Positions 1 to 32,000 of a stretch of 32,000 nucleotides of DNA are shown piece by piece. The notes under the pieces were generated by a model. It saw only the letters and a program-made list of their open reading frames with translations, ran no database searches and was not told the origin of the DNA. Both the position numbers and the translations under genes were made by a program. The stretch covers positions 240,001 to 272,000 of the forward strand of contig NC_010814.1 in assembly GCF_000020385.1 (NCBI RefSeq), given 5' to 3'. This DNA is from Trichlorobacter lovleyi SZ (GTDB lineage: Bacteria > Desulfobacterota > Desulfuromonadia > Geobacterales > Pseudopelobacteraceae). The number at the start of each line of letters is the position of its first letter. Positions within the stretch are counted from its first letter, which is position 1.

Positions 1-645
1 GCCATACCGGAGGATAAGGCCGACGAGGTGATGAAGATCCTCGACGGTGTTCGGGATGAGTTTGAGAAGGAGAAGCAGGAATTTTTGTCGGAGTACGACC
101 GCAGTCTGAGGGAATGGATTGATGCGAACCCCGAATGGGCAGCCATCATCGAAAAAGGCGTAGAACCAGCGTCAACAGCGGCACGCCGTCTGGGCTTCGC
201 AGTCCAGGCGTTCAAGGTCAAGAACATCGACGGACTGGACAAGGGGCTGAACGAACATGCCAGTACCCTGTCAGAACGGCTGATCTTTGAAATCAATCAA
301 CAAGCCAGGCAAGCCTGGGAGGAGTCGTACAAGGGACGCCCTTCTGTAACCCGGAAAGCGCTACGCCCGATCAAGTCCATGCTCGACAAACTGCGTGGTC
401 TTGAGTTCCTTTCTCCCTACCTGCTCACTCTGGCAGTACAGGTTGAAGACGTGTTGGCCTCATTACCAAAAAGCGGTCCCATCGAAGGACGGAATCTCAC
501 CTCACTTATCGGGATATTGCATGTCCTCGGCGATTTGCCGCTGGATGAAGTCCCGGCAGAGGAAGAAGAGGATGTTGTTGAAAACATCCTTCCCGAGACC
601 AGAACCGCTGAGCCGGTAAGCCTGCCCAGCGAATGGTTCTTTTAG
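1..645 (+). CDS. hypothetical protein, 5'-truncated by the window edge (DUF3150-like partner of CobT-type vWA proteins, from memory)
   Basis: Frame 1 is open from nt 1 (AIPEDKADEV precedes the first ATG at 28) to TAG at 643-645. The AGGAGG of the next gene overlaps the stop. The family call rests on recollection of the AAA-ATPase/DUF3150/vWA gene triad and cannot be verified here. Confidence 0.6.
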   Translation, partial: AIPEDKADEVMKILDGVRDEFEKEKQEFLSEYDRSLREWIDANPEWAAIIEKGVEPASTAARRLGFAVQAFKVKNIDGLDKGLNEHASTLSERLIFEINQQARQAWEESYKGRPSVTRKALRPIKSMLDKLRGLEFLSPYLLTLAVQVEDVLASLPKSGPIEGRNLTSLIGILHVLGDLPLDEVPAEEEEDVVENILPETRTAEPVSLPSEWFF

Positions 646-654
646 GAGGCCGCC

Positions 655-2373
655 ATGAAACACACCACACTGCCCCTGGTTGCCAAGGCACTCGGGGAAA
701 AATACGACATTCAGGTACAGATCTCCGGCGACCAGGCGTACACCAACGGACGGATTATCAATCTTCCGTCCCTGCCAGACAGCAAAGAGGCGGCACTGCT
801 TGCCCGTGGCTATATCGACCACGAGAGCGCCCACATCCGGTTCACGGATTTCAGCGTTAAAAGTAGTACCTCCATGCTCAAGTGCCTGACAAACATTCTT
901 GAAGACATCCGTATCGAGAAGATGATGGGAGCGAAGTATCCCGGGTGCCGGTCTAATTTGAAAGATCTGGCCGAGCACCTGAAGCAACAGGGGAGTTTCA
1001 CACCGTCACTTCAAGACCCACCGCAGACCCTACTGGCATGGCTATGCGCCAGGGGACGGCTAACCTTGAATCAGGACTTCAGTGACATCCTTGCCATGAC
1101 CAGCAGTACGGTCAACGGGTTTCTCGGCACCGGATACAAAAAGTTGCTGGACCTGACCGAGAGAATTCCAAATCTCGTCTCCACCAGGGACTCACAATCC
1201 ATGGCGGAGGAGATCCTGCGGTTGATCCGTGATGAAAAACACCAACAGGAGCAGGAACGGAAACGTCAGGAAGACCAGAAGGCGAAAACCACCTGCAGCT
1301 CTGATGGGTCAAAACCTGATGGCAGTTCCAATGATCAGGAAGAATACAATCAGACATCCGGCACTGACCAGCAGTCAGGAAAACCGAAACAGGATACCGA
1401 TGATTCATCACCCGATGGTGATAACACCGGTACTGCAGCAGGCGATGATTCTCAGTCCCAAGCTGCAGGCAATCCGTCGCCTCCTGTTCCCAAGAGTGGT
1501 TCCAGTGGGGAATTGGGTGGTAATCCCGAGGCTCTTCAGGAAATGCTCGATTGTGATCCTGGCGGGTTTGGCGATGTCGGTGAAATTCTCAAACATGAAC
1601 TGATAACTGAGGGTGAAACAGTCGGCAATCGGGGTGGCGTTCTGCTTCCACCGGAGGCCTCTCTGCGCACCTTTCCCATCGATATCCATGAAACCAGACG
1701 ACATACGGCGCTGCTCAGAGCCCGGCTTAGCGGATTAATCCAGGCAAGCCGACTGAGGAGACGTCATGCACGCCGCACCGGTAGCAAGATAGATAACCGG
1801 GTGGTGCATCGTCTTGCATTAAACGACACCAGGCTGTTTCTGCACCAAGAGGAGAAAACGGAGGTCAATACCGCCATCATGATCCTCGTGGACAGGAGTG
1901 GGAGCATGCAACACCAGAAAATCGAGGTTGCCTCTAAAACTGCATATGTTGTGGCAGAGGCCCTTGATTCAATCCCTGGATGTTTTGCTGCCGTTGCCGC
2001 ATTTCCAGTCGGCAACAGCGATGGGGTAGCACCTTTGGTGCGGTTTGGAGAGCGTCCCTGCTCGTCCAAATTCGGGATGTCGGCAGGCGGTGGCACACCT
2101 CTGGCCCAGGCACTGTACTGGGCTGGGGTGGAATTGCTCAAAAGGGAGGAACCCAGGAAAATTCTGCTCAGTGTAACTGATGGTGAGCCTGATGACCTGC
2201 GAACCACCAAAAGAGCAATCCGGTGGTTGTTGGAGCAAGGTATCGAGCCCATGGGGCTTGGTATCTGCGAGGAGTCGGTACGAACGATCTTCCCGACCTA
2301 CGGCGTTGTATATAGCGTCGAAGAACTGCCACCTGCGCTTTTCGGTATGCTTCAGGAAAAACTCACAAGGTAA
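655..2373 (+). CDS. von Willebrand factor A (vWA) domain protein, CobT-like
   Basis: 572-aa ORF with AGGAGG 6 nt upstream. The C-terminal region has the MIDAS-type motif ILVDRSGSM followed by LLSVTDGEPDD. A long Q/S/D/G-rich low-complexity linker spans about aa 190-300. Confidence 0.85.
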   Translation: MKHTTLPLVAKALGEKYDIQVQISGDQAYTNGRIINLPSLPDSKEAALLARGYIDHESAHIRFTDFSVKSSTSMLKCLTNILEDIRIEKMMGAKYPGCRSNLKDLAEHLKQQGSFTPSLQDPPQTLLAWLCARGRLTLNQDFSDILAMTSSTVNGFLGTGYKKLLDLTERIPNLVSTRDSQSMAEEILRLIRDEKHQQEQERKRQEDQKAKTTCSSDGSKPDGSSNDQEEYNQTSGTDQQSGKPKQDTDDSSPDGDNTGTAAGDDSQSQAAGNPSPPVPKSGSSGELGGNPEALQEMLDCDPGGFGDVGEILKHELITEGETVGNRGGVLLPPEASLRTFPIDIHETRRHTALLRARLSGLIQASRLRRRHARRTGSKIDNRVVHRLALNDTRLFLHQEEKTEVNTAIMILVDRSGSMQHQKIEVASKTAYVVAEALDSIPGCFAAVAAFPVGNSDGVAPLVRFGERPCSSKFGMSAGGGTPLAQALYWAGVELLKREEPRKILLSVTDGEPDDLRTTKRAIRWLLEQGIEPMGLGICEESVRTIFPTYGVVYSVEELPPALFGMLQEKLTR

Positions 2374-2391
2374 AAATATCATACCAACACC

Positions 2392-2458
2392 CCGACGGGG
2401 AATGCCATTCCCCACGGGGAGATGTGCGTTCTCCGTCGGTGCTACACGAGGAGAACCC
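2392..2458 (+). promoter_or_regulatory. structured 5' leader L1 (SD mimic / anti-SD / SD triad)
   Basis: 2392-2401 ccgacgggga pairs with 2430-2439 tctccgtcgg (10 bp, one G-U). 2428-2434 gttctcc is the exact complement of the SD region 2450-2456 ggagaac. ATG at 2459. Confidence 0.5.
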
Positions 2459-3022
2459 ATGAAAATAACCATTTCAAACGACAAGGCGTCGGCAACGGTC
2501 ATCTGCCGGGATCTGTTCCTGGACGATTCTGTGCCCGGCGCTCGCAATCTCTTCTATCTCACCGCCTACGGCCCCACTCAGGAGATCCGGGCATTCGCCC
2601 AGATTCTTGCCATGAAGGGGGCACTTGAATGCCACAGTAAAGATGACAGATCAATCAACATCTGGAGCAACCATCCCCTCCGGGTCATTCCGAAGATGGG
2701 CGAAGGGTATTCAGGGGCATATATCACGCCTTCGTCTGACTCGTCGTTTCTGATCGGCAGCTCGAAGGCGGATTGCTACCAGGTCTTTACCAGGATTCTC
2801 GATCAGCGAGAGTTTGTCCATCGCGATTGGTACGAGGCACTGTTCAACGAAGTATCCATGGAAATAGAGCCCCTTGTGGGAAACAAGCGGTGCTGGAAAT
2901 TCCGGGCCCACGAACTCAAGTCGGAGATAGTCAACCGGCTCAAGTACGGCGGTCTCAAGATGCCTCCAGCAACAGCGCACTTCACCATCGAGAAGGAGGA
3001 ACACCATGCGTTATCCAATTGA
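2459..3022 (+). CDS. hypothetical protein (187 aa)
   Basis: Internal ATG of ORF 2180..3022 preceded by GAGGAGAA. The longer form would overlap the vWA gene and cross the leader. Confidence 0.6.
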   Translation: MKITISNDKASATVICRDLFLDDSVPGARNLFYLTAYGPTQEIRAFAQILAMKGALECHSKDDRSINIWSNHPLRVIPKMGEGYSGAYITPSSDSSFLIGSSKADCYQVFTRILDQREFVHRDWYEALFNEVSMEIEPLVGNKRCWKFRAHELKSEIVNRLKYGGLKMPPATAHFTIEKEEHHALSN

Positions 3023-3275
3023 ACGGGTTTCGGACAACTGGGAACGCCGGATTGTCAAAAACGGCTACGTCCAACACCGTGAAGTCTACCGTAACGGTAC
3101 TCACGGAGAGTGGCAGTTTTACATATCCGGCTTCGGTCCCATGGTAGAAGTTGGTACGGGACGCTGCACCGTCCTTATGGAAGGCGGCAGCTATGACCAT
3201 TTCGTCCCCATCGATGCCGACAACCGCATCAAGATCAATGGCCGCTGGTATGACCGGCGCTATTGGGATCACTGA
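3006..3275 (+). CDS. hypothetical protein (89 aa)
   Basis: The ATG overlaps the 3' end of the preceding gene by 17 nt, on the same strand as the operon. No recognisable motif. Confidence 0.5.
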   Translation: MRYPIERVSDNWERRIVKNGYVQHREVYRNGTHGEWQFYISGFGPMVEVGTGRCTVLMEGGSYDHFVPIDADNRIKINGRWYDRRYWDH

Positions 3276-3306
3276 GACAAAGAAACAATAATTTCTATCC
3301 CTCTGC

Positions 3307-3383
3307 GGGTAGGCGGTTTTAACCTCCTCCCCGACCGGCGAGGGTGTTATCTCCGCCTGCCCCCTGTTACCAAGGAGACAGGC
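3307..3383 (+). promoter_or_regulatory. structured 5' leader L2 (variant of the triad)
   Basis: 3307-3316 gggtaggcgg pairs with 3353-3362 ccgcctgccc (10 bp, one G-U). The adjacent tctcc at 3350-3354 is complementary to SD ggaga at 3374-3378. ATG at 3384. Confidence 0.35.
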
Positions 3384-6300
3384 ATGGAACTTACCACTAC
3401 CATCAACAGCTCATTTTCCCGCACCCGGGGGAATGAACTGAACAAGGGCTACTACCCGACCTTTCCATCCGATGTTCAAACGGTACTCCGTATTCTGGAA
3501 CCGTCATTCGGTTGGAAAAGCCGGCGCTACAATGCCCTGAAAACCATATCCGTCCTTGACCCCTGTGCGGGTTCGGGCGAATTCCTTACCACGATAACCC
3601 GTTGGCTCAAACGGCGCTATGCTGCATCCAACGGTTCACCTCACGAAATCCTTTCCTACGCCGTTGAACTGGATGCCGGCAGGTTCGCCAGGATTCACGG
3701 GACAACCCAGAAGCTTAACTCGTCGTTCTTTGACGTAGAGTTATCCGGCAAGTTCAATCTGATTCTGCTGAATCCACCCTACAACAAGGCCGCCGGCAAC
3801 GAACTCGTCACCTGGATGGAAAAGACTGCACCTCTGCTTGCTTATGAAGGAGTGATGGTTCTCATCATTCCCGAGTATGAGCTGAAAGGGAGACTGCTGG
3901 ACATAATCCAGGGGACGTTTCCGTTTGCCTACGCTTTCCAGAGCGAGGAATACGCCCGCTTCAAGCAGGTGGTCGTGTTTCTGGCAAAGAACCAGGACAA
4001 CAGCAGCGAAATCTATCATCAGTACACACGTTATCAGAGTTGGCCCGCTGCCAACCTGGGGGATGGAGCGGTACGGGGGAAGTACACCGTGCCGGGCAAA
4101 CGCCAGACTCTTTCCCTTGGCGGCAGCAATGGCAGCAACCGCCCGCTCATGACCGCCCGCGACCTCACGGAGCTTTACCGGGAGTGCGAGGACCGGCTCG
4201 ACAAAGCGGCAGTCATGGTGCTGGACCGGCAGTATCCGTCGTCCTACGACACCAGCATCCAGCCCATCTCAACCCTGCGAACGGCGCATGCCGTCCAACT
4301 GGCAGCTATGAACAGCCAGATCGAATCCGTCACCATCAACGGCGACTTCTTCCTGGCCAAATTCATGGTCATCACCAAAACCGAGACCTTCAAGGACCCG
4401 GAGAACAACTGCGAGACGATGGTCTGCAAGCCCACCGTCGAAGCCTTTCTGATGGACCGCCACGGGCACGTCAAGCCGGCCCGGGAACATGGGTTCGACT
4501 ACTACGAACTCAACAGCCGTCTCTCATCGGTGCTTCTGCAAAAACTCTCGCGGCTCTACCAGCCCCTTCATGAAATCGGCCAGGACGAAACATACCTGGT
4601 TGATGAACTGCAGGGGATCGGTCTGCTCCCCCCACAACGGGAAGCGGTCAAGGCCGTCATCAAGGCCTACCGCTCAGGACGCCGGGGCATTGGTATTCGT
4701 GCCAACACCGGCACGGGTAAAACATGGATGGCGAAAGCGGTCAAGTACCTCACTGAGGCAAAACGCACGGTGATGGTATCGGAACCGCAGCTCATCCCCC
4801 AGTTGGCAAAGGAGTACGCCAACGAGGGTTTCAATGTGCATGTCATCGACTCCTGGGAAGCCCTGAAGGAACTTACCGCAACCAGGCCGCACGGTCTCTA
4901 TCTGATCGCCTACACGCGGCTCCGCATGCACCCGAAATACCGGCTCTGTATCAAGAGTCGTAAAACCATCGTCAAGAAGGATGGTCACAGCTCCGTTGAA
5001 TACACGGAAGTCTGCCCATCATGCCGTTCGCCTCTATCCGAGAAAATCCGCAAAGGTGACAAACCCAAGTGCTTGTACTGCGGCGAACCGCTCTTTACCT
5101 ATATTCCTGAAAATGACCGACCTGTCATGACCTATCGTCGCTGGATCAGCGAAATCGAGAACAACGGCACCGCCACGGAAGCCAGGACGCACAACAAGCA
5201 GCTTCCGTACATCCGGCTCTTGAAGCGGATACCGTTCGACCTCGCCATCTTCGACGAAGCCCACAACGCGGCCAACCTGATGAGTAACCAGGGGACCGCG
5301 TTCATCCGGCTTGCCGCAACCGCCAAGAAGGTTCTCGCCCTCACCGCCACCGTGACCAACGGTATGGCGAAATCCATCTATAACATCCTGTGGGGGTTGA
5401 ATCCAATGCAAATGCGGAGTGCCGGCTGGGAGATGAAGTCGGCCACTGATTTCCAGACAAAATACGGTGCGTTCAAGACCGTCAGGAAAACCGATGAGAA
5501 AAACCGTCACCGTGAATCGGAGCGTGTCACCACCTACGATACGGCTGGCATCTCACCGGCAGCCCTGATCTTTACGATTCCCAATTTCGTAAATGTGGAC
5601 AGTGACGACTTCGACGATCTGCCTCCTGTGGAACGGGAAGTCATCAAGTGTCAATCACACGCCCTGGTGGAAACCTGTCACCGGAGCATCGAAAACATCA
5701 TCGAAAAGGCAGACCTGCCACCGGAAGACCTTATGGCAGCTGCAGCCGTCCGCAATGCAGCGTTCCTGCGTGTCAGCGACACGTTCCGGCATTACAACGA
5801 CGAATTGAAACTGCGGGATATTCCGCTCGGCACACTGCACCGGCTGTCGCTTCCCGACGGGGAGCTGCTGCTGGAAAAAGAAGAAAAACTGATCGGTATC
5901 GCCCAGGGGGTGATCGACCGGGGAGAGCGTCTGCTGGTCTATACCGGCAACACGCAGAAGATCGACATGCGTCCCATCCTGAAACGCATCCTTCGGGATA
6001 ACGTTCAGGGCGCCAGCATCGAGATCCTGCCCGACTCGGTTGCTCCTGAAAAGCTGGTTGGATGGTTCGAGCAGGTAACGGCCCAGGTCGTTGTCGTCTC
6101 TTTCCACCGCGTTGCCACGGGTCTCAACCTATCCCAGTTCAACAACCTTGTCTGGTACGACTACACGTCCAATACCAGGCTGGCCGAACAGGGAGACGGG
6201 AGAATCCGTCGCGTCAATACCGCTGACATCCACCGGGCTCAGTTCGGGGAAGTTCGTCCCGTCCGTTACTGGTATCTCACCTCATCGGAAGTCCAGGCAC

Positions 6301-6737
6301 TGCAGCTTGCCTACACCCTGGAGAAGAGGATGGTCGCCAAGCTCGCGGAGGGGGAAACACCTGACATCGACCCGGCTGAATGCAGCAGCCAGTCGTTTTC
6401 ATCTCTGATGACAAAGGCGCTCAAGGAGGGGAACTTCAATTACACGGACCCGTCGTCCCTGTTGAAGAAGATGACCCAGCACGAGAATGCCCGAGTCAGG
6501 GGAGACAACAAGGGAGAAGCGCCGATCAAAAGCAACATCATCCATCTACCAATCACCAAGCCGGAACCTGCTCCAGTTCCACCATCCATTGCAGTCATTC
6601 ATTGTGAAGACGGCAGAGAGGTCACTCGGGACTTGTCATTCGGCATGTACCAGACCTTGCTGGATGCGGGAGCCCTGGAGTTCACCCTGTTTGGCGTCTA
6701 TGTGCGTAATCCCGCCCCCAGGCGGAAATACGCCTGA
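3384..6737 (+). CDS. N6-adenine DNA methyltransferase :: SF2 (DEAH) helicase fusion protein with CxxC...CxxC zinc ribbon insert
   Basis: N-terminus has VLDPCAGSGEF (SAM motif I) and LLNPPYNK (motif IV). The middle has ANTGTGKTW (Walker A) and IFDEAHNA (motif II). CPSCRS...CLYCGE lies between them. The C-terminal helicase lobe has FHRVATGLNL. Confidence 0.9.
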   Translation: MELTTTINSSFSRTRGNELNKGYYPTFPSDVQTVLRILEPSFGWKSRRYNALKTISVLDPCAGSGEFLTTITRWLKRRYAASNGSPHEILSYAVELDAGRFARIHGTTQKLNSSFFDVELSGKFNLILLNPPYNKAAGNELVTWMEKTAPLLAYEGVMVLIIPEYELKGRLLDIIQGTFPFAYAFQSEEYARFKQVVVFLAKNQDNSSEIYHQYTRYQSWPAANLGDGAVRGKYTVPGKRQTLSLGGSNGSNRPLMTARDLTELYRECEDRLDKAAVMVLDRQYPSSYDTSIQPISTLRTAHAVQLAAMNSQIESVTINGDFFLAKFMVITKTETFKDPENNCETMVCKPTVEAFLMDRHGHVKPAREHGFDYYELNSRLSSVLLQKLSRLYQPLHEIGQDETYLVDELQGIGLLPPQREAVKAVIKAYRSGRRGIGIRANTGTGKTWMAKAVKYLTEAKRTVMVSEPQLIPQLAKEYANEGFNVHVIDSWEALKELTATRPHGLYLIAYTRLRMHPKYRLCIKSRKTIVKKDGHSSVEYTEVCPSCRSPLSEKIRKGDKPKCLYCGEPLFTYIPENDRPVMTYRRWISEIENNGTATEARTHNKQLPYIRLLKRIPFDLAIFDEAHNAANLMSNQGTAFIRLAATAKKVLALTATVTNGMAKSIYNILWGLNPMQMRSAGWEMKSATDFQTKYGAFKTVRKTDEKNRHRESERVTTYDTAGISPAALIFTIPNFVNVDSDDFDDLPPVEREVIKCQSHALVETCHRSIENIIEKADLPPEDLMAAAAVRNAAFLRVSDTFRHYNDELKLRDIPLGTLHRLSLPDGELLLEKEEKLIGIAQGVIDRGERLLVYTGNTQKIDMRPILKRILRDNVQGASIEILPDSVAPEKLVGWFEQVTAQVVVVSFHRVATGLNLSQFNNLVWYDYTSNTRLAEQGDGRIRRVNTADIHRAQFGEVRPVRYWYLTSSEVQALQLAYTLEKRMVAKLAEGETPDIDPAECSSQSFSSLMTKALKEGNFNYTDPSSLLKKMTQHENARVRGDNKGEAPIKSNIIHLPITKPEPAPVPPSIAVIHCEDGREVTRDLSFGMYQTLLDAGALEFTLFGVYVRNPAPRRKYA

Positions 6738-6758
6738 CGAGACCTCAACCATCAATCC

Positions 6759-6819
6759 GTGCGGGGACAGATACCCCGTAAGGGTCGATCTGTCTCCGCA
6801 CATTACAAGGAGACAGTCC
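6759..6819 (+). promoter_or_regulatory. structured 5' leader L3 (SD mimic / anti-SD / SD triad)
   Basis: 6759-6769 gtgcggggaca pairs with 6791-6801 tgtctccgcac (11 bp, one G-U). 6791-6797 tgtctcc is the exact complement of SD 6809-6815 ggagaca. ATG at 6820. Confidence 0.55.
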
Positions 6820-7254
6820 ATGGCAGACACCATATCAGCAAAACGCCTCATCATACCCATTCACGACAACAGCGAGTTCTTCTCTGACAACGCTGACTAC
6901 GCCGTCATCGATCTTGATGCCACGCTTATCGAGCGGATCAAGAAACTTGCGGTGGTTGTAAGGCAGATGAAAGCCTACAAAATCAGCGAATTCAACCATG
7001 CCTGTGACTTCATGGTGGCTGACTGGGATGCCGAGCCGGACAACGGCAAGGTAGCCCTGAAGGAATTTGAGGGACGAATGGAGTGTAATACTCTGAACGT
7101 CACCGACAGTGATTTTTTCTGGTCGGGCTATTACAAACATACTGATGTTCGGTGGGAAACCGACACGGTGCTGCTTGTAGTGCTCGACGAGCCAGGCATC
7201 CATGATGAACGGGAAACTTGCACAGATGTGACCGGTCAAGGTGAATCATCATGA
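6820..7254 (+). CDS. hypothetical protein (144 aa)
   Basis: Internal ATG of ORF 6487..7254 preceded by AAGGAGACAG. The longer form overlaps the helicase gene. Confidence 0.6.
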   Translation: MADTISAKRLIIPIHDNSEFFSDNADYAVIDLDATLIERIKKLAVVVRQMKAYKISEFNHACDFMVADWDAEPDNGKVALKEFEGRMECNTLNVTDSDFFWSGYYKHTDVRWETDTVLLVVLDEPGIHDERETCTDVTGQGESS

Positions 7255-7463
7255 GAGGGAAAGATCTGAGTTCTCTTGAGTGGCAACCCGTCAATGACCC
7301 CAATGGCATGACCGCCTATGAAGCCTTTGATGCAAAAGGCCGCAGTTACTACCTGGTACGGAACAAGCACAAACCGGAGATGATGTTCGTCATCAGCGAC
7401 GGTTTCACGGTTCCTCCCGGGTGGTACACCGACAAGGGCGGCTCTATCAGAAGAGTTTCCTGA
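7251..7463 (+). CDS. hypothetical protein (70 aa)
   Basis: ATGA start/stop overlap with the preceding gene. Confidence 0.5.
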   Translation: MRGKDLSSLEWQPVNDPNGMTAYEAFDAKGRSYYLVRNKHKPEMMFVISDGFTVPPGWYTDKGGSIRRVS

Positions 7464-7482
7464 CAATTAACCGCCAACCCCA

Positions 7483-7547
7483 TCGGGGAGATACGTCTCC
7501 CTCCGGGGTTTCTGTCTCCCCGAACCATCAATCAAAGGAGACAGTCC
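7483..7547 (+). promoter_or_regulatory. structured 5' leader L4 (SD mimic / anti-SD / SD triad)
   Basis: 7483-7493 tcggggagata pairs with 7513-7523 tgtctccccga (11 bp, one G-U). 7513-7519 tgtctcc is the complement of SD 7537-7543 ggagaca. ATG at 7548. Confidence 0.55.
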
Positions 7548-8246
7548 ATGGCAGACTACATGAATCAATCAGTATTCCAACCTTCCATTCCCAAACACCT
7601 GATCAACGACGAGGACCGACGCATTATCGAGGCGTTCAGCATCACATTTGAATCCGACGGCGAGGACAAGTTCTACCTCTACGCGGAGGAGTGGTGCTGT
7701 AATGGCTACCTCAATCCGGAGGAGCCCGGCGGAGAAGAGATCGAAATCAGTGAGGACGATCTTTTCAGCAGGTTCCAGGAGATTATTCGCCGCTCCAACG
7801 GTGAACTTCCCTGGATCTCCAAGGAGAGCGCCTATACCTGTTCGCGGATGCGACCGGATGGCTTCGGCGGCGGAGCAGTTTTCATCACCGCTGATGACAT
7901 TCAGTACAGCTTTACCGGCCAATGGCTGGAACAGCGGATCAGCGAAACAGAAACCGGTGACATCGGTCCACATACGGAAGATCCACCTCCGACCAAGCCG
8001 ATTGTCGGCGTCGTCCTCGAAGGCGGTCTGGTGCAGAGCATTGTCAGCAATGTACCGGAGCAGATCCCGGAAATGGACGTGATTATTCTCGACTACGATG
8101 TCGAGGGGTTCGAGGAGGAATGTCTTCTCAAAGTTCCCCAGAGCAGCGGCGAAATCGCTCGTGCTGTTGGACACATCGAGAAGATTACCGAGTCCGGAAT
8201 CGATCTGGGAATGGTTCTCAATCAGATGAATGCAAGGGGGTGGTGA
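7548..8246 (+). CDS. hypothetical acidic protein (232 aa)
   Basis: AAGGAGACAG SD. The translation initiation region is identical over 22 nt to that of the gene at 6820. Confidence 0.65.
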   Translation: MADYMNQSVFQPSIPKHLINDEDRRIIEAFSITFESDGEDKFYLYAEEWCCNGYLNPEEPGGEEIEISEDDLFSRFQEIIRRSNGELPWISKESAYTCSRMRPDGFGGGAVFITADDIQYSFTGQWLEQRISETETGDIGPHTEDPPPTKPIVGVVLEGGLVQSIVSNVPEQIPEMDVIILDYDVEGFEEECLLKVPQSSGEIARAVGHIEKITESGIDLGMVLNQMNARGW

Positions 8247-8247
8247 C

Positions 8248-8769
8248 ATGAGCCCTCTTGAGCAAACGACAGACGAACCGACCAACGAGGAACGTGCCGA
8301 CCGAATCGACACGGTCATGCAGGCCTACTGCCTGACACTCGAAGGCCGGGATTTCGATGGCGACGAAGATGACGTCAAAGACATGCTCACGGACCTGATG
8401 CACTTCTGTAAGCGTATGAAGATTGACTTTGAGGAGAATCTCCGCGTCGCCCGCAACAATTACGAACATGAGAGAAATGCGGAAACCGGTATACCGGATC
8501 ATTTCGGTTGCCTGGTATGCGGCTGTTTTCTGGAAGTCTCACGAACCGATACCCTGTTGGGGATCGACCGGGAGATTTTTGACTGTCAGAACTGCGATGA
8601 GACCTTCATCCGGGAGCTGACGGTAACAGACAGCCCCATTGAACGGGCCGTGAAGTGCATCGGCTGCGGCAACATGATTCCGCAATCATCAGCACGCATC
8701 TTCTACCAGCGCGACGACTACGCCCATTTCATCGGCGAGTGCTGCTGGGACGAACGACTACGCGACTGA
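8248..8769 (+). CDS. hypothetical Cys-rich (zinc-ribbon-like) protein (173 aa)
   Basis: The ATG lies 1 nt after the upstream stop and is preceded by AAGGGGG. Contains CLVCGC...CQNC and CIGCG...CCWDE cysteine pairs. Confidence 0.6.
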   Translation: MSPLEQTTDEPTNEERADRIDTVMQAYCLTLEGRDFDGDEDDVKDMLTDLMHFCKRMKIDFEENLRVARNNYEHERNAETGIPDHFGCLVCGCFLEVSRTDTLLGIDREIFDCQNCDETFIRELTVTDSPIERAVKCIGCGNMIPQSSARIFYQRDDYAHFIGECCWDERLRD

Positions 8770-8794
8770 CCAAACTACCATAATACATCCAGCG

Positions 8795-8854
8795 GGGAGA
8801 CAACTCCCCGAGGGGAAAGTCTGTCTCCCAGGCTAATAGCAAAGGAGATAGACC
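8795..8854 (+). promoter_or_regulatory. structured 5' leader L5 (SD mimic / anti-SD / SD triad)
   Basis: 8795-8802 gggagaca is the exact complement of 8822-8829 tgtctccc. 8822-8828 pairs with SD 8844-8850 ggagata (7 bp, one G-U). ATG at 8855. Confidence 0.5.
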
Positions 8855-9310
8855 ATGCCCACAAAAATCACTCTCAACCCCGGCTATGCCGGCGGTGTTT
8901 ATGTTCTCGACCATGGCGAGTTCTATACCTGTCTGGGCTTCGATGTTGTCTTGAAGAAGGCGGCAGCCCTGGCAACGGAACTGAACTCTCCTGAACACTC
9001 CCCTGTTCCAACCGAACGCGGCACCATGGCAGCTTATCGCAAGTACTCTGCCCTGGTTGATAAAGCCCGCCAGAAGAATATCTCAACCGGATGGCGCTCG
9101 CGTGTTGACCTGACAGCCGATCTGATCGGTCTGGAGGGAAAACGCGTGGAGGTCATCGACTGCTACGGAGATCGCCGACGTTTCATTGTTGGTCGGTCAA
9201 CCGGGTGGATACCATGCCACCTGGAGATCAAATCCCGGAGCAGTTCCGGGGGTGAAGCTGTCTGGGGAACTCCGTTTCGTTCAGTACGAGTAGTCGGGGG
9301 TACGGCATGA
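8855..9310 (+). CDS. hypothetical protein (151 aa)
   Basis: AAAGGAGATAG SD and coding-length ORF on the operon strand. Confidence 0.6.
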   Translation: MPTKITLNPGYAGGVYVLDHGEFYTCLGFDVVLKKAAALATELNSPEHSPVPTERGTMAAYRKYSALVDKARQKNISTGWRSRVDLTADLIGLEGKRVEVIDCYGDRRRFIVGRSTGWIPCHLEIKSRSSSGGEAVWGTPFRSVRVVGGTA

Positions 9311-9858
9311 ACATAGGCCATCACACTACAGGAGGTACGAGAAGAATGACTGTAAAAACCGTCATCTCTGCGGCGAAGGAATTCGGCGTACCGGAACGCT
9401 ATGCGATCATGCGCCGGCTTTCATTCCTGCAACCGCAAATCAAACATCTGGAACGTGAAATCTGGGGAGCCCAACGGCGGATCGAGCGAAGTTCTGATCC
9501 GCTGGTAAAGGCCCTGACTGAATCCTTCATCAGAGACCAGGAAAAGGAGCTGCGCCCCCTGAAACGGGAGGCAACAGCGCTTCTCAACCATGTCAACGGC
9601 AAGGAGACGGTGCTGGCACCCGGCGGGATCACCCCGGAGATGATCGACCAGGCCCGTCAGTATCCCATCACCAGCATCATCGACTTTTCCAAAGGGCGGT
9701 ATCGATGCTGTCCGTTTCACAAGGACCGCAATCCGTCCATGGCGCTTTACGATAACCATGTCCATTGCTTTGTCTGCAACCGGTCATGGGATTCAATCAG
9801 CGCCACGATGGAACTGGATGGTGTGAACTTCCGGGAGGCAGTACTGGCGCTCCAGTAA
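9307..9858 (+). CDS. CHC2 (DnaG-type) zinc-finger protein without recognisable TOPRIM/primase catalytic domain
   Basis: C-terminus has CCPFHKDRNPSMALYDNHVHCFVCNRSWDSI, which fits the zf-CHC2 pattern. ATGA overlap with the upstream gene. An alternative start is at 9346 after GGAGG. Confidence 0.7.
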   Translation: MNIGHHTTGGTRRMTVKTVISAAKEFGVPERYAIMRRLSFLQPQIKHLEREIWGAQRRIERSSDPLVKALTESFIRDQEKELRPLKREATALLNHVNGKETVLAPGGITPEMIDQARQYPITSIIDFSKGRYRCCPFHKDRNPSMALYDNHVHCFVCNRSWDSISATMELDGVNFREAVLALQ

Positions 9859-9884
9859 CCTGAATCAATATCAATCAACCCTAT

Positions 9885-9939
9885 GGGGGCGGACACTGCC
9901 CCTTGGGGGAGTCCGCCCTCAACAATTTAGGAGGCGGAC
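9885..9939 (+). promoter_or_regulatory. structured 5' leader L6 (triad with covarying sequence)
   Basis: 9885-9894 gggggcggac pairs with 9911-9920 gtccgccctc (10 bp, one G-U). 9911-9917 gtccgcc is the complement of 9933-9939 ggcggac, which covers the 3' half of the SD through position -1. ATG at 9940. Confidence 0.55.
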
Positions 9940-10431
9940 ATGAATCTCGATCTCTTCGGAGAACCAGCAGCACCGACAACAAAAAGAATCTTCATAAAAT
10001 CAATCGAAGCCCGTTATCGCAACGAGGTTGTCAGAGACAACGCCCCTCAGTGGGTATCAATGCGGTTTACGCAACCCCAGCAGGTATTCGAGATGTTCCG
10101 GGATCTCCGTCTGGAGACAAAGGAGCACTTCATAGTTCTGCATCTGGACGGCAAAAACCGGATCGTCTGCTTTGATCGAGTATCGATTGGATCGCTCAAC
10201 CAGGCCATTGTCCATAGCCGCGAGGTCTTCAAAACGGCATGCCTCTCGAATGCGGCGGCCGTGCTCCTCGTGCATAATCATCCTACAGGTGACCCGACAC
10301 CCAGCCAGGAAGATATCGCCATCACCAGACGTCTCAAGGAAAGTGGCGAGATCCTCGGCATCAAGGTGCTTGATCACATCATAGTCGGTGATGACGAGTT
10401 CCTGAGTTTTGTTGAAAGGGGACTCTTGTAA
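9940..10431 (+). CDS. radC: RadC-like JAB/MPN domain protein
   Basis: LVHNHPTGDPTPSQEDI is the JAMM-type HNHPSG-x-PS motif. The 163-aa size is typical of mobile-element RadC. Confidence 0.9.
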   Translation: MNLDLFGEPAAPTTKRIFIKSIEARYRNEVVRDNAPQWVSMRFTQPQQVFEMFRDLRLETKEHFIVLHLDGKNRIVCFDRVSIGSLNQAIVHSREVFKTACLSNAAAVLLVHNHPTGDPTPSQEDIAITRRLKESGEILGIKVLDHIIVGDDEFLSFVERGLL

Positions 10432-10478
10432 ATAATGAGGGAGCGGCGCTCAAACGCCCTCCCTCGGCTCTTCCCCCA

Positions 10479-10538
10479 GCCCAAAAGGGTTCCTTAGAGC
10501 CACCGTTCCAGCGGTGGTTGTAGGGAGCCCTTTTGGGC
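10479..10538 (+). other. 60-nt imperfect extended hairpin (unknown role: ncRNA, ssDNA structure or processing site)
   Basis: 10479-10493 gcccaaaagggttcc pairs with 10524-10538 ggagcccttttgggc (15 bp, one G-U). The inner stem is 10500-10505 ccaccg with 10512-10517 cggtgg. It is preceded by a second hairpin, 10437-10443 gagggag with 10459-10465 ctccctc. No U-tract follows either hairpin. Confidence 0.45.
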
Positions 10539-10568
10539 CACCATCACAACGATAAGGGGGATAGAGTC

Positions 10569-10706
10569 ATGTCAGTTCGAGCACGCATTAACGGTAGGGA
10601 GTTCACACTGAGTTGGGAGGAGTTTGAGAAGGCTCTGCAGAGAAACAATCTTGCAGGAGGCGAATTCGAGGTTCTTGCCATTCTTTCGGGGGTGAAACCC
10701 TACTAG
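10569..10706 (+). CDS. possible small ORF (45 aa, MSVRARINGREFTLSWEEFEKALQRNNLAGGEFEVLAILSGVKPY)
   Basis: ATG preceded by AAGGGGGA with a terminator 35 nt downstream. It is below the ORF-track length cut-off and has no recognisable motif. Confidence 0.3.
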   Translation: MSVRARINGREFTLSWEEFEKALQRNNLAGGEFEVLAILSGVKPY

Positions 10707-10724
10707 CATCTTCAGTCCGGATAC

Positions 10725-10768
10725 CAGTCCGGTCTGGATAGAGGCGGCCCTAGTGGTCGCCTTTTATT
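10725..10768 (+). repeat. direct repeat copy 1 (contains terminator hairpin 10742-10762 plus TTTATT)
   Basis: cagtccggtctggatagaggcggccctagtggtcgccttttatt. 38 of 44 positions are identical to 12419-12462 by hand alignment. Confidence 0.65.
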
Positions 10769-10817
10769 CGTTGATGAACATAATAATCTTCCCGTAACAA
10801 TACTCAATAGTCTAGCG

Positions 10818-10846
10818 TTGACAACTCACAATAATCTAGCTAGTAT
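10818..10846 (+). promoter_or_regulatory. candidate sigma70 promoter of the Fic gene
   Basis: TTGACA (10818-10823), a 17-nt spacer, then TAGTAT (10841-10846). It is flanked by two AATARTCTAGC direct repeats (10805-10815 and 10830-10840). Confidence 0.4.
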
Positions 10847-10882
10847 GAGACAAAATAACCTAGCCGAGACAGAGGTATGGAT

Positions 10883-12409
10883 ATGGCAACAACACCAGCA
10901 CAACGCAGACTTGCTGATGCACTCGACGTCCTGAAAAAACTGCAGGATGGTGGGAAGACTGCAGTAAAATCGAGTGACCTGACTCGATTACAGCGGGAAA
11001 GTCTTGTCAGCAACGGATTCCTGCGACTGATTGTTAAAGGATGGTATATGCCATCCCGTCCGGGAGAGGACACCGGTGACAGCACTCCCTGGTATGCAGC
11101 AATGCGTGACTTTATTCATGGCTACTGCGATGAGAGATTTGGCGATAATTGGCATGTATCGGCAGAATACTCATTGCTTTTACACGCCGGCACAACAATC
11201 TCGCCACGGCAGGTTGTGATTCACTCGCCGCTTGGGAAAAACGGCCTGTTGCAGCTACCGGACGATTGTTCAATCCTTGATTATAAGGCCAAGGATTTCC
11301 CGTCAGCAGCAAAAATACAAGCCGTTGATGGAGTCAGAGCTCTTATCCTGCCTTTAGCACTCATCCGTGTGCCGGAAGCATTTTTCGTCACATTTGCACA
11401 GGATGCACAAATTGCCCTGCATCAACTTCGTGATGCATCAGAACTCAATCGCGAACTGCTCGAAGGGGGCCATAGTACAATTTCCGGACGTCTTGCCGGT
11501 GCATTGCGGGCATCTGGCCGTAAAGAATTGGCGGATGATGTGTTAGCAACCATGCGGGCTGCAGGGTTTGTGGTGAACGAAACAAATCCATTTAACGTTA
11601 CACCACCAAGTCTGCAATTCACAAGAGCACAATCACCGTACGTTCTTCGTATGCGCTTGATGTGGCAAGCAATGAGGGAAACAGTAATTGCCTGTTTCCC
11701 ACTCGAACCTGGCACTCCAGCAGATATTGATAAATATATGGAGGTTGTTGAGGAAACCTACCAGACCGATGCCTATCACTCTCTGTCGATTGAGGGGTAC
11801 CGTGTAACTGCCGAGCTTATTCAGAAGGTTGCTACCGGAAACTGGAATCCCGATGATAATGCTTCTGACGCAGAAGCAAAAAATGCCATGGCTGCTCATG
11901 GGTACTGGCTTGCGCATAATGAGGTTAAGGCAACGATCAGAGGCATTCTTGCAGGTGCAAACCCGGGCGCTGCATTCCGCCTGGACCACGGTTCATGGTA
12001 TCGCAAGCTTTTCACGCCGAATGTCGATGCCGGCTTTCTCAAGCCGGCGGATCTAGCCGGTTATCGGGCAGACAAGGTATTTATCCGGAACGCATCCCAT
12101 GTCCCGCCTTCCCAGGAAGCGGTCCGTGACATGATGCCGGAACTGTGCGACTTGCTGGAGGCGGAGCCCAACGCAGCCGTACGTGCCGTTCTTGGACATT
12201 TTCTTTTCGTGTACATCCATCCGTATTTTGATGGCAATGGTAGATTGGGCCGGTTCCTGATGAATACCATGCTGGCGTCTGGTGGATATCCGTGGACAGT
12301 AATCCGCATTGAGCTGCGGGGTGACTATATGGCAGCGCTTGAAGCGGCGAGTTCGCAAAAAGAAATAAAACCTTTTGCAGAATTCATAGCAAGTTCGATG
12401 AACAGATAA
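10883..12409 (+). CDS. Fic/DOC family protein with N-terminal wHTH-like region
   Basis: The canonical Fic motif HPYFDGNGRLGR lies near the C-terminus. GAGG sits 7 nt before the ATG at 10883, and an in-frame ATG at 10877 is also possible. Confidence 0.9.
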   Translation: MATTPAQRRLADALDVLKKLQDGGKTAVKSSDLTRLQRESLVSNGFLRLIVKGWYMPSRPGEDTGDSTPWYAAMRDFIHGYCDERFGDNWHVSAEYSLLLHAGTTISPRQVVIHSPLGKNGLLQLPDDCSILDYKAKDFPSAAKIQAVDGVRALILPLALIRVPEAFFVTFAQDAQIALHQLRDASELNRELLEGGHSTISGRLAGALRASGRKELADDVLATMRAAGFVVNETNPFNVTPPSLQFTRAQSPYVLRMRLMWQAMRETVIACFPLEPGTPADIDKYMEVVEETYQTDAYHSLSIEGYRVTAELIQKVATGNWNPDDNASDAEAKNAMAAHGYWLAHNEVKATIRGILAGANPGAAFRLDHGSWYRKLFTPNVDAGFLKPADLAGYRADKVFIRNASHVPPSQEAVRDMMPELCDLLEAEPNAAVRAVLGHFLFVYIHPYFDGNGRLGRFLMNTMLASGGYPWTVIRIELRGDYMAALEAASSQKEIKPFAEFIASSMNR

Positions 12410-12418
12410 GTTGCCTAG

Positions 12419-12462
12419 CAATCCGGTCAGGATAGAGGCGGCCCAAATGGCCGCCATTTATT
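12419..12462 (+). repeat. direct repeat copy 2
   Basis: caatccggtcaggatagaggcggcccaaatggccgccatttatt. See copy 1. Confidence 0.65.
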
Positions 12463-12465
12463 ATT
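12437..12465. terminator. bidirectional intrinsic terminator between the convergent Fic and TIR genes
   Basis: The stem ggcggcc (12437-12443) pairs with ggccgcc (12449-12455) and is followed by a T-rich tail ATTTATTATT. It is A/T-rich on both sides. Confidence 0.6.
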
Positions 12466-12478
12466 GGTACAATAGTAT

Positions 12479-12952
12479 TTATCGTTGCCCGGTAGCTGAC
12501 TTCAACATTCGATGAAAATCGCCTGATGACTTTACTGACGCATAAGAAGCCCTGAGAGATTCTGATTTTTCAAGTAGAACACTGCTATCATTATTATACA
12601 GTCTTACAAATTCTGCTAAATGTTCGGGTCTATTCATTATCGGCCAAATATCTAAATATTCCGGCAAACTGACGCCATCAATTTTGTATGAACAGATACG
12701 CCTATCAGCTTCAGAAGCAACCCCTACTTCAAAAGGGACCCACCAAGAACCTGATGTATTGTGTGACATTATCGCCATTAAATGGCTACAGTCACCTATT
12801 CTTGACATAATAACATCAGTAATATTTTTAGATCGTTGCAGTACTTCATCAAATTCATCAATATAGCACTTAATCTTGTTGGCCTCCAAATATGCGTATA
12901 TCTTGAGAGCAGATGCTTTATCTGCTTTACGATGAGACAAAAACACTGGCAT
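12479..12952 (-). CDS. small stand-alone TIR domain protein (157 aa)
   Basis: N-terminal MPVFLSHRKADK, then SGSWWVPFEVG with a candidate catalytic Glu. GGGAGG SD. Confidence 0.8.
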   Translation of the reverse strand: MPVFLSHRKADKASALKIYAYLEANKIKCYIDEFDEVLQRSKNITDVIMSRIGDCSHLMAIMSHNTSGSWWVPFEVGVASEADRRICSYKIDGVSLPEYLDIWPIMNRPEHLAEFVRLYNNDSSVLLEKSESLRASYASVKSSGDFHRMLKSATGQR

Positions 12953-12964
12953 AAATACCTCCCG

Positions 12965-13513
12965 TTATTGACAGCTACGATTATTAACGAACCGATCTCT
13001 CGGATTTACAATTAGATTTGTTTTTGAAGTCCTTGCCAGAAATGCATTATGTATTGCATTAGCCAGAGTGTCCTTGCGCGTTGGGTACTCGATCCATCGT
13101 GCATAGCAATCTACTTGCTGATCATTTTGCTTCAAATTCAAGTTCAGTCTGTTTGGGAAGTTGGTTCCACTTTTAAAACTAGGCAACTTAATCCCAAGTA
13201 AGCCATTGGGTGTCAATGTATTGCCGCTTCTTAGAGACGATTGTATCTCCCAGTCAACATACCTACGAGCCCACGTGCATTTACCCATAAGTACAATTGT
13301 TACCGTGGAATCTTTCAGATATAATTCCCTGATTCGCTTCATAACATAATCAGTATCTGTGCTACTAATTATGCTTTCCTCCATATCAACGCCCAGAACT
13401 CTCGATATGAATACATTTCGTTCATCAGAAAAAGTAGTTATGAAATCATTGACTTCCACTTGGTCTGCGTGGTGATAGGTAATAAATACTTTGTGTCGTA
13501 CGTTGTTACTCAT
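12965..13513 (-). CDS. ThsB-like TIR protein (DUF1863 / MTH538 TIR-like class)
   Basis: KVFITYHHADQ and STVTIVLMGKCTWARRYVDWEI parallel the ThsB pattern (VFFSFHY ... SVTCVLIGSQTFNRRWVRYEI). AGGAGA SD. Confidence 0.8.
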   Translation of the reverse strand: MSNNVRHKVFITYHHADQVEVNDFITTFSDERNVFISRVLGVDMEESIISSTDTDYVMKRIRELYLKDSTVTIVLMGKCTWARRYVDWEIQSSLRSGNTLTPNGLLGIKLPSFKSGTNFPNRLNLNLKQNDQQVDCYARWIEYPTRKDTLANAIHNAFLARTSKTNLIVNPRDRFVNNRSCQ

Positions 13514-13551
13514 AATGGTCTCCTATAAATTTAGTTTTAAAGGCACAAATT

Positions 13552-15573
13552 CTAAGTGGAAAGATTCTTTAGACCTTGAATTATCAGATATATGCACTCA
13601 TCCACAAAAGGGGTTGCCATAAGTCGTAAATACGTCGCCTCGTCAAGCCCTGCATTCTTTGATATTGTCGAAACATCAATTCCTTCGAGGATTGTCTTTA
13701 CTTGTCCGTAGTTTGCATTATTGCCGCTCTTCGAGGCTAAGGTTTGAAGATCAACATACTCTGCATTATAAGTAACCTGCCATGTCTCAGTAAGTGAGTC
13801 TGGATAAGGTTCCTGGCGTAATATCTTACAGACCTCGCCAACAATACCGCCGAATGCGCCCAACAGATAAATAGGTTTATTTTTGTCTATTGCGATAAGT
13901 ATTTCTTCCAAAACTCCTGGCATTTTACCGTTGTATCCTGAAATCTTACCGCCCGCGCATACTCTAGCGTGTGAGGAGTCGATGGATTGTTGGCGCATTT
14001 CTGTGAGACAGCGAGACCAAATATATTTATTCTGAGGTGATGTGGGAGGAAGATATTGATCAGTGTCAACATCATTAGCAATATCGGCTGGAATATCGTG
14101 TTCGACAGTGTTCATAACTGCTCTATAATTTGCACGCCACGAGGTCATTTCTTTATCAGCCTTATGGATTGGCCATGCTAAATGATTTTCCACATGTATG
14201 TCATGGGTATTGAGACGGGATTTCAATGCCACAGCTTCATTGAGGATAAATTCTGTAAAGCCATCCTTGCGTAAGTCCCCTCCATAGATCAACGTGGCAG
14301 ATCTGGCAAGCAGGTGTCTTGCAAGATCTTGGGCCAGCCTTACAGATTGGCTTGTGGGGAGATGGTGCTCTTTAAAACAGCCACTTGCGACATCAGAGAC
14401 AGAGATGCCAACTCGTAAACCTTTTAGCGAATTATTGTCAGAACTGCTCCAAAGAGGGGTAAATGTTTCAATCGATAGATGGCTATGCCACTCGCCTTCT
14501 TCAGAATAAATTGGAGGTTCCGGATAACAGAGTTTATTTTTCTGGTCATCTGACTTCAACGTAAGAAGTTGACGAATTTCAGGTGGTCGGGAAAAGAGAG
14601 CACATCTGCTGTCGATCCAGCCTCTTGCTTGATAATGCTCAAGTGAGGACAGAGCATGGCAGTGGCGTATAGTCTCCAGAATTGCGGCGGTGAGTATTTT
14701 GAGTACATCTGATTCCTTGAGCGGGGATTCTGGCGATATATGAACACATGGTATATTCGAACCAGCGGGAAAGATTCTGTCTTCAAATTCCTCCAAACAG
14801 TTGATGGCTATCATTGGCCGGTGATGCTCTTTTGCACTTAAAATTTCCCGCTGACACCAATATCGAGATGAATAATCGTCACTACAAATCGCCAACACAG
14901 TTGATTCTTTAATGCTTTTAATTATTTCCTCGTCAAACTTGAATCCTGGGGAAATTGTCGTGGCATCAAAAAAATGAGACATGTTTGTAGTGTCGATAAA
15001 TCGCTTAATTGATTCTGCGTGTAAACGTCCGGTGTCTCCACTCTTTGCATGGCTGAGAAATAATTTTATGGAAGATGACTTTCCATGGTCCTGTTCTTCT
15101 ATTTCAATAAAACCATGTCGATATAATTCATGTGCCATGGCAAGTACCGTATTTTGAACCATGTATTCCTTCTGCCACTCATATACACGAATGAAATTAA
15201 TGTTTTTGAGGCTTCCCCCACCACCGTGCCCAAGCCCCTCATGGGACAATGCAACAGGAACTGCCCGCATTGTTCGAGTAAGCTTCAGATTGTTGATGTA
15301 ATTGTCCCATAATGTGTATCCTCTCGTATTGACACTCGTAAAAACAAATAAAACATTCCGTAAAGCGAGTTCACTCGGGAGGTCATTGGGTACGTCGGTC
15401 GGACTGCATGAACTATAGAAAAAAATTGGAATATTTAGATTTCGAGAAAAAGGACGATTGATATCCCTTGAAAAGCACCTAGTAATTGCTTCTAGGATCG
15501 GATCAACGGTATCACTGTCCAATGGATGCCATATGAAGTGAACTGCAATAGGTGGTTTGTATTGTGGGGACAT
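13552..15573 (-). CDS. multidomain TIR-SLOG protein (N-terminal TIR-like region, central TIR, C-terminal SLOG/STALD-like domain)
   Basis: The central region has KLFLSHAKSGD ... DDYSSRYWCQREI (TIR). The C-terminus has LIYGGDLRKDGFTEF and GKMPGVLEEILIA ... LLGAFGGIVGEV, which resemble the LOG/SLOG glycine-rich and PGGxGTxEE-type motifs. GAAGGA SD. Confidence 0.8.
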   Translation of the reverse strand: MSPQYKPPIAVHFIWHPLDSDTVDPILEAITRCFSRDINRPFSRNLNIPIFFYSSCSPTDVPNDLPSELALRNVLFVFTSVNTRGYTLWDNYINNLKLTRTMRAVPVALSHEGLGHGGGGSLKNINFIRVYEWQKEYMVQNTVLAMAHELYRHGFIEIEEQDHGKSSSIKLFLSHAKSGDTGRLHAESIKRFIDTTNMSHFFDATTISPGFKFDEEIIKSIKESTVLAICSDDYSSRYWCQREILSAKEHHRPMIAINCLEEFEDRIFPAGSNIPCVHISPESPLKESDVLKILTAAILETIRHCHALSSLEHYQARGWIDSRCALFSRPPEIRQLLTLKSDDQKNKLCYPEPPIYSEEGEWHSHLSIETFTPLWSSSDNNSLKGLRVGISVSDVASGCFKEHHLPTSQSVRLAQDLARHLLARSATLIYGGDLRKDGFTEFILNEAVALKSRLNTHDIHVENHLAWPIHKADKEMTSWRANYRAVMNTVEHDIPADIANDVDTDQYLPPTSPQNKYIWSRCLTEMRQQSIDSSHARVCAGGKISGYNGKMPGVLEEILIAIDKNKPIYLLGAFGGIVGEVCKILRQEPYPDSLTETWQVTYNAEYVDLQTLASKSGNNANYGQVKTILEGIDVSTISKNAGLDEATYLRLMATPFVDECIYLIIQGLKNLST

Positions 15574-15585
15574 TCTATTTCCTTC

Positions 15586-15849
15586 TTACCGTGTCATTTT
15601 TTTGGACGGCCTCTGCGCCAACGCGCTTGCCGCGGCTGTTTTTGACGTTTTGCTTGTTCGCCCGTCACGTAGTACACTTGATGCCGCCGACGCCGCTGCT
15701 TCCGATGTCACCTTTTTAGGTGCGTTTGTCTGTGAAAGTGTGCTACCTGCCGCAGTTTTTGATTTCGGAGCAGTATTGCCACTTTTTAACGTTTTTGCTG
15801 CACTTGATGCCGCCTTTGGCCCTGTTACCCCAGATTTTACCTTTGACAT
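15586..15849 (-). CDS. small basic Ala/Ser/Lys/Thr-rich repeat protein (87 aa)
   Basis: AGGAG SD 6 nt upstream. It is the first gene of the operon and stops 12 nt before the TIR-SLOG start. It has four degenerate repeats with an AA-S-x-L core (AAKTLKS, AAGSTLSQ, AASSVLRD, AAASALAQ). Confidence 0.55.
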   Translation of the reverse strand: MSKVKSGVTGPKAASSAAKTLKSGNTAPKSKTAAGSTLSQTNAPKKVTSEAAASAASSVLRDGRTSKTSKTAAASALAQRPSKKMTR

Positions 15850-15867
15850 TTCAATCTCCTTTTTTTC

Positions 15868-15896
15868 TTGAAGTTTTCTATCATGAAGGGTATAAA
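15868..15896 (+). promoter_or_regulatory. candidate promoter for the WYL regulator gene
   Basis: TTGAAG (15868-15873), 17 nt, then TATAAA (15891-15896). Confidence 0.35.
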
Positions 15897-15908
15897 AACT
15901 GTACGCAT

Positions 15909-15937
15909 AATATATATACGGATAGTTGCTATGTCAA
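15909..15937 (-). promoter_or_regulatory. candidate promoter for the TIR operon
   Basis: On the minus strand, TTGACA (15937-15932), 17 nt, then TATATT (15914-15909). This is close to consensus. Confidence 0.4.
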
Positions 15938-15975
15938 TATAGTTTTTATACGTATCAAGAAAATGGGAGAATTCG

Positions 15976-16827
15976 ATGGATGATCAATCGGTTACGATTC
16001 CTTGGAGTACGCGAAAACGGCTGCAATATCTTGAATTCAAGCTGTATTGGGAAGGAAGGGTCAATCGAGGAGACCTAACTGCAGAATTTGGAATATCAAT
16101 CCCCCAGGCTTCGGTTGATTTCACAAAATATCAGGAGATGGCACCCAATAATATCTCATACAATTCAAGTGCGAAATACTACGAGCCAGCCGAATCATTC
16201 ACACCGATATTCATTGAGCAATCAGCGGATGCATATTTTTCAACTATCTTGTGTTCACCGACCGATAGCATTGCCACTTGTGGATCGGATTATGTCGCAG
16301 CTGTTCCAAATCCTACTCGTGCTATCGATCTTGATGTTCTAAGAACATTGGTTCAGTCCATCAAGAATAAGCAGGTTGTCTCAGTAGATTATCGGTCATT
16401 TAACAATCCACAACCAGGAAATACTCGATTGATTTCTCCACATGCCTTTGGAACAGATGGGTCGAGGTGGCATGTACGAGCGTATTGCCATGAAAGTAAT
16501 TCTTTCAAAGACTTCGTACTTGGAAGGATAGCTTCTGCAGTAATGGGGTCTGAGTCAGACATTGATGTGAATAGCGACTTCAAATGGTTTAACTATGTCG
16601 ATGTTGAAATCGGTCCTAATCCAAAGTTGAGCGAAGCGCAAAAAAGTATCGTCGTTATGGATTATAGAATGACTGATTTCAAATTGAAATTTAAGTGCAG
16701 GATGGCCCTTTTTTTCTATTTGTCGAAAAAGCTTGGGATCGACCGTAACGACAGCGAGCGTGCTGGTGAAGAGCAGCAAATCGTGGCAATAAATTTGGAT
16801 GAAATCAACGCGTCTATGCGTCAATGA
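15976..16827 (+). CDS. wHTH-WYL domain transcriptional regulator (BrxR/CapW-like)
   Basis: The N-terminus has RGDLTAEFGISIPQASVDFTKY (HTH). The middle has RLISPHAFGTDGSRWHVRAYCHESNSFKDFVLGRI (WYL-type). GGGAGA SD. Confidence 0.85.
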   Translation: MDDQSVTIPWSTRKRLQYLEFKLYWEGRVNRGDLTAEFGISIPQASVDFTKYQEMAPNNISYNSSAKYYEPAESFTPIFIEQSADAYFSTILCSPTDSIATCGSDYVAAVPNPTRAIDLDVLRTLVQSIKNKQVVSVDYRSFNNPQPGNTRLISPHAFGTDGSRWHVRAYCHESNSFKDFVLGRIASAVMGSESDIDVNSDFKWFNYVDVEIGPNPKLSEAQKSIVVMDYRMTDFKLKFKCRMALFFYLSKKLGIDRNDSERAGEEQQIVAINLDEINASMRQ

Positions 16828-16831
16828 AGTG

Positions 16832-17608
16832 ATGAAAATAAGTATTTCCGAGCAACTTTCGAATATCGAAACCGCCCATGGCGTGCGTATTCTCTACGCA
16901 GTAGAATCCGGCAGCCGTGCCTGGGGTTTTGCCTCCCGCAACAGCGACTACGATGTCCGGTTCATCTATATTCACATACCAGACTGGTATCTCTCGATTC
17001 GTGAACGGCGGGATGTTATTGAATGCCCAATTTCTAACGATCTTGACATCAGTGGCTGGGATCTCAGAAAAGCACTTGGTTTGTTCAGCAAATCCAATCC
17101 TCCGCTCCTGGAGTGGCTCGGTTCTCCGATTATTTACATGGATGCTTTTGGACTTGCCAGTAGATTGCGTGAGATGCTGACCACTTCATTTCAACCGCAG
17201 CGCAGCATGTATCACTACTTGCACATGGCTCGGGGCAACTATCGGGAGTACCTGAAGGGGGAAGTAGTCAGGCTGAAGAAATATCTCTATGTGTTGCGAC
17301 CAATACTTGCCTGCCTCTGGATTGAAAAGCACGGGACAATGCCGCCCACCGAGTTCAGCAAGCTGGTACGCGATGCACGTCCGTCCGTCACGTTGAGTGC
17401 GGCCATTGATGACCTATTGCAACAAAAAATGTCTGGTAACGAACTGGATACGGCCCCAAAGATCCCAGTGTTAAACGAATTCATTGAGCAGATGTTGGAT
17501 CATTACAGCCTGTTGTCTGGCAAAAGACCGACTCCGGTCGCTGACTATGATGCCCTAGATCAGCTCTTCAGAGAGATGCTGCAATCGGTGTGGGGTAACA
17601 CACCGTGA
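16832..17608 (+). CDS. Pol-beta superfamily nucleotidyltransferase, COG3541 / RlaP-like
   Basis: ILYAVESGSRAWGFASRNSDYDVRFIY, then WYLS...RDVIE...LDISGWDLRKAL...SNPPLLEWLGSPIIY. The start lies 4 nt after the WYL stop. An alternative in-frame ATG is at 16799. Confidence 0.8.
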   Translation: MKISISEQLSNIETAHGVRILYAVESGSRAWGFASRNSDYDVRFIYIHIPDWYLSIRERRDVIECPISNDLDISGWDLRKALGLFSKSNPPLLEWLGSPIIYMDAFGLASRLREMLTTSFQPQRSMYHYLHMARGNYREYLKGEVVRLKKYLYVLRPILACLWIEKHGTMPPTEFSKLVRDARPSVTLSAAIDDLLQQKMSGNELDTAPKIPVLNEFIEQMLDHYSLLSGKRPTPVADYDALDQLFREMLQSVWGNTP

Positions 17609-18096
17609 ATGTCCAACTGGAAAAAATCGTATCCGGTGGACAAACCGGTGCTGACCGGGCCGGTCTCGATGTTGCCATGAAAGTCGGACTCCCTGTCGGT
17701 GGCTATTGCCCCAAGGGTCGTCTGGCTGAGGATGGCACAGTGCCAGAGCACTATCCTCTGGTTGAAATGACCAAGGGAGGCTATTCCGCCCGTACCGAAC
17801 GAAACGTCATAGAATCGGACGGGACTCTGATTCTTAATATCGGCAAGTTGTCCGGGGGAACCCGGCTAACCGTGGAGTGCGCTCGTAAGCACAACAAACC
17901 TCACTTGGTAATCCAGTTGGATACGGCCAAACCGAAGGTATCCACGCTTGCGGAATGGATCGACGAGAATAATATCCGGGTGCTGAATGTCGCTGGTCCG
18001 CGCGAGAGCAAATCACCCGGGGTGCATCAATTGGCTTGCCGTTATCTGGAGGAATTTTTTCTGGCGGCAGGCTGTCAACCCGCGACAGGATCGTAA
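17605..18096 (+). CDS. stand-alone SLOG domain protein, cpYpsA ('MoCo carrier') type
   Basis: IVSGGQTGADRAGLDVA signature. The GTG start forms a GTGA overlap with the upstream stop. Confidence 0.8.
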   Translation: MNVQLEKIVSGGQTGADRAGLDVAMKVGLPVGGYCPKGRLAEDGTVPEHYPLVEMTKGGYSARTERNVIESDGTLILNIGKLSGGTRLTVECARKHNKPHLVIQLDTAKPKVSTLAEWIDENNIRVLNVAGPRESKSPGVHQLACRYLEEFFLAAGCQPATGS

Positions 18097-19293
18097 ATGA
18101 CTGCAACCAGTATCGTCAAATCTCTCTTCCCGCAAGAAACCTGGTCCAGGATATGGATTGTTGGTGGCACGGTCAGGGATGTTCTCAATGGGAAAGACGG
18201 TGAGGACATCGACCTCGATGCCGTCTTGACTCCAGAGGAACTGGCATCATACGGTTTCAGGCCTGTAGACCCAGTGACCAGCGCACCCATCTGGTTTCGG
18301 CACATCCCGGAGATCGGCAAGATCGAGATCACCAGTCTGGCGAGTGTCGACCTGCTCACCGATGACCTGACTCGTCGTGACTTCACAGTGAACGCCATGG
18401 CCATGACACTAGATGGAGAAGTTGTCGATCTGTTCGGGGGAATTCAGGACCTGGGACAAAAGAGACTCCGTGCGTGCTCGGACGTATCATTTCAGGGTGA
18501 TCCCATCCGGATTTTTCGCGCATTCCGTTTCGAGTCTGAAGAATGGCGCATGGACCCTGATACAACTCGAATGATCAGCGATGTTTCGTGGGAGAAAAGC
18601 TTCTCATGCATTCCGGTGGAACGATTCAGCCGAGAAATGGTCAAAGCCCTGGGCAAGGGAGAACCGGAACGATTTTTTCGCAACATGGTCGAAATGAATG
18701 TAGGCAGCACTTATCTGCCGGAGCTGTTTGCCATGAACACAGTGCCGGCAGGTCCGATTGACAAACACCCCGAAGGTGATCTCCTCACTCATTCGCTCCA
18801 GGTATTGCAGCGCACTGTCGGGGCAAGCAATGATCCGCTCGCCAGATTCTGTGCCCTTTTCCATGATCTAGGTAAACTCGAAACAGATCCGGAGCTTTAC
18901 CCCAAGCACCACGGTCATGATGATGCTGGCAAGATCACTGCCAAGAAGTTCTGCGACCGCCTTTGCCTGCCTGTATCCTGGAGACGCGCTCTCATGGGAA
19001 TATGTCACTTGCACACCAACGCGAACAACTGGAACGAACTTCGGGACTCAACCAGGATTCGCATGGCTGACCAAGCGGTTAAGTCTGGCATTACCGAGAT
19101 CCTGCCGCTGGTGTCTGCGGCGGATAAACCTTGTGGATCTGGTATGGCTGGATGGGAGATGACAGTCCGGATTGTGCAGTTGAACACAGCCGAGTTGGGG
19201 ATAAATCAGGACGCCATGGAAACCATGCCGGTTGAGAACCGGGCAGGATTCATCTTGCAGAAGCGGGTCGACCAACTGCGTCGTCAGATATGA
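18097..19293 (+). CDS. class II CCA-adding enzyme / poly(A) polymerase family nucleotidyltransferase with HD domain
   Basis: IVGGTVRDVLNGKDGEDIDLD (GGxVRD plus DxD), RRDFTVNAMA, GDPIRIFRAFRF, then HPEGDLLTHSLQV and ALFHDLGK (HD). The ATG directly abuts the upstream TAA. Confidence 0.85.
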   Translation: MTATSIVKSLFPQETWSRIWIVGGTVRDVLNGKDGEDIDLDAVLTPEELASYGFRPVDPVTSAPIWFRHIPEIGKIEITSLASVDLLTDDLTRRDFTVNAMAMTLDGEVVDLFGGIQDLGQKRLRACSDVSFQGDPIRIFRAFRFESEEWRMDPDTTRMISDVSWEKSFSCIPVERFSREMVKALGKGEPERFFRNMVEMNVGSTYLPELFAMNTVPAGPIDKHPEGDLLTHSLQVLQRTVGASNDPLARFCALFHDLGKLETDPELYPKHHGHDDAGKITAKKFCDRLCLPVSWRRALMGICHLHTNANNWNELRDSTRIRMADQAVKSGITEILPLVSAADKPCGSGMAGWEMTVRIVQLNTAELGINQDAMETMPVENRAGFILQKRVDQLRRQI

Positions 19294-19769
19294 GTTTGAA
19301 CGCTGCTGTCCTGGAGCCATTGCTGAACGAATTGTTTCTCTCGGGTTCTTTTCAAGTCGAGTTGCCAATGCACGGCGGCGCAGACATCGGAACAATAGGA
19401 TACAACCCGAATGCGCGGATCGTCTTCCTCGGTGAACCTCACATGAATCATGCCAACCTTCTGCTGGGGCGAGGTGCAGGCTTCACAATGTTGAACCGTC
19501 GGGCCATTGAGTCCGTCATCATTGCTGACTGACAGGAACCGAGTGCCCGATATGTTGATGAAGGTGCGGTGCCAATAGGCGTCTCCTTCGACAACCAATA
19601 TGTTGCGCAGGTGATGGCATGACAATTCCTGTGAATAGCTTCTGTTACAAAAAGGGCAGACTCCGCGATCGAAGCGGTCGCTTATCCCGGAAATCATGGT
19701 TAGCGCTCCAGGGGTGAGATCCTTGTGATCACAGACAACGGGCTTGCCTTCATGGTCCCAGAGAATCAT
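19284..19769 (-). CDS. hypothetical Cys/His-rich protein (161 aa)
   Basis: ATGA overlap with the integrase stop. Contains CPFC...CHH and CEAC...C..C..H clusters. Its 3' end overlaps the convergent CCA-like gene by 10 nt. Confidence 0.5.
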   Translation of the reverse strand: MILWDHEGKPVVCDHKDLTPGALTMISGISDRFDRGVCPFCNRSYSQELSCHHLRNILVVEGDAYWHRTFINISGTRFLSVSNDDGLNGPTVQHCEACTSPQQKVGMIHVRFTEEDDPRIRVVSYCSDVCAAVHWQLDLKRTREKQFVQQWLQDSSVQTHI

Positions 19770-20854
19770 GGCGACTCCTCTGTCTCCTGGTCAGGAGCGG
19801 ATGGTATGCATGAATCATCAACCGGCGGTGTCGGTGCCGTAGTTATTACCAGAGGAATTTTTCTGGTGAAGCGTTTATGCTCCCGGCCACTGGCGGCATA
19901 GATGGCGCTGGTGCTGATGTCCTCATGGCGTAACGTATCCTGGACGGCCCGGATGTCCTTGGTGACATCGTATAACATTGTGCCGCACGTGTGCCGCAGG
20001 GCATGGCAGGAAACCCGTTTCCGTTTCAGACCGGCTTTGCTCAGGTAACCGTCAATGACACTATTGAGGCCGATGCGCGATATCCGGCCCCTGCCTCGGC
20101 CATTCTTGCGCACGCTGAGAAACATTGGCGTAACGAACGCTTGCCGGTGATGGATGGTGGTTTCCTCGACTGTAACCTCACCCCTGGCAGCAAGGTAGGC
20201 CCGGATGGCGGCCACTGTATCTTCCCGGGGGTAGATATAACCATCTTTGCGCTTGCCGTGGACCAGAATGCGCACACCGCCCTCGACGTCTTCGATGTCT
20301 TCGACGTTGGCCCGTTTGATTTCGACACGCCGGAGTCCTTCGAGCAGCATAAGGGCAATGATGGCCCGGTCGCGCAACCCTTTGATGCTGCCAAGTACGG
20401 GAAGGTGCATGATCAGCAGTTCCGCCTGTCCGGCAGTAAGATGTTTTTGCTCCGATTTAGCTTCCCGGGCAACAGGAGGGCGAACATTGGCCGCCGGATT
20501 GATGGCGACCAACCCCCGGTTCATGGCGACCTGGTAAAATCGTCTGATGACGGTCAGCTTTACCGCGATTGACGATGCTTTCATGCCGGCCTGGATGAGT
20601 TCATGGCGAAAGCTCTCCACATCGGCCTGGGTCATGGCAGCCGGAGTGATGCCACGGGCGTTACACCAGCGGAGCCAATGGTTGAGGTGGGACGTGTAGG
20701 TTTTGATCGTGTCTTCGCGTGGATCACCCAGGGCAACTTCACGTTCCAGCCAGTTGCGTACTGCGGCTTCAAGATCCGCTGGCAGGTTGTCCGGAATCTG
20801 GCTGGAGATCAGTGCCGAATGGGGGCCACCGGTCGGGATGATATCATTATTCAT
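19766..20854 (-). CDS. tyrosine recombinase / integrase (XerC/D-like, N-terminal SAM-like domain)
   Basis: LLEGLRRVEI (Arg I), HALRHTCGTMLY (H-x-x-R) and RHEDISTSAIYA (catalytic Tyr region). Confidence 0.9.
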   Translation of the reverse strand: MNNDIIPTGGPHSALISSQIPDNLPADLEAAVRNWLEREVALGDPREDTIKTYTSHLNHWLRWCNARGITPAAMTQADVESFRHELIQAGMKASSIAVKLTVIRRFYQVAMNRGLVAINPAANVRPPVAREAKSEQKHLTAGQAELLIMHLPVLGSIKGLRDRAIIALMLLEGLRRVEIKRANVEDIEDVEGGVRILVHGKRKDGYIYPREDTVAAIRAYLAARGEVTVEETTIHHRQAFVTPMFLSVRKNGRGRGRISRIGLNSVIDGYLSKAGLKRKRVSCHALRHTCGTMLYDVTKDIRAVQDTLRHEDISTSAIYAASGREHKRFTRKIPLVITTAPTPPVDDSCIPSAPDQETEESP

Positions 20855-21206
20855 GCGGATGCTCCGATTCGATGCTGGTAAGTGAAGTGTGCATTACGGC
20901 GCTGACAAAACCGTTGATGAATGCCATGACTTCCCGAGGGGGGCCGTGGTAGAGCGATACACTCGGCACCCGGTCTGGCCGTGGACGTCGATAAAGACGG
21001 TTAACGGTGAACCCGGTCCCGGTTCGTTCAACCTTCAGACCCGAGTCCCAGGATTTGAGCTGATTGTTGTTTGCTGAAATACACGCTTTGCTAAGAGCGC
21101 GTTCCGTGATCTTTGACAACCTGACCCCCCTTGTAATTTCCTGTCGAAGTGTGACGTAAAACCGGCCAGTCAGTTGGCCGTCTTTCTGGGCGGAATACCT
21201 ATACAT
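20847..21206 (-). CDS. hypothetical protein (119 aa)
   Basis: An 8-nt overlap (ATGAATAA) with the integrase start. No convincing SD and no motif. Confidence 0.4.
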   Translation of the reverse strand: MYRYSAQKDGQLTGRFYVTLRQEITRGVRLSKITERALSKACISANNNQLKSWDSGLKVERTGTGFTVNRLYRRPRPDRVPSVSLYHGPPREVMAFINGFVSAVMHTSLTSIESEHPHE

Positions 21207-21285
21207 AATTGGGGAAATGTATAGTTATCCGCTTAATTCAGTCGATTCCCGATTCTTGTCGAACATTGACTGAGAAATAGACATC

Positions 21286-21549
21286 TCATTTCAGTGTCGT
21301 CTCCCGGTACCCTTTACGTGTCTTCTCTCGATAAAGACGATTGGCTTCCTTAACGGCGTCCTCAATCCTGGGATACCATTCCTCTTTACAGCGGACCCGA
21401 TACCCGATCCTTCCCCATGCTCTGAACAGCACGACATGGAATAGTCCCTGGCAAATCTCCAGGAAATAAATCCGGCGACGGTTCAGTGCCGGGTTGATCA
21501 GGACGAGTTGACACCGGCAGTAACCGGTGAACCTCGAAGTAAACGACAT
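21286..21549 (-). CDS. stand-alone WGR domain protein (87 aa)
   Basis: LFRAWGRIGYRV matches the W-G-R-I-G core of WGR domains, and the size equals a single domain. Confidence 0.7.
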   Translation of the reverse strand: MSFTSRFTGYCRCQLVLINPALNRRRIYFLEICQGLFHVVLFRAWGRIGYRVRCKEEWYPRIEDAVKEANRLYREKTRKGYRETTLK

Positions 21550-21790
21550 TATCGTCTCATTGGCATCTGAATTTTATTGCTTCTATTATGTATATCTATT
21601 GGGGGGGAAGGTGAGGCGGGACTTTTTTGTATTATTGAAACAATTCAATCTCGGGAAAATAGTAGTGAAAATAGTTTGTCAAAGTTGCGATTCTGTGAAA
21701 TTCAGGATCGTTAGCGTCATTTCTCTGCGTAACGGCCTTACCTTTTGTATCTGAAAGTAGCCTTAGTTTATCCAAATAGGAAGTTGCAAG

Positions 21791-22636
21791 TCACACATGA
21801 CTCGTTACAACGATTGACCGAAGAGCTTCCAACTCAACCGGTGGATCTGTTCGGTGTACTGCTGAGTGGCAGTTAGAGCACAGCGGCACAAGGTCTCTGA
21901 TTGGGTCAATAACATAACTTGCTCCCATCTTTGATACGGGTATGCGATGATGTACTTCAATATATCCCTTTCCAATCTGACCATAGACCTTTCCAAAATC
22001 AAAGCCGCACACATGGCAGACTGTCCCGTAGACTGCTATACATACAGCCCTGTTCACAGGACTTCTCTCATATTTGTTTACAATTACCTTAATGCAAGCA
22101 CCCTCGGGGAGACCACCTTCAAATAGAGGCGTTGCTGCGTTATCAGTCTCTTCCAAAGGTAAAATTGTCAGTACCAATGCGAGGCATGCCGCAGCAATTT
22201 CCTCGGCACTGCTCTGCAAAGCATCTTCACTCTCTGTCGCAGCATCTGTAAGTCGTCGAACAGACAGTTCAAATTTATTCCAGGGTGCAGGGGGCAATTC
22301 TGATGTTTTTGATATTACAGACCCATTGACACTTATTTTAATGCGATTACCTAACTCACTGAAAGACTCAACCAGTGTACCGAAAACATTCCTCGCTTGT
22401 GGCAAGGAGTTTCCCATTGCCCTGATCAGATCACCCGCATAGGTGTCGGGAACAAAATCTGCCTCTAAGCTTTTCCATCCAGTAGTTACCTGAATCATAA
22501 AACCATTGGGTGATGGTATATCAGTTGCGCGAAACCCGTGGCGAATGCCATCTTTTGTTGAAACGACACATCCATCCAACCCTAGACGGAATCGGGCGGA
22601 GAGGCTCTCGGCAAGTTTGTATTCATTCAAGGCCAT
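21791..22636 (-). CDS. HNH endonuclease with ~190-aa unknown N-terminal domain
   Basis: The C-terminus has CHVCGFDF...GYIEVHHRIPVS...LVPLCSNCHSAVHR. Confidence 0.85.
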   Translation of the reverse strand: MALNEYKLAESLSARFRLGLDGCVVSTKDGIRHGFRATDIPSPNGFMIQVTTGWKSLEADFVPDTYAGDLIRAMGNSLPQARNVFGTLVESFSELGNRIKISVNGSVISKTSELPPAPWNKFELSVRRLTDAATESEDALQSSAEEIAAACLALVLTILPLEETDNAATPLFEGGLPEGACIKVIVNKYERSPVNRAVCIAVYGTVCHVCGFDFGKVYGQIGKGYIEVHHRIPVSKMGASYVIDPIRDLVPLCSNCHSAVHRTDPPVELEALRSIVVTSHV

Positions 22637-22655
22637 TTATTATTCAACCTTTCTG

Positions 22656-24272
22656 CTATACTTCGTCTTCAGGAGGTTCTGGCAAATCCTCTACCAAACG
22701 CCGGAGAATTCGAGAAACTTCATAACGCATTTCCTCGAAATTCCTCTTGTTGTTTTCGCTTACATTACCAAGTTCGGCTGCACAAAGTCCCCAAATAAGG
22801 GAATCAAGTCCTTGGATAGTTACCCCGGATTGTTTGTTAGGAACATAAACCTTGTGGTAGTATGGATGACCTGTGTTGATACGAACGGCCTGATTCCCGT
22901 CGATGAATGCTGGTTCCCATAATACACCGTCTTGCAGGCTATCAACTGATTGGACATGACATTCGCCACTATTCTTTTGTTCAACCAGTTTGATCTTGAG
23001 CTTTGTGACTCCATTCTTGTTCGAAATCGTTACGTCACCAGTAGCACCATCAACCTCTGTGACAACGGCTGTTTTTAGATTATCGGCTTTTGCATGAATT
23101 GCATTATTTGAGACAGCATGGATCAGTGCCGCAGTCCCAGTTATTGTGGCGGCAACACCCTTACGATAGCGTTCTTGGCCTTCTCTACGGGGACCTTGCA
23201 AAAACTTCTGCATCCAGTCATAAAGCGAGTCATCCAGCAAGATTCTGGATTTTTTTATGTCCACCTGAAAGGCATCATCAAGTTTGTGGTCAAAAGATAG
23301 TTCTATACGGCATAATGACATGTGTGGTTCTTTACTGTACATTTCAAGCCAGTCTGGCCCATGAATCAAGCGGTTCTCGCGATATACATATAACCCTTGC
23401 ATGTCGTTGGTAAGTCGGGCTTCCTTGACAGTCGTCTGATCTGAAAACTCATCCTTTCTTGGAAGGATATAGGCTCTGACCGTAAATTCCGCATGCTCTG
23501 TTTCGCCTATTTCTACTTTCTGAACTTTTTCAGCTATGGGCGCTTTGGTTTCTGTTACACAATATGGGTCCCAAGGAAGAACCTTTTCACCATTTACACG
23601 GATACTCACATCAATAGCGCGTTTGTCGTTTACATCCAAGAATCGTTGGTAGACCATTGATACATGAAATCGCAATTCGTCAACATATCGCTTTAATGCA
23701 GTCTTTGCAGCTTTACCATCAGGAACTGCATACGCCTTTAGCAGTCGGTCAACCTTTTCCCATAATATTACGGTACCAGGCTGGGCGCTGGCAACTGTAT
23801 CAAGAAGTTTAATTTCATCTGGAGCTGCTGATCCAAGTTTCAATTCCCAACGCCCAACTGCGGCGATGTGATCAAGGTCCCAAGTTGCCTTTAATACATC
23901 ACTCCCAGCCTGACTACGGCTAATTACGGACAATCGGCGGCAAAATGCTGTTGAGGCTGTTTTTAGCCCAAGGCCAAATTTACCCAGACTGGCTTGATCT
24001 GCACGTCGTTTAGACCCGTAACGCATCGCATTGATAAGTCCATCCCGGTCCATTCCACATCCGTCATCAGTTACGGAAACCAGAATGTTCCCACCAAAAT
24101 CCATCGCGACAGTTACTTCGATATTCTTTGCTTGTGCAGCAATAGAGTTATCTATTACATCCGCCATTGAGGTGTTAAACTCATAACCAGTGTCTCTCAA
24201 CCCCTCAATGATGCGTTCTGGATCAGGAGGTACATCAAGGTACGGTGAAGATAGCGTGCTGTTGTCAGCCAT
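22656..24272 (-). CDS. GHKL (HATPase_c_3, MORC/MutL-like) ATPase
   Basis: ADVIDNSIAA (N box), VTDDGCGMD (G1) and GKFGLGLKTAS (G2). The ATG at 24272 lies 8 nt after AGGGAG. The ORF track starts 9 nt earlier at a GTG (24281). Confidence 0.85.
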   Translation of the reverse strand: MADNSTLSSPYLDVPPDPERIIEGLRDTGYEFNTSMADVIDNSIAAQAKNIEVTVAMDFGGNILVSVTDDGCGMDRDGLINAMRYGSKRRADQASLGKFGLGLKTASTAFCRRLSVISRSQAGSDVLKATWDLDHIAAVGRWELKLGSAAPDEIKLLDTVASAQPGTVILWEKVDRLLKAYAVPDGKAAKTALKRYVDELRFHVSMVYQRFLDVNDKRAIDVSIRVNGEKVLPWDPYCVTETKAPIAEKVQKVEIGETEHAEFTVRAYILPRKDEFSDQTTVKEARLTNDMQGLYVYRENRLIHGPDWLEMYSKEPHMSLCRIELSFDHKLDDAFQVDIKKSRILLDDSLYDWMQKFLQGPRREGQERYRKGVAATITGTAALIHAVSNNAIHAKADNLKTAVVTEVDGATGDVTISNKNGVTKLKIKLVEQKNSGECHVQSVDSLQDGVLWEPAFIDGNQAVRINTGHPYYHKVYVPNKQSGVTIQGLDSLIWGLCAAELGNVSENNKRNFEEMRYEVSRILRRLVEDLPEPPEDEV

Positions 24273-24286
24273 ATAAGTCACTCCCT

Positions 24287-24712
24287 TTATATCTTAATAA
24301 CTTTCCAGCCACCTGAAAGGACCAGAACATCGTCCTGGCCCATCTCAGGTGCATTTGCACGTTTCACTTCCACCGTAAGACGGCCCTCTAAACACTTGGA
24401 CAAAACAACATGGTCACCAACCTTTGCATTTCGGGCTCTAAGATACTGAGTCATGCAAGTAAGCCGGTATTCATTTCTCGTCCCACCGAAAAAACGGTTA
24501 TTATAGTAAATAAAGTTGAAATCCCATCGGGTAATGCCGTCTCCTTCACGAAATACCAGTGTCACACGAGGATTCTTCTCTTTTGAATTTAATGATGGGA
24601 AAAAAGACAGAATCTCAAGGTCCTTAGGGACGAGAATTCCTGCTTGGTGGCCTCCGGTTTCACCTACGTCGTTCGCACTTAGAATCTTTGTTATTTGAGC
24701 CGAGTATGTCAT
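24287..24712 (-). CDS. stand-alone EcoRII-N-like (B3 / DNA-binding pseudobarrel) domain protein
   Basis: KILSANDVGETGGHQAGILVPK closely parallels EcoRII KRLSANDTGATGGHQVGLYIPS. It also has GGTRNEYRLT versus EcoRII GKTRNEKRIT. ATGA overlap with the SNF2 stop. Confidence 0.85.
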   Translation of the reverse strand: MTYSAQITKILSANDVGETGGHQAGILVPKDLEILSFFPSLNSKEKNPRVTLVFREGDGITRWDFNFIYYNNRFFGGTRNEYRLTCMTQYLRARNAKVGDHVVLSKCLEGRLTVEVKRANAPEMGQDDVLVLSGGWKVIKI

Positions 24713-26634
24713 TCAAGAGCCCCAATCTTTGAAAGTGGTGATAAGGTCAAAGCTCTCATTACAGCACTAGCTGTCGAATCGCCTTTGTGACCTATTGCTG
24801 CATGCTCGGATAAACCGCGCTTGAGTTTTAAGCGGCCAACAACAACTTCTTCAACACTGTCTACAAAGTATAGCTGATGTACAGTTACAGGACGGGTCTG
24901 TTTTCTACGATATGCTCTTGCGGAAGCCTGATCTTCCAGTGCTGGATTCCACTCAGGATTATAATGAATTACATGGTTTGCTGCTGTTATATTGAGACCG
25001 ACTCCAGCTGCTCTAGGGTTTAGAATGAGAGCACCGGAAGTTGGTGAGATAGAAAATGCATCTACTATTGTTTGACGGTCAGGAACAGGCACCCTGCCGT
25101 CGATGAAATTGAAATACTGATCAACAAAACGCTTAGACAAGTCATGCATCAAAATATCGGTCATGCCAGTATAGCCTGTGAAAATAAGGCATTTCTCTCT
25201 TCTGGAAAAAATCTCTTCAAGTAATTCGATAAGACGCTGATACTTAGGCATGTGCTCGGTTGGATCTGCTAAGGCAAAACCGGCAAGAAGGGGGTGCGTA
25301 CAAAACATCCTCAATCGCTGTAAACTAACAAGTGATGCAGATTTACCATATTCTTCGATGATAGCTAGCCGAACCTGTTCGTACATTTCCGCCATTTTCT
25401 TTGACATTGAAATGGGCTGAGGTATGTCTATCCTTTCAGGAAGGTCTTTTGCGACATCCTTGACCCGTCGCCGGAGCAGAATAGGAGATACAAGCGGGGC
25501 TAATTGCGAGGCATCTGAATCAGTGTTTTCAAAGAGAGTTTCAAAATCCGCACGTTTTCCAAGGAGTCCAGGAAGAGCAAAATTAGAAAGCGACCAAAGA
25601 TCAGTCAGTTTATTTTCAACTGGTGTCCCGGTAACTGCCAAAGAGACTCTCCTGTTCAGATTTTTAACCGCGATGGACCTCTGGGCGTCGGGATTTTTTA
25701 TACTTTGTGCTTCATCTAACACTAAGAGATTCCAACGAATTGAAGATAACATCGGTTCATCTCTGACAGCAATATCATAAGACGTTACAACTACGTCAAT
25801 GCCTGAAAGTTTGGACGCAATTCCTGCCCGATTCGAACCAGCATGCACAAGAACGGACAGTGATGGAGAAAATTGAGCCAATTCCCTGCGCCAATTTTCA
25901 AGTATTGTAGCTGGTGCAACAACTAATGTGGGAGATCGTCCCTGAAAATTCTCAGCCAGCATTAGTGCTATGACTTGTACCGTTTTACCGAGCCCCATTT
26001 CATCACCAAGAATGCAACCAAGTCCCTGATTTGCAATCAGGGTAAGGAAATATACTCCATCTTTCTGATAATTATAGAGCTCCGCTTCCAATCCCCATTC
26101 CGCTGAGTTCAGCGTAGTTGGTGCTTGAATTTCAGCCGGAGTACAGCTTTGAAGGTCATCAATCAGCTCAATACCTAGATCAGGCTGTGTTTTGAGCCAT
26201 ATGAGTTGTCCAACTGTTATAGACTGACCGAATACGACATTCTGTGCCTTGAGCTTGTCAAGGCATTCTTCGTAATCGGATAAGGTAAAAGGGTACCAAG
26301 TATTTCCAATGAACAATTGATCAGAATCTTTACTACTTATATATGTATATTCGCTCCCCGATCGACCAACCAAATTGATTTTTATAGTGTCAGGTGATTT
26401 GCCTGACAGTAGTATTACCGGTTCCGCTGGGAACCTCGAAAATTCGTACTCTGGCAAGGCAGAATCAGGATTGACTGAAAATTTGTCGTTATTTGCATAA
26501 ATGCTGGTCCATACATCCATTGCTGATGGCTTAATGAAAACTCCATCCTTACCGCAATAGACAAGATTATTTCCCTCAACTGTCCAAGTTGCTGCGGTGT
26601 ACTCGTTAGTATTCTCGGTTGGAAATCCAGTCAT
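24709..26634 (-). CDS. SNF2 family helicase/translocase
   Basis: LGDEMGLGKTVQ (I), LVLDEAQSIKN (II), and the C-terminal lobe GVGLNITAANHVIHYNPEWNPALEDQASARAYRRKQ. Confidence 0.9.
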   Translation of the reverse strand: MTGFPTENTNEYTAATWTVEGNNLVYCGKDGVFIKPSAMDVWTSIYANNDKFSVNPDSALPEYEFSRFPAEPVILLSGKSPDTIKINLVGRSGSEYTYISSKDSDQLFIGNTWYPFTLSDYEECLDKLKAQNVVFGQSITVGQLIWLKTQPDLGIELIDDLQSCTPAEIQAPTTLNSAEWGLEAELYNYQKDGVYFLTLIANQGLGCILGDEMGLGKTVQVIALMLAENFQGRSPTLVVAPATILENWRRELAQFSPSLSVLVHAGSNRAGIASKLSGIDVVVTSYDIAVRDEPMLSSIRWNLLVLDEAQSIKNPDAQRSIAVKNLNRRVSLAVTGTPVENKLTDLWSLSNFALPGLLGKRADFETLFENTDSDASQLAPLVSPILLRRRVKDVAKDLPERIDIPQPISMSKKMAEMYEQVRLAIIEEYGKSASLVSLQRLRMFCTHPLLAGFALADPTEHMPKYQRLIELLEEIFSRREKCLIFTGYTGMTDILMHDLSKRFVDQYFNFIDGRVPVPDRQTIVDAFSISPTSGALILNPRAAGVGLNITAANHVIHYNPEWNPALEDQASARAYRRKQTRPVTVHQLYFVDSVEEVVVGRLKLKRGLSEHAAIGHKGDSTASAVMRALTLSPLSKIGALE

Positions 26635-26667
26635 TTATTTAACCCGTAATATGGCTGATGAATCAAG

Positions 26668-27879
26668 CTATGATTGTCGTATTCTCAATAGCCGGATAAA
26701 GTCGTCAAACGTCAATAGCCACGTCTGCTGTTCAGTTTTGTAAGTTCTCTGCAATGCAGATGGTACAACAAGTTGAAGGTTGCTTCTTTTCATCTGGTTT
26801 GTCTGGTTCTCACTTATACCTGGTTCAAGGGTAAGCAGGTGTTTAGACTTAATTCGATCGGCTTCAGAAAGAATCTGACGCCAACGGTCTTTACAAGTGC
26901 TTTTAACTCCAAGCATGGTAAGTTTTGACACGTCAAAATCCGGATCTCGGTAGTGGATTATGTCAGGGAAAATGAAATCAGGCTTTTCATTGTTTTCAGT
27001 AACTGGCGTTCTGGTGTACTGGATGCCTTGTGCATTAAAAATTACTTCCAGATGATTTTCAAGGGAAGATCCGGCCCGACTTTTACGCCGATTCTGTACC
27101 GAGAGTGAATAAGTAACGAATCCGTCAACATCATCGACAAAGCCTACCTGTAACCGGTCGCCTATTATATGGCGTTCAAGAGTACGGAAAAGAATTTCCT
27201 CCCTTTCCACGAATGCCATAAGTGCGGCGTCTGCACCATCACGCGGGTCAATATCAATCAAAGAAGCGCGTGCATATTCTGAAAAGTCTCTGGTGTTGGG
27301 GAATTTGCCACCAAACAGGCGAAGCATTTCGTCAAGATAGTTTTCCGCAACCTCTTCGACTTGAACACCAATATGTTCAAGGATAATACGGGACGCAAAT
27401 TCAATTCTGTTCTGTTCGCATTCCAGTTCGCTCCGAACTGAAAATCCCGGATGAACATCAACCCCGAACCCGAATAACCACGATACCTGACTAGCAATAG
27501 TTGACTCGGCTTCCGCAATAATAATCATTACGGAATTGTCGGTTCTCTTGCCAATAATAAGAAGATCACCTTCGGCAGCGCACATGGATACTGCAGTTGT
27601 CGGAAAATAAAGCCTGTGTTCAGTGCGAGTCGTATTTTTGAGTCGTGAATCATACCAAGTGACATAGCCGTCTGCCACAACCGGCTCATCGTCATGGTCG
27701 CACAGATACATAAAGGAAGCCTGAAAAGTATGCTTTTCCGTTGCACGGCCAAACATCTTAATCAGGGCTTCAACTCCGTTCAATTCGTGCTGGTGACTTC
27801 GGCACAAGTCTGCTTCTACTGCGGATAAAGGCTTACAGGCGACTGCTGAAAAATACTGCGAAAGATGACCGTGATTCAT
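26668..27879 (-). CDS. EcoRII-C-type restriction endonuclease catalytic domain with a divergent N-terminal domain
   Basis: NRRKSRAGSSLENHLE, EKPDFIFP and MLGVKSTCKDRWRQILSEADRIKSKHLLTLEPGIS...LQLVVP align with the EcoRII C-terminal half as I recall it. The N-terminus (KPLSAVE...SHQHELNGV...TEHRLYF) is only loosely B3-like. Confidence 0.88.
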   Translation of the reverse strand: MNHGHLSQYFSAVACKPLSAVEADLCRSHQHELNGVEALIKMFGRATEKHTFQASFMYLCDHDDEPVVADGYVTWYDSRLKNTTRTEHRLYFPTTAVSMCAAEGDLLIIGKRTDNSVMIIIAEAESTIASQVSWLFGFGVDVHPGFSVRSELECEQNRIEFASRIILEHIGVQVEEVAENYLDEMLRLFGGKFPNTRDFSEYARASLIDIDPRDGADAALMAFVEREEILFRTLERHIIGDRLQVGFVDDVDGFVTYSLSVQNRRKSRAGSSLENHLEVIFNAQGIQYTRTPVTENNEKPDFIFPDIIHYRDPDFDVSKLTMLGVKSTCKDRWRQILSEADRIKSKHLLTLEPGISENQTNQMKRSNLQLVVPSALQRTYKTEQQTWLLTFDDFIRLLRIRQS

Positions 27880-27953
27880 CCTGAACCCCTATGTTAAATC
27901 TTTGGGGTTTTATATCACGTAAATAGGGGTAAATACGAATGGAAATGATGTAG

Positions 27954-28418
27954 TTATACTTCTGGTTGGATTCCGCGAAGTTCCAGCTTGATTTCTGCTG
28001 ACCGAATCCATCCAGCAAGTCGCTCAGTGATAACGGTGTCGTTCATGCGAAATTTGCCGCGAAGGGCGCATTCCCAGACGGTAGCAACCCGCCAATCGGA
28101 TTCAGCAAGCAAGCCCATAGCACGGCTATCGTTCTCCTTATTACGGGCTATTTTGGTTTTCCAGAAATCCGTTCGGGTGCCCGGGAGCTTAAACAAGTGG
28201 CAGTCATGTCCGTGCCAGAAACATCCGTTTATGAAGATTACTGCGCGATAGCGGGGAAATACGATATCGGGTTTTCCGGGGAGGTCTTTGGTGTGGAGAC
28301 GGAATCGGAAACCGTTTCGGTGGAGAAGGCTTCTTATGTGGAATTCGGGTTTTGTGTTTTTCCCCCGGATACCTGACATCATCCGGCTCCGGGTTTCCTT
28401 GTCAACAATATCAGTCAT
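27954..28418 (-). CDS. vsr: very short patch repair endonuclease
   Basis: RSRMMSGIRGKNTKPE, DLPGKPDIVF, FINGCFWHGHDC and VWECAL. Confidence 0.92.
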   Translation of the reverse strand: MTDIVDKETRSRMMSGIRGKNTKPEFHIRSLLHRNGFRFRLHTKDLPGKPDIVFPRYRAVIFINGCFWHGHDCHLFKLPGTRTDFWKTKIARNKENDSRAMGLLAESDWRVATVWECALRGKFRMNDTVITERLAGWIRSAEIKLELRGIQPEV

Positions 28419-28717
28419 TATCTGCTGGTCTTTGTCGCCGATTCAGCAGCAAGCTTACGGAATGCCTTGTTTATATAATACATGTGTTCTTCGTTGACGG
28501 TAAATTCTGGCAGTTCAACCCGTCGCCACATTTCGGCGCAGACAGGTCGAAGCTCGTCCGTCCAGCCGCTATCCGGGTCGTCAAATCCGTCCGGGTGCAA
28601 GCCTGGATACTGTTCGAATATCTGGTGATAGCCCTTAATCAGAGACTGGTCTTTTATCTTTTCAGGCTGATTGATATTCTTCATTACAAAATTGAACCAG
28701 ACATATTTTTCGCTCAT
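28418..28717 (-). CDS. hypothetical protein (99 aa)
   Basis: ATGA overlap with the upstream ORF and TAATG overlap with the vsr start. No motif. Confidence 0.5.
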   Translation of the reverse strand: MSEKYVWFNFVMKNINQPEKIKDQSLIKGYHQIFEQYPGLHPDGFDDPDSGWTDELRPVCAEMWRRVELPEFTVNEEHMYYINKAFRKLAAESATKTSR

Positions 28718-28947
28718 TTTGAAGCTGCCTTGATTTTCATAATGTCCTCCTTCGACACAACCTCCAGTTCATCTTCAAGGTATCTACAAGTTGCAGTGAC
28801 TGCCTGTTTGACGCCTGAATCCTCAACAATACACAGGTCTCCTACCAAAACTCTCCCCCCGTCCGGGTCTTCCAACAGAAGCATTCTTACTTTGGTATCT
28901 CCTGGGTCAGCTTCTTCACGAAATTTGACAATATCACCTTTCTTCAT
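28714..28947 (-). CDS. hypothetical protein (77 aa, MKKGDIVKF...)
   Basis: On the minus strand, a perfect AAGGAG lies 6 nt before the ATG at 28947, immediately after the dcm stop. The longer ORF-track form (start 28974) would overlap dcm. Confidence 0.5.
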   Translation of the reverse strand: MKKGDIVKFREEADPGDTKVRMLLLEDPDGGRVLVGDLCIVEDSGVKQAVTATCRYLEDELEVVSKEDIMKIKAASK

Positions 28948-28958
28948 GTCAGCTCCTT

Positions 28959-30215
28959 TCAGGCAAGTAGCCACTGTTGCGAAACACCCATTTCTTCCTG
29001 CTGCTTAAGGTCAATGACATGTGGCGCCATAATCCGTGCAACTTCTCGCATTACCGGAACTATCACGGAATTTCCAAACTGGCGGTAAGCCTGCGTATCT
29101 GACACAATAATCTTGTGACTGTCCGGGAACCCCATTAACCGTGCGCATTCCCTTGGAGTTAGTCTTCGAGGATTCTTGCCTTTGCCACGATCTATAAGGA
29201 TTTCCGAACCATCCTTGTAGTAACGAGCTGAAAGAGTTCGGGCGGTATCGTTCTTTCCGACAAGACCGAATCCGAATCCATTTCCGGCAGCTTTATGTTT
29301 GGCGGCATATGCTTGAAGATATGACCATAGATTGTTTGTCAGAATGTATTTTTCGTGAACCTTTGCCTTGTCACCTACCGTGAAAGGAGTTTCTTCCTGT
29401 TCAGTCCCGTCTTCCGGGTGAAGGATACTGAATAACTTCGGACCTTCTTTCGGCAACTGCAGACTGTCAAAAGAGAAGCCGGTTTTTTCCCTGAACCCGA
29501 CAATTATGATTCGTTCCCGATGTTGTGGCACCCAGCTCTTGCCATCTATGATCCTGAAATGAACGTCGTAACCAAGTTCTTCTTTAAGGGTCTGGATAAT
29601 GACCTTGAAGGTGTTACCTTTGTCGTGTGAAAGCAGGTTTTTTACATTTTCAAGCAGAAACGCCTTTGGGCGTTTGGTGGCAATGATACGGGCAACATCA
29701 AAGAAGAGAGTGCCCTGTGTGGTACACTCAAAACCATGGGGTCTTCCCAAAGCATTTTTCTTGCTGACACCGGCTATTGAAAAAGGCTGACATGGAAATC
29801 CGGCAAGCAGAACATCGTGGTCTGGAATGTCTTCGGCGGGATATGGTACGATGTCTCCGACGATAGCATGTTCATTCCCAAAGTTTTCTACATACGTTTT
29901 CTGTGACCAGTCATTCCATTCGCTTGTAAAAACGCATCTCCCGCCCGCCGACTGAAAACCGAGCCTGATTCCGCCAATTCCGGCAAATAGGTCGATAAAA
30001 GTGAACATGTCGGCATTGTCGGCAGTCTGATTCTTGCTTCGGAGCAGCTCTTTCAAGGCAGGGGCAATATGTGAGGGACATTTTATCTCTTCCCGTTCCC
30101 ATCGCCCAATAGTCTTGATAGATACATCAAGCTGCTCTGCAAGAGATTTCTGGGTAAAACGTCCACGGGCCTCTTTTAGTCGAACCAGAGCTTCTGAATA
30201 ACTCATATTGCACAT
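28959..30215 (-). CDS. dcm: DNA (cytosine-5)-methyltransferase with N-terminal HTH
   Basis: [10 protein letters not shown] (I), GFPCQPFS (IV), ENVKNL (VI) and QFGNSV (X). The N-terminus has [21 protein letters not shown] (HTH). An alternative start is at 30206. Confidence 0.92.
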
Positions 30216-30217
30216 CC

Positions 30218-30258
30218 CTGGGAATTTTTGTGGACATTATGGCCTACATTATTCCCAG
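30218..30258. promoter_or_regulatory. inverted repeat abutting the dcm start (candidate operator)
   Basis: ctgggaat (30218-30225) and attcccag (30251-30258) are exact reverse complements separated by 25 nt. The left arm overlaps a CCTGG site (30217-30221). Confidence 0.35.
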
Positions 30259-30359
30259 AGTCTAGATAAAATATTGCTTTTTGAGATAAATAATGTTTCA
30301 TAATCAAAGGCATTTTAGCCTTACTGTGGGAAAGTTATTATGGATATTGAGGAAAATGT

Positions 30360-30717
30360 CGAAAGAACAGTCGTACGTGAAAAGTGAAATGCTCCGTTGG
30401 CAAAATTTATAATACCATCGTACTGAATTATCGCGTCTTACTGTTTGCAGTGATTTTATTCTGCCAGAACGCAAAGTTTGTTTTCGGCATCTTTGATTTT
30501 ATACATCCATCGAGATGGTGCCAAAAACAGCCATGCACGAAAATGACGGTCTTGTATTTTGGAGGTACGATATCGGGTTTTCCGGGGAGGTCTTTGCAGT
30601 GTAATCTAAAACCTGCGAAATAAAGAGCAGATCTAAACAGAAGCAGTTCAGGAGTAGTCTCTTATGTCCTAACTTGGCTCGTCATTCGGCTTTTCTGGGC
30701 TGAAGGATTTGTTGCAT
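30360..30717 (-). pseudogene. vsr: decayed vsr copy
   Basis: The minus-strand translation reads QKSRMTSQVRT*ETTPELLLFRSALYFAGFRLHCKDLPGKPDIVPPKYKTVIFVHGCFWHHLDGC...FWQNKITANSKTR*. It has an in-frame TAA inside the N-terminal motif. The C-terminus is either truncated or frameshifted, because a WEC-like YDC appears only in a shifted frame. Confidence 0.75.
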
Positions 30718-30775
30718 AAAGGTTTATTACTAACTATGGCGGATTTATCGTGACTTAGATGTATGATCCTATAAG

Positions 30776-31990
30776 TCAATTGCGACGAAGCCATTCAGAT
30801 TCGTCCAGACCTACACGAGCAAGATTTGCCGCAAAATTATTAGCAATCCTTTGGGCGTGCGACTCTTTTAGATCGAGAATCCATTTAAATTTTATTTCAT
30901 CATTTGGCCCACCGATAAAATAGTAATAATCATCTTCTTTTTGAGCCTGCACAATCCCTGTGTCCTCAAAGGGAGAAAATTCTATGATTTCCAGAGCGTG
31001 ACATTCTTTATAGCAAGTAGATAGAGGGACATAGCCTTGCAATTCATTCTTTACTAACACATCAAAATTCTGGCCATCTTTCTCCATGGGGAGAAATAGA
31101 AATTTTCTATGCGTTCCTGCCGCAATTCGAACACTGTCACATTTCTGTTGAATGCATAGTAGATAATTTTCATTTTTCTTGACCACAACACCGAGGGAGA
31201 GAGATGGGCGTTGCGACGTAGATAAAAAATTTCTTTTATGATGAGTCAATATTGAAAACTCTTCATCGCAATCAGCATTGGTGAAGTTATGAGGTCTAAA
31301 TGATTCGCAGGAATATTTCTTCAAACGGCGGCGCTCAAAGTTTTTAATATCATCTTCACTTAAGATAGCTTTACCTGAGTTGTCTACCTCACTATTTAAA
31401 AGTGCAATATATCCTTTGTTTTGCCATAACACCCTCTTATTGCTGTCAATATTTATTTTATGTTTGTCTGTAGCCTTTATTTCAGTATCTATAAACTCTT
31501 GGGATGATAACCAATCGCAAACTATATTACTGGAAACTTGCTGTGAAATATCTGCATTAGTAAGAATTGCGTTTAGTTGTCCACAAATGGTTTCCTTCAG
31601 AAGTTCTCCTGCATCCTCTGGCCAAGGTAGCATGGCTCGATGTGCAACGAAAGCTGGGTCCAGAGAAGGAGAAAAATCGGCTAATAATTTGTAGGTGTTG
31701 TTTCTAAGCTGTGTTAATGCATTCAAGCACGTATTGCTCAGTAGCCCTGCGGATACTTTTGCATATTCGATTGGTACCTCGTCGAGCAATCCCGAGTAGG
31801 ATTTAAGGCGCGGTTTCATTTCAGGCATGTGCATGAATCTTGGAGCTGCACTTTCTTTTGCCCAAATTGATATCCTGACGCCCCCAAAGGAAAGTGTAAA
31901 AGCATCTAGCGGTTTGAAGCATACAAAAGATTCGCTTAGTTGAGTCATGATTTCATTAAGATTGGTTTCGCCGGTGTAAATAAAAATCAA
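30776..31990 (-). CDS. hypothetical protein (at least 404 aa; the ORF is open to the window edge)
   Basis: Long AT-rich ORF with no stop between 31990 and nt 32000 in frame, so the true start is unresolved. No motif recognised. Confidence 0.6.
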   Translation of the reverse strand: MIFIYTGETNLNEIMTQLSESFVCFKPLDAFTLSFGGVRISIWAKESAAPRFMHMPEMKPRLKSYSGLLDEVPIEYAKVSAGLLSNTCLNALTQLRNNTYKLLADFSPSLDPAFVAHRAMLPWPEDAGELLKETICGQLNAILTNADISQQVSSNIVCDWLSSQEFIDTEIKATDKHKINIDSNKRVLWQNKGYIALLNSEVDNSGKAILSEDDIKNFERRRLKKYSCESFRPHNFTNADCDEEFSILTHHKRNFLSTSQRPSLSLGVVVKKNENYLLCIQQKCDSVRIAAGTHRKFLFLPMEKDGQNFDVLVKNELQGYVPLSTCYKECHALEIIEFSPFEDTGIVQAQKEDDYYYFIGGPNDEIKFKWILDLKESHAQRIANNFAANLARVGLDESEWLRRN

Positions 31991-32000
31991 TTTGAGCTGA

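Follow-up and report, generated by a model that had tools for sequence, protein, structure and literature searches.

The leaders that precede the translational units of a long operon in the window, which is the whole 32,000-nucleotide stretch of Trichlorobacter lovleyi SZ DNA analysed here, are probably self-contained cis-acting RNA toggles, each gating access to the ribosome-binding site (RBS) of the next unit. Two mutually exclusive folds of these leaders, termed closed and open, are both shown here to be under selection, and the arrangement is best read as an aptamer-less SD/anti-SD/anti-anti-SD toggle repeated over the establishment-type operon of F-type conjugative elements. It appears to constitute an operon-wide translational gate, which would be previously undescribed. 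That the leaders switch, in which direction and on what trigger, we infer, and the bearers would be F-type conjugative plasmids and ICEs of Desulfuromonadia, whose operon would serve establishment and recombination.

The Operon and Its Leaders

The carrier is a Geobacter-type conjugative element with a long operon, in which every gene unit is headed by a leader of about 70-85 nt. Where two genes overlap or abut, only the first has a leader, and the stop-to-C1 gaps in the window (C1 being the first conserved leader block) are 14-20 nt. Between 655 and 10740, promoter-like and terminator-like sites occur as chance-level matches alone. The operon adjoins F-type transfer genes and encodes a CHC2 primase-like protein; the tyrosine recombinase nearest to the leaders lies 9 kb off on the opposite strand.

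The leaders are constructed from six alternating G/C blocks, namely C1, the SD-like mimic (G1 with an arm), C2, G2, the anti-SD (arm' with C3), and the SD with arm'' up to the ATG. The sequence-only reading had placed a mimic, an anti-SD and an SD in L1, L3, L4, L5 and L6, where every segment reads as claimed, with ATGs at 2459, 6820, 7548, 8855 and 9940; its inventory overlooked C1 (CCC) upstream of the mimic, as well as C2 (CCCC) and G2 (GGGG), which sit between mimic and anti-SD. C1, G1, C2 and G2 build a 5' hairpin in competition with the mimic:anti-SD helix, holding the mimic in the closed state. The features are as follows, with E-values from the R1 search for each leader.

28-10770, plus strand: polycistronic operon with the leaders (Pfam-based gene calls)
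ends at 645, plus strand: DUF3150-like gene, partial, the first listed gene of the operon
655-2373, plus strand: CobT/VWA gene (Pfam)
2374-2461, plus strand: leader L1, upstream of ORF 2459-3022; C1 2390-2393, mimic 2392-2401 (G1 2397-2400), C2 2410-2413, G2 2416-2419, anti-SD 2428-2439, SD and tail 2450-2456, ATG 2459; match 2381-2461, E = 1.3e-6
2459-3022, plus strand: 187-aa ORF, paired with ORF 3006-3275
3276-3386, plus strand: leader L2, looser variant; long-hairpin arms 3307-3316 and 3353-3362, CCUGU 3363-3367 pairing with the ACAGG tail 3378-3382, SD GGAG 3374-3377, ATG 3384; weak match 3320-3386, E = 0.0015
3384-6737, plus strand: DUF6094 methyltransferase-helicase gene, downstream of L2
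6738-6822, plus strand: leader L3; C1 6756-6758, mimic 6759-6772, C2 6774-6777, GUAA loop 6778-6781, G2 6782-6784, anti-SD 6788-6801, SD and tail 6809-6816, ATG 6820; E = 5e-25
6820-7254 and 7251-7463, plus strand: ORF pair, downstream of L3
7464-7550, plus strand: leader L4; C1 7478-7481, mimic 7483-7493, C2 7496-7501, UCCG loop, G2 7505-7508, anti-SD 7512-7523, SD and tail 7537-7544, ATG 7548; E = 2.5e-23
7548-8246 and 8248-8769, plus strand: ORF pair, downstream of L4
8770-8857, plus strand: leader L5; C1 8788-8790, mimic 8794-8802, C2 8804-8809, G2 8812-8815, anti-SD 8819-8829, SD and tail 8844-8853, ATG 8855; E = 3e-19
8855-9310 and 9346-9858, plus strand: ORF and CHC2 zinc-ribbon gene, downstream of L5
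9859-9942, plus strand: leader L6; C1 9879-9881, mimic 9885-9894, C2 9899-9902, G2 9905-9909, anti-SD 9911-9920, SD and tail 9930-9939, ATG 9940; E = 1.8e-18
9940-10431, plus strand: radC, downstream of L6
10569-10706, plus strand: small ORF after radC
10740-10764, plus strand: terminator-like hairpin at the operon end, the sole convincing terminator

Contiguous mimic:anti-SD pairing amounts to 10, 11, 11, 8 and 10 bp in L1, L3, L4, L5 and L6, which agrees with the 8-11 bp proposed earlier, and the SD stems are 7 bp in all five triads as described, with those of L3, L4 and L5 extendable to 8-10 bp (the L5 helix is 10 bp, including one U-G). L6 preserves every pairing with a different arm (GCGGAC/GUCCGC/GCGGAC), and L2 is indeed looser in this window, where it forms the long hairpin and a small SD-tail hairpin; L2 orthologues in elements of about 60% identity are full triads (GGGGCAGGCGG / CCGCCUGCUCC / GGAGCAG). 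A G-U pair ascribed to the GGGGA/GGAGA position of L4 is absent because the L4 mimic is 2 nt out of register relative to that of L3, and a U-G occurs near the arm end instead. Compared with 200 dinucleotide shuffles, none of which folds as well, the leaders have plus-strand z values of -4.27, -4.27, -5.85, -4.06, -5.46 and -4.26 for L1 to L6.

Covariation of the Two Folds

In the closed fold, C1:G2 and G1:C2 form the 5' hairpin sequestering the mimic, and a second hairpin joins the anti-SD to the SD and its tail. The open fold is a long hairpin of mimic and arm with the anti-SD, which carries C2:G2 at a tip often capped by a UNCG or GNRA loop and leaves C1 and the SD single-stranded. For 34 leaders, RNAalifold gives the closed fold as consensus, and truncation of the SD shifts the minimum free energy (MFE) structure to the long hairpin.

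Paired cells make up 94.4% of the closed fold over 143 distinct leaders and 90.3% of the open fold over 58 (slid controls 43-68%), percentages inflated because covariance models had fitted each alignment to the very structure that was then scored. Compensatory cells number 95 in the closed fold against 21.9 after shuffling (none of 500 shuffles as high) and 168 against 46.6 in the open fold (score 0.467 vs 0.161), where 15 of 17 pairs display double changes; many leaders share descent, so that these counts are not independent events. The C1:G2 pairs of the closed-fold alignment are CG in 126 cases, UA in 8 and UG in 6, and since C1:G2 and G1:C2 are nearly invariant G/C runs, covariation lends the 5' hairpin little support (8 U-A cells). 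The anti-SD:SD helix was also counted on the open-fold alignment, which had not been fitted to it, and there 76.7% of its cells are paired, against 36-49% in slid controls, with 38 compensatory cells against 13.7.

The same anti-SD bases covary with both partners. In the A4 alignment, which covers the L3 gene family, changes in anti-SD column 42 are matched both in mimic column 18 (AU 8, CG 5) and in column 66 of the SD tail (UA 9, GC 5). Swapping partners between leaders costs 4-6 kcal/mol: among 114 triples, the mean for anti-SD:SD is -15.4 kcal/mol with the own partner and -11.4 with swapped ones (z = -19.6), and that for mimic:anti-SD is -19.7 and -13.4 kcal/mol (z = -22.5), values as low being reached by none of 10000 permutations. 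The compensatory changes in both helices, the partner-swap test and the ending of the motif at the start codon support the central proposal of the sequence-only reading, a shared RNA-level translational switch of SD, anti-SD and upstream SD-like competitor. GGAGAC/GUCUCC is conserved more strongly than pairing demands, which the toggle model leaves unexplained and which could mean recognition by a factor.

Distribution of the Family

The pairings expected in homologous elements were found, with compensatory changes, in about 200 same-strand copies across the window and 32 related loci, at 7-15 per element, each copy ending at a start codon. The R1 search returned 307 matches at E <= 1 in 563 kb, every strong one of which lies on the gene strand, the minus strand yielding only weak palindromic echoes; nhmmer gave 200 plus-strand and 15 minus-strand matches. 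An ORF of at least 40 codons follows 189 of 193 copies, compared with 47% of random ATGs. Plasmid pPRO1 has 14 matches, confined to its operon at 16930-35387, and pSD about 15 on the gene strand; pGSUB1, which is devoid of the operon, has zero, and the tra genes of locus L024 contain no strong match (E below about 0.02). Gene modules are permuted among elements, each with its own leader, and their breakpoints often fall at gene junctions rather than in leaders. SSB, the first gene of the operon, possesses a full leader despite having no upstream ORF and a terminator ahead.

The family consensus reads ..CAAcCC...cGGGGaga...CCC....GGG..gtctGtCtcC...AAGGAGacag, and the linkers contain 71-73% A+C and 8-12% G. 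None of 4227 Rfam families matched the leaders in searches of the window at gathering score, of 2300-10800 at E <= 10 and of 6730-7560 with relaxed filters.

Sense-Strand RNA or Transferred DNA

That the motif works as sense-strand RNA is indicated by its tolerance of G-U, its UNCG and GNRA tips and the SD and ATG that it contains. Pair 16-70 of alignment A6 is GC in 26 leaders, GU in 19, AU in 11 and unpaired in none, and among 1x1 interruptions of the open folds GU/UG (47) outnumber AC/CA (17). The 72 tip tetraloops include 15 UNCG (1.1 expected) and 7 GNRA (2.2 expected), loops whose RNA-specific stabilisation has served the same argument before (PMC2864571). Unconstrained, mostly closed folds contain more C-A interruptions (49) than G-U, which weakens the strand test for the anti-SD:SD helix; the excess is attributed to one recurrent tuning position, an anti-SD C facing the A of GGAG.

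A DNA-level role during recombination or in the single strand passed to the recipient, as primosome or primase entry hairpins, Frpo-type single-strand promoters or attC-like sites, is very improbable, and its low ranking in the sequence-only reading was right. The residence of the operon in conjugative elements beside F-type transfer genes, its CHC2 primase-like protein, the permuted modules and the ability of such hairpins to form in DNA too would accord with it. The third arm, however, is the SD itself, the motif ends at an ATG in about 200 copies, the tips stabilise RNA specifically, and G-U, whose G-T equivalent is destabilising in DNA, is frequent where the complementary strand has C-A. 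Frpo is folded DNA of about 300 nt, in contrast with leaders of 60-70 nt that lack -35/-10 boxes; no promoter-like hexamer pair was found in the leaders, whose stems are 8-14 bp, and the conserved region at the operon head of L024 gave no long-hairpin fold (z = -1.2 and -1.3). Integron attC sites were likewise rejected, as L1-L6 contain no R''/R' boxes (RYYYAAC ... GTTRRRY), no IntI is adjacent (the nearest tyrosine recombinase being the distant one mentioned above), and module breakpoints often lie outside the leaders. Frpo-type single-strand DNA promoters reside in plasmid leading regions (PMC9849209, PMC13478746), and the leaders resemble them as structured elements at early genes such as ssb. 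Unlike these -35/-10-bearing DNA elements, the leaders are 60-85 nt, include SD and ATG, tolerate G-U, and act, if at all, on translation.

Energetics and the Proposed Toggle

The earlier picture implied that the mimic stem simply wins. Predictions do not support this: in 172 of 184 leaders the ground state has the SD closed, the mean difference being -5.0 kcal/mol, with the proviso that the error of the nearest-neighbour model covers a gap of some 5 kcal/mol for structures of -30 to -35 kcal/mol. At full length, the MFE structure closes the SD in four of the five triad leaders; that of L4 consists of the 5' hairpin and anti-SD:SD (closed -31.8 vs open -25.7), that of L3 is a 14-bp mimic:anti-SD stem, and the folds of L1 are nearly isoenergetic (closed -36.2 vs open -35.2). 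The closed-open difference lies near -6 kcal/mol in each of four gene families, indicating a uniform set-point, and becomes -10 kcal/mol when the mimic is blocked. Findpath barriers between the folds average about 16, 20 and 26 kcal/mol and are high both ways, being upper bounds because pseudoknotted intermediates are ignored. Runs free in both states, from which a new helix could nucleate, have a median of 1 between the folded states and of 4 from the nascent 5' domain, whose hairpin loop would leave some 4 nt of mimic arm accessible.

In the proposed toggle, the GC-rich SD helix of the closed state would be strong enough to essentially block 30S binding, and in the open state the mimic would capture the anti-SD and free the SD. 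The folded states would share no free nucleation site and be separated by barriers of some 20 kcal/mol; since they are so separated and the nascent 5' hairpin exposes the mimic arm, the choice between ON and OFF would most likely be made during transcription, within the window of about 15-25 nt between anti-SD and SD synthesis, and then be locked. The bias could come from RNA polymerase speed or pausing, or from a factor on the conserved 5' hairpin or C1. The earlier suggestion of a thermosensor is unlikely, and RNA thermometers (ROSE, fourU) were rejected, considering the GC-rich SD helix (own-partner mean -15.4 kcal/mol), the barriers and the lack of an Rfam match.

Comparison with Known Leaders

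In the ermC model, a multi-segment leader has a ground state that hides the SD in a hairpin, and an alternative pairing frees it. The leaders share with ermC/cat attenuation this closed ground state and SD-freeing alternative, whereas ermC requires a leader peptide together with ribosome stalling and pairs sequentially (1:2/3:4 vs 2:3), the alternative of the present leaders being nested, with 1:3 enclosing the 2:G2 hairpin. Such attenuation was rejected since no SD-preceded internal start codon exists in L1-L6. Intrinsic termination or attenuation was rejected as well, and the leaders are, as stated earlier, not terminators: no terminator-like site and no run of at least four U follows the hairpins of L1-L6. 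In the phage T7 early operon, intercistronic RNase III hairpins are processing signals that exclude the SD. The STAXI motif (RF01728), a tandem pseudoknot of Enterobacteria, is found near ssb and anti-restriction genes (PMC2864571). The leaders resemble both as repeated structured RNA at early or establishment genes (anti-restriction, ssb) of an incoming element, and differ from both in their three-way SD/anti-SD/mimic covariation and in matching no Rfam family.

In mobile elements, the radC RNA motif (RF01754) lies in the 5' UTRs of radC and of genes for methyltransferases, anti-restriction proteins and integrases (Weinberg et al. 2010, PMC2864571). The leaders likewise precede radC (9940), the DUF6094 gene (3384) and their neighbours, and represent a recurrent mobile-element 5'-UTR structure with stable tetraloops. 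The radC motif, unlike them, is a larger multi-hairpin structure of beta- and gamma-proteobacteria, and RF01754 matched neither the window (gathering score) nor 2300-10800 and 6730-7560 (E <= 10, relaxed filters); as the likeness is one of context only, the leaders are not filed under this motif.

Translational riboswitch platforms such as the E. coli thiM TPP riboswitch use SD, anti-SD and anti-anti-SD (PMC2018614). The leaders similarly conserve two mutually exclusive helices, one that sequesters the SD and one that prevents this, the anti-SD joining either the SD (OFF) or an upstream competitor (ON), probably by a kinetic decision. Unlike those platforms, they have no aptamer or conserved multi-helix junction, two further blocks sequester the competitor in its turn, and 7-15 copies occur per operon instead of one at its head. 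An aptamer-bearing riboswitch was rejected, given only nested G/C-run hairpins with variable arms and no match among the Rfam families.

Alternative RNA-Level Readings

An unlikely competitor of the self-contained toggle is a shared trans-acting operator, in which an RNA-binding protein or sRNA of the element or host would read CAACCC, GGGGAGAC and the 5' hairpin and stabilise one fold everywhere. This would keep the two-state core and supply its trigger, and might repress the genes in residents and de-repress them zygotically in recipients, in a FinOP- or T4 RegA-like manner. Leader sequence conserved past pairing needs, a common set-point near -6 kcal/mol that is not gene-specific, confinement of the motif to one operon without the neighbouring tra genes, and the lack of a spontaneous route between the folded states would all suit such a factor. 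No candidate for it emerged, however: none of the uncharacterised proteins of the operon has an RNA-binding Pfam or PHROG match, shuffled versions of a conserved structured RNA at the operon head pair with the leaders just as well as the RNA itself, and the variable arms are unreadable by a single RNA.

Translation of the preceding cistron is a still less probable trigger. In such a relay, a ribosome terminating upstream would cover or unwind C1 or the base of the 5' hairpin and free G2 for C2, so that the mimic takes the anti-SD and each cistron is translated only if the preceding one is. The leaders are intercistronic, the stop codon is merely 3 nt from C1 in some (e.g. UGAcaaCCCGGCAGGGG), the first paired base lies within 9 nt of the stop in 41%, and blocking C1 moves the predicted balance toward open, from -6.0 to -3.4 kcal/mol. 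That block, however, never turns the open fold into the predicted ground state. The stop-to-C1 distance is unconstrained (median 15 nt, range 0-35), and most 5' hairpins are outside the reach of about 9-10 nt of a terminating ribosome, as with the 14-20-nt gaps in the window; over 128 leaders the first paired base is a median of 11.5 nt from the stop, the anti-SD being always at least 40 nt downstream. The SSB leader, moreover, is complete without an upstream ORF. It is similarly improbable that the leaders never switch and, with the RBS always paired, serve as portable RBS insulators and mRNA stabilisers, with the long hairpin maybe an RNase III site, nuclease- or Rho-resistant linkers, hairpins guarding processed ends, and a mimic that merely lowers the opening cost. 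The mimic does reduce the predicted cost from about 10 to about 6 kcal/mol, reshuffled modules each bring their own leader, the linkers are A/C-rich and G-poor, and the long hairpin nears two helical turns. Against this, the set-point is uniform over genes rather than tuned, the tra operons of the same elements manage without the motif, and C1 and the tip tetraloops each matter in one fold only, wherefore both folds are argued to be populated.

Implications for the Conjugative Elements

The proposed toggle would head all of the approximately 7-15 translational units of the SSB-to-RadC establishment/recombination operon and none of the tra genes. As the same leader stands before every unit, one condition could gate the translation of the whole operon, and this might plausibly serve to hold the genes down in resident cells and release them in a burst following transfer. 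It is a tentative possibility that the leaders represent a novel riboregulator class, aptamer-less and kinetically trapped, with 7-15 copies in each operon, acting with a transfer-specific trigger as a post-transcriptional counterpart of zygotic induction. If so, ssb, recombination, methylase-helicase, primase-like, radC and other establishment genes would be translationally silent in residents and switched on jointly by a trigger such as altered RNA polymerase kinetics on new DNA or a missing element-encoded leader-binding repressor, and RNase III cleavage of the open hairpin might render this activation irreversible.

Leaders of the window operon

The leaders ahead of six gene units in the window (L1 to L6) had been described in the sequence-only reading as recurring triads, in which one anti-Shine-Dalgarno (anti-SD) segment can pair with either the downstream SD or an upstream SD mimic. 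When the segments were extracted and paired, all five of the triads specified (L1 and L3 to L6) matched that description exactly.

Competing segments and pairings in five leaders of the window
L1: mimic CCGACGGGGA; anti-SD GTTCTCCGTCGG; SD GGAGAAC; mimic:anti-SD 10 bp; anti-SD:SD 7 bp
L3: mimic GTGCGGGGACA; anti-SD TGTCTCCGCAC; SD GGAGACA; mimic:anti-SD 11 bp; anti-SD:SD 7 bp
L4: mimic TCGGGGAGATA; anti-SD TGTCTCCCCGA; SD GGAGACA; mimic:anti-SD 11 bp; anti-SD:SD 7 bp
L5: mimic GGGAGACA; anti-SD TGTCTCCC; SD GGAGATA; mimic:anti-SD 8 bp; anti-SD:SD 7 bp (extended: 10 bp)
L6: mimic GGGGGCGGAC; anti-SD GTCCGCCCTC; SD GGCGGAC; mimic:anti-SD 10 bp; anti-SD:SD 7 bp

The folds of L1 to L6 were set against dinucleotide shuffles, none of which equalled them (z = -4.06 to -5.85; 0/200), and U-runs and terminator-like sites were absent from all six, in keeping with the earlier statement that they are not intrinsic terminators; the sole convincing terminator of the window operon lies at 10740-10764, past the last ORF. 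No promoter-like sites, leader peptides or attC boxes were found within L1 to L6. A G-U had been said to occupy the same GGGGA/GGAGA stem position in L1, L3 and L4, which does not hold for L4, since its mimic:anti-SD pairing is shifted by 2 nt in register relative to L3 and places that G-U elsewhere.

The leaders sit ahead of the first gene in each overlapping or abutting pair and never within a pair. A repeat search with default-like settings missed the leader stems in the window because G-U positions interrupt the seeds. The stretch from the ribosome-binding site (RBS) to the start is identical in L3 and L4 (AAGGAGACAGTCCATGGCAGAC; window 6820-6828 and 7548-7556) and the downstream proteins differ, which suggests leader duplication or recombination inside the element.

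Anatomy and alternative folds

Folding and alignment resolved the leader into six alternating blocks, not merely a triad. An A/C-rich tract is followed by CAA-C1 (CCC) and, after 3-5 nt, by G1 (GGGG) with a variable arm, which together form the mimic; C2 (CCCC), a short loop and G2 (GGGG) then lead to arm' plus C3, the anti-SD, and an A/C-rich spacer of ~10 nt precedes AAGGAG with its own arm'' and the ATG. The linkers contain 71-73% A+C and just 8-12% G.

Two folds, mutually exclusive as modelled, were predicted from these blocks. The closed fold combines a 5' hairpin, built from C1:G2 stacked on G1:C2, with pairing of the anti-SD to the SD and its tail. L1, L4, L5 and L6 have it as their minimum-free-energy (MFE) structure, and it is also the RNAalifold consensus of 34 leaders. 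In the open fold, the MFE structure of L3, the mimic and its arm pair with arm' and C3 in one long hairpin with C2:G2 at its tip, leaving C1 and the SD unpaired. When the SD region was cut off, the open fold became the MFE structure in nearly all motif-bearing leaders.

Family and operon context

Homologues of the DUF6094 methyltransferase-helicase were found in Geobacter, Geomonas, Geoalkalibacter and related MAGs, and the window is a Geobacterales/Desulfuromonadales mobile element. The family search covered 32 related loci (L001 to L032; 563 kb) with R1, a covariance model built on 34 leaders, which across the 32-kb window picked out exactly the six reported leaders. In the 563 kb it gave 307 matches at E <= 1, the strong ones all on the gene strand and the minus-strand ones weak echoes of palindromes, while nhmmer returned 200 plus-strand versus 15 minus-strand matches (184 unique). 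An ORF of >= 40 codons follows 189 of 193 leader copies, compared with 47% of random ATGs. The same operon is carried by pPRO1 of Pelobacter propionicus (14 gene-strand leader matches) and pSD of Geobacter anodireducens (~15), both typed MPF_F, with no matches among the remaining genes of either record and zero on pGSUB1, which has the helicase and lacks the operon. In a metagenome pattern scan yielding at least 120 contigs, multi-copy same-strand leaders were confirmed by the covariance model in ~20 of 34 contigs tested among the matches listed; the leader family is common in sediment and groundwater metagenomes, and the pattern matches in viral contigs and human gut received no such confirmation and were set aside as chance matches.

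In the related loci the operon begins with ssb and continues with an AAA_24 ATPase, a PD-(D/E)XK nuclease, TSCPD, a MoxR/CbbQ ATPase, WGR, DUF3150 and CobT/VWA, followed by the window genes, namely two unknowns, the methyltransferase-helicase, several unknowns, a CHC2 zinc-ribbon and RadC. Its gene content resembles that of the ssb-to-radC regions for establishment/recombination in other conjugative elements of the F type. The F-type transfer genes lie upstream on the same strand; they encode a TraD/TrwB-like coupling protein, an HD-domain protein, TraF and TraH, and no leaders precede them. Modules are present, absent or permuted among elements, and each retains its own leader.

Gene order in the window and the related loci is mosaic: units such as 7251-8246 and 8855-9310 are missing from some close relatives, and elements of ~60% identity show the altered order methyltransferase-helicase ... 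DUF3150, CobT, g9, RadC, g5, g7, g8 (g numbers denote gene families). Between the coupling-protein gene and traF, L024:1911-3392 encodes a 493-aa HD-domain protein, which may be a relaxase of the HD type (MOBH-like) overlooked by MOB-suite, because pPRO1 and pSD are typed 'non-mobilizable' by that tool despite their MPF_F genes.

Downstream of radC in the window lies a hairpin with 27-nt arms (10479-10505 / 10512-10538, 85% complementary), then a small ORF (10569-10706, 45 aa) and the terminator-like hairpin 10740-10764; the stretch 10432-10770 could serve as a leader of another type or, at the operon end, as a processing site. The genes beyond are as follows.

Genes downstream of the operon in the window
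10877-12409: Fic-domain gene
After the Fic gene, minus strand: three TIR-type genes (TIR_2, ThsB-like TIR, TIR+SLOG)
Next, plus strand: WYL, RlaP (RNA-repair polymerase beta family), cpYpsA SLOG, HD-domain CCA-adding/poly(A) polymerase
19284-30215, minus strand: tyrosine recombinase (19766-20854) adjoining HNH genes and a restriction-type cluster (HATPase_c_3, EcoRII N-terminal domain protein, SNF2 helicase, EcoRII C-terminal domain protein, Vsr, Dcm-type C5 methylase fused to HTH)

The stretch 10877-19293 looks like a defence and RNA-repair island.

Evidence for selection on both folds

The closed fold was counted on 143 distinct leaders aligned by R1, an alignment fitted to the counted structure, where 94.4% of cells were paired and 95 were compensatory versus 21.9 in shuffles (0/500 as high). 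Double changes occurred in five of the seven anti-SD:SD pairs, and the C1:G2 pair was CG in 126 leaders, UA in 8 and UG in 6. The open fold was counted likewise on 58 leaders aligned by, and hence fitted to, a second model (R2), with 90.3% of cells paired versus 43-68% in slid controls, double changes in 15 of 17 pairs, 168 compensatory cells versus 46.6 and a score of 0.467 versus 0.161. Because each alignment is fitted to the structure counted on it, anti-SD:SD was recounted on the open-fold alignment, where 76.7% of cells were paired versus 36-49% when slid and 38 were compensatory versus 13.7.

A plain MAFFT alignment of one gene family (A4, 16 sequences) gave 88.8% pairing in the open helix (score 0.193 vs 0.121) and 84% in the SD helix (0.159 vs 0.089), neither observed value being reached by any of 500 shuffles. 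Here column 42, in the anti-SD, covaries both with column 18 of the mimic (AU 8, CG 5) and with column 66 of the SD tail (UA 9, GC 5), a direct three-way covariation, and pair 8-52 (GC 7, UA 5), at the base of the long hairpin and outside the SD helix, supports the open fold specifically. An alignment-free swap test on 114 unique triples with 10000 permutations separated own from swapped partners for both helices, at -15.4 versus -11.4 kcal/mol for anti-SD:SD (z = -19.6) and -19.7 versus -13.4 kcal/mol for mimic:anti-SD (z = -22.5), with 0/10000 as low in either case. One anti-SD position seems to act as a tuning site: with U at this site the mimic contact is G-U and the SD contact U-A; with C the two become G-C and C-A. 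In a further leader alignment (A6), pair 16-70 is GC in 26, GU in 19 and AU in 11, and pair 70-114 is UA in 31 and other in 25. The recurring triads first noticed in the window are confirmed and greatly extended.

Energetics and choice of fold

Of 184 leaders, 172 have a best computed SD-paired fold more stable than the best SD-unpaired one; the mean difference is -5.0 kcal/mol. The closed-minus-open difference is ~ -6 in the g5, g7, g9 and g11 families and -1.2 in g2; equal differences in four gene families led to the rejection of gene-specific tuning of RBS strength. Blocking the mimic in silico changed the difference to -10.1 and blocking everything 5' of G1 to -3.4, so the mimic roughly halves the cost of SD exposure and C1 opposes it; the predicted ground state does not flip upon blocking C1 in silico.

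Mean direct-path barriers were 16 kcal/mol from the nascent 5' hairpin to the long hairpin, 20 from open to closed and 26 from closed to open, all of them upper bounds because the model omits pseudoknotted intermediates. The fully folded states offer almost no pair of the other state with both partners free (median run 1), while the nascent 5' hairpin loop exposes a median of 4 nt of mimic arm complementary to the emerging anti-SD (a run >= 4 nt in 77 of 122 leaders). The choice of fold would be made co-transcriptionally, after synthesis of the anti-SD and before that of the SD, and would then be trapped, in which case changes in polymerase speed or 5'-hairpin stability would bias it. The shared translational switch proposed from the window alone has structural and evolutionary support; its direction, dynamics and trigger are what we infer.

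Functional molecule and candidate triggers

The SD itself supplies the third arm, and the motif terminates at the ATG; G-U is freely tolerated within the long stem, where the complementary strand would carry C-A, and 1x1 interruptions of open folds comprise 47 GU/UG versus 17 AC/CA. Tip tetraloops (n = 72) include 15 UNCG (1.1 expected) and 7 GNRA (2.2 expected), types which stabilise RNA and not DNA. The same tetraloop argument was used for the STAXI motif (PMC2864571). On these grounds the putative functional molecule is concluded to be the sense-strand RNA, and DNA-level roles are disfavoured by this evidence together with the lack of promoters or attC boxes in the leaders.

As to what might set the switch, coupling to the upstream ribosome is unlikely as a general mechanism because the stop-to-C1 gap ranges from 0 to 35 nt around a median of 15 nt, pairing begins <= 9 nt from the stop in just 41% of leaders, and the SSB leader, a full family member, follows a terminator and not an ORF; direct ribosome-footprint coupling was judged improbable, the stop-to-structure distances being too variable. 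Thermosensing is also an unlikely trigger, since the predicted helices are strong and GC-rich. A shared trans-acting factor recognising the leaders is attractive, the CAACCC and GGAGAC/GUCUCC blocks being conserved beyond pairing needs and the motif confined to one operon, but the unknown proteins of the operon include no RNA-binding candidate by Pfam or PHROG. The structured RNA at the operon head was rejected as a trans-activator, its duplex energies with the leaders being no better than those of shuffled heads. Cleavage of the long hairpin by RNase III is possible by analogy with T7 early mRNA.

Operon-head region and known elements

In related loci beyond the window, a conserved non-coding region of ~330 nt directly precedes the SSB leader at the operon head.

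Operon-head region in related loci
L024:7240-7612
L014:7222-7598
L016:2069-2450
L027:7268-7607
L003:247-627
L001:887-1219

Both TTGACA, which is accompanied by a -10-like box, and CCCNGGCAGGGA are invariant in it, and several of its hairpins show compensatory changes; then come an intrinsic terminator, itself covarying, and a conserved CCGCGACAAGCCUUG.AAGCGGCGG hairpin. No Rfam family matched it, and an Frpo-like single-stranded DNA promoter was rejected, given no long hairpin and z ~ -1.2. The region may encode a small RNA or act as an operon-wide attenuator or antitermination leader.

No family of Rfam 15 matched the leaders at the gathering score or at E <= 10 with relaxed filters; weak matches were confined to L6, with a sobemovirus frameshift stem at E = 7.5, and to the 10479-10538 hairpin, with miRNA models. 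The closest described element by gene context is the radC motif (RF01754), which is larger, differs in structure according to its original description and alignment, occurs in beta-/gamma-proteobacteria and gave no model match, and was therefore rejected. Functionally the leader resembles the expression platform of a translational riboswitch (SD / anti-SD / anti-anti-SD), although it has no aptamer and occurs in many copies per operon. The literature searched for anti-anti-SD contained only riboswitch and synthetic-riboregulator work, that on leading regions discussed single-stranded promoters and codon adaptation without describing this leader family, and the Geobacter genome papers searched did not link multicopy sequences to this operon. 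A multi-copy bistable RNA family of a conjugative establishment operon is well supported and apparently undescribed.

Significance

The leader represents a compact two-state RNA device copied before every translational unit of a 10-20 kb operon and conserved in metal-reducing Desulfuromonadia, on plasmids and ICEs alike, and its ~200 natural variants of one bistable design are an unusually rich set for ligand-free RNA switching. It is directly testable by reporter fusions and structure probing, could become a portable, insulated translation-control part, and offers a mechanistic lead for long-orphan motifs near radC, ssb and anti-restriction genes (radC, STAXI, Pedo-repair). The timing of conjugative-element genes needed straight after entry is an active question, and the answers known to us, namely single-strand promoters, repressors and antitermination, all act on transcription. 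If the present reading is true, the leaders would add a translational layer to gene timing after entry.

Follow-up and report, generated by a model that had tools for sequence, protein, structure and literature searches.

Among the closest described systems, type IX Thoeris is composed of a ThsB and a "TIR and SLOG" effector, ThsJ, as reported for B. cereus VD021 (Yirmiya et al. 2025 preprint, 10.64898/2025.12.03.692087). According to Table S2 of that preprint, the VD021 operon protected B. subtilis, and no protection came from another "TIR and SLOG" operon, that of P. macerans. The type IX ThsB is described there as producing 3'cADPR, yet 3'cADPR triggered no toxicity. Three type VI ThsBs make 2'cADPR upon infection, the effector of type VI being DUF6650 (ThsG) and not a TIR-SLOG protein.

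A SLOG protein is also found in two other types. In type III Thoeris (ThcA plus ThcB1-4, P. aeruginosa L0872; van den Berg et al. 2024), several TIR genes and a SLOG-superfamily protein share one operon, as in the locus reported here. In type I, the SLOG fold belongs to ThsA, where a STALD SLOG sensor is joined to an NAD-consuming SIR2 domain (PDB codes: 6LHX and 7UXT).

Here, we describe a four-gene TIR operon from a Geobacter genome, found within a window of 32,000 nucleotides (the whole stretch of DNA that was analysed). Its design is of a known kind, with a 673-aa TIR-SLOG protein whose lineage appears to stand apart from both ThsJ and ThcA, and judged from its sequence, it is probably an anti-phage operon.

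Organization of the TIR operon

The four ORFs of the operon (12479-15849) lie on the minus strand, are intact, and are separated by intergenic gaps of 12, 38, and 12 nt, each of them being preceded by a purine-rich Shine-Dalgarno sequence (GGAG, AAGGAA, AGGAG, and GGGAGG). The GC content is 38 to 43%, against 53 to 55% in the flanks, so that the AT-rich minus-strand operon of the preliminary description was recovered in its ORFs, Shine-Dalgarno sequences, gaps, and low GC. Upstream of the first gene, a promoter-like site, which is a consensus match only and the top minus-strand site of the region, is bordered on either side by the arms of an imperfect 23-nt inverted repeat (15881-15903 and 15938-15960). 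Past the last gene, where the TIR operon and the Fic gene converge, lies a GC-rich hairpin that is likely a terminator, with a T-run on the plus strand only, and would also function for the minus strand (Table 1). The operon is a genuine unit, since in 74 of 80 species loci a homologue of the predicted effector adjoins at least one ThsB-type TIR, having one to four stand-alone TIR genes beside it.

Table 1. Position of the features of the TIR operon and its borders, counted from the first letter of the window.
Feature	Position	Strand	Details
Promoter-like site	15909-15937	-	TTGACA-17 nt-TATATT; 11/12 matches; upstream of the first gene (87-aa)
87-aa Lys/Ala/Ser/Thr-rich protein	15586-15849	-	First gene; two ~40-aa repeats; GGAG Shine-Dalgarno; 12-nt gap to next gene
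673-aa predicted effector	13552-15573	-	Pfam, homologue alignment, AF2
N-terminal domain of 673-aa protein	15079-15573	-	Residues 1-165; no fold assigned
TIR domain of 673-aa protein	14788-15078	-	~Residues 166-262; YSSRYWCQRE motif
SLOG cluster2 domain	13633-14427	-	Residues 383-647; YGGDLR, GGK, MPGVLEE, LLGAFGG motifs
182-aa ThsB-type TIR	12965-13513	-	ThsB_TIR PF08937, E 1e-17; predicted catalytic Glu89
157-aa TIR_2-type TIR	12479-12952	-	TIR_2, E 3e-12; predicted catalytic Glu75
GC-rich hairpin	12437-12455		7 GC pairs, 5-nt loop; past the last gene

The region covered by the window is mobile and rich in defence functions, carrying Fic, an integrase, and an EcoRII-type R-M system together with Vsr and Dcm, and the TIR operon lies on the mobile element between Fic/RadC and the integrase. 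Moreover, a type I R-M HsdR gene adjoins 19 of the 80 loci, which together with the character of the window supports a defence reading. The position on the mobile element would also suit an addiction or toxin-type module of that element, or a decaying remnant, and the repeat of the 87-aa protein is elsewhere fused to antitoxin-type domains (HicB-like, HTH_37, and Xre_MbcA_ParS_C). However, none of the four ORFs is disrupted and each has its Shine-Dalgarno sequence, a 99 to 100% identical copy is present in other assemblies, and the conservation across phyla is strong. The 87-aa gene is also absent at 76 of the 80 loci, so a toxin-antitoxin pairing would not be general, and a non-defence role of this kind is very improbable. 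The 87-aa ORF itself is a genuine gene, since a search at E ≤ 1e-3 gave 277 cluster representatives of its family. It adjoins the TIR-SLOG gene in just 4 of the 80 loci (L001, L005, L006, and L072) and looks like an accessory specific to the Geobacter clade.

Domain architecture of the 673-aa protein

From its N-terminus, the predicted effector begins with an alpha/beta domain, followed by the TIR, a linker that is helical and includes a small alpha/beta unit, the SLOG cluster2 domain, and, at the C-terminal end, a bundle of helices. All of the previously quoted motifs were recovered, with most of their residues unchanged in an alignment of 20 diverse homologues, whose mean column identity is 68%. 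In the TIR domain, Pfam detects TIR_2 at residues 172 to 261 (E 1e-7), the YSSRYWCQRE motif lines up with SSWCLDEL in the plant TIR 3JRN, and Glu243, the predicted catalytic residue, is invariant along with the surrounding motif in 20/20 diverse homologues. The SLOG part matches the Pfam LD_cluster2 family "SLOG cluster2" (PF18163) over model positions 2-260/264 with an E value of 2.4e-59 and 201.5 bits, the cut-off being 25.3, for a family that is a domain definition from comparative genomics without a function attached. The SLOG motif residues are also invariant in the 20 homologues, and the domain is predicted to be the ligand sensor of the protein. Nonetheless, its LOG-like motif MPGVLEE is intact, and for this reason, the SLOG domain could be an enzyme instead of a passive sensor.

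In the full-length AF2 model of the protein (pLDDT 78, pTM 0.82), significant PDB fold matches are found to ThsA structures alone, with 6LHX and 7UXT on top, which bears out at the level of fold the proposed likeness of the SLOG part to ThsA. For residues 1 to 165, where a second, degenerate TIR had been suspected, a TIR-like fold could not be confirmed: this region gave no Pfam match, an hhalign probability below 1% with three TIR profiles, and, when modelled alone by AF2, a poor model (pLDDT 45) with no Foldseek match. Within the full-length model, the region folds in the order beta-alpha-beta-beta-alpha-beta-alpha-(beta)-alpha at a pLDDT of ~80, and it is conserved along with the rest of the family.

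Comparison with ThsJ, ThcA, and ThsA

The ThsJ sequence that was recovered contains TIR_2 and SLOG in the same order as the 673-aa protein. Both effectors run from an N-terminal region to a TIR and a C-terminal SLOG, both are encoded in operons that include stand-alone TIR gene(s), the ThsB gene adjoining, and their SLOG domains are remotely homologous (hhalign probability 86%). The architecture, first taken as possibly uncharacterised, therefore falls in a Thoeris class already defined, type IX, for which Table S2 of the preprint lists defence in B. subtilis (10.64898/2025.12.03.692087). However, beyond the SLOG domain (25% identity over 197 residues), no kinship with ThsJ was detected; between the 673-aa protein and the VD021 ThsJ, SLOG alone aligns and full-length homology was not found. 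For ThsJ, the best Pfam match is SLOG cluster3, with NCBIfam scores of 84 bits for ThcA and 69 bits for ThcB4, whereas the 673-aa protein matches SLOG cluster2 (201 bits), lacks a ThcA match, and hits ThcB4 weakly in its TIR. Also, the N-terminal domains and the ThsB partners differ between both systems, and the operon described here has two TIR partners and the additional 87-aa gene.

Type III represents the split counterpart, with ThcA as a stand-alone SLOG of ~184 aa from the cluster3 family, whereas the 673-aa protein combines a cluster2 SLOG with a TIR in one chain. The 673-aa protein gave no match at E ≤ 10 to the NCBIfam ThcA model NF058525, for which the L084 ThcA, used as positive control, scores 242 bits. 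The ThcB4 equivalog NF058526, with a cut-off of 220 bits, was not reached either, the scores being 20.1 and 21.6 bits and confined to the TIR region. Fitting neither type III model and having just a remote SLOG likeness to ThsJ, the 673-aa protein represents, as far as these profile comparisons indicate, a third lineage.

The likeness to type I ThsA resides in the SLOG fold and in the design, in which a SLOG sensor is joined to an NAD-consuming domain. Unlike ThsA, the effector domain of the 673-aa protein is a TIR and not SIR2, and its SLOG comes from another Pfam family. Accordingly, neither SIR2 nor STALD was matched in Pfam, and the SLOG domain had no sequence-level match to ThsA in PDB or in the PADLOC ThsA models. 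The preliminary description of a SLOG-TIR fusion with two stand-alone TIR genes thus holds for the domains but not for membership of the ThsA/TIR-STALD family, given the Pfam assignment to SLOG cluster2 and the lack of PADLOC ThsA or NCBIfam ThcA matches. In the PADLOC classification, no ThsA model is matched by the 673-aa protein; ThsB models are matched by both small TIRs.

Stand-alone TIR proteins

The reading of the downstream genes as a ThsB-class TIR and a 157-aa TIR agrees with Pfam (Table 1). Orthologues of the 182-aa protein keep 44 to 52% identity over their full length across phyla, even where the effector is just 40 to 60% identical, and Glu89 is invariant in 105/105 relatives of this class. 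Full-length orthologues of the 157-aa protein are found at 32 to 38% identity, with Glu75 being invariant in 19/19 relatives. The 182-aa TIR is a conserved partner of the effector, and the 157-aa TIR is a second, less constant one. For both proteins, the nearest published ThsBs are those of type VI, with 36 to 43% identity for the 182-aa protein and 29 to 35% for the 157-aa protein, values that are too low for transferring product specificity. As three of the type VI ThsBs make 2'cADPR, this proximity offers a lead to the signal.

Family distribution and gene neighborhoods

The family of the 673-aa protein is large and conserved along its full length, with 944 homologues (>900 protein clusters), mostly of 670 to 690 aa, and 186 species loci in many phyla, its members being annotated merely as "TIR domain-containing protein" or "SLOG cluster2". 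A TIR_2-type TIR neighbours the effector homologue in 35 of the 80 species loci, and the TIR neighbours are usually on the same strand as the effector homologue, with small gaps or overlaps. A K. pneumoniae plasmid carries a split form, in which the N-terminal domain and the TIR are in one gene and the SLOG is in the next.

Operons that combine the family with Nmad2, MazG_C, UDG-like, dCTP-deaminase-like, thymidylate-kinase-like, or 5-hmdU-kinase-like genes were found in 35/80 loci. In these extended loci, Nmad2 (PF18753) always comes directly after a ThsB-type TIR, and there is either MazG_C with a UDG-superfamily gene or a set of dCTP-deaminase-like, thymidylate-kinase-like, and 5-hmdU DNA kinase helical domain genes. 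This extended form is found in L035 and L053, which at 65 to 68% identity are the nearest relatives with long contigs. Such operons hint that the ligand or substrate may be a nucleotide different from the cADPR isomers and could indicate a nucleotide-centred conflict system, where the SLOG would be a LOG-like N-glycosidase or a sensor of base-modified (deoxy)nucleotides and the TIRs would act on nucleotides along with nucleotide-modifying or -hydrolysing enzymes, the window holding a reduced version. The intact LOG-type motifs would fit this possibility, as would the proposal of Aravind and colleagues that SLOG domains, besides sensing ADPr derivatives, may act in the cleavage of ribosyl N-glycosidic bonds (PMC9503650). 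However, the operon of the window and about half of the loci retain the TIR set without any of these genes, which are therefore not needed for the core. Moreover, an Nmad2 domain is elsewhere fused to a TIR resembling the type III ThcB4 TIR, so Nmad2 may simply be a Thoeris accessory or sensor. For these reasons, we judge a nucleotide-centred system unlikely.

A tentative extension, which we regard as doubtful, is that TIR plus SLOG cluster2 would form a third, independent Thoeris lineage with a ligand other than the known cADPR isomers. Such a lineage could connect TIR immunity with enzymes or sensors that make or recognise nucleotides with modified bases (for example, from phages with hypermodified DNA), the window then carrying the minimal TIR-only core.

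A model for TIR signalling

Both elements in the definition of Thoeris, a stand-alone TIR with the catalytic Glu and a SLOG effector in a conserved TIR operon, were found at this locus. With moderate confidence, we infer that the operon is a Thoeris-family TIR signalling defence system working as a relay. In this relay, the stand-alone 182-aa and 157-aa TIRs would act as infection sensors that, once triggered, would turn NAD+ into an ADP-ribose-derived signal. This signal would be bound by the C-terminal SLOG cluster2 of the 673-aa protein, activating its TIR, probably via oligomerisation, and the active TIR would then destroy NAD+ and stop the growth of the infected cell. A signal-making TIR and an NAD-depleting TIR cannot be separated by sequence. 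The invariant Glu in all three TIR classes supports the proposed mechanism, and the defence reading has a precedent in the protection conferred by the ThsB and "TIR and SLOG" operon of type IX. The literature yielded no experiment on the 673-aa family.

The working model proposed for the 673-aa protein also resembles TIR-SAVED. In TIR-SAVED proteins of CBASS and type III CRISPR systems, a nucleotide-sensing domain is fused to a TIR, and NAD+ is depleted after ligand-driven assembly. The sensor in this case is SAVED, which binds cyclic oligonucleotides, and the signal is made by a CD-NTase or Cas10 instead of TIR proteins.

The Thoeris-like logic put forward at first is supported by the ThsB-type neighbours, the invariant Glu residues, and the ThsA fold; its simple ThsB-signal relay fares less well, since 3'cADPR failed to trigger the type IX effector, and the simple relay is therefore unproven even for the precedent. 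An alternative, with which the inactivity of that ThsB product would agree, is contact-based TIR assembly with no diffusible signal. In this case, sensing and effector functions would both reside in the 673-aa protein, the small TIRs would be adaptors or co-assembling subunits nucleating a hetero-oligomeric NADase, and the SLOG would give product-binding feedback. The tight linkage of the partner TIRs to the effector, with which the 182-aa class co-varies, is consistent with such an assembly. Also, the K. pneumoniae split form and the type III layout show that the pieces work as a multi-protein set, and the conserved N-terminal domain, with no function assigned, could be the sensor. On the other hand, both small TIR classes have an invariant catalytic Glu, which argues for enzymes over pure adaptors. 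Among characterised proteins, the small TIRs are closest to producers of the diffusible 2'cADPR, and the SLOG motifs are invariant, as a ligand pocket would be. Contact-based assembly is improbable.

Finally, TIR-SLOG effectors are the least understood class of Thoeris, and the 673-aa family, being large, unusually well conserved, and distinct from the validated ThsJ and from the type III ThcA, is a good second entry point to them. It offers defined targets for mutation (E243, E89, E75, YGGDLR, and MPGVLEE), and its fused, split, and extended forms can be compared. If the operonic link with nucleotide enzymes is functional, it would tie TIR signalling to the sensing of the nucleotide pool or of modified bases.

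Domain organization of the 673-aa protein

The predicted effector of the TIR operon, a protein of 673 residues, contains a TIR_2 domain (residues 172-261) followed by a domain that Pfam assigns to SLOG cluster2 (PF18163, residues 383-647, E 2.4e-59). An alignment over the full length with 20 homologues of different phyla gives a mean column identity of 68%, with the YSSRYWCQRE motif, including E243, invariant among them. Most residues of the YGGDLR, GGK, MPGVLEE, and LLGAFGG motifs are also invariant, confirming that the motifs quoted in the preliminary description are real.

That description regarded the C-terminal region as a SLOG-like sensor, to be compared with the ThsA SLOG domain by fold. 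The only significant PDB fold matches to the full-length AF2 model (pLDDT 78, pTM 0.82) are ThsA structures (PDB codes: 6LHX and 7UXT), which supports the SLOG assignment at the level of a predicted structure. At the sequence level, however, a search of the PDB with the SLOG domain retrieved neither ThsA nor any other match, and in the searches with this domain and with the family profile the one match was a weak one to a plant TIR, with no ThsA. Moreover, Pfam reports SLOG cluster2 alone, PADLOC returns no ThsA match, and no PADLOC model fits the protein outside its TIR. The C-terminus is then a SLOG by Pfam and by fold, but its placement in the ThsA-type STALD family is rejected, as it belongs to another SLOG family.

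The first 165 residues are conserved along with the rest of the family and, in the full-length AF2 model, form an alpha/beta domain with the order beta-alpha-beta-beta-alpha-beta-alpha-(beta)-alpha. By eye, the motifs hFIWHPxD and FVFTSxNTxGxxxWxxY look like betaA and betaC-alphaC of a TIR, without the catalytic Glu. Nonetheless, the second, degenerate TIR proposed for this region finds no backing: there is no Pfam match, hhalign against three TIR profiles gives a probability <1%, and a Foldseek search with the isolated AF2 model (pLDDT 45, too poor) gave nothing below E 0.2.

A widespread family linked to stand-alone TIR proteins

Homologues of the 673-aa protein form 944 clusters (E<=1e-5), mostly of 670-690 aa, and occupy 186 loci among species-representative genomes. 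In the best 80 of these loci, analyzed by iterative profile searches, a ThsB-type TIR gene adjoins the TIR-SLOG gene in 74 and a TIR_2-type gene in 35. Usually there are one to four such neighbors, 5' or 3' of the TIR-SLOG gene and on its strand, either overlapping or separated by very short gaps. Six loci are devoid of a TIR neighbor: in five of them the TIR-SLOG gene is close to the edge of its contig or reaches it, and in the sixth (L062) it is flanked by ORFs. Distant forms are also found on plasmids. A full-length relative with 30% identity is carried by a P. megaterium plasmid, and on K. pneumoniae plasmid pKpnB199 (NZ_MK552108.1) the relative is split into a 397-aa protein, comprising the N-terminal domain and the TIR, and an abutting 270-aa SLOG protein. 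A divergent stand-alone TIR gene lies alongside this split pair, and IS elements flank the set.

The two small TIR proteins of the operon are both recognized as ThsB-like by PADLOC, the 182-aa protein belonging to ThsB_TIR (PF08937) and the 157-aa protein to TIR_2 in Pfam. E89 of the former is invariant in 105/105 relatives, as is E75 of the latter in 19/19. Full-length orthologues of the 182-aa protein occur in Bacteroidota, Spirochaetota, Planctomycetota, Bacillota, and Proteobacteria, and because they keep 44-52% identity across phyla, this protein is a constant partner. Among the published ThsB sequences compared, both proteins are closest to type VI ThsBs (36-43% identity for the 182-aa and 29-35% for the 157-aa protein), three of which make 2'cADPR on infection. 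This likeness is a lead on the identity of the signal rather than a result. Set against the TIR sequences published for types III and IX, the TIRs of the 80 loci do not place the locus in a type, since TIR modules are common to different systems.

Comparison with type III and type IX Thoeris

A 2025 preprint lists eleven Thoeris types, among them type III, with several TIR proteins and a SLOG-containing effector, and type IX, whose effector ThsJ is annotated as 'TIR and SLOG' (10.64898/2025.12.03.692087). It describes protection of B. subtilis by the type IX operon of B. cereus VD021 and no protection by a P. macerans 'TIR and SLOG' operon (10.64898/2025.12.03.692087); the literature search found no mention of type IX outside this preprint.

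Relatives of the type III TIR4 of P. aeruginosa L0872 lie in loci with a stand-alone SLOG protein of 187-194 aa (Pfam cluster3) flanked by TIR genes, whereas in the 673-aa protein the SLOG is fused to a TIR. One such ThcA-like protein (L084) reaches 242 bits with the NCBIfam ThcA model (cut-off 110). The 673-aa protein has no match to this model even at E<=10, and its match to the type III ThcB4 model (20 bits, far under the cut-off) covers the TIR only. Together with the stand-alone SLOG of the type III relatives, this rejects membership in type III.

For type IX, the VD021 ThsB was recovered exactly with its neighbor ThsJ, which is 623 aa long; its TIR_2 spans residues 147-235 and its SLOG residues 436-595. 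With the type III models, ThsJ scores 84 bits for ThcA, within the SLOG, and 69 bits for ThcB4 (residues 37-285), so that it resembles two type III proteins, ThcB4 and ThcA, fused into one. The 673-aa protein shares with it the TIR + SLOG composition, but its SLOG belongs to cluster2, whereas that of ThsJ scores best on cluster3. Only the SLOG domains align (25% identity over 197 residues, hhalign probability 86%), and orthology is rejected on this basis. The protein therefore has the composition of type IX but, given this restricted alignment and the missing ThcA match, is from a separate lineage, that of Pfam SLOG cluster2. The earlier interpretation was then largely reasonable, although its claim to novelty is outdated by the type IX effector. 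The locus is a distinct candidate variant of the Thoeris TIR + SLOG effector class.

Operon layout and genomic surroundings

The four ORFs are arranged head to tail (see the table), each with a purine-rich Shine-Dalgarno sequence at its 5' side, which bears out the four-gene operon originally described. Its GC content is 38-43% vs 53-55% in the flanks of the window. In the interval that separates the WYL gene from the TIR operon, the arms of an inverted repeat bracket the promoter-like site and may form an operator.

Positions of the features in the window and in related loci
Feature	Positions	Strand	Remarks
87-aa protein gene	15586-15849	minus	ORF; 12-nt gap to next gene
673-aa protein gene	13552-15573	minus	ORF; 38-nt gap to next gene
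182-aa protein gene	12965-13513	minus	ORF; 12-nt gap to next gene
157-aa protein gene	12479-12952	minus	ORF; last gene of the operon
Promoter-like site	15937-15909	minus	TTGACA-17-TATATT; upstream of TIR operon
GC hairpin	12437-12455		3' of last TIR-operon gene
Inverted repeat arms	15881-15903 and 15938-15960		Imperfect, 23 nt, 78% complementary
WYL operon	15976-19293	plus	Divergent from TIR operon
Mobile-element hallmarks	655-12409 and 19766-20854		CobT/VWA protein, DUF6094, CHC2, RadC, Fic; tyrosine integrase (19766-20854)
Second low-GC defence block	21791-30215	minus	HNH, HATPase_c_3, EcoRII-N, SNF2 helicase, EcoRII-C, Vsr, methylase
Extended operon, L016	4267-9854		Example; 32 more loci besides the three listed
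Extended operon, L053	5986-11604		Example
Extended operon, L035	1305-6887		Example
Split relative, pKpnB199 (L087)	3980-5985		397-aa and 270-aa proteins
ThcA-like SLOG protein (L084)	2002-2565		
ThsJ of VD021 (L082)	5877-7748		

The first gene encodes a Lys/Ala/Ser/Thr repeat protein of 87 aa with no Pfam match, from a family of 277 cluster representatives, with two repeats of ~40 aa of the type AAxSASKTLRDGRTSKxSKxAAGSALSQ. Elsewhere these repeats are fused to antitoxin-type domains (HicB-like, HTH_37, and Xre_MbcA_ParS_C). The protein could have a regulatory, DNA-binding, or inhibitory role, and its gene accompanies the TIR-SLOG gene in four Geobacter loci only (of 80).

The operon is embedded in a mobile, defence-rich region. 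An uncultured Geobacter assembly (L001) matches the window at 100% identity. RadC and Fic (510 aa) lie on one side, the former group of hallmarks also including a DUF6094 methyltransferase-helicase of 1117 aa and a CHC2 primase zinc-finger protein, and the integrase lies on the other. Beyond the integrase, an EcoRII-type restriction-modification system (EcoRII-C being the endonuclease and the methylase of C-5 cytosine type) is found together with Vsr and Dcm; an SNF2 helicase also occurs there, as does a pair of HATPase_c_3 and HNH genes. The divergent WYL operon encodes a WYL-domain protein, an RlaP nucleotidyltransferase, a circularly permuted YpsA, which is also of the SLOG superfamily, and a CCA-adding-like nucleotidyltransferase that carries an HD domain; presumably the operon resembles a predicted RNA-repair module. 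As this combination occurs in 1/80 loci only, it is rejected as a general part of the TIR-SLOG system. In L068, a divergent WYL protein upstream of the TIR operon is 32% identical to that of the window.

Nucleotide-metabolism genes and the proposed mechanism

The best-supported mechanism, as a proposal, is a Thoeris relay. The small TIRs would sense infection and produce an NAD-derived signal, which would be bound by the SLOG domain of the 673-aa protein; its fused TIR would then be activated and consume NAD+, a signaling and a depleting TIR being indistinguishable by sequence. In its favor are the catalytic and pocket motifs, which are invariant, the conservation of the gene linkage, a fold like that of ThsA, and the precedent of type IX. 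However, a simple relay is weakened because in type IX, as described in the preprint, ThsB made 3'cADPR and added 3'cADPR caused no effector toxicity (10.64898/2025.12.03.692087). Rival explanations are a hetero-oligomeric TIR assembly driven by contact and an addiction module with no defence function.

A third rival, a system centered on nucleotides, is favored by the operonic association of the TIR-SLOG gene with nucleotide-metabolism genes in 35/80 loci. In such operons, Nmad2 (PF18753) is always directly 3' of a ThsB-type TIR, often overlapping it. Two sets of genes are found beside the TIR-SLOG gene: MazG with MazG_C (22 loci) and a UDG-superfamily protein (15 loci), or dCTP-deaminase-like (6 loci), thymidylate-kinase-like (4 loci), and 5-hmdU DNA kinase helical-domain (17 loci) genes. 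The second set is carried by L035 and L053, the closest relatives on long contigs; the window carries none of the Nmad2, MazG_C/UDG, or dCTP-deaminase/kinase genes. Furthermore, a 220-aa protein (P0243, on an 898-bp contig) consists of a partial Nmad2 fused to a TIR that resembles that of ThcB4 and shares 82% identity with TIR4 of the P. aeruginosa type III system. Since Nmad2 is thus associated with TIRs beyond the cluster2 family as well, it may be a general TIR accessory. A search of the PDB with Nmad2 gave no informative match, and no mention of it was found in the literature searched.

The locus gains some interest from the large and well-conserved family to which its effector belongs, from the question of how the TIR + SLOG class is activated, and from the link to nucleotide-modifying genes.

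Follow-up and report, generated by a model that had tools for sequence, protein, structure and literature searches.

Why would an integrative/conjugative island of Trichlorobacter lovleyi SZ carry an operon with a putative immune repressor, two nucleotidyltransferases, and a SLOG protein? The four genes lie on the + strand at 15976–19293 of the window (the 32,000-nucleotide stretch of DNA that we analyzed). They encode a WYL repressor of the CapW/BrxR type, the Pol-beta nucleotidyltransferase RlaP, the SLOG protein cpYpsA (circularly permuted YpsA), and a class II tRNA nucleotidyltransferase head and neck with an HD domain (NTase/HD). Divergent from them is TIR/SLOG immune cargo. The initial annotation suggested that the last three proteins repair tRNA or RNA 3' ends, or that they form a ligand-gated effector that uses nucleotidyl transfer. 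On balance, we favor the first idea: judging from sequence comparisons, the operon is probably an accessory system for repairing the 3' ends of RNA, most likely of tRNA.

Four closely packed genes

The junctions between the genes were read directly from the sequence, and they are as annotated. The WYL gene (15976–16827, 283 amino acids) is separated from RlaP (16832–17608, 258 amino acids) by 4 nt (TGA-AGTG-ATG). The GTG start codon of cpYpsA (17605–18096, 163 amino acids) overlaps the stop codon of RlaP (GTGA), and the stop codon of cpYpsA is followed immediately by the start codon of NTase/HD (18097–19293, 398 amino acids; TAA-ATG, 0 nt). Such an overlap and the absence of any gap at the last junction imply that translation is coupled. 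The mechanically called open reading frame for RlaP begins at 16799, but an alignment with 19 homologs favors the ATG at 16832. NTase/HD ends with TGA at 19291–19293, and it overlaps a convergent 161-amino-acid ORF by 10 nt.

Purifying selection acts on each of the four genes: against orthologs, dN/dS is 0.06–0.08 for the WYL gene, 0.04–0.09 for RlaP, 0.08–0.22 for cpYpsA, and 0.14–0.17 for NTase/HD (0.04–0.22 overall). The domain identities were assigned correctly: the profile matches are far beyond chance, for example 2e-12 for Pfam WYL and 1.6e-95 for RlaP (PF10127). The sequence motifs that had been quoted are also all present, and each falls in columns that do not vary within its family alignment.

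A CapW/BrxR-type repressor on a shared promoter

The WYL protein is homologous over its full length to CapW proteins of known structure (7tb5, 6.7e-55, with residues 21–294 of 7tb5 aligned to 9–278 of the query; also 7tb6 and 9c5g) and to BrxR (7t8k, 3.4e-40). The homology takes in the three-domain wHTH-WYL-WCX architecture of CapW and BrxR. In contigs with an identical NTase/HD in the same arrangement, precomputed annotations match the 283-amino-acid gene at this position to WHD_BrxR, WYL, and BrxR_CTD.

From conservation and from the promoters and repeats that can be read in the sequence, we identified a bidirectional promoter and putative operator region at 15868–15960. The candidate + strand promoter has TTGAAG at 15868–15873, a 17-nt spacer, and TATAAA at 15891–15896; it was read from the sequence and fails the position-6 rule of our promoter scanner. 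The candidate promoter on the minus strand (TTGACA-17-TATATT, from 15937 to 15909) scored 11/12 with the scanner. An inverted repeat at 15881–15903 and 15938–15960 has a perfect 10-bp core (TATAAAAACT / AGTTTTTATA); its arms are separated by 34 nt, as compared to the roughly 20-bp sites described for BrxR. About 100 bp of this region is nearly invariant in 10 elements whose left-hand cargo is completely different: the divergent immune genes are TIR/SLOG here and E1/E2/JAB in other elements.

This layout resembles that of CapW (from CBASS) and BrxR (from BREX), in that the repressor gene is divergent from immune genes and a short conserved region, with candidate promoters and an inverted repeat that may be an operator, lies in between; the E1/E2/JAB-type cargo of the sister elements is on the divergent side as well. 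CapW has been linked to single-stranded DNA sensing and a bidirectional promoter (PMC11662680). But here, the regulator's own predicted transcription unit runs on into enzymes for RNA ends, and a single regulator-promoter cassette would serve immune cargo that changes from element to element within the family. The WYL protein was originally viewed as the regulator of the three downstream genes. A CapW/BrxR homolog does head the operon, but the conserved bidirectional promoter next to it also faces swappable immune cargo, so it is not simply their regulator.

Because the promoter also serves immune cargo of an abortive type, and because the repressor family is known from CBASS and BREX, we considered whether the operon might itself be an effector or addiction module. 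RlaP or NTase/HD would be a MenT/AbiEii-like modifier of RNA 3' ends that, upon release of the repressor, arrests growth by extending the acceptor ends of tRNA, and the HD enzyme and cpYpsA would be modulators or antidotes. Nucleotidyltransferase toxins that extend tRNA 3' ends do exist (MenT). However, no model in PADLOC (2023), which describes named anti-phage systems, matches RlaP or cpYpsA, and some pairs of WYL and RlaP genes have no candidate antidote gene. (NTase/HD has only a weak match to the Cas3-HD model, at 0.005, and the WYL protein matches only generic CRISPR-associated WYL models.) We consider this explanation very unlikely, and the relatives of RlaP, discussed below, also argue against it.

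RlaP and its usual partners

RNA repair systems that contain RlaP were reportedly described by Burroughs and Aravind in 2016. The RlaP of the window matches PF10127 across model positions 1–248 of 249. Its GSRAWGF and DYDVRF motifs lie on invariant columns, and the Pol-beta catalytic signature is intact, with G27, S28, D39, D41, D72, and D77 invariant in 20 sequences. The RlaP proteins of P. fluorescens and P. aeruginosa add one or two NMPs to RNA 3'-OH ends (PMC12776372). This addition shows little specificity (PMC12776372), which could also be expected of an effector. However, the RlaP family is distinct from MenT/AbiEii. Among 74 relatives of RlaP (48–70% identity), the immediate neighbors include RtcB (9), WYL (7), Hen1 (4), and TROVE (3) genes; RtcB, Hen1, and Ro have roles in repair and are not partners in toxin-antitoxin pairs.

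The RlaP of the window, with its intact catalytic residues, is of the same family as that of the RtcB-RlaP-RtcA operons of Pseudomonas (PMC12776372), and the wider RlaP clade adjoins RtcB, Hen1, Ro/TROVE, and WYL genes. The association with a ligase, for which RlaP is named, is not seen in the window, where we detected neither an RNA ligase nor an end-healing kinase among the ORFs of at least 110 amino acids; but in a related element (L274), RtcB lies 4.5 kb upstream. The operon also differs from the Pseudomonas systems in its partners (a SLOG protein and a second 3'-end nucleotidyltransferase, which bears an HD domain), in having a CapW/BrxR repressor instead of RtcR, and in lying next to immune cargo within a conjugative island.

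NTase/HD is predicted to add CC rather than CCA

NTase/HD is 100% identical to ACD94014.1 from T. lovleyi SZ. Its PolyA_pol head (1.4e-17) and HD domain (PF01966, 3.2e-6) are recognized, and a match to PolyA_pol_RNAbd (1.9e-4) is just under the Pfam cutoff (21.5 versus 22 bits). The motifs GGTVRD, DIDLD, RRDFTVNA, and H256-D257 are on invariant columns. Catalytic motifs A (GGxVRD...DxD) and B (RRD) are intact, with G23, G24, V26, R27, D28, D37, D39, R94, and D95 invariant, and so are the metal-ligand residues of the HD domain (H232, H256, D257, H271, H272, H274, and D343).

The best NCBIfam model for NTase/HD is that of the E. coli-type CCA-adding and repair enzyme (PRK10885), which has the same order of head/neck nucleotidyltransferase and HD domain and the same conserved residues in motifs A and B and in the HD domain. 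But NTase/HD scores 175.6 bits, as compared to a cutoff of 451, and the remaining CCA and PcnB models are likewise below their cutoffs. Motif D is GDPIR (the family consensus is DDPIR) instead of EDxxR, retaining the Asp and Arg but not the Glu. And whereas the E. coli-type enzyme has a flexible loop, NTase/HD lacks it, with a gap of 12+3 residues relative to the CCA enzyme of Planococcus (6ibp); in T. maritima (3h37), too, the stretch from motif A to motif B is longer. Across the NTase/HD family, the loop region reads KIE(V/I)T.L....L.DDL.RRDF, and the basic/acidic motif is not conserved. The flexible loop and the basic/acidic motif, which lie between motifs A and B, are required for adding the terminal A, and deletion of the loop is a hallmark of bacterial CC-adding enzymes (PMC7014341). 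Because the loop is missing and the motif is not conserved, we predict that NTase/HD is a CC-adding enzyme rather than a full CCA enzyme. So, while the head motifs and the HD domain of the annotated class II CCA-adding enzyme stand, full CCA addition is not expected.

Bacterial CC-adding enzymes, known from Aquifex and Geobacter sulfurreducens, work together with a separate A-adding enzyme, and the order to which the host belongs is known for splitting CC and A addition between enzymes, as in Geobacter (PMC8208693). The likeness to these enzymes is in the loop deletion alongside retained motifs A–E (with D in its variant form), and unlike them, NTase/HD does not stand alone but is coupled to RlaP and cpYpsA. 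Its gene is also accessory and island-borne, which is another difference from the E. coli-type enzyme.

Could NTase/HD nevertheless be the sole CC-adding enzyme of T. lovleyi SZ, with a role in routine tRNA maturation and with only a historical proximity to RlaP and cpYpsA? Two family members without RlaP are in core-like chromosomal settings, one flanked by hemH and an Fe-ADH gene, with uvrB/uvrC close by (P0009), and the other near UDG and lipoate genes (P0120). The GC content of the gene (53.5%) can be taken as equal to the genome average (54.8%, PMC3403914). And there is no second T. lovleyi homolog among the best 120 of 2,492 matches, although absence from the best 120 means little. On the other hand, the gene is inside a mobile island, between conserved blocks of the element; the closest sister element lacks it exactly; there is a frameshift in one copy (L096); and the same slot is filled by other genes in Geomobilimonas luticola and in an assembly with the same cpYpsA protein (DRR462664). 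A housekeeping role thus seems quite improbable.

cpYpsA

The SLOG protein matches PF12694 (5.8e-61), and the solved member of its family is a "putative molybdenum carrier protein" (PDB 3imk; 7.8e-41, 49% identity, TM score of 0.83 for the fold). The AlphaFold2 model has a pLDDT of 89.8. The family alignment has 44 invariant columns, among them those of SGGQ.G.DRA.LD, RTE.NV, and AG.R, and its conserved motifs are polar and glycine-rich; the motif SGGQTGADRAGLD that was quoted for this protein is on invariant columns. A fold search found no liganded relative, and we found no paper that characterizes PF12694 in the literature that we searched. Yet the family is large, with at least 7,987 protein clusters at E ≤ 1e-5 (from a search limited to 8,000 candidates) and 266 matching stretches in a collection of viral contigs. 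At 80 viral loci for cpYpsA, the neighbors are heterogeneous nucleotide/NAD genes, and none of these loci has RlaP or this nucleotidyltransferase nearby. As for the suggested ligand-gated effector, nothing that we found favors it, and the presence of cpYpsA does not track the TIR cargo.

A constant backbone with a two-gene cargo

The promoter, the WYL gene, and RlaP are the constant backbone of a family of integrase-bearing elements, and cpYpsA and NTase/HD are a movable two-gene block of cargo that was added to it. In the closest sister element (L094), whose WYL and RlaP proteins are 97–98% identical to those of the window, these two genes are exactly absent, which, together with the location on the island, bears out the view of the locus as accessory. 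The variable slot at 17601–19350, between RlaP and a block comprising orf161 and the integrase, is empty in L094; elsewhere it holds an MBL/RMMBL gene and a 507-amino-acid gene, or Bax1-I, or an Hsp70-like cluster. (The DRR462664 assembly, in which it holds other genes, is named Geobacter sulfurreducens subsp. ethanolicus.) Synonymous divergence (dS) is 0.29–0.56 for the genes in this slot, as compared to 1.15–1.33 for WYL and RlaP, so the slot was exchanged more recently. RlaP, cpYpsA, and NTase/HD do not form a conserved trio: none of the 74 relatives of RlaP has cpYpsA or this nucleotidyltransferase in the roughly 6 kb of flanking sequence that we covered. The operon is a modular variant of known RNA repair systems and not a fixed four-gene unit.

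Given that the slot accepts unrelated genes, adjacency there is partly a hotspot effect. Is it entirely so, with cpYpsA and NTase/HD being unrelated cargo that shares no pathway with RlaP? Along with the variable slot and its recent exchange, the occurrence of cpYpsA alone in many other contexts fits this explanation. It would not account for the apparent translational coupling, nor for the linkages among these families elsewhere, which we describe next, and we think that mere coincidence is unlikely.

In four lineages, RlaP is linked to this NTase/HD family, and the two are also adjacent in independent lineages without cpYpsA. For instance, RlaP directly abuts NTase/HD in L106, where nothing (0 nt) separates them and cpYpsA is absent. 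In two other loci, fragments of RlaP remain: residues 217–250, ending 1 nt before the start codon of the nucleotidyltransferase (L003), and residues 1–41, about 30 nt upstream of the start codon (L109). An island from two samples (L108/L274/L275) has a co-directional array of ADP-ribosylglycohydrolase, RtcB, an AAA_33 kinase, Thg1/Thg1C, RlaP, a radical SAM protein, cpYpsA, NTase/HD (0 nt after cpYpsA), and Metallophos. There, cpYpsA and NTase/HD form one block of 1,550 nt with 78% identity to the window, so they have moved together into a different array of genes. Also, in a huge phage (L247, a viral contig of 354 kb), there is a 4-nt overlap between an HD-bearing CCA-type gene and a SLOG gene that matches the cpYpsA model.

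These linkages, and the presence of RtcB, a Thg1-like protein, a kinase, and a phosphoesterase on one island, lend comparative support to the repair of RNA or tRNA 3' ends. That this island is composed of repair enzymes also argues against a toxic effector. The RNA repair sets of phage T4 and jumbo phages (Pnkp, Rnl, the RlaP-like NrdC.11, CCA enzymes, and Thg1) are similar: the combination of RlaP and a CCA-type enzyme on a mobile element, joined in L274 by Thg1 and RtcB, matches the jumbo-phage inventory in PMC7824862. In contrast to the phage sets, the carrier here is a bacterial integrative element, cpYpsA is included, and the repressor is of a host immune type.

A proposed pathway for rebuilding tRNA 3' ends

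By homology, the CapW/BrxR-type repressor would bind the bidirectional promoter and hold down both its own operon and the immune cargo on the divergent side. When single-stranded DNA binds the WYL domain of CapW repressors, they come off the DNA, so expression should rise upon DNA damage, phage replication, or conjugative entry. Like its Pseudomonas homologs, RlaP would then extend the 3'-OH ends of damaged RNA by one or two untemplated nucleotides, and this could replace bases that precede CCA, for example the discriminator base. The HD domain of the E. coli CCA enzyme removes 2',3'-cyclic phosphates or 3'-phosphates that are left by RNases, and by analogy, the HD domain of NTase/HD may clear them here. 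As predicted from the missing loop and the lack of a conserved motif, the nucleotidyltransferase head would re-add C74-C75, and the cell's separate A-adding enzyme would supply A76. The coupling of the genes suggests that cpYpsA may be a partner of the HD-type nucleotidyltransferase that binds or processes nucleotides.

Some immune nucleases, such as Cas12a3, do cut tRNA 3' tails back to the discriminator base (PMC12851939). A more specific, and doubtful, version of our proposal is that RlaP, cpYpsA, and the CC-adding/HD enzyme are dedicated to reconstructing tRNA 3' tails as counter-immunity on mobile elements, induced by single-stranded DNA, with cpYpsA as a new subunit that processes RNA ends or nucleotide adducts. 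What would be undone is the trimming of tRNA tails, or the modification of acceptor ends, by nucleases of the host or of competitors. Candidate attackers include Cas12a3-like effectors, CdiA/colicin-type tRNases, and MenT-like extenders. The inducer would be the single-stranded DNA that accompanies conjugative entry or phage attack. As an example of its role, cpYpsA might clear ADP-ribose-type or nucleotide adducts before C-C addition.

Implications

If our proposal is correct, then the operon would be a compact, ligase-free means of rebuilding tRNA 3' tails, with bases from RlaP, healing by the HD domain, C-C addition, and the final A from the host. It would be a logical counter to the tail-clipping immune nucleases of tRNA that were found recently, and it would place repair on a conjugative island, under an immune repressor that senses single-stranded DNA. 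The layout of the element family, in which one regulator-promoter cassette drives interchangeable immune cargo, is useful for discovering genes for defence and counter-defence. The proposal would also give cpYpsA (PF12694) its first testable partner and pathway and, if the counter-immunity version were true, this large family would have its first function.

A four-gene cassette on a mosaic island

Four plus-strand genes span 15976-19293. They encode a WYL-domain regulator (15976-16827; Pfam WYL, 2e-12), RlaP (16832-17608; Pfam RlaP, 1.6e-95), the circularly permuted YpsA SLOG protein cpYpsA (17605-18096, with a GTG start; Pfam cpYpsA, 5.8e-61), and NTase/HD, a class II tRNA nucleotidyltransferase with an HD domain (18097-19293; Pfam PolyA_pol, 1.4e-17, and HD, 3.2e-6). 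ORF calls, direct reading of the sequence, and Pfam bear out the four genes, junctions, and domains of the initial annotation, and all of the motifs it quoted fall on invariant columns of the family alignments. The junctions read TGA-AGTG-ATG (WYL/RlaP), GTGA (RlaP/cpYpsA), and TAA-ATG (cpYpsA/NTase). We set the start of RlaP at 16832, where MKISISEQ is the start in 19 homologs; the mechanical ORF runs from 16799. NTase/HD ends with a TGA at 19291-19293 and has 10 nt in common with a convergent 161-aa ORF. The WYL, RlaP, and cpYpsA proteins have no model in NCBIfam, and tRNA and Rfam scans of the window gave no match. GC content climbs through the cassette (WYL 42.1%, RlaP 49.8%, cpYpsA 54.7%, NTase/HD 53.5%), against a genome average of 54.8%. 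This would fit a mosaic origin in which a low-GC regulator was joined to native-like cargo.

The window is a mosaic island. Its upstream backbone encodes DUF3150, CobT/VWA, a 1117-aa DUF6094 methyltransferase-helicase, a DnaG-type zinc ribbon, RadC, and Fic. Between the backbone and the cassette, TIR, ThsB-like TIR, and TIR-SLOG genes lie on the minus strand, and 3' of the cassette come the 161-aa Cys-rich ORF, a tyrosine integrase, WGR, HNH, GHKL ATPase, SNF2, EcoRII, Vsr, and Dcm. At 19284-21549 (minus strand), the Cys-rich ORF, which has a weak HNH-like match (0.0026), overlaps the integrase gene by 4 nt; beyond the integrase are a 119-aa ORF and an 87-aa WGR-domain protein. A second defence cluster occupies 21791-30215 (minus strand). 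It encodes an HNH protein similar to methyl-directed restriction enzymes of type IV, a GHKL (HATPase_c_3) protein, an EcoRII-N fragment, an SNF2 helicase, EcoRII-C, Vsr, and a C5 cytosine methyltransferase. To the right of the integrase, two contigs with identical cassettes (L270 and L271) differ from each other.

Trichlorobacter (Geobacter) lovleyi SZ encodes a protein 100% identical to NTase/HD (ACD94014.1 / WP_012468371.1). The identical protein occurs on 20 assembled contigs, with the same local gene order in all four of the places shown. The genome paper for this strain describes an F-type tra island at Glov_0304-0322 (PMC3403914), and the protein accession number suggests that the window lies just upstream of it. 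The supplements of that paper have no entry for the cassette genes, and a megablast of 15900-19400 against complete genomes of E. coli found no match.

The regulator and a putative bidirectional promoter

By sequence, the WYL protein is a full-length homolog of the solved structures of CapW (7tb5, 6.7e-55; also 7tb6 and 9c5g) and of BrxR (7t8k, 3.4e-40). CapW represses transcription from a bidirectional promoter until single-stranded DNA releases it (PMC11662680); BrxR binds to inverted repeats (PMC9122601). Upstream of WYL, we found an inverted repeat that is a putative operator (15881-15903 / 15938-15960), a strong predicted promoter on the minus strand (TTGACA-17-TATATT, 15937 to 15909), and, read from the sequence, a candidate promoter on the plus strand (TTGAAG-17-TATAAA, 15868-15896).

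In ten elements, about 100 bp upstream of WYL are near-invariant while everything leftward differs, and the divergent genes begin right at the edge of this conserved block. The promoter region (15855-15965, compared with L001, L009, and L094-L101) is more conserved than the surrounding coding sequences, and both cargo slots, which are described below, break at fixed points. Together, the conservation of the promoter and the fixed breaks suggest that this family of elements has a plug-in platform for expressing immune cargo.

In the window, the divergent cargo is a co-directional set at 12479-15849 (minus strand) whose start abuts the conserved CapW-type promoter. Its members are an 87-aa Lys/Ala/Ser-rich ORF (15586-15849), a 673-aa TIR and SLOG-cluster-2 protein, a ThsB-like TIR (182 aa), and a TIR_2 protein (157 aa). 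The three TIR genes have GC contents of 38-43%, and the 87-aa ORF has 50.8%. This set looks like a Thoeris-like TIR/SLOG signalling system; the ThsB models of PADLOC matched weakly. In sister elements, the TIR genes are replaced by E2/E1/JAB or ubiquitin-like/E2/E1 sets (the latter with BubE). We infer that a single repressor-promoter cassette may control interchangeable immune cargo as well as its own operon through RlaP and beyond.

Two cargo slots in a family of elements

DNA comparison of the window with 13 related loci defined five blocks. Conserved blocks (to about 12400, through Fic; 15855-17600, with the promoter, WYL, and RlaP; and 19352-21631, with orf161, the integrase, orf119, and WGR) alternate with two variable ones: cargo 1 (12401-15854, the TIR/SLOG genes in the window) and cargo 2 (17601-19350, cpYpsA and NTase/HD in the window). 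Since the integrase block lies between two variable regions, the integrase may act in cargo exchange, beyond integrating the element.

The contents of cargo 2 vary widely. It is exactly absent from the closest sister element, L094 (WYL 98% and RlaP 97% identical). WYL-RlaP is followed by opposite-strand genes in three elements (L098, L099, and L100), and by a 937-aa gene, a coiled-coil gene, and an Hsp70-like gene in L101. In an element from Geomobilimonas luticola, WYL-RlaP-cpYpsA precedes an MBL/RMMBL gene and a 507-aa gene; the assembly from run DRR462664 has the same arrangement and the same cpYpsA protein (the sources name Geobacter sulfurreducens subsp. ethanolicus). In L095, cpYpsA is followed by a gene for a Bax1-I membrane protein. 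The full four-gene set is found in L001, L002, and a third contig (by gene calls only). L096 (8266-9461) also has it, but there a frameshift splits NTase/HD after about residue 196 and the genes on either side are intact; this is either decay of an accessory gene or an assembly error. The 5' end of cpYpsA (about 70 nt) is left in L101 and the 5' end of the NTase gene (about 68 nt) is left in L103, and these remnants point to loss or replacement of cargo 2. Between the window and L001, cpYpsA and NTase/HD have diverged less at synonymous sites (dS 0.56 and 0.29) than WYL and RlaP have (1.33 and 1.15), so cargo 2 was exchanged more recently than the WYL-RlaP backbone.

Beyond these elements, neither cpYpsA nor this NTase was found near RlaP in any of 74 species-representative genomes (RlaP at 48-70% identity; flanks of about 6 kb). 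Given this and the variable cargo 2, the trio of RlaP, cpYpsA, and NTase/HD named in the initial annotation is not a conserved unit; it is a WYL-RlaP backbone plus a separate cpYpsA-NTase/HD block. We also considered that NTase/HD might be a housekeeping enzyme in strain SZ. Its location in an island, its exact absence from the sister element, and the frameshifted copy argue against this.

NTase/HD resembles CC-adding enzymes

The NTase/HD family had 2492 database matches at E<=1e-10. The family alignment shows no variation in motifs A and B or in the HD ligands. The best curated model, PRK10885 (the E. coli-type multifunctional CCA enzyme), gives 175.6 bits, far under its cut-off of 451. NTase/HD also differs from that type in its short loop and in motif D, which is GDPIR; the basic/acidic motif is not conserved. 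From the KIE(I/V)T strand to DDLxRRDF, it is 12+3 residues shorter than the CCA enzyme 6ibp, and also shorter than the T. maritima enzyme, and the short loop is common to the whole family. [quoted passage not shown] In Geobacter, CC-adding and A-adding enzymes are separate (PMC8208693).

Among the best 120 of 2492 matches, the few with a named source come from Desulfuromonadaceae, Desulfuromonadales, or Geobacteraceae. A neighbour-joining tree places the cassette clade (the window protein and P0001-P0006) as sister to the clade of P0009, whose context is core-like. The gene for P0009 (67% identity) has hemH on one side and an Fe-ADH gene on the other, with uvrB/uvrC nearby.

RlaP, NTase/HD, and RNA-repair genes

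RlaP adjoins this NTase family in four lineages. In the window clade, cpYpsA intervenes. In L106 (62% identity), a 277-aa RlaP precedes the NTase with a 0-nt gap and no cpYpsA. L003 retains RlaP residues 217-250, from the C-terminus (7898-7999), ending 1 nt before the NTase start codon, and L109 retains N-terminal residues 1-41 (5846-5968), about 30 nt upstream of it. (The NTase/HD genes of L003 and L109 are otherwise in chromosomal-looking contexts.) These remnants imply that an RlaP-NTase operon is ancestral in the clade and that RlaP decayed twice.

A longer array, seen in two samples (L108, L274, and L275), encodes an ADP-ribosylglycohydrolase, a 252-aa protein, RtcB, 394-aa and 279-aa proteins, an AAA_33 kinase, Thg1+Thg1C, a 386-aa protein, RlaP, a radical SAM/SPASM protein, cpYpsA, NTase/HD (0 nt after cpYpsA), an FtsA-like ATPase, a 104-aa protein, Metallophos, a 737-aa protein, and a Ser/Thr kinase-FHA protein, in that order. 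It is followed by an orf161-like ORF and an integrase of the same family as the window's. The array has at least 19 co-directional genes in L274 (1-20789) and L275, including several whose proteins lack a Pfam match, and may be among the largest RNA-repair gene arrays seen. Its gene content would combine ligation, 5'-end repair, 3'-end addition, and end healing. Here, cpYpsA and NTase/HD form a single 1550-nt block that is homologous to the window.

Across the wider RlaP clade, the neighbours include RtcB (9/74), WYL (7/74), Hen1 (4/74), and TROVE (3/74). All plasmid matches to RlaP are under 60% identity. Some close RlaP homologs (P0273, P0299, and P0329; 60-78% identity, 390-397 aa) share a conserved N-terminal extension of about 130 residues, which has no Pfam match (alignment A1, columns 1-140).

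A SLOG gene is also paired with an HD-bearing CCA-type gene (472 aa) in a 354-kb viral contig (L247, 5923-9113), with a 4-nt overlap. The SLOG protein (184 aa) matches the cpYpsA model, with its two cpYpsA-like segments the other way round from the window protein; it is therefore either non-permuted or permuted in another way. (Upstream is a sigma-70 gene, and a gene for a YqeY-like protein follows the SLOG gene.) If RlaP, cpYpsA, and NTase/HD had met by pure coincidence in an insertion hotspot, we would not expect their translational coupling or the repeated, independent RlaP/NTase and SLOG/NTase pairings, which weaken that explanation.

The initial annotation read the trio either as repair of tRNA or RNA 3' ends or as a nucleotidyl-transfer effector. 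The repair reading gains support from the RlaP/NTase linkage and the RtcB array, even as the trio fails as a conserved unit. An effector or addiction role is less probable; neither family membership nor context backs it.

A proposed role in tRNA-tail repair

Pseudomonas RlaPs add one or two NMPs to damaged RNA 3'-OH ends and are needed for restoring aminoacylation of over-trimmed tRNA (PMC12776372). The immune nuclease Cas12a3 removes the tRNA tail up to the discriminator base (PMC12851939). We propose that release of the CapW-type repressor would induce the operon and that RlaP would restore nucleotides lost beyond CCA. The HD domain would clear terminal phosphates, as it does in E. coli CCA. 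The NTase head domain would then add C-C, with the tail completed by the host's A-adding enzyme, and cpYpsA might bind or process nucleotides as a partner of the HD-type enzyme. At each step, the biochemistry is inferred from homologs.

cpYpsA is the weak point of this proposal. A Foldseek search of its AF2 model against PDB returned only the unannotated 3imk and generic Rossmann folds, and so gave no functional lead. A census of flanking genes at 80 viral loci found no consistent partner (the scattered neighbours include phosphoribosyltransferase, ThyX, ADK, CinA, NADAR, and DUF4326), and plasmid contexts (Klebsiella IncA and Geoalkalibacter) have heterogeneous, uninformative neighbours. The literature we searched held no characterisation of its family, PF12694. 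We also considered that cpYpsA might sense signals from the neighbouring TIR proteins. We rejected this: TIR-type cargo occurs without cpYpsA in L094 and L099, and cpYpsA occurs with E1/E2 cargo in L001 and L009.

Overall, the observations of the initial annotation hold, and its interpretation is partly supported. The cassette is most likely a modular form of RlaP-type RNA repair, carried on an island, ligase-free, and probably under the control of an immune repressor of the CapW/BrxR type. It is chiefly of use as a way into cpYpsA and into tRNA-tail repair, which may serve counter-immunity.

Follow-up and report, generated by a model that had tools for sequence, protein, structure and literature searches.

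A probable CCWGG restriction-modification island in Trichlorobacter lovleyi SZ that joins a Dcm-type methylase to an SNF2, B3, MORC-like GHKL and HNH gene quartet

The 32,000-nucleotide stretch of the Trichlorobacter lovleyi SZ genome analysed here (contig NC_010814.1, positions 240,001 to 272,000; hereafter the window) carries nine co-directional genes on its minus strand (21791-30215 by the ORF list), in which a Dcm, Vsr and EcoRII-type cassette is followed by genes for an SNF2 ATPase, a B3 protein, a MORC-like GHKL ATPase and an HNH nuclease (hereafter the quartet). Which of these genes work together is the question that the locus raises, and the sequence-only reading that preceded this analysis had offered two answers: one ATP-dependent restriction machine with two nucleases and a shared methylase, or a four-gene defence system parked behind a type IIE restriction-modification (R-M) system. 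We find that the quartet is better read as a restriction module in its own right, ATP-dependent and gated by methylation, with Dcm as its partner and EcoRII as an add-on. In the direction of transcription, the nine genes are:

28959-30215, minus strand: HTH plus C5 cytosine methyltransferase of the Dcm/M.EcoRII (CCWGG) type, 418 aa (Pfam)
28714-28974, minus strand: ORF of 86 aa with a GTG start, without profile matches
28418-28717, minus strand: small protein of 99 aa, from a conserved domain-less family
27954-28418, minus strand: Vsr endonuclease, 154 aa (Pfam, NCBIfam)
26668-27879, minus strand: EcoRII-like type IIE endonuclease, 403 aa (Pfam, PDB)
24709-26634, minus strand: SWI2/SNF2-family ATPase, 641 aa (Pfam)
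24287-24712, minus strand: stand-alone B3 / EcoRII-N-like protein, 141 aa (Pfam, PDB)
22656-24281, minus strand: MORC-like GHKL plus S5 ATPase, 541 aa (Pfam, PDB, AF2)
21791-22636, minus strand: HNH (His-Me finger) nuclease, 281 aa (Pfam)

The compact layout described earlier was confirmed by the ORF list and by direct reading of the junctions, with start/stop overlaps of ATGA at 28714-28717 and 24709-24712 and of TAATG at 28416-28420. From ORF coordinates, the intergenic gaps were 74 nt between the Vsr and EcoRII genes, which is the largest and the limit claimed before, and 33, 5, and 19 nt at the EcoRII/SNF2, B3/GHKL, and GHKL/HNH borders. A terminator scan of the minus strand found nothing terminator-like between the genes of the cluster, as had been stated; three weak sites all lay inside genes, and the scan total (13 sites) was not above that of shuffled sequence (9.2 +/- 3.4). 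All domain assignments of the earlier reading likewise hold by Pfam. The whole nine-gene set is syntenic in L007, a Geobacteraceae MAG, at 81-98% protein and 92-94% nucleotide identity, and six of the nine recur jointly in dozens of unrelated genomes; hence, the nine-gene arrangement is not due to chance. The cluster adjoins an integrase and lies within a low-GC segment, and further defence genes are present in the window, for TIR/ThsB-like, Fic, and WYL proteins.

Every related locus entered our census through its resemblance to the present GHKL subfamily (43-98% identity), and the census therefore describes that subfamily, not all MORC operons. The SNF2, B3, GHKL, and HNH genes were jointly present in 65 non-redundant loci, so that their grouping in the sequence-only reading was borne out by wide co-occurrence outside this locus. 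They stood in only two orders, SNF2-B3-GHKL-HNH (54 loci) and GHKL-HNH-SNF2-B3 (11 loci), and the SNF2-B3 and GHKL-HNH pairs are therefore never split. Linkage was counted in the 48 related loci whose flanking DNA was long enough; they came from many phyla and plasmids. In 46 of them, mostly EcoRII-free, a Dcm-type C5-methylase was found no more than 3 kb from the quartet, and in 40 Vsr was, while EcoRII-C was this close in only 13; both the methylase and EcoRII-C occurred on either side and either strand, and EcoRII-C, where present, was convergent, divergent, or several kb off. The conserved unit is therefore Dcm (plus Vsr) with the quartet. No further gene family recurred near the quartet or co-varied with it in this census, and one locus (L083) holds a quartet without Dcm inside 10 kb. 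A like layout occurs in Azoarcus, in Geomonas, and on Rhizobium and Pseudomonas plasmids, and the quartet system is common to distant phyla at high identity.

These counts weigh against the first of the two earlier answers, a single ATP-dependent complex in which EcoRII-C and HNH would be the two nucleases served by one methylase. Its attraction lies in the tight packing of nine co-directional genes free of intergenic terminator-like sites, in the repetition of their order in L007, and in the look of the EcoRII-C and B3 proteins as a split EcoRII, but the scarce and loosely placed EcoRII-C genes speak against it, as does the EcoRII-like protein itself. Residues 231-395 of this protein match Pfam EcoRII-C (5e-79), residues 192-396 match stand-alone EcoRII (PDB 1NA6/3HQG, E 1e-42), and residues 13-128 align to the B3 family (hhalign 89% probability, E 2e-6), though divergent; because this B3-like N-terminal domain is present, the protein is a full EcoRII-like enzyme, and EcoRII works without ATP. 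We consider a single complex very unlikely. The EcoRII-like enzyme is instead an optional second nuclease under the same methylase, found in a minority of islands.

The near-constant partner is the methylase, which matches Pfam DNA_methylase (1.8e-84), with a weak HTH_3/HTH_11 match at its N-terminus (residues 10-49, Pfam). Across the catalytic core plus target-recognition region, it shares 52% identity with E. coli K-12 Dcm, and 66% over the target-recognition region, which also shares a median 66-68% identity with the methylases of related loci, alike with and without EcoRII. All quartet-associated methylases are of the Dcm target-recognition type, and the HTH-Dcm protein is, as judged from its sequence, the modification (self-marking) subunit of CCWGG type. 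Vsr (3e-32 in Pfam; 149.5 bits with the NCBIfam vsr model, whose cut-off is 97.85) is 48% identical to E. coli Vsr, an enzyme that repairs T:G mismatches arising from 5mC deamination at Dcm sites. Its linkage in 40 of 48 loci, together with the cooperation of E. coli MutL-family GHKL proteins with Vsr and MutH (PMC2292703), would suit a role in repair or epigenetic maintenance, in which the MutL-like GHKL, SNF2, and HNH proteins would help Vsr with T:G mismatches or damage at CCWGG. We regard such a role as distinctly improbable, given that Dcm linkage is tighter than Vsr linkage, that plasmids, integrase-flanked islands, low GC, and distant phyla at high identity are the signature of mobile R-M or defence genes, and that a B3 domain of this kind would read intact unmethylated sites, not mismatches (PMC2770665).

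Within the quartet, the SNF2 protein (Pfam SNF2-rel_dom, 1.5e-59; Helicase_C, 8e-16) has an N-terminal region of ~180 aa outside its Pfam matches, and its Walker A GxGKT and DEAQ motifs are invariant in all 67 homologues having the position; we take it as a putative dsDNA translocase. Its gene is directly upstream of the B3 gene in every related locus, with the ATGA overlap in the window. The B3 protein matches Pfam EcoRII-N (4e-21) and DNA-bound EcoRII-N (PDB 3HQF, E 4e-13), and a PDB sequence search with it found EcoRII and UbaLAI, with NgoAVII not among the matches. EcoRII-N contacts bases through N28, H36, Q37, Y85, R94, E96, and R98 and no longer binds once the inner C of either strand is C5-methylated (PMC2770665). 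All seven contacts are kept in the B3 protein (N14, H22, Q23, Y70, R79, E81, R83), with 74-75 of 76 homologues sharing each of them, and the stand-alone protein is a putative reader of unmethylated CCWGG.

Such a reader bears on the second earlier answer, and equally on a four-gene defence independent of methylation (e.g., abortive infection or phage-protein sensing) that merely lies beside Dcm/EcoRII. A window rich in TIR/ThsB-like, Fic, and WYL genes, the neighbouring integrase and low-GC segment, and the clustering of defence genes even without shared function would all accommodate it. Against this stand the 46 of 48 loci, mostly EcoRII-free and drawn from many phyla and plasmids, that carry Dcm within 3 kb, the uniform Dcm target-recognition type of the linked methylases, the retained CCWGG contacts of a methylation-sensitive domain, and the want of any other family co-varying with the quartet. 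We therefore hold methylation-independent defence to be unlikely, and a methylation-gated module the better reading.

The GHKL protein comprises Pfam HATPase_c_3 (7e-28), an S5 domain, and a C-terminal extension. Its best PDB sequence matches are human MORC2 (E 6e-5), and the top folds for its AF2 model, which is of moderate confidence only (pLDDT 67.7), are MORC3, MORC2, MORC4, and SMCHD1 (E 9e-15 to 1e-12), above MutL; by sequence and predicted fold, the protein is MORC-like. Of 80 homologues, 79-80 keep N45, DxGxG, GKxGxG, T170, and K343/K344. D41 (Asp in 79 of 80) occupies the position of MORC2 Glu35, and the general-base Glu of E. coli MutL likewise corresponds to this Asp, so the protein may turn over ATP in an atypical way. 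The protein is a putative ATP-gated DNA clamp or matchmaker, and translation probably begins at the ATG at 24272 and not at the listed start at 24281, because an AGGGAG Shine-Dalgarno precedes the former and most homologues have 538-539 aa.

Directly downstream of GHKL in every related locus lies the HNH gene, whose product matches Pfam HNH (4e-8, residues 207-262) with a CxxC...HH...CxNCH...H motif invariant in 76 homologues. Its N-terminal domain (residues 1-160) gave a confident model (pLDDT about 90) with no PDB fold match at E below 0.06, and occurs almost only N-terminally in 270-300-aa proteins (172 representatives); with this family-specific domain, the protein is a putative DNA-cleaving effector. 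JGI names many of its homologues '5-methylcytosine-specific restriction protein A', and a PADLOC type IV HNH model of similar length (277) matches residues 186-268 (E 1e-8), which would suit a type IV, McrA-like system attacking methylated DNA. However, the match is confined to the HNH motif, and the EcoKMcrA and SRA folds, both solved structures, are not among the matches listed for the N-terminal domain, from a library that may not include them. Further, a 5mC cutter beside an obligately linked Dcm would be lethal, and EcoRII-N-type domains lose binding on methylation (PMC2770665), so that we consider a type IV system extremely unlikely.

Taken together, we think it probable that the cluster is a horizontally mobile CCWGG R-M island in which one methylase serves two independent restriction arms, and the SNF2, B3, GHKL, and HNH proteins most likely cut unmarked DNA. 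In the mechanism we propose, HTH-Dcm would methylate the inner cytosine of host CCWGG sites and Vsr would mend deamination mismatches, while the stand-alone B3 protein, like EcoRII-N, would bind unmethylated CCWGG only and so make the self/non-self decision. B3 and the SNF2 ATPase, whose genes never lie apart and show translational coupling in the window, would act as a pair, with SNF2 translocating on foreign DNA from the recognised site. The sensor-motor pair would then recruit or license GHKL as an ATP-gated dimeric clamp, which would switch on the otherwise latent HNH nuclease, with the HNH N-terminal domain as dedicated adaptor, leading to the cut; the EcoRII-like enzyme would serve separately as an ATP-independent type IIE nuclease at the same site. 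The step order and the division of labour between the two ATPases we infer by analogy.

The system is widely distributed, mobile, and of a known but experimentally uncharacterised kind. Iyer, Abhiman and Aravind (2008, Biol Direct 3:8) listed this operon class, unnamed and predicted in silico as R-M systems, with MORC, SWI2/SNF2, an HNH or EcoRII-like nuclease, VP1/RAV (=B3), a cytosine methylase, and Vsr as parts (PMC2292703); component list and lateral mobility are the same here, with no essential difference. The earlier description of the combination as neither named nor characterised thus stands insofar as a full-text literature search found no name or experimental study of the quartet system, while it falls insofar as it implied an undescribed class (PMC2292703). 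To the 2008 class we add that Dcm is a near-obligate partner, EcoRII is optional, the two gene pairs stay unsplit, and the quartet family appears fixed on CCWGG.

No defence-database model matches the quartet as a system, in keeping with the earlier view that it belongs to no typed one: SNF2 scored 244 against ZorD (cut-off 1500), 90 against DrmD (cut-off 950), and far below the DpdE cut-off too, and profile searches (Pfam, PADLOC, NCBIfam) found none of the partners Z1, AIPR, DUF1998, PLD, or ZorAB in the cluster, as had been noted. The nearest defence-database model to GHKL is MzaB of MzaABCDE (PADLOC 1e-48; NCBIfam 8.5e-60), but its score of 202 bits stays below the cut-off of 850; a Dcm-Vsr cassette and the same 99-aa small protein are used by Mza-like loci too, whereas the quartet has SNF2, B3, and HNH in place of Z1/AIPR. 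Compared with classical EcoRII-Dcm-Vsr, whose Dcm, Vsr, and EcoRII-C nuclease are all in the window, the quartet has a B3 protein homologous to the EcoRII-N effector domain with its base contacts kept, but EcoRII is a single ATP-independent polypeptide and the quartet a separate reader with two ATPases and HNH, for which EcoRII is dispensable. CglI/NgoAVII systems have an R-protein with PLD nuclease and B3-like domain, an H/N-protein with DEAD-Z1 ATPase, and a C5-methylase, and cleave only after ATP-driven 1D communication along the DNA. They resemble the quartet in B3-like reader, separate SF2 ATPase, and host-protecting C5-methylase, and differ in that their B3 is fused to the nuclease and not free-standing, their nuclease is PLD and not HNH, their motor is DEAD-Z1 and not SNF2, their site is GCCGC and not CCWGG, and the MORC-like GHKL ATPase is extra in the window. 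With MutS-MutL-MutH and eukaryotic MORC ATPases, the GHKL protein has the GHKL plus S5 fold in common, and the logic of sensor, ATP-gated clamp, and latent nuclease would be shared with the former (after PMC2292703); in contrast, the MutS-MutL-MutH sensor reads a mismatch and that of the window would read an unmethylated site, and the window has an HNH nuclease, mobile defence DNA, and Asp for MORC2 Glu35.

Of the two small ORFs, that of 86 aa overlaps the end of dcm, has no match in Pfam, PADLOC, or NCBIfam, and gave a homologue only in the closest relative, L007; it is doubtful as a system component. The 99-aa protein, which has no Pfam match, belongs to a family of 58 clusters, all lacking Pfam domains and about 100-110 aa long, and is encoded in only 3-4 of the quartet-related loci; it is accessory and possibly a regulator. 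Elsewhere, its homologues adjoin a C5-methylase in other restriction contexts, as in L090, where the order is Dcm, the 99-aa homologue, EcoRII-C, and HNH_2, and in L093 and L094, where the homologue is followed by Dcm, Vsr, HATPase_c_3, and Z1.

All nine minus-strand ORFs described by the sequence-only reading were found at 21791-30215, and every domain call that it made was backed by Pfam; the 86-aa and 99-aa ORFs had no match in Pfam, PADLOC or NCBIfam.

Genes of the cluster, from the methylase to the HNH gene, with Pfam matches
28959-30215, minus strand: Dcm methylase, HTH and C5 DNA_methylase (1.8e-84)
28714-28974, minus strand: 86-aa ORF
28418-28717, minus strand: 99-aa protein
27954-28418, minus strand: Vsr endonuclease, Vsr (3e-32)
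26668-27879, minus strand: EcoRII-like protein, EcoRII-C (5e-79)
24709-26634, minus strand: SNF2 protein, SNF2-rel_dom with Helicase_C (1.5e-59)
24287-24712, minus strand: B3 protein, EcoRII-N/B3 (4e-21)
22656-24281, minus strand: GHKL ATPase, HATPase_c_3 (7e-28)
21791-22636, minus strand: HNH protein, HNH (4e-8)

The start/stop overlaps (ATGA at 28714-28717 and 24709-24712, TAATG at 28416-28420) were seen by direct reading, and the other gaps, computed from the ORF coordinates, are 74, 33, 5 and 19 nt. The minus-strand gaps hold no terminator-like site, as had been claimed, in a scan that is weakly informative because its site counts are near shuffled expectation. Promoter counts in the window were likewise close to shuffled expectation; a promoter-like site lies at 26708-26681, immediately upstream of the SNF2 gene, and does not count as a sign of separate transcription. 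For the GHKL gene the ATG at 24272 is the probable start, judging from the AGGGAG Shine-Dalgarno that precedes it and the 538-539 aa of most homologues. Homologues of the 86-aa ORF were found in the closest relative only, and it is therefore not counted as a component.

GHKL homologues number in the thousands; the top 120 have 57-96% identity, and those that carry names span different bacterial groups. Scanning one genome per GTDB species with the GHKL alignment gave 80 loci, from Geobacteraceae, Azoarcus, Thauera, Legionella, Burkholderia, Arthrobacter and other actinobacteria, as well as Bacteroidota, Verrucomicrobiota, Planctomycetes, Acidobacteriota, clostridia, Chloroflexota and Spirochaetales. 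A census built from tblastn of the nine window proteins against GHKL-retrieved loci comprised 81 non-redundant loci, 65 of them having all four genes of the SNF2-B3-GHKL-HNH quartet, so the co-occurrence of these genes outside the window, both with and without EcoRII-C, is borne out. The order was SNF2-B3-GHKL-HNH at 54 loci and GHKL-HNH-SNF2-B3 at 11; the SNF2-B3 and GHKL-HNH pairs were never split, the SNF2 gene was adjacent in 65/65 complete loci, and nearly all partial quartets were interrupted by a contig end. Linkage was counted in the 48 complete quartets flanked on each side by 2.5 kb or more, where a Dcm homologue lay within 3 kb of the quartet in 46, Vsr in 40 and EcoRII-C in 13 (15 anywhere in the locus). 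The position of Dcm relative to the quartet varies, upstream or downstream and on either strand: in Azoarcus sp. L1K30 the quartet is convergent with EcoRII-Vsr-Dcm, and in Geomonas paludis Dcm-Vsr is divergent from the quartet and EcoRII is absent. Two plasmids, a conjugative one of Rhizobium gallicum and one of Pseudomonas putida, carry the same layouts, and their proteins have only generic RefSeq names. Clustering all ORFs within 6 kb revealed no further recurrent gene family near the quartet.

Because of these linkage counts, the functional unit is Dcm (with Vsr) plus the quartet, and EcoRII is accessory. The sequence-only reading had offered two alternatives, a two-nuclease ATP-dependent machine sharing one methylase and a four-gene defence system parked behind a type IIE R-M; over both, the evidence favours a Dcm-gated four-gene restriction module with optional EcoRII. 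The window's instance is ordinary within its family. Complete E. coli genomes gave no nucleotide match to the cluster, and phage records gave only three GHKL matches, which, being so few, partial and weak, mean that the system is not phage-borne in the phage records searched. The 99-aa protein belongs to a family without a domain that recurs beside C5-methylase genes having different effectors (related loci L090, L093 and L094), namely EcoRII-C with HNH_2, and HATPase_c_3 with Z1 (Mza-like); this recurrence suggests that Dcm, Vsr and the small protein form a portable "methylation cassette" whose restriction arms can be exchanged.

The window methylase shares 52% identity with E. coli K-12 Dcm across the catalytic core and target-recognition region, and the window Vsr shares 48% with its E. 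coli counterpart. Compared with the window's, the target-recognition region has a median identity of 68% in loci without EcoRII and 66% in loci with it, and that of E. coli Dcm stands at the same level as these related loci (66%). The stand-alone B3 protein has a match in 3HQF, EcoRII-N bound to DNA (E 4e-13); in EcoRII-N the base contacts are made by N28, H36, Q37, Y85, R94, E96 and R98 (Golovenko et al. 2009, PMC2770665). At the aligned positions the window protein has N14, H22, Q23, Y70, R79, E81 and R83, each kept in 74-75 of 76 homologues. From such comparisons we infer that the quartet family would read unmethylated CCWGG, with Dcm methylation as the presumed "self" signal.

The catalytic motifs of the quartet are strongly conserved. 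Walker A (GxGKT) and DEAQ of the SNF2 protein do not vary among 67 homologues, and in the GHKL protein N45, DxGxG, GKxGxG, T170 and the S5-domain lysines are kept in 79-80 of 80. The closest PDB sequence matches of the latter are human MORC2, and the closest folds to its AF2 model (pLDDT 67.7) are MORC3, MORC2, MORC4 and SMCHD1, ahead of MutL; by sequence and fold matches alike it is a MORC-type GHKL+S5 ATPase. Its D41 (Asp in 79/80 homologues) occupies the place of MORC2 Glu35, a substitution that may make ATP hydrolysis slow or regulated. All 76 homologues of the HNH protein keep its CxxC/HH/N/CxxH motif unchanged. The first 160 residues of the HNH protein are confidently modeled (pLDDT about 90), and a PDB fold search with this domain returned no solved structure at E < 0.06. 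Among 1.84 billion library representatives the domain was found almost only N-terminally in 270-300-aa proteins, and for this reason it is considered a dedicated domain, plausibly an adaptor to the GHKL partner. Beside the quartet, the product of 26668-27879 carries an EcoRII-C domain (Pfam, 264.5 bits vs a cut-off of 25) and matches 1NA6/3HQG at E 1e-42; its N-terminus is without a Pfam EcoRII-N match and aligns as a divergent relative of the B3 family by hhalign profile-profile comparison (89%, E 2e-6), making it a candidate complete EcoRII-like enzyme.

Operons of this kind were described by Iyer, Abhiman and Aravind in 2008 (PMC2292703), who listed MORC operons with SWI2/SNF2, HNH or EcoRII-like nucleases, VP1/RAV (B3) domains, cytosine methylases and Vsr, and predicted the MORC plus SWI2/SNF2 class to be R-M systems. 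The cluster has the features of that class: a MORC-type GHKL+S5 ATPase, an adjacent SWI2/SNF2 gene, HNH and EcoRII-like nucleases with B3, and a linked methylase with Vsr. Thus, the earlier interpretation stands insofar as the system is real, conserved and untyped, but its architecture is not new, having been predicted in silico in 2008. In the full-text literature searched, which leaves many subscription papers outside its coverage, we found neither a later name for the SWI2/SNF2-class MORC operon nor an experimental test of it, nor any experimentally tested bacterial MORC restriction system.

No curated defence model claims the quartet, and the view that it is unlike any typed defence system was upheld by scores below cut-off and by absent partner genes. 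For Mza, MzaB scored 202.5 bits vs a cut-off of 850, and the cluster has no Z1 or AIPR domain. For Zorya type I, ZorD scored 244 bits vs 1500 in an alignment limited to the SNF2 core, and the PADLOC models of ZorA, ZorB and ZorC had no match among the nine proteins. For DISARM, DrmD scored 90 bits vs 950 and 41 vs 610, with no DUF1998 or PLD match, and the window methylase resembles DrmMII (2e-138). Dpd and Hma were ruled out by curated cut-offs and absent partner genes. McrA, a type IV, 5mC-directed HNH enzyme, shares the HNH domain with the cluster, but the N-terminal domain of the window protein matches no solved structure at E < 0.06, and the "McrA" labels on some HNH homologues were assigned by automated JGI annotation from the HNH motif alone; the search for a fold match having given nothing significant, a reading as McrA was set aside. 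Membership in the CglI/NgoAVII class was rejected since there is no PLD or Z1 match in the cluster and the B3 protein is stand-alone, not fused; a PDB search with the B3 protein, taken to E 1, did not find NgoAVII. Among characterised systems CglI and NgoAVII are the closest analogues: for cleavage, their B3-like reader depends on a distinct SF2 ATPase and on 1D communication along DNA. Their likeness to the quartet is functional only.

In the mechanism we propose, Dcm would mark CCWGG on host DNA and Vsr would mend deamination damage. B3, teamed with the SNF2 translocase, would detect CCWGG lacking methylation, and the MORC-like ATPase would act as an ATP-gated clamp linking recognition to activation of the HNH nuclease, a scheme that resembles MutS-MutL-MutH and agrees with the part in DNA looping that has been proposed for MORCs of prokaryotes (PMC2292703). 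EcoRII would be an independent, putative type IIE arm acting on the same CCWGG site. Speculatively, and from established knowledge of type IIE enzymes, DNA with CCWGG sites too thinly spread for EcoRII might in principle be restricted by the translocating arm. Tentatively, and with doubts that outweigh our confidence, we propose that the quartet with Dcm represents a mechanistically distinct ATP-dependent restriction class, in which a MORC-type clamp, licensed by a free methylation-sensitive reader together with an SNF2 motor, activates a latent HNH nuclease, with two different ATPases in series and the family locked onto CCWGG across many phyla. Such a class, if true, would be a bacterial prototype of the MORC, SNF2, C5-methylase and B3 toolkit reused in eukaryotic chromatin silencing and could account for restriction of DNA with CCWGG too sparse for EcoRII.

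The 2008 proposal regarded prokaryotic MORC ATPases as ancestors of eukaryotic MORC chromatin silencers, and the system unites C5-methylase, SNF2, MORC and B3 proteins, types later combined by eukaryotes in DNA-methylation-linked silencing. The family offers a tractable route to bacterial MORC function: the candidate is compact (six genes), its site is predictable (CCWGG), its protective methylase is known and orthologous to E. coli Dcm, point mutants are clear-cut, and natural variants exist with and without EcoRII. E. coli strains of dcm+ and dcm- type would therefore allow a direct test of what bacterial MORC does in restriction. Defence-island surveys are probably overlooking the system because current defence-annotation models do not cover it.

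The cluster is located in a mobile defence island of a Geobacter-like organism, as indicated by a GC drop, a tyrosine integrase, synteny with a relative and other defence-type genes. GC content falls from ~0.54-0.58 to ~0.44 near position ~21000, where the integrase (19766-20854, minus) and an 87-aa WGR-domain protein (21286-21549, minus) sit between a CCA-adding-enzyme-like gene (PolyA_pol and HD; 18097-19293, plus) and the cluster; the window holds no tRNA gene. Synteny with a Geobacteraceae MAG contig (L007) covers 16892-30029 at 92-94% nucleotide identity and stops at about 30029. A low-GC segment has defence-type genes at 10877-12409 (plus), 12479-15573 (minus) and 15976-16827 (plus), encoding two small TIR/ThsB-like proteins, a WYL-domain protein, a 673-aa protein with TIR and SLOG-cluster2, and a Fic-like protein that matches the SoFic model (6e-22); the segment resembles a defence patch of a Thoeris-like or related type.

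Several minor features were also noted. A 1117-aa ORF (3384-6737, plus) matches PADLOC "mad2" of the MADS system weakly (7.8e-8), and methyltransferase and DinG marginally. At the other end, a 404-aa ORF (30776-31990, minus), which probably continues past the window end, has a weak N-terminal match to Response_reg_2 (PF19192; E 2.7e-4, below cut-off), a domain tied in the title of a paper to R-M systems and paraMORC ATPases, and it may be a further defence-type gene adjoining the cluster. CCWGG occurs 88 times in the window vs 61 +/- 7 expected, and 8 times inside the 8.4-kb cluster, counts that support no conclusion because GC content varies among segments. Just upstream of dcm, a truncated vsr-like remnant (30440-30630, minus) reads "FRLHCKDLPGKPDIVPPKYKTVIFVHGCFWHHLDGCIKSKMPKTNFAFWQNKITANSKTR*", without N-terminus or start codon, and was probably left behind by a former Dcm/Vsr cassette or by recombination there. 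A CCTGG at 30217-30221 precedes the start codon of dcm by two bases.
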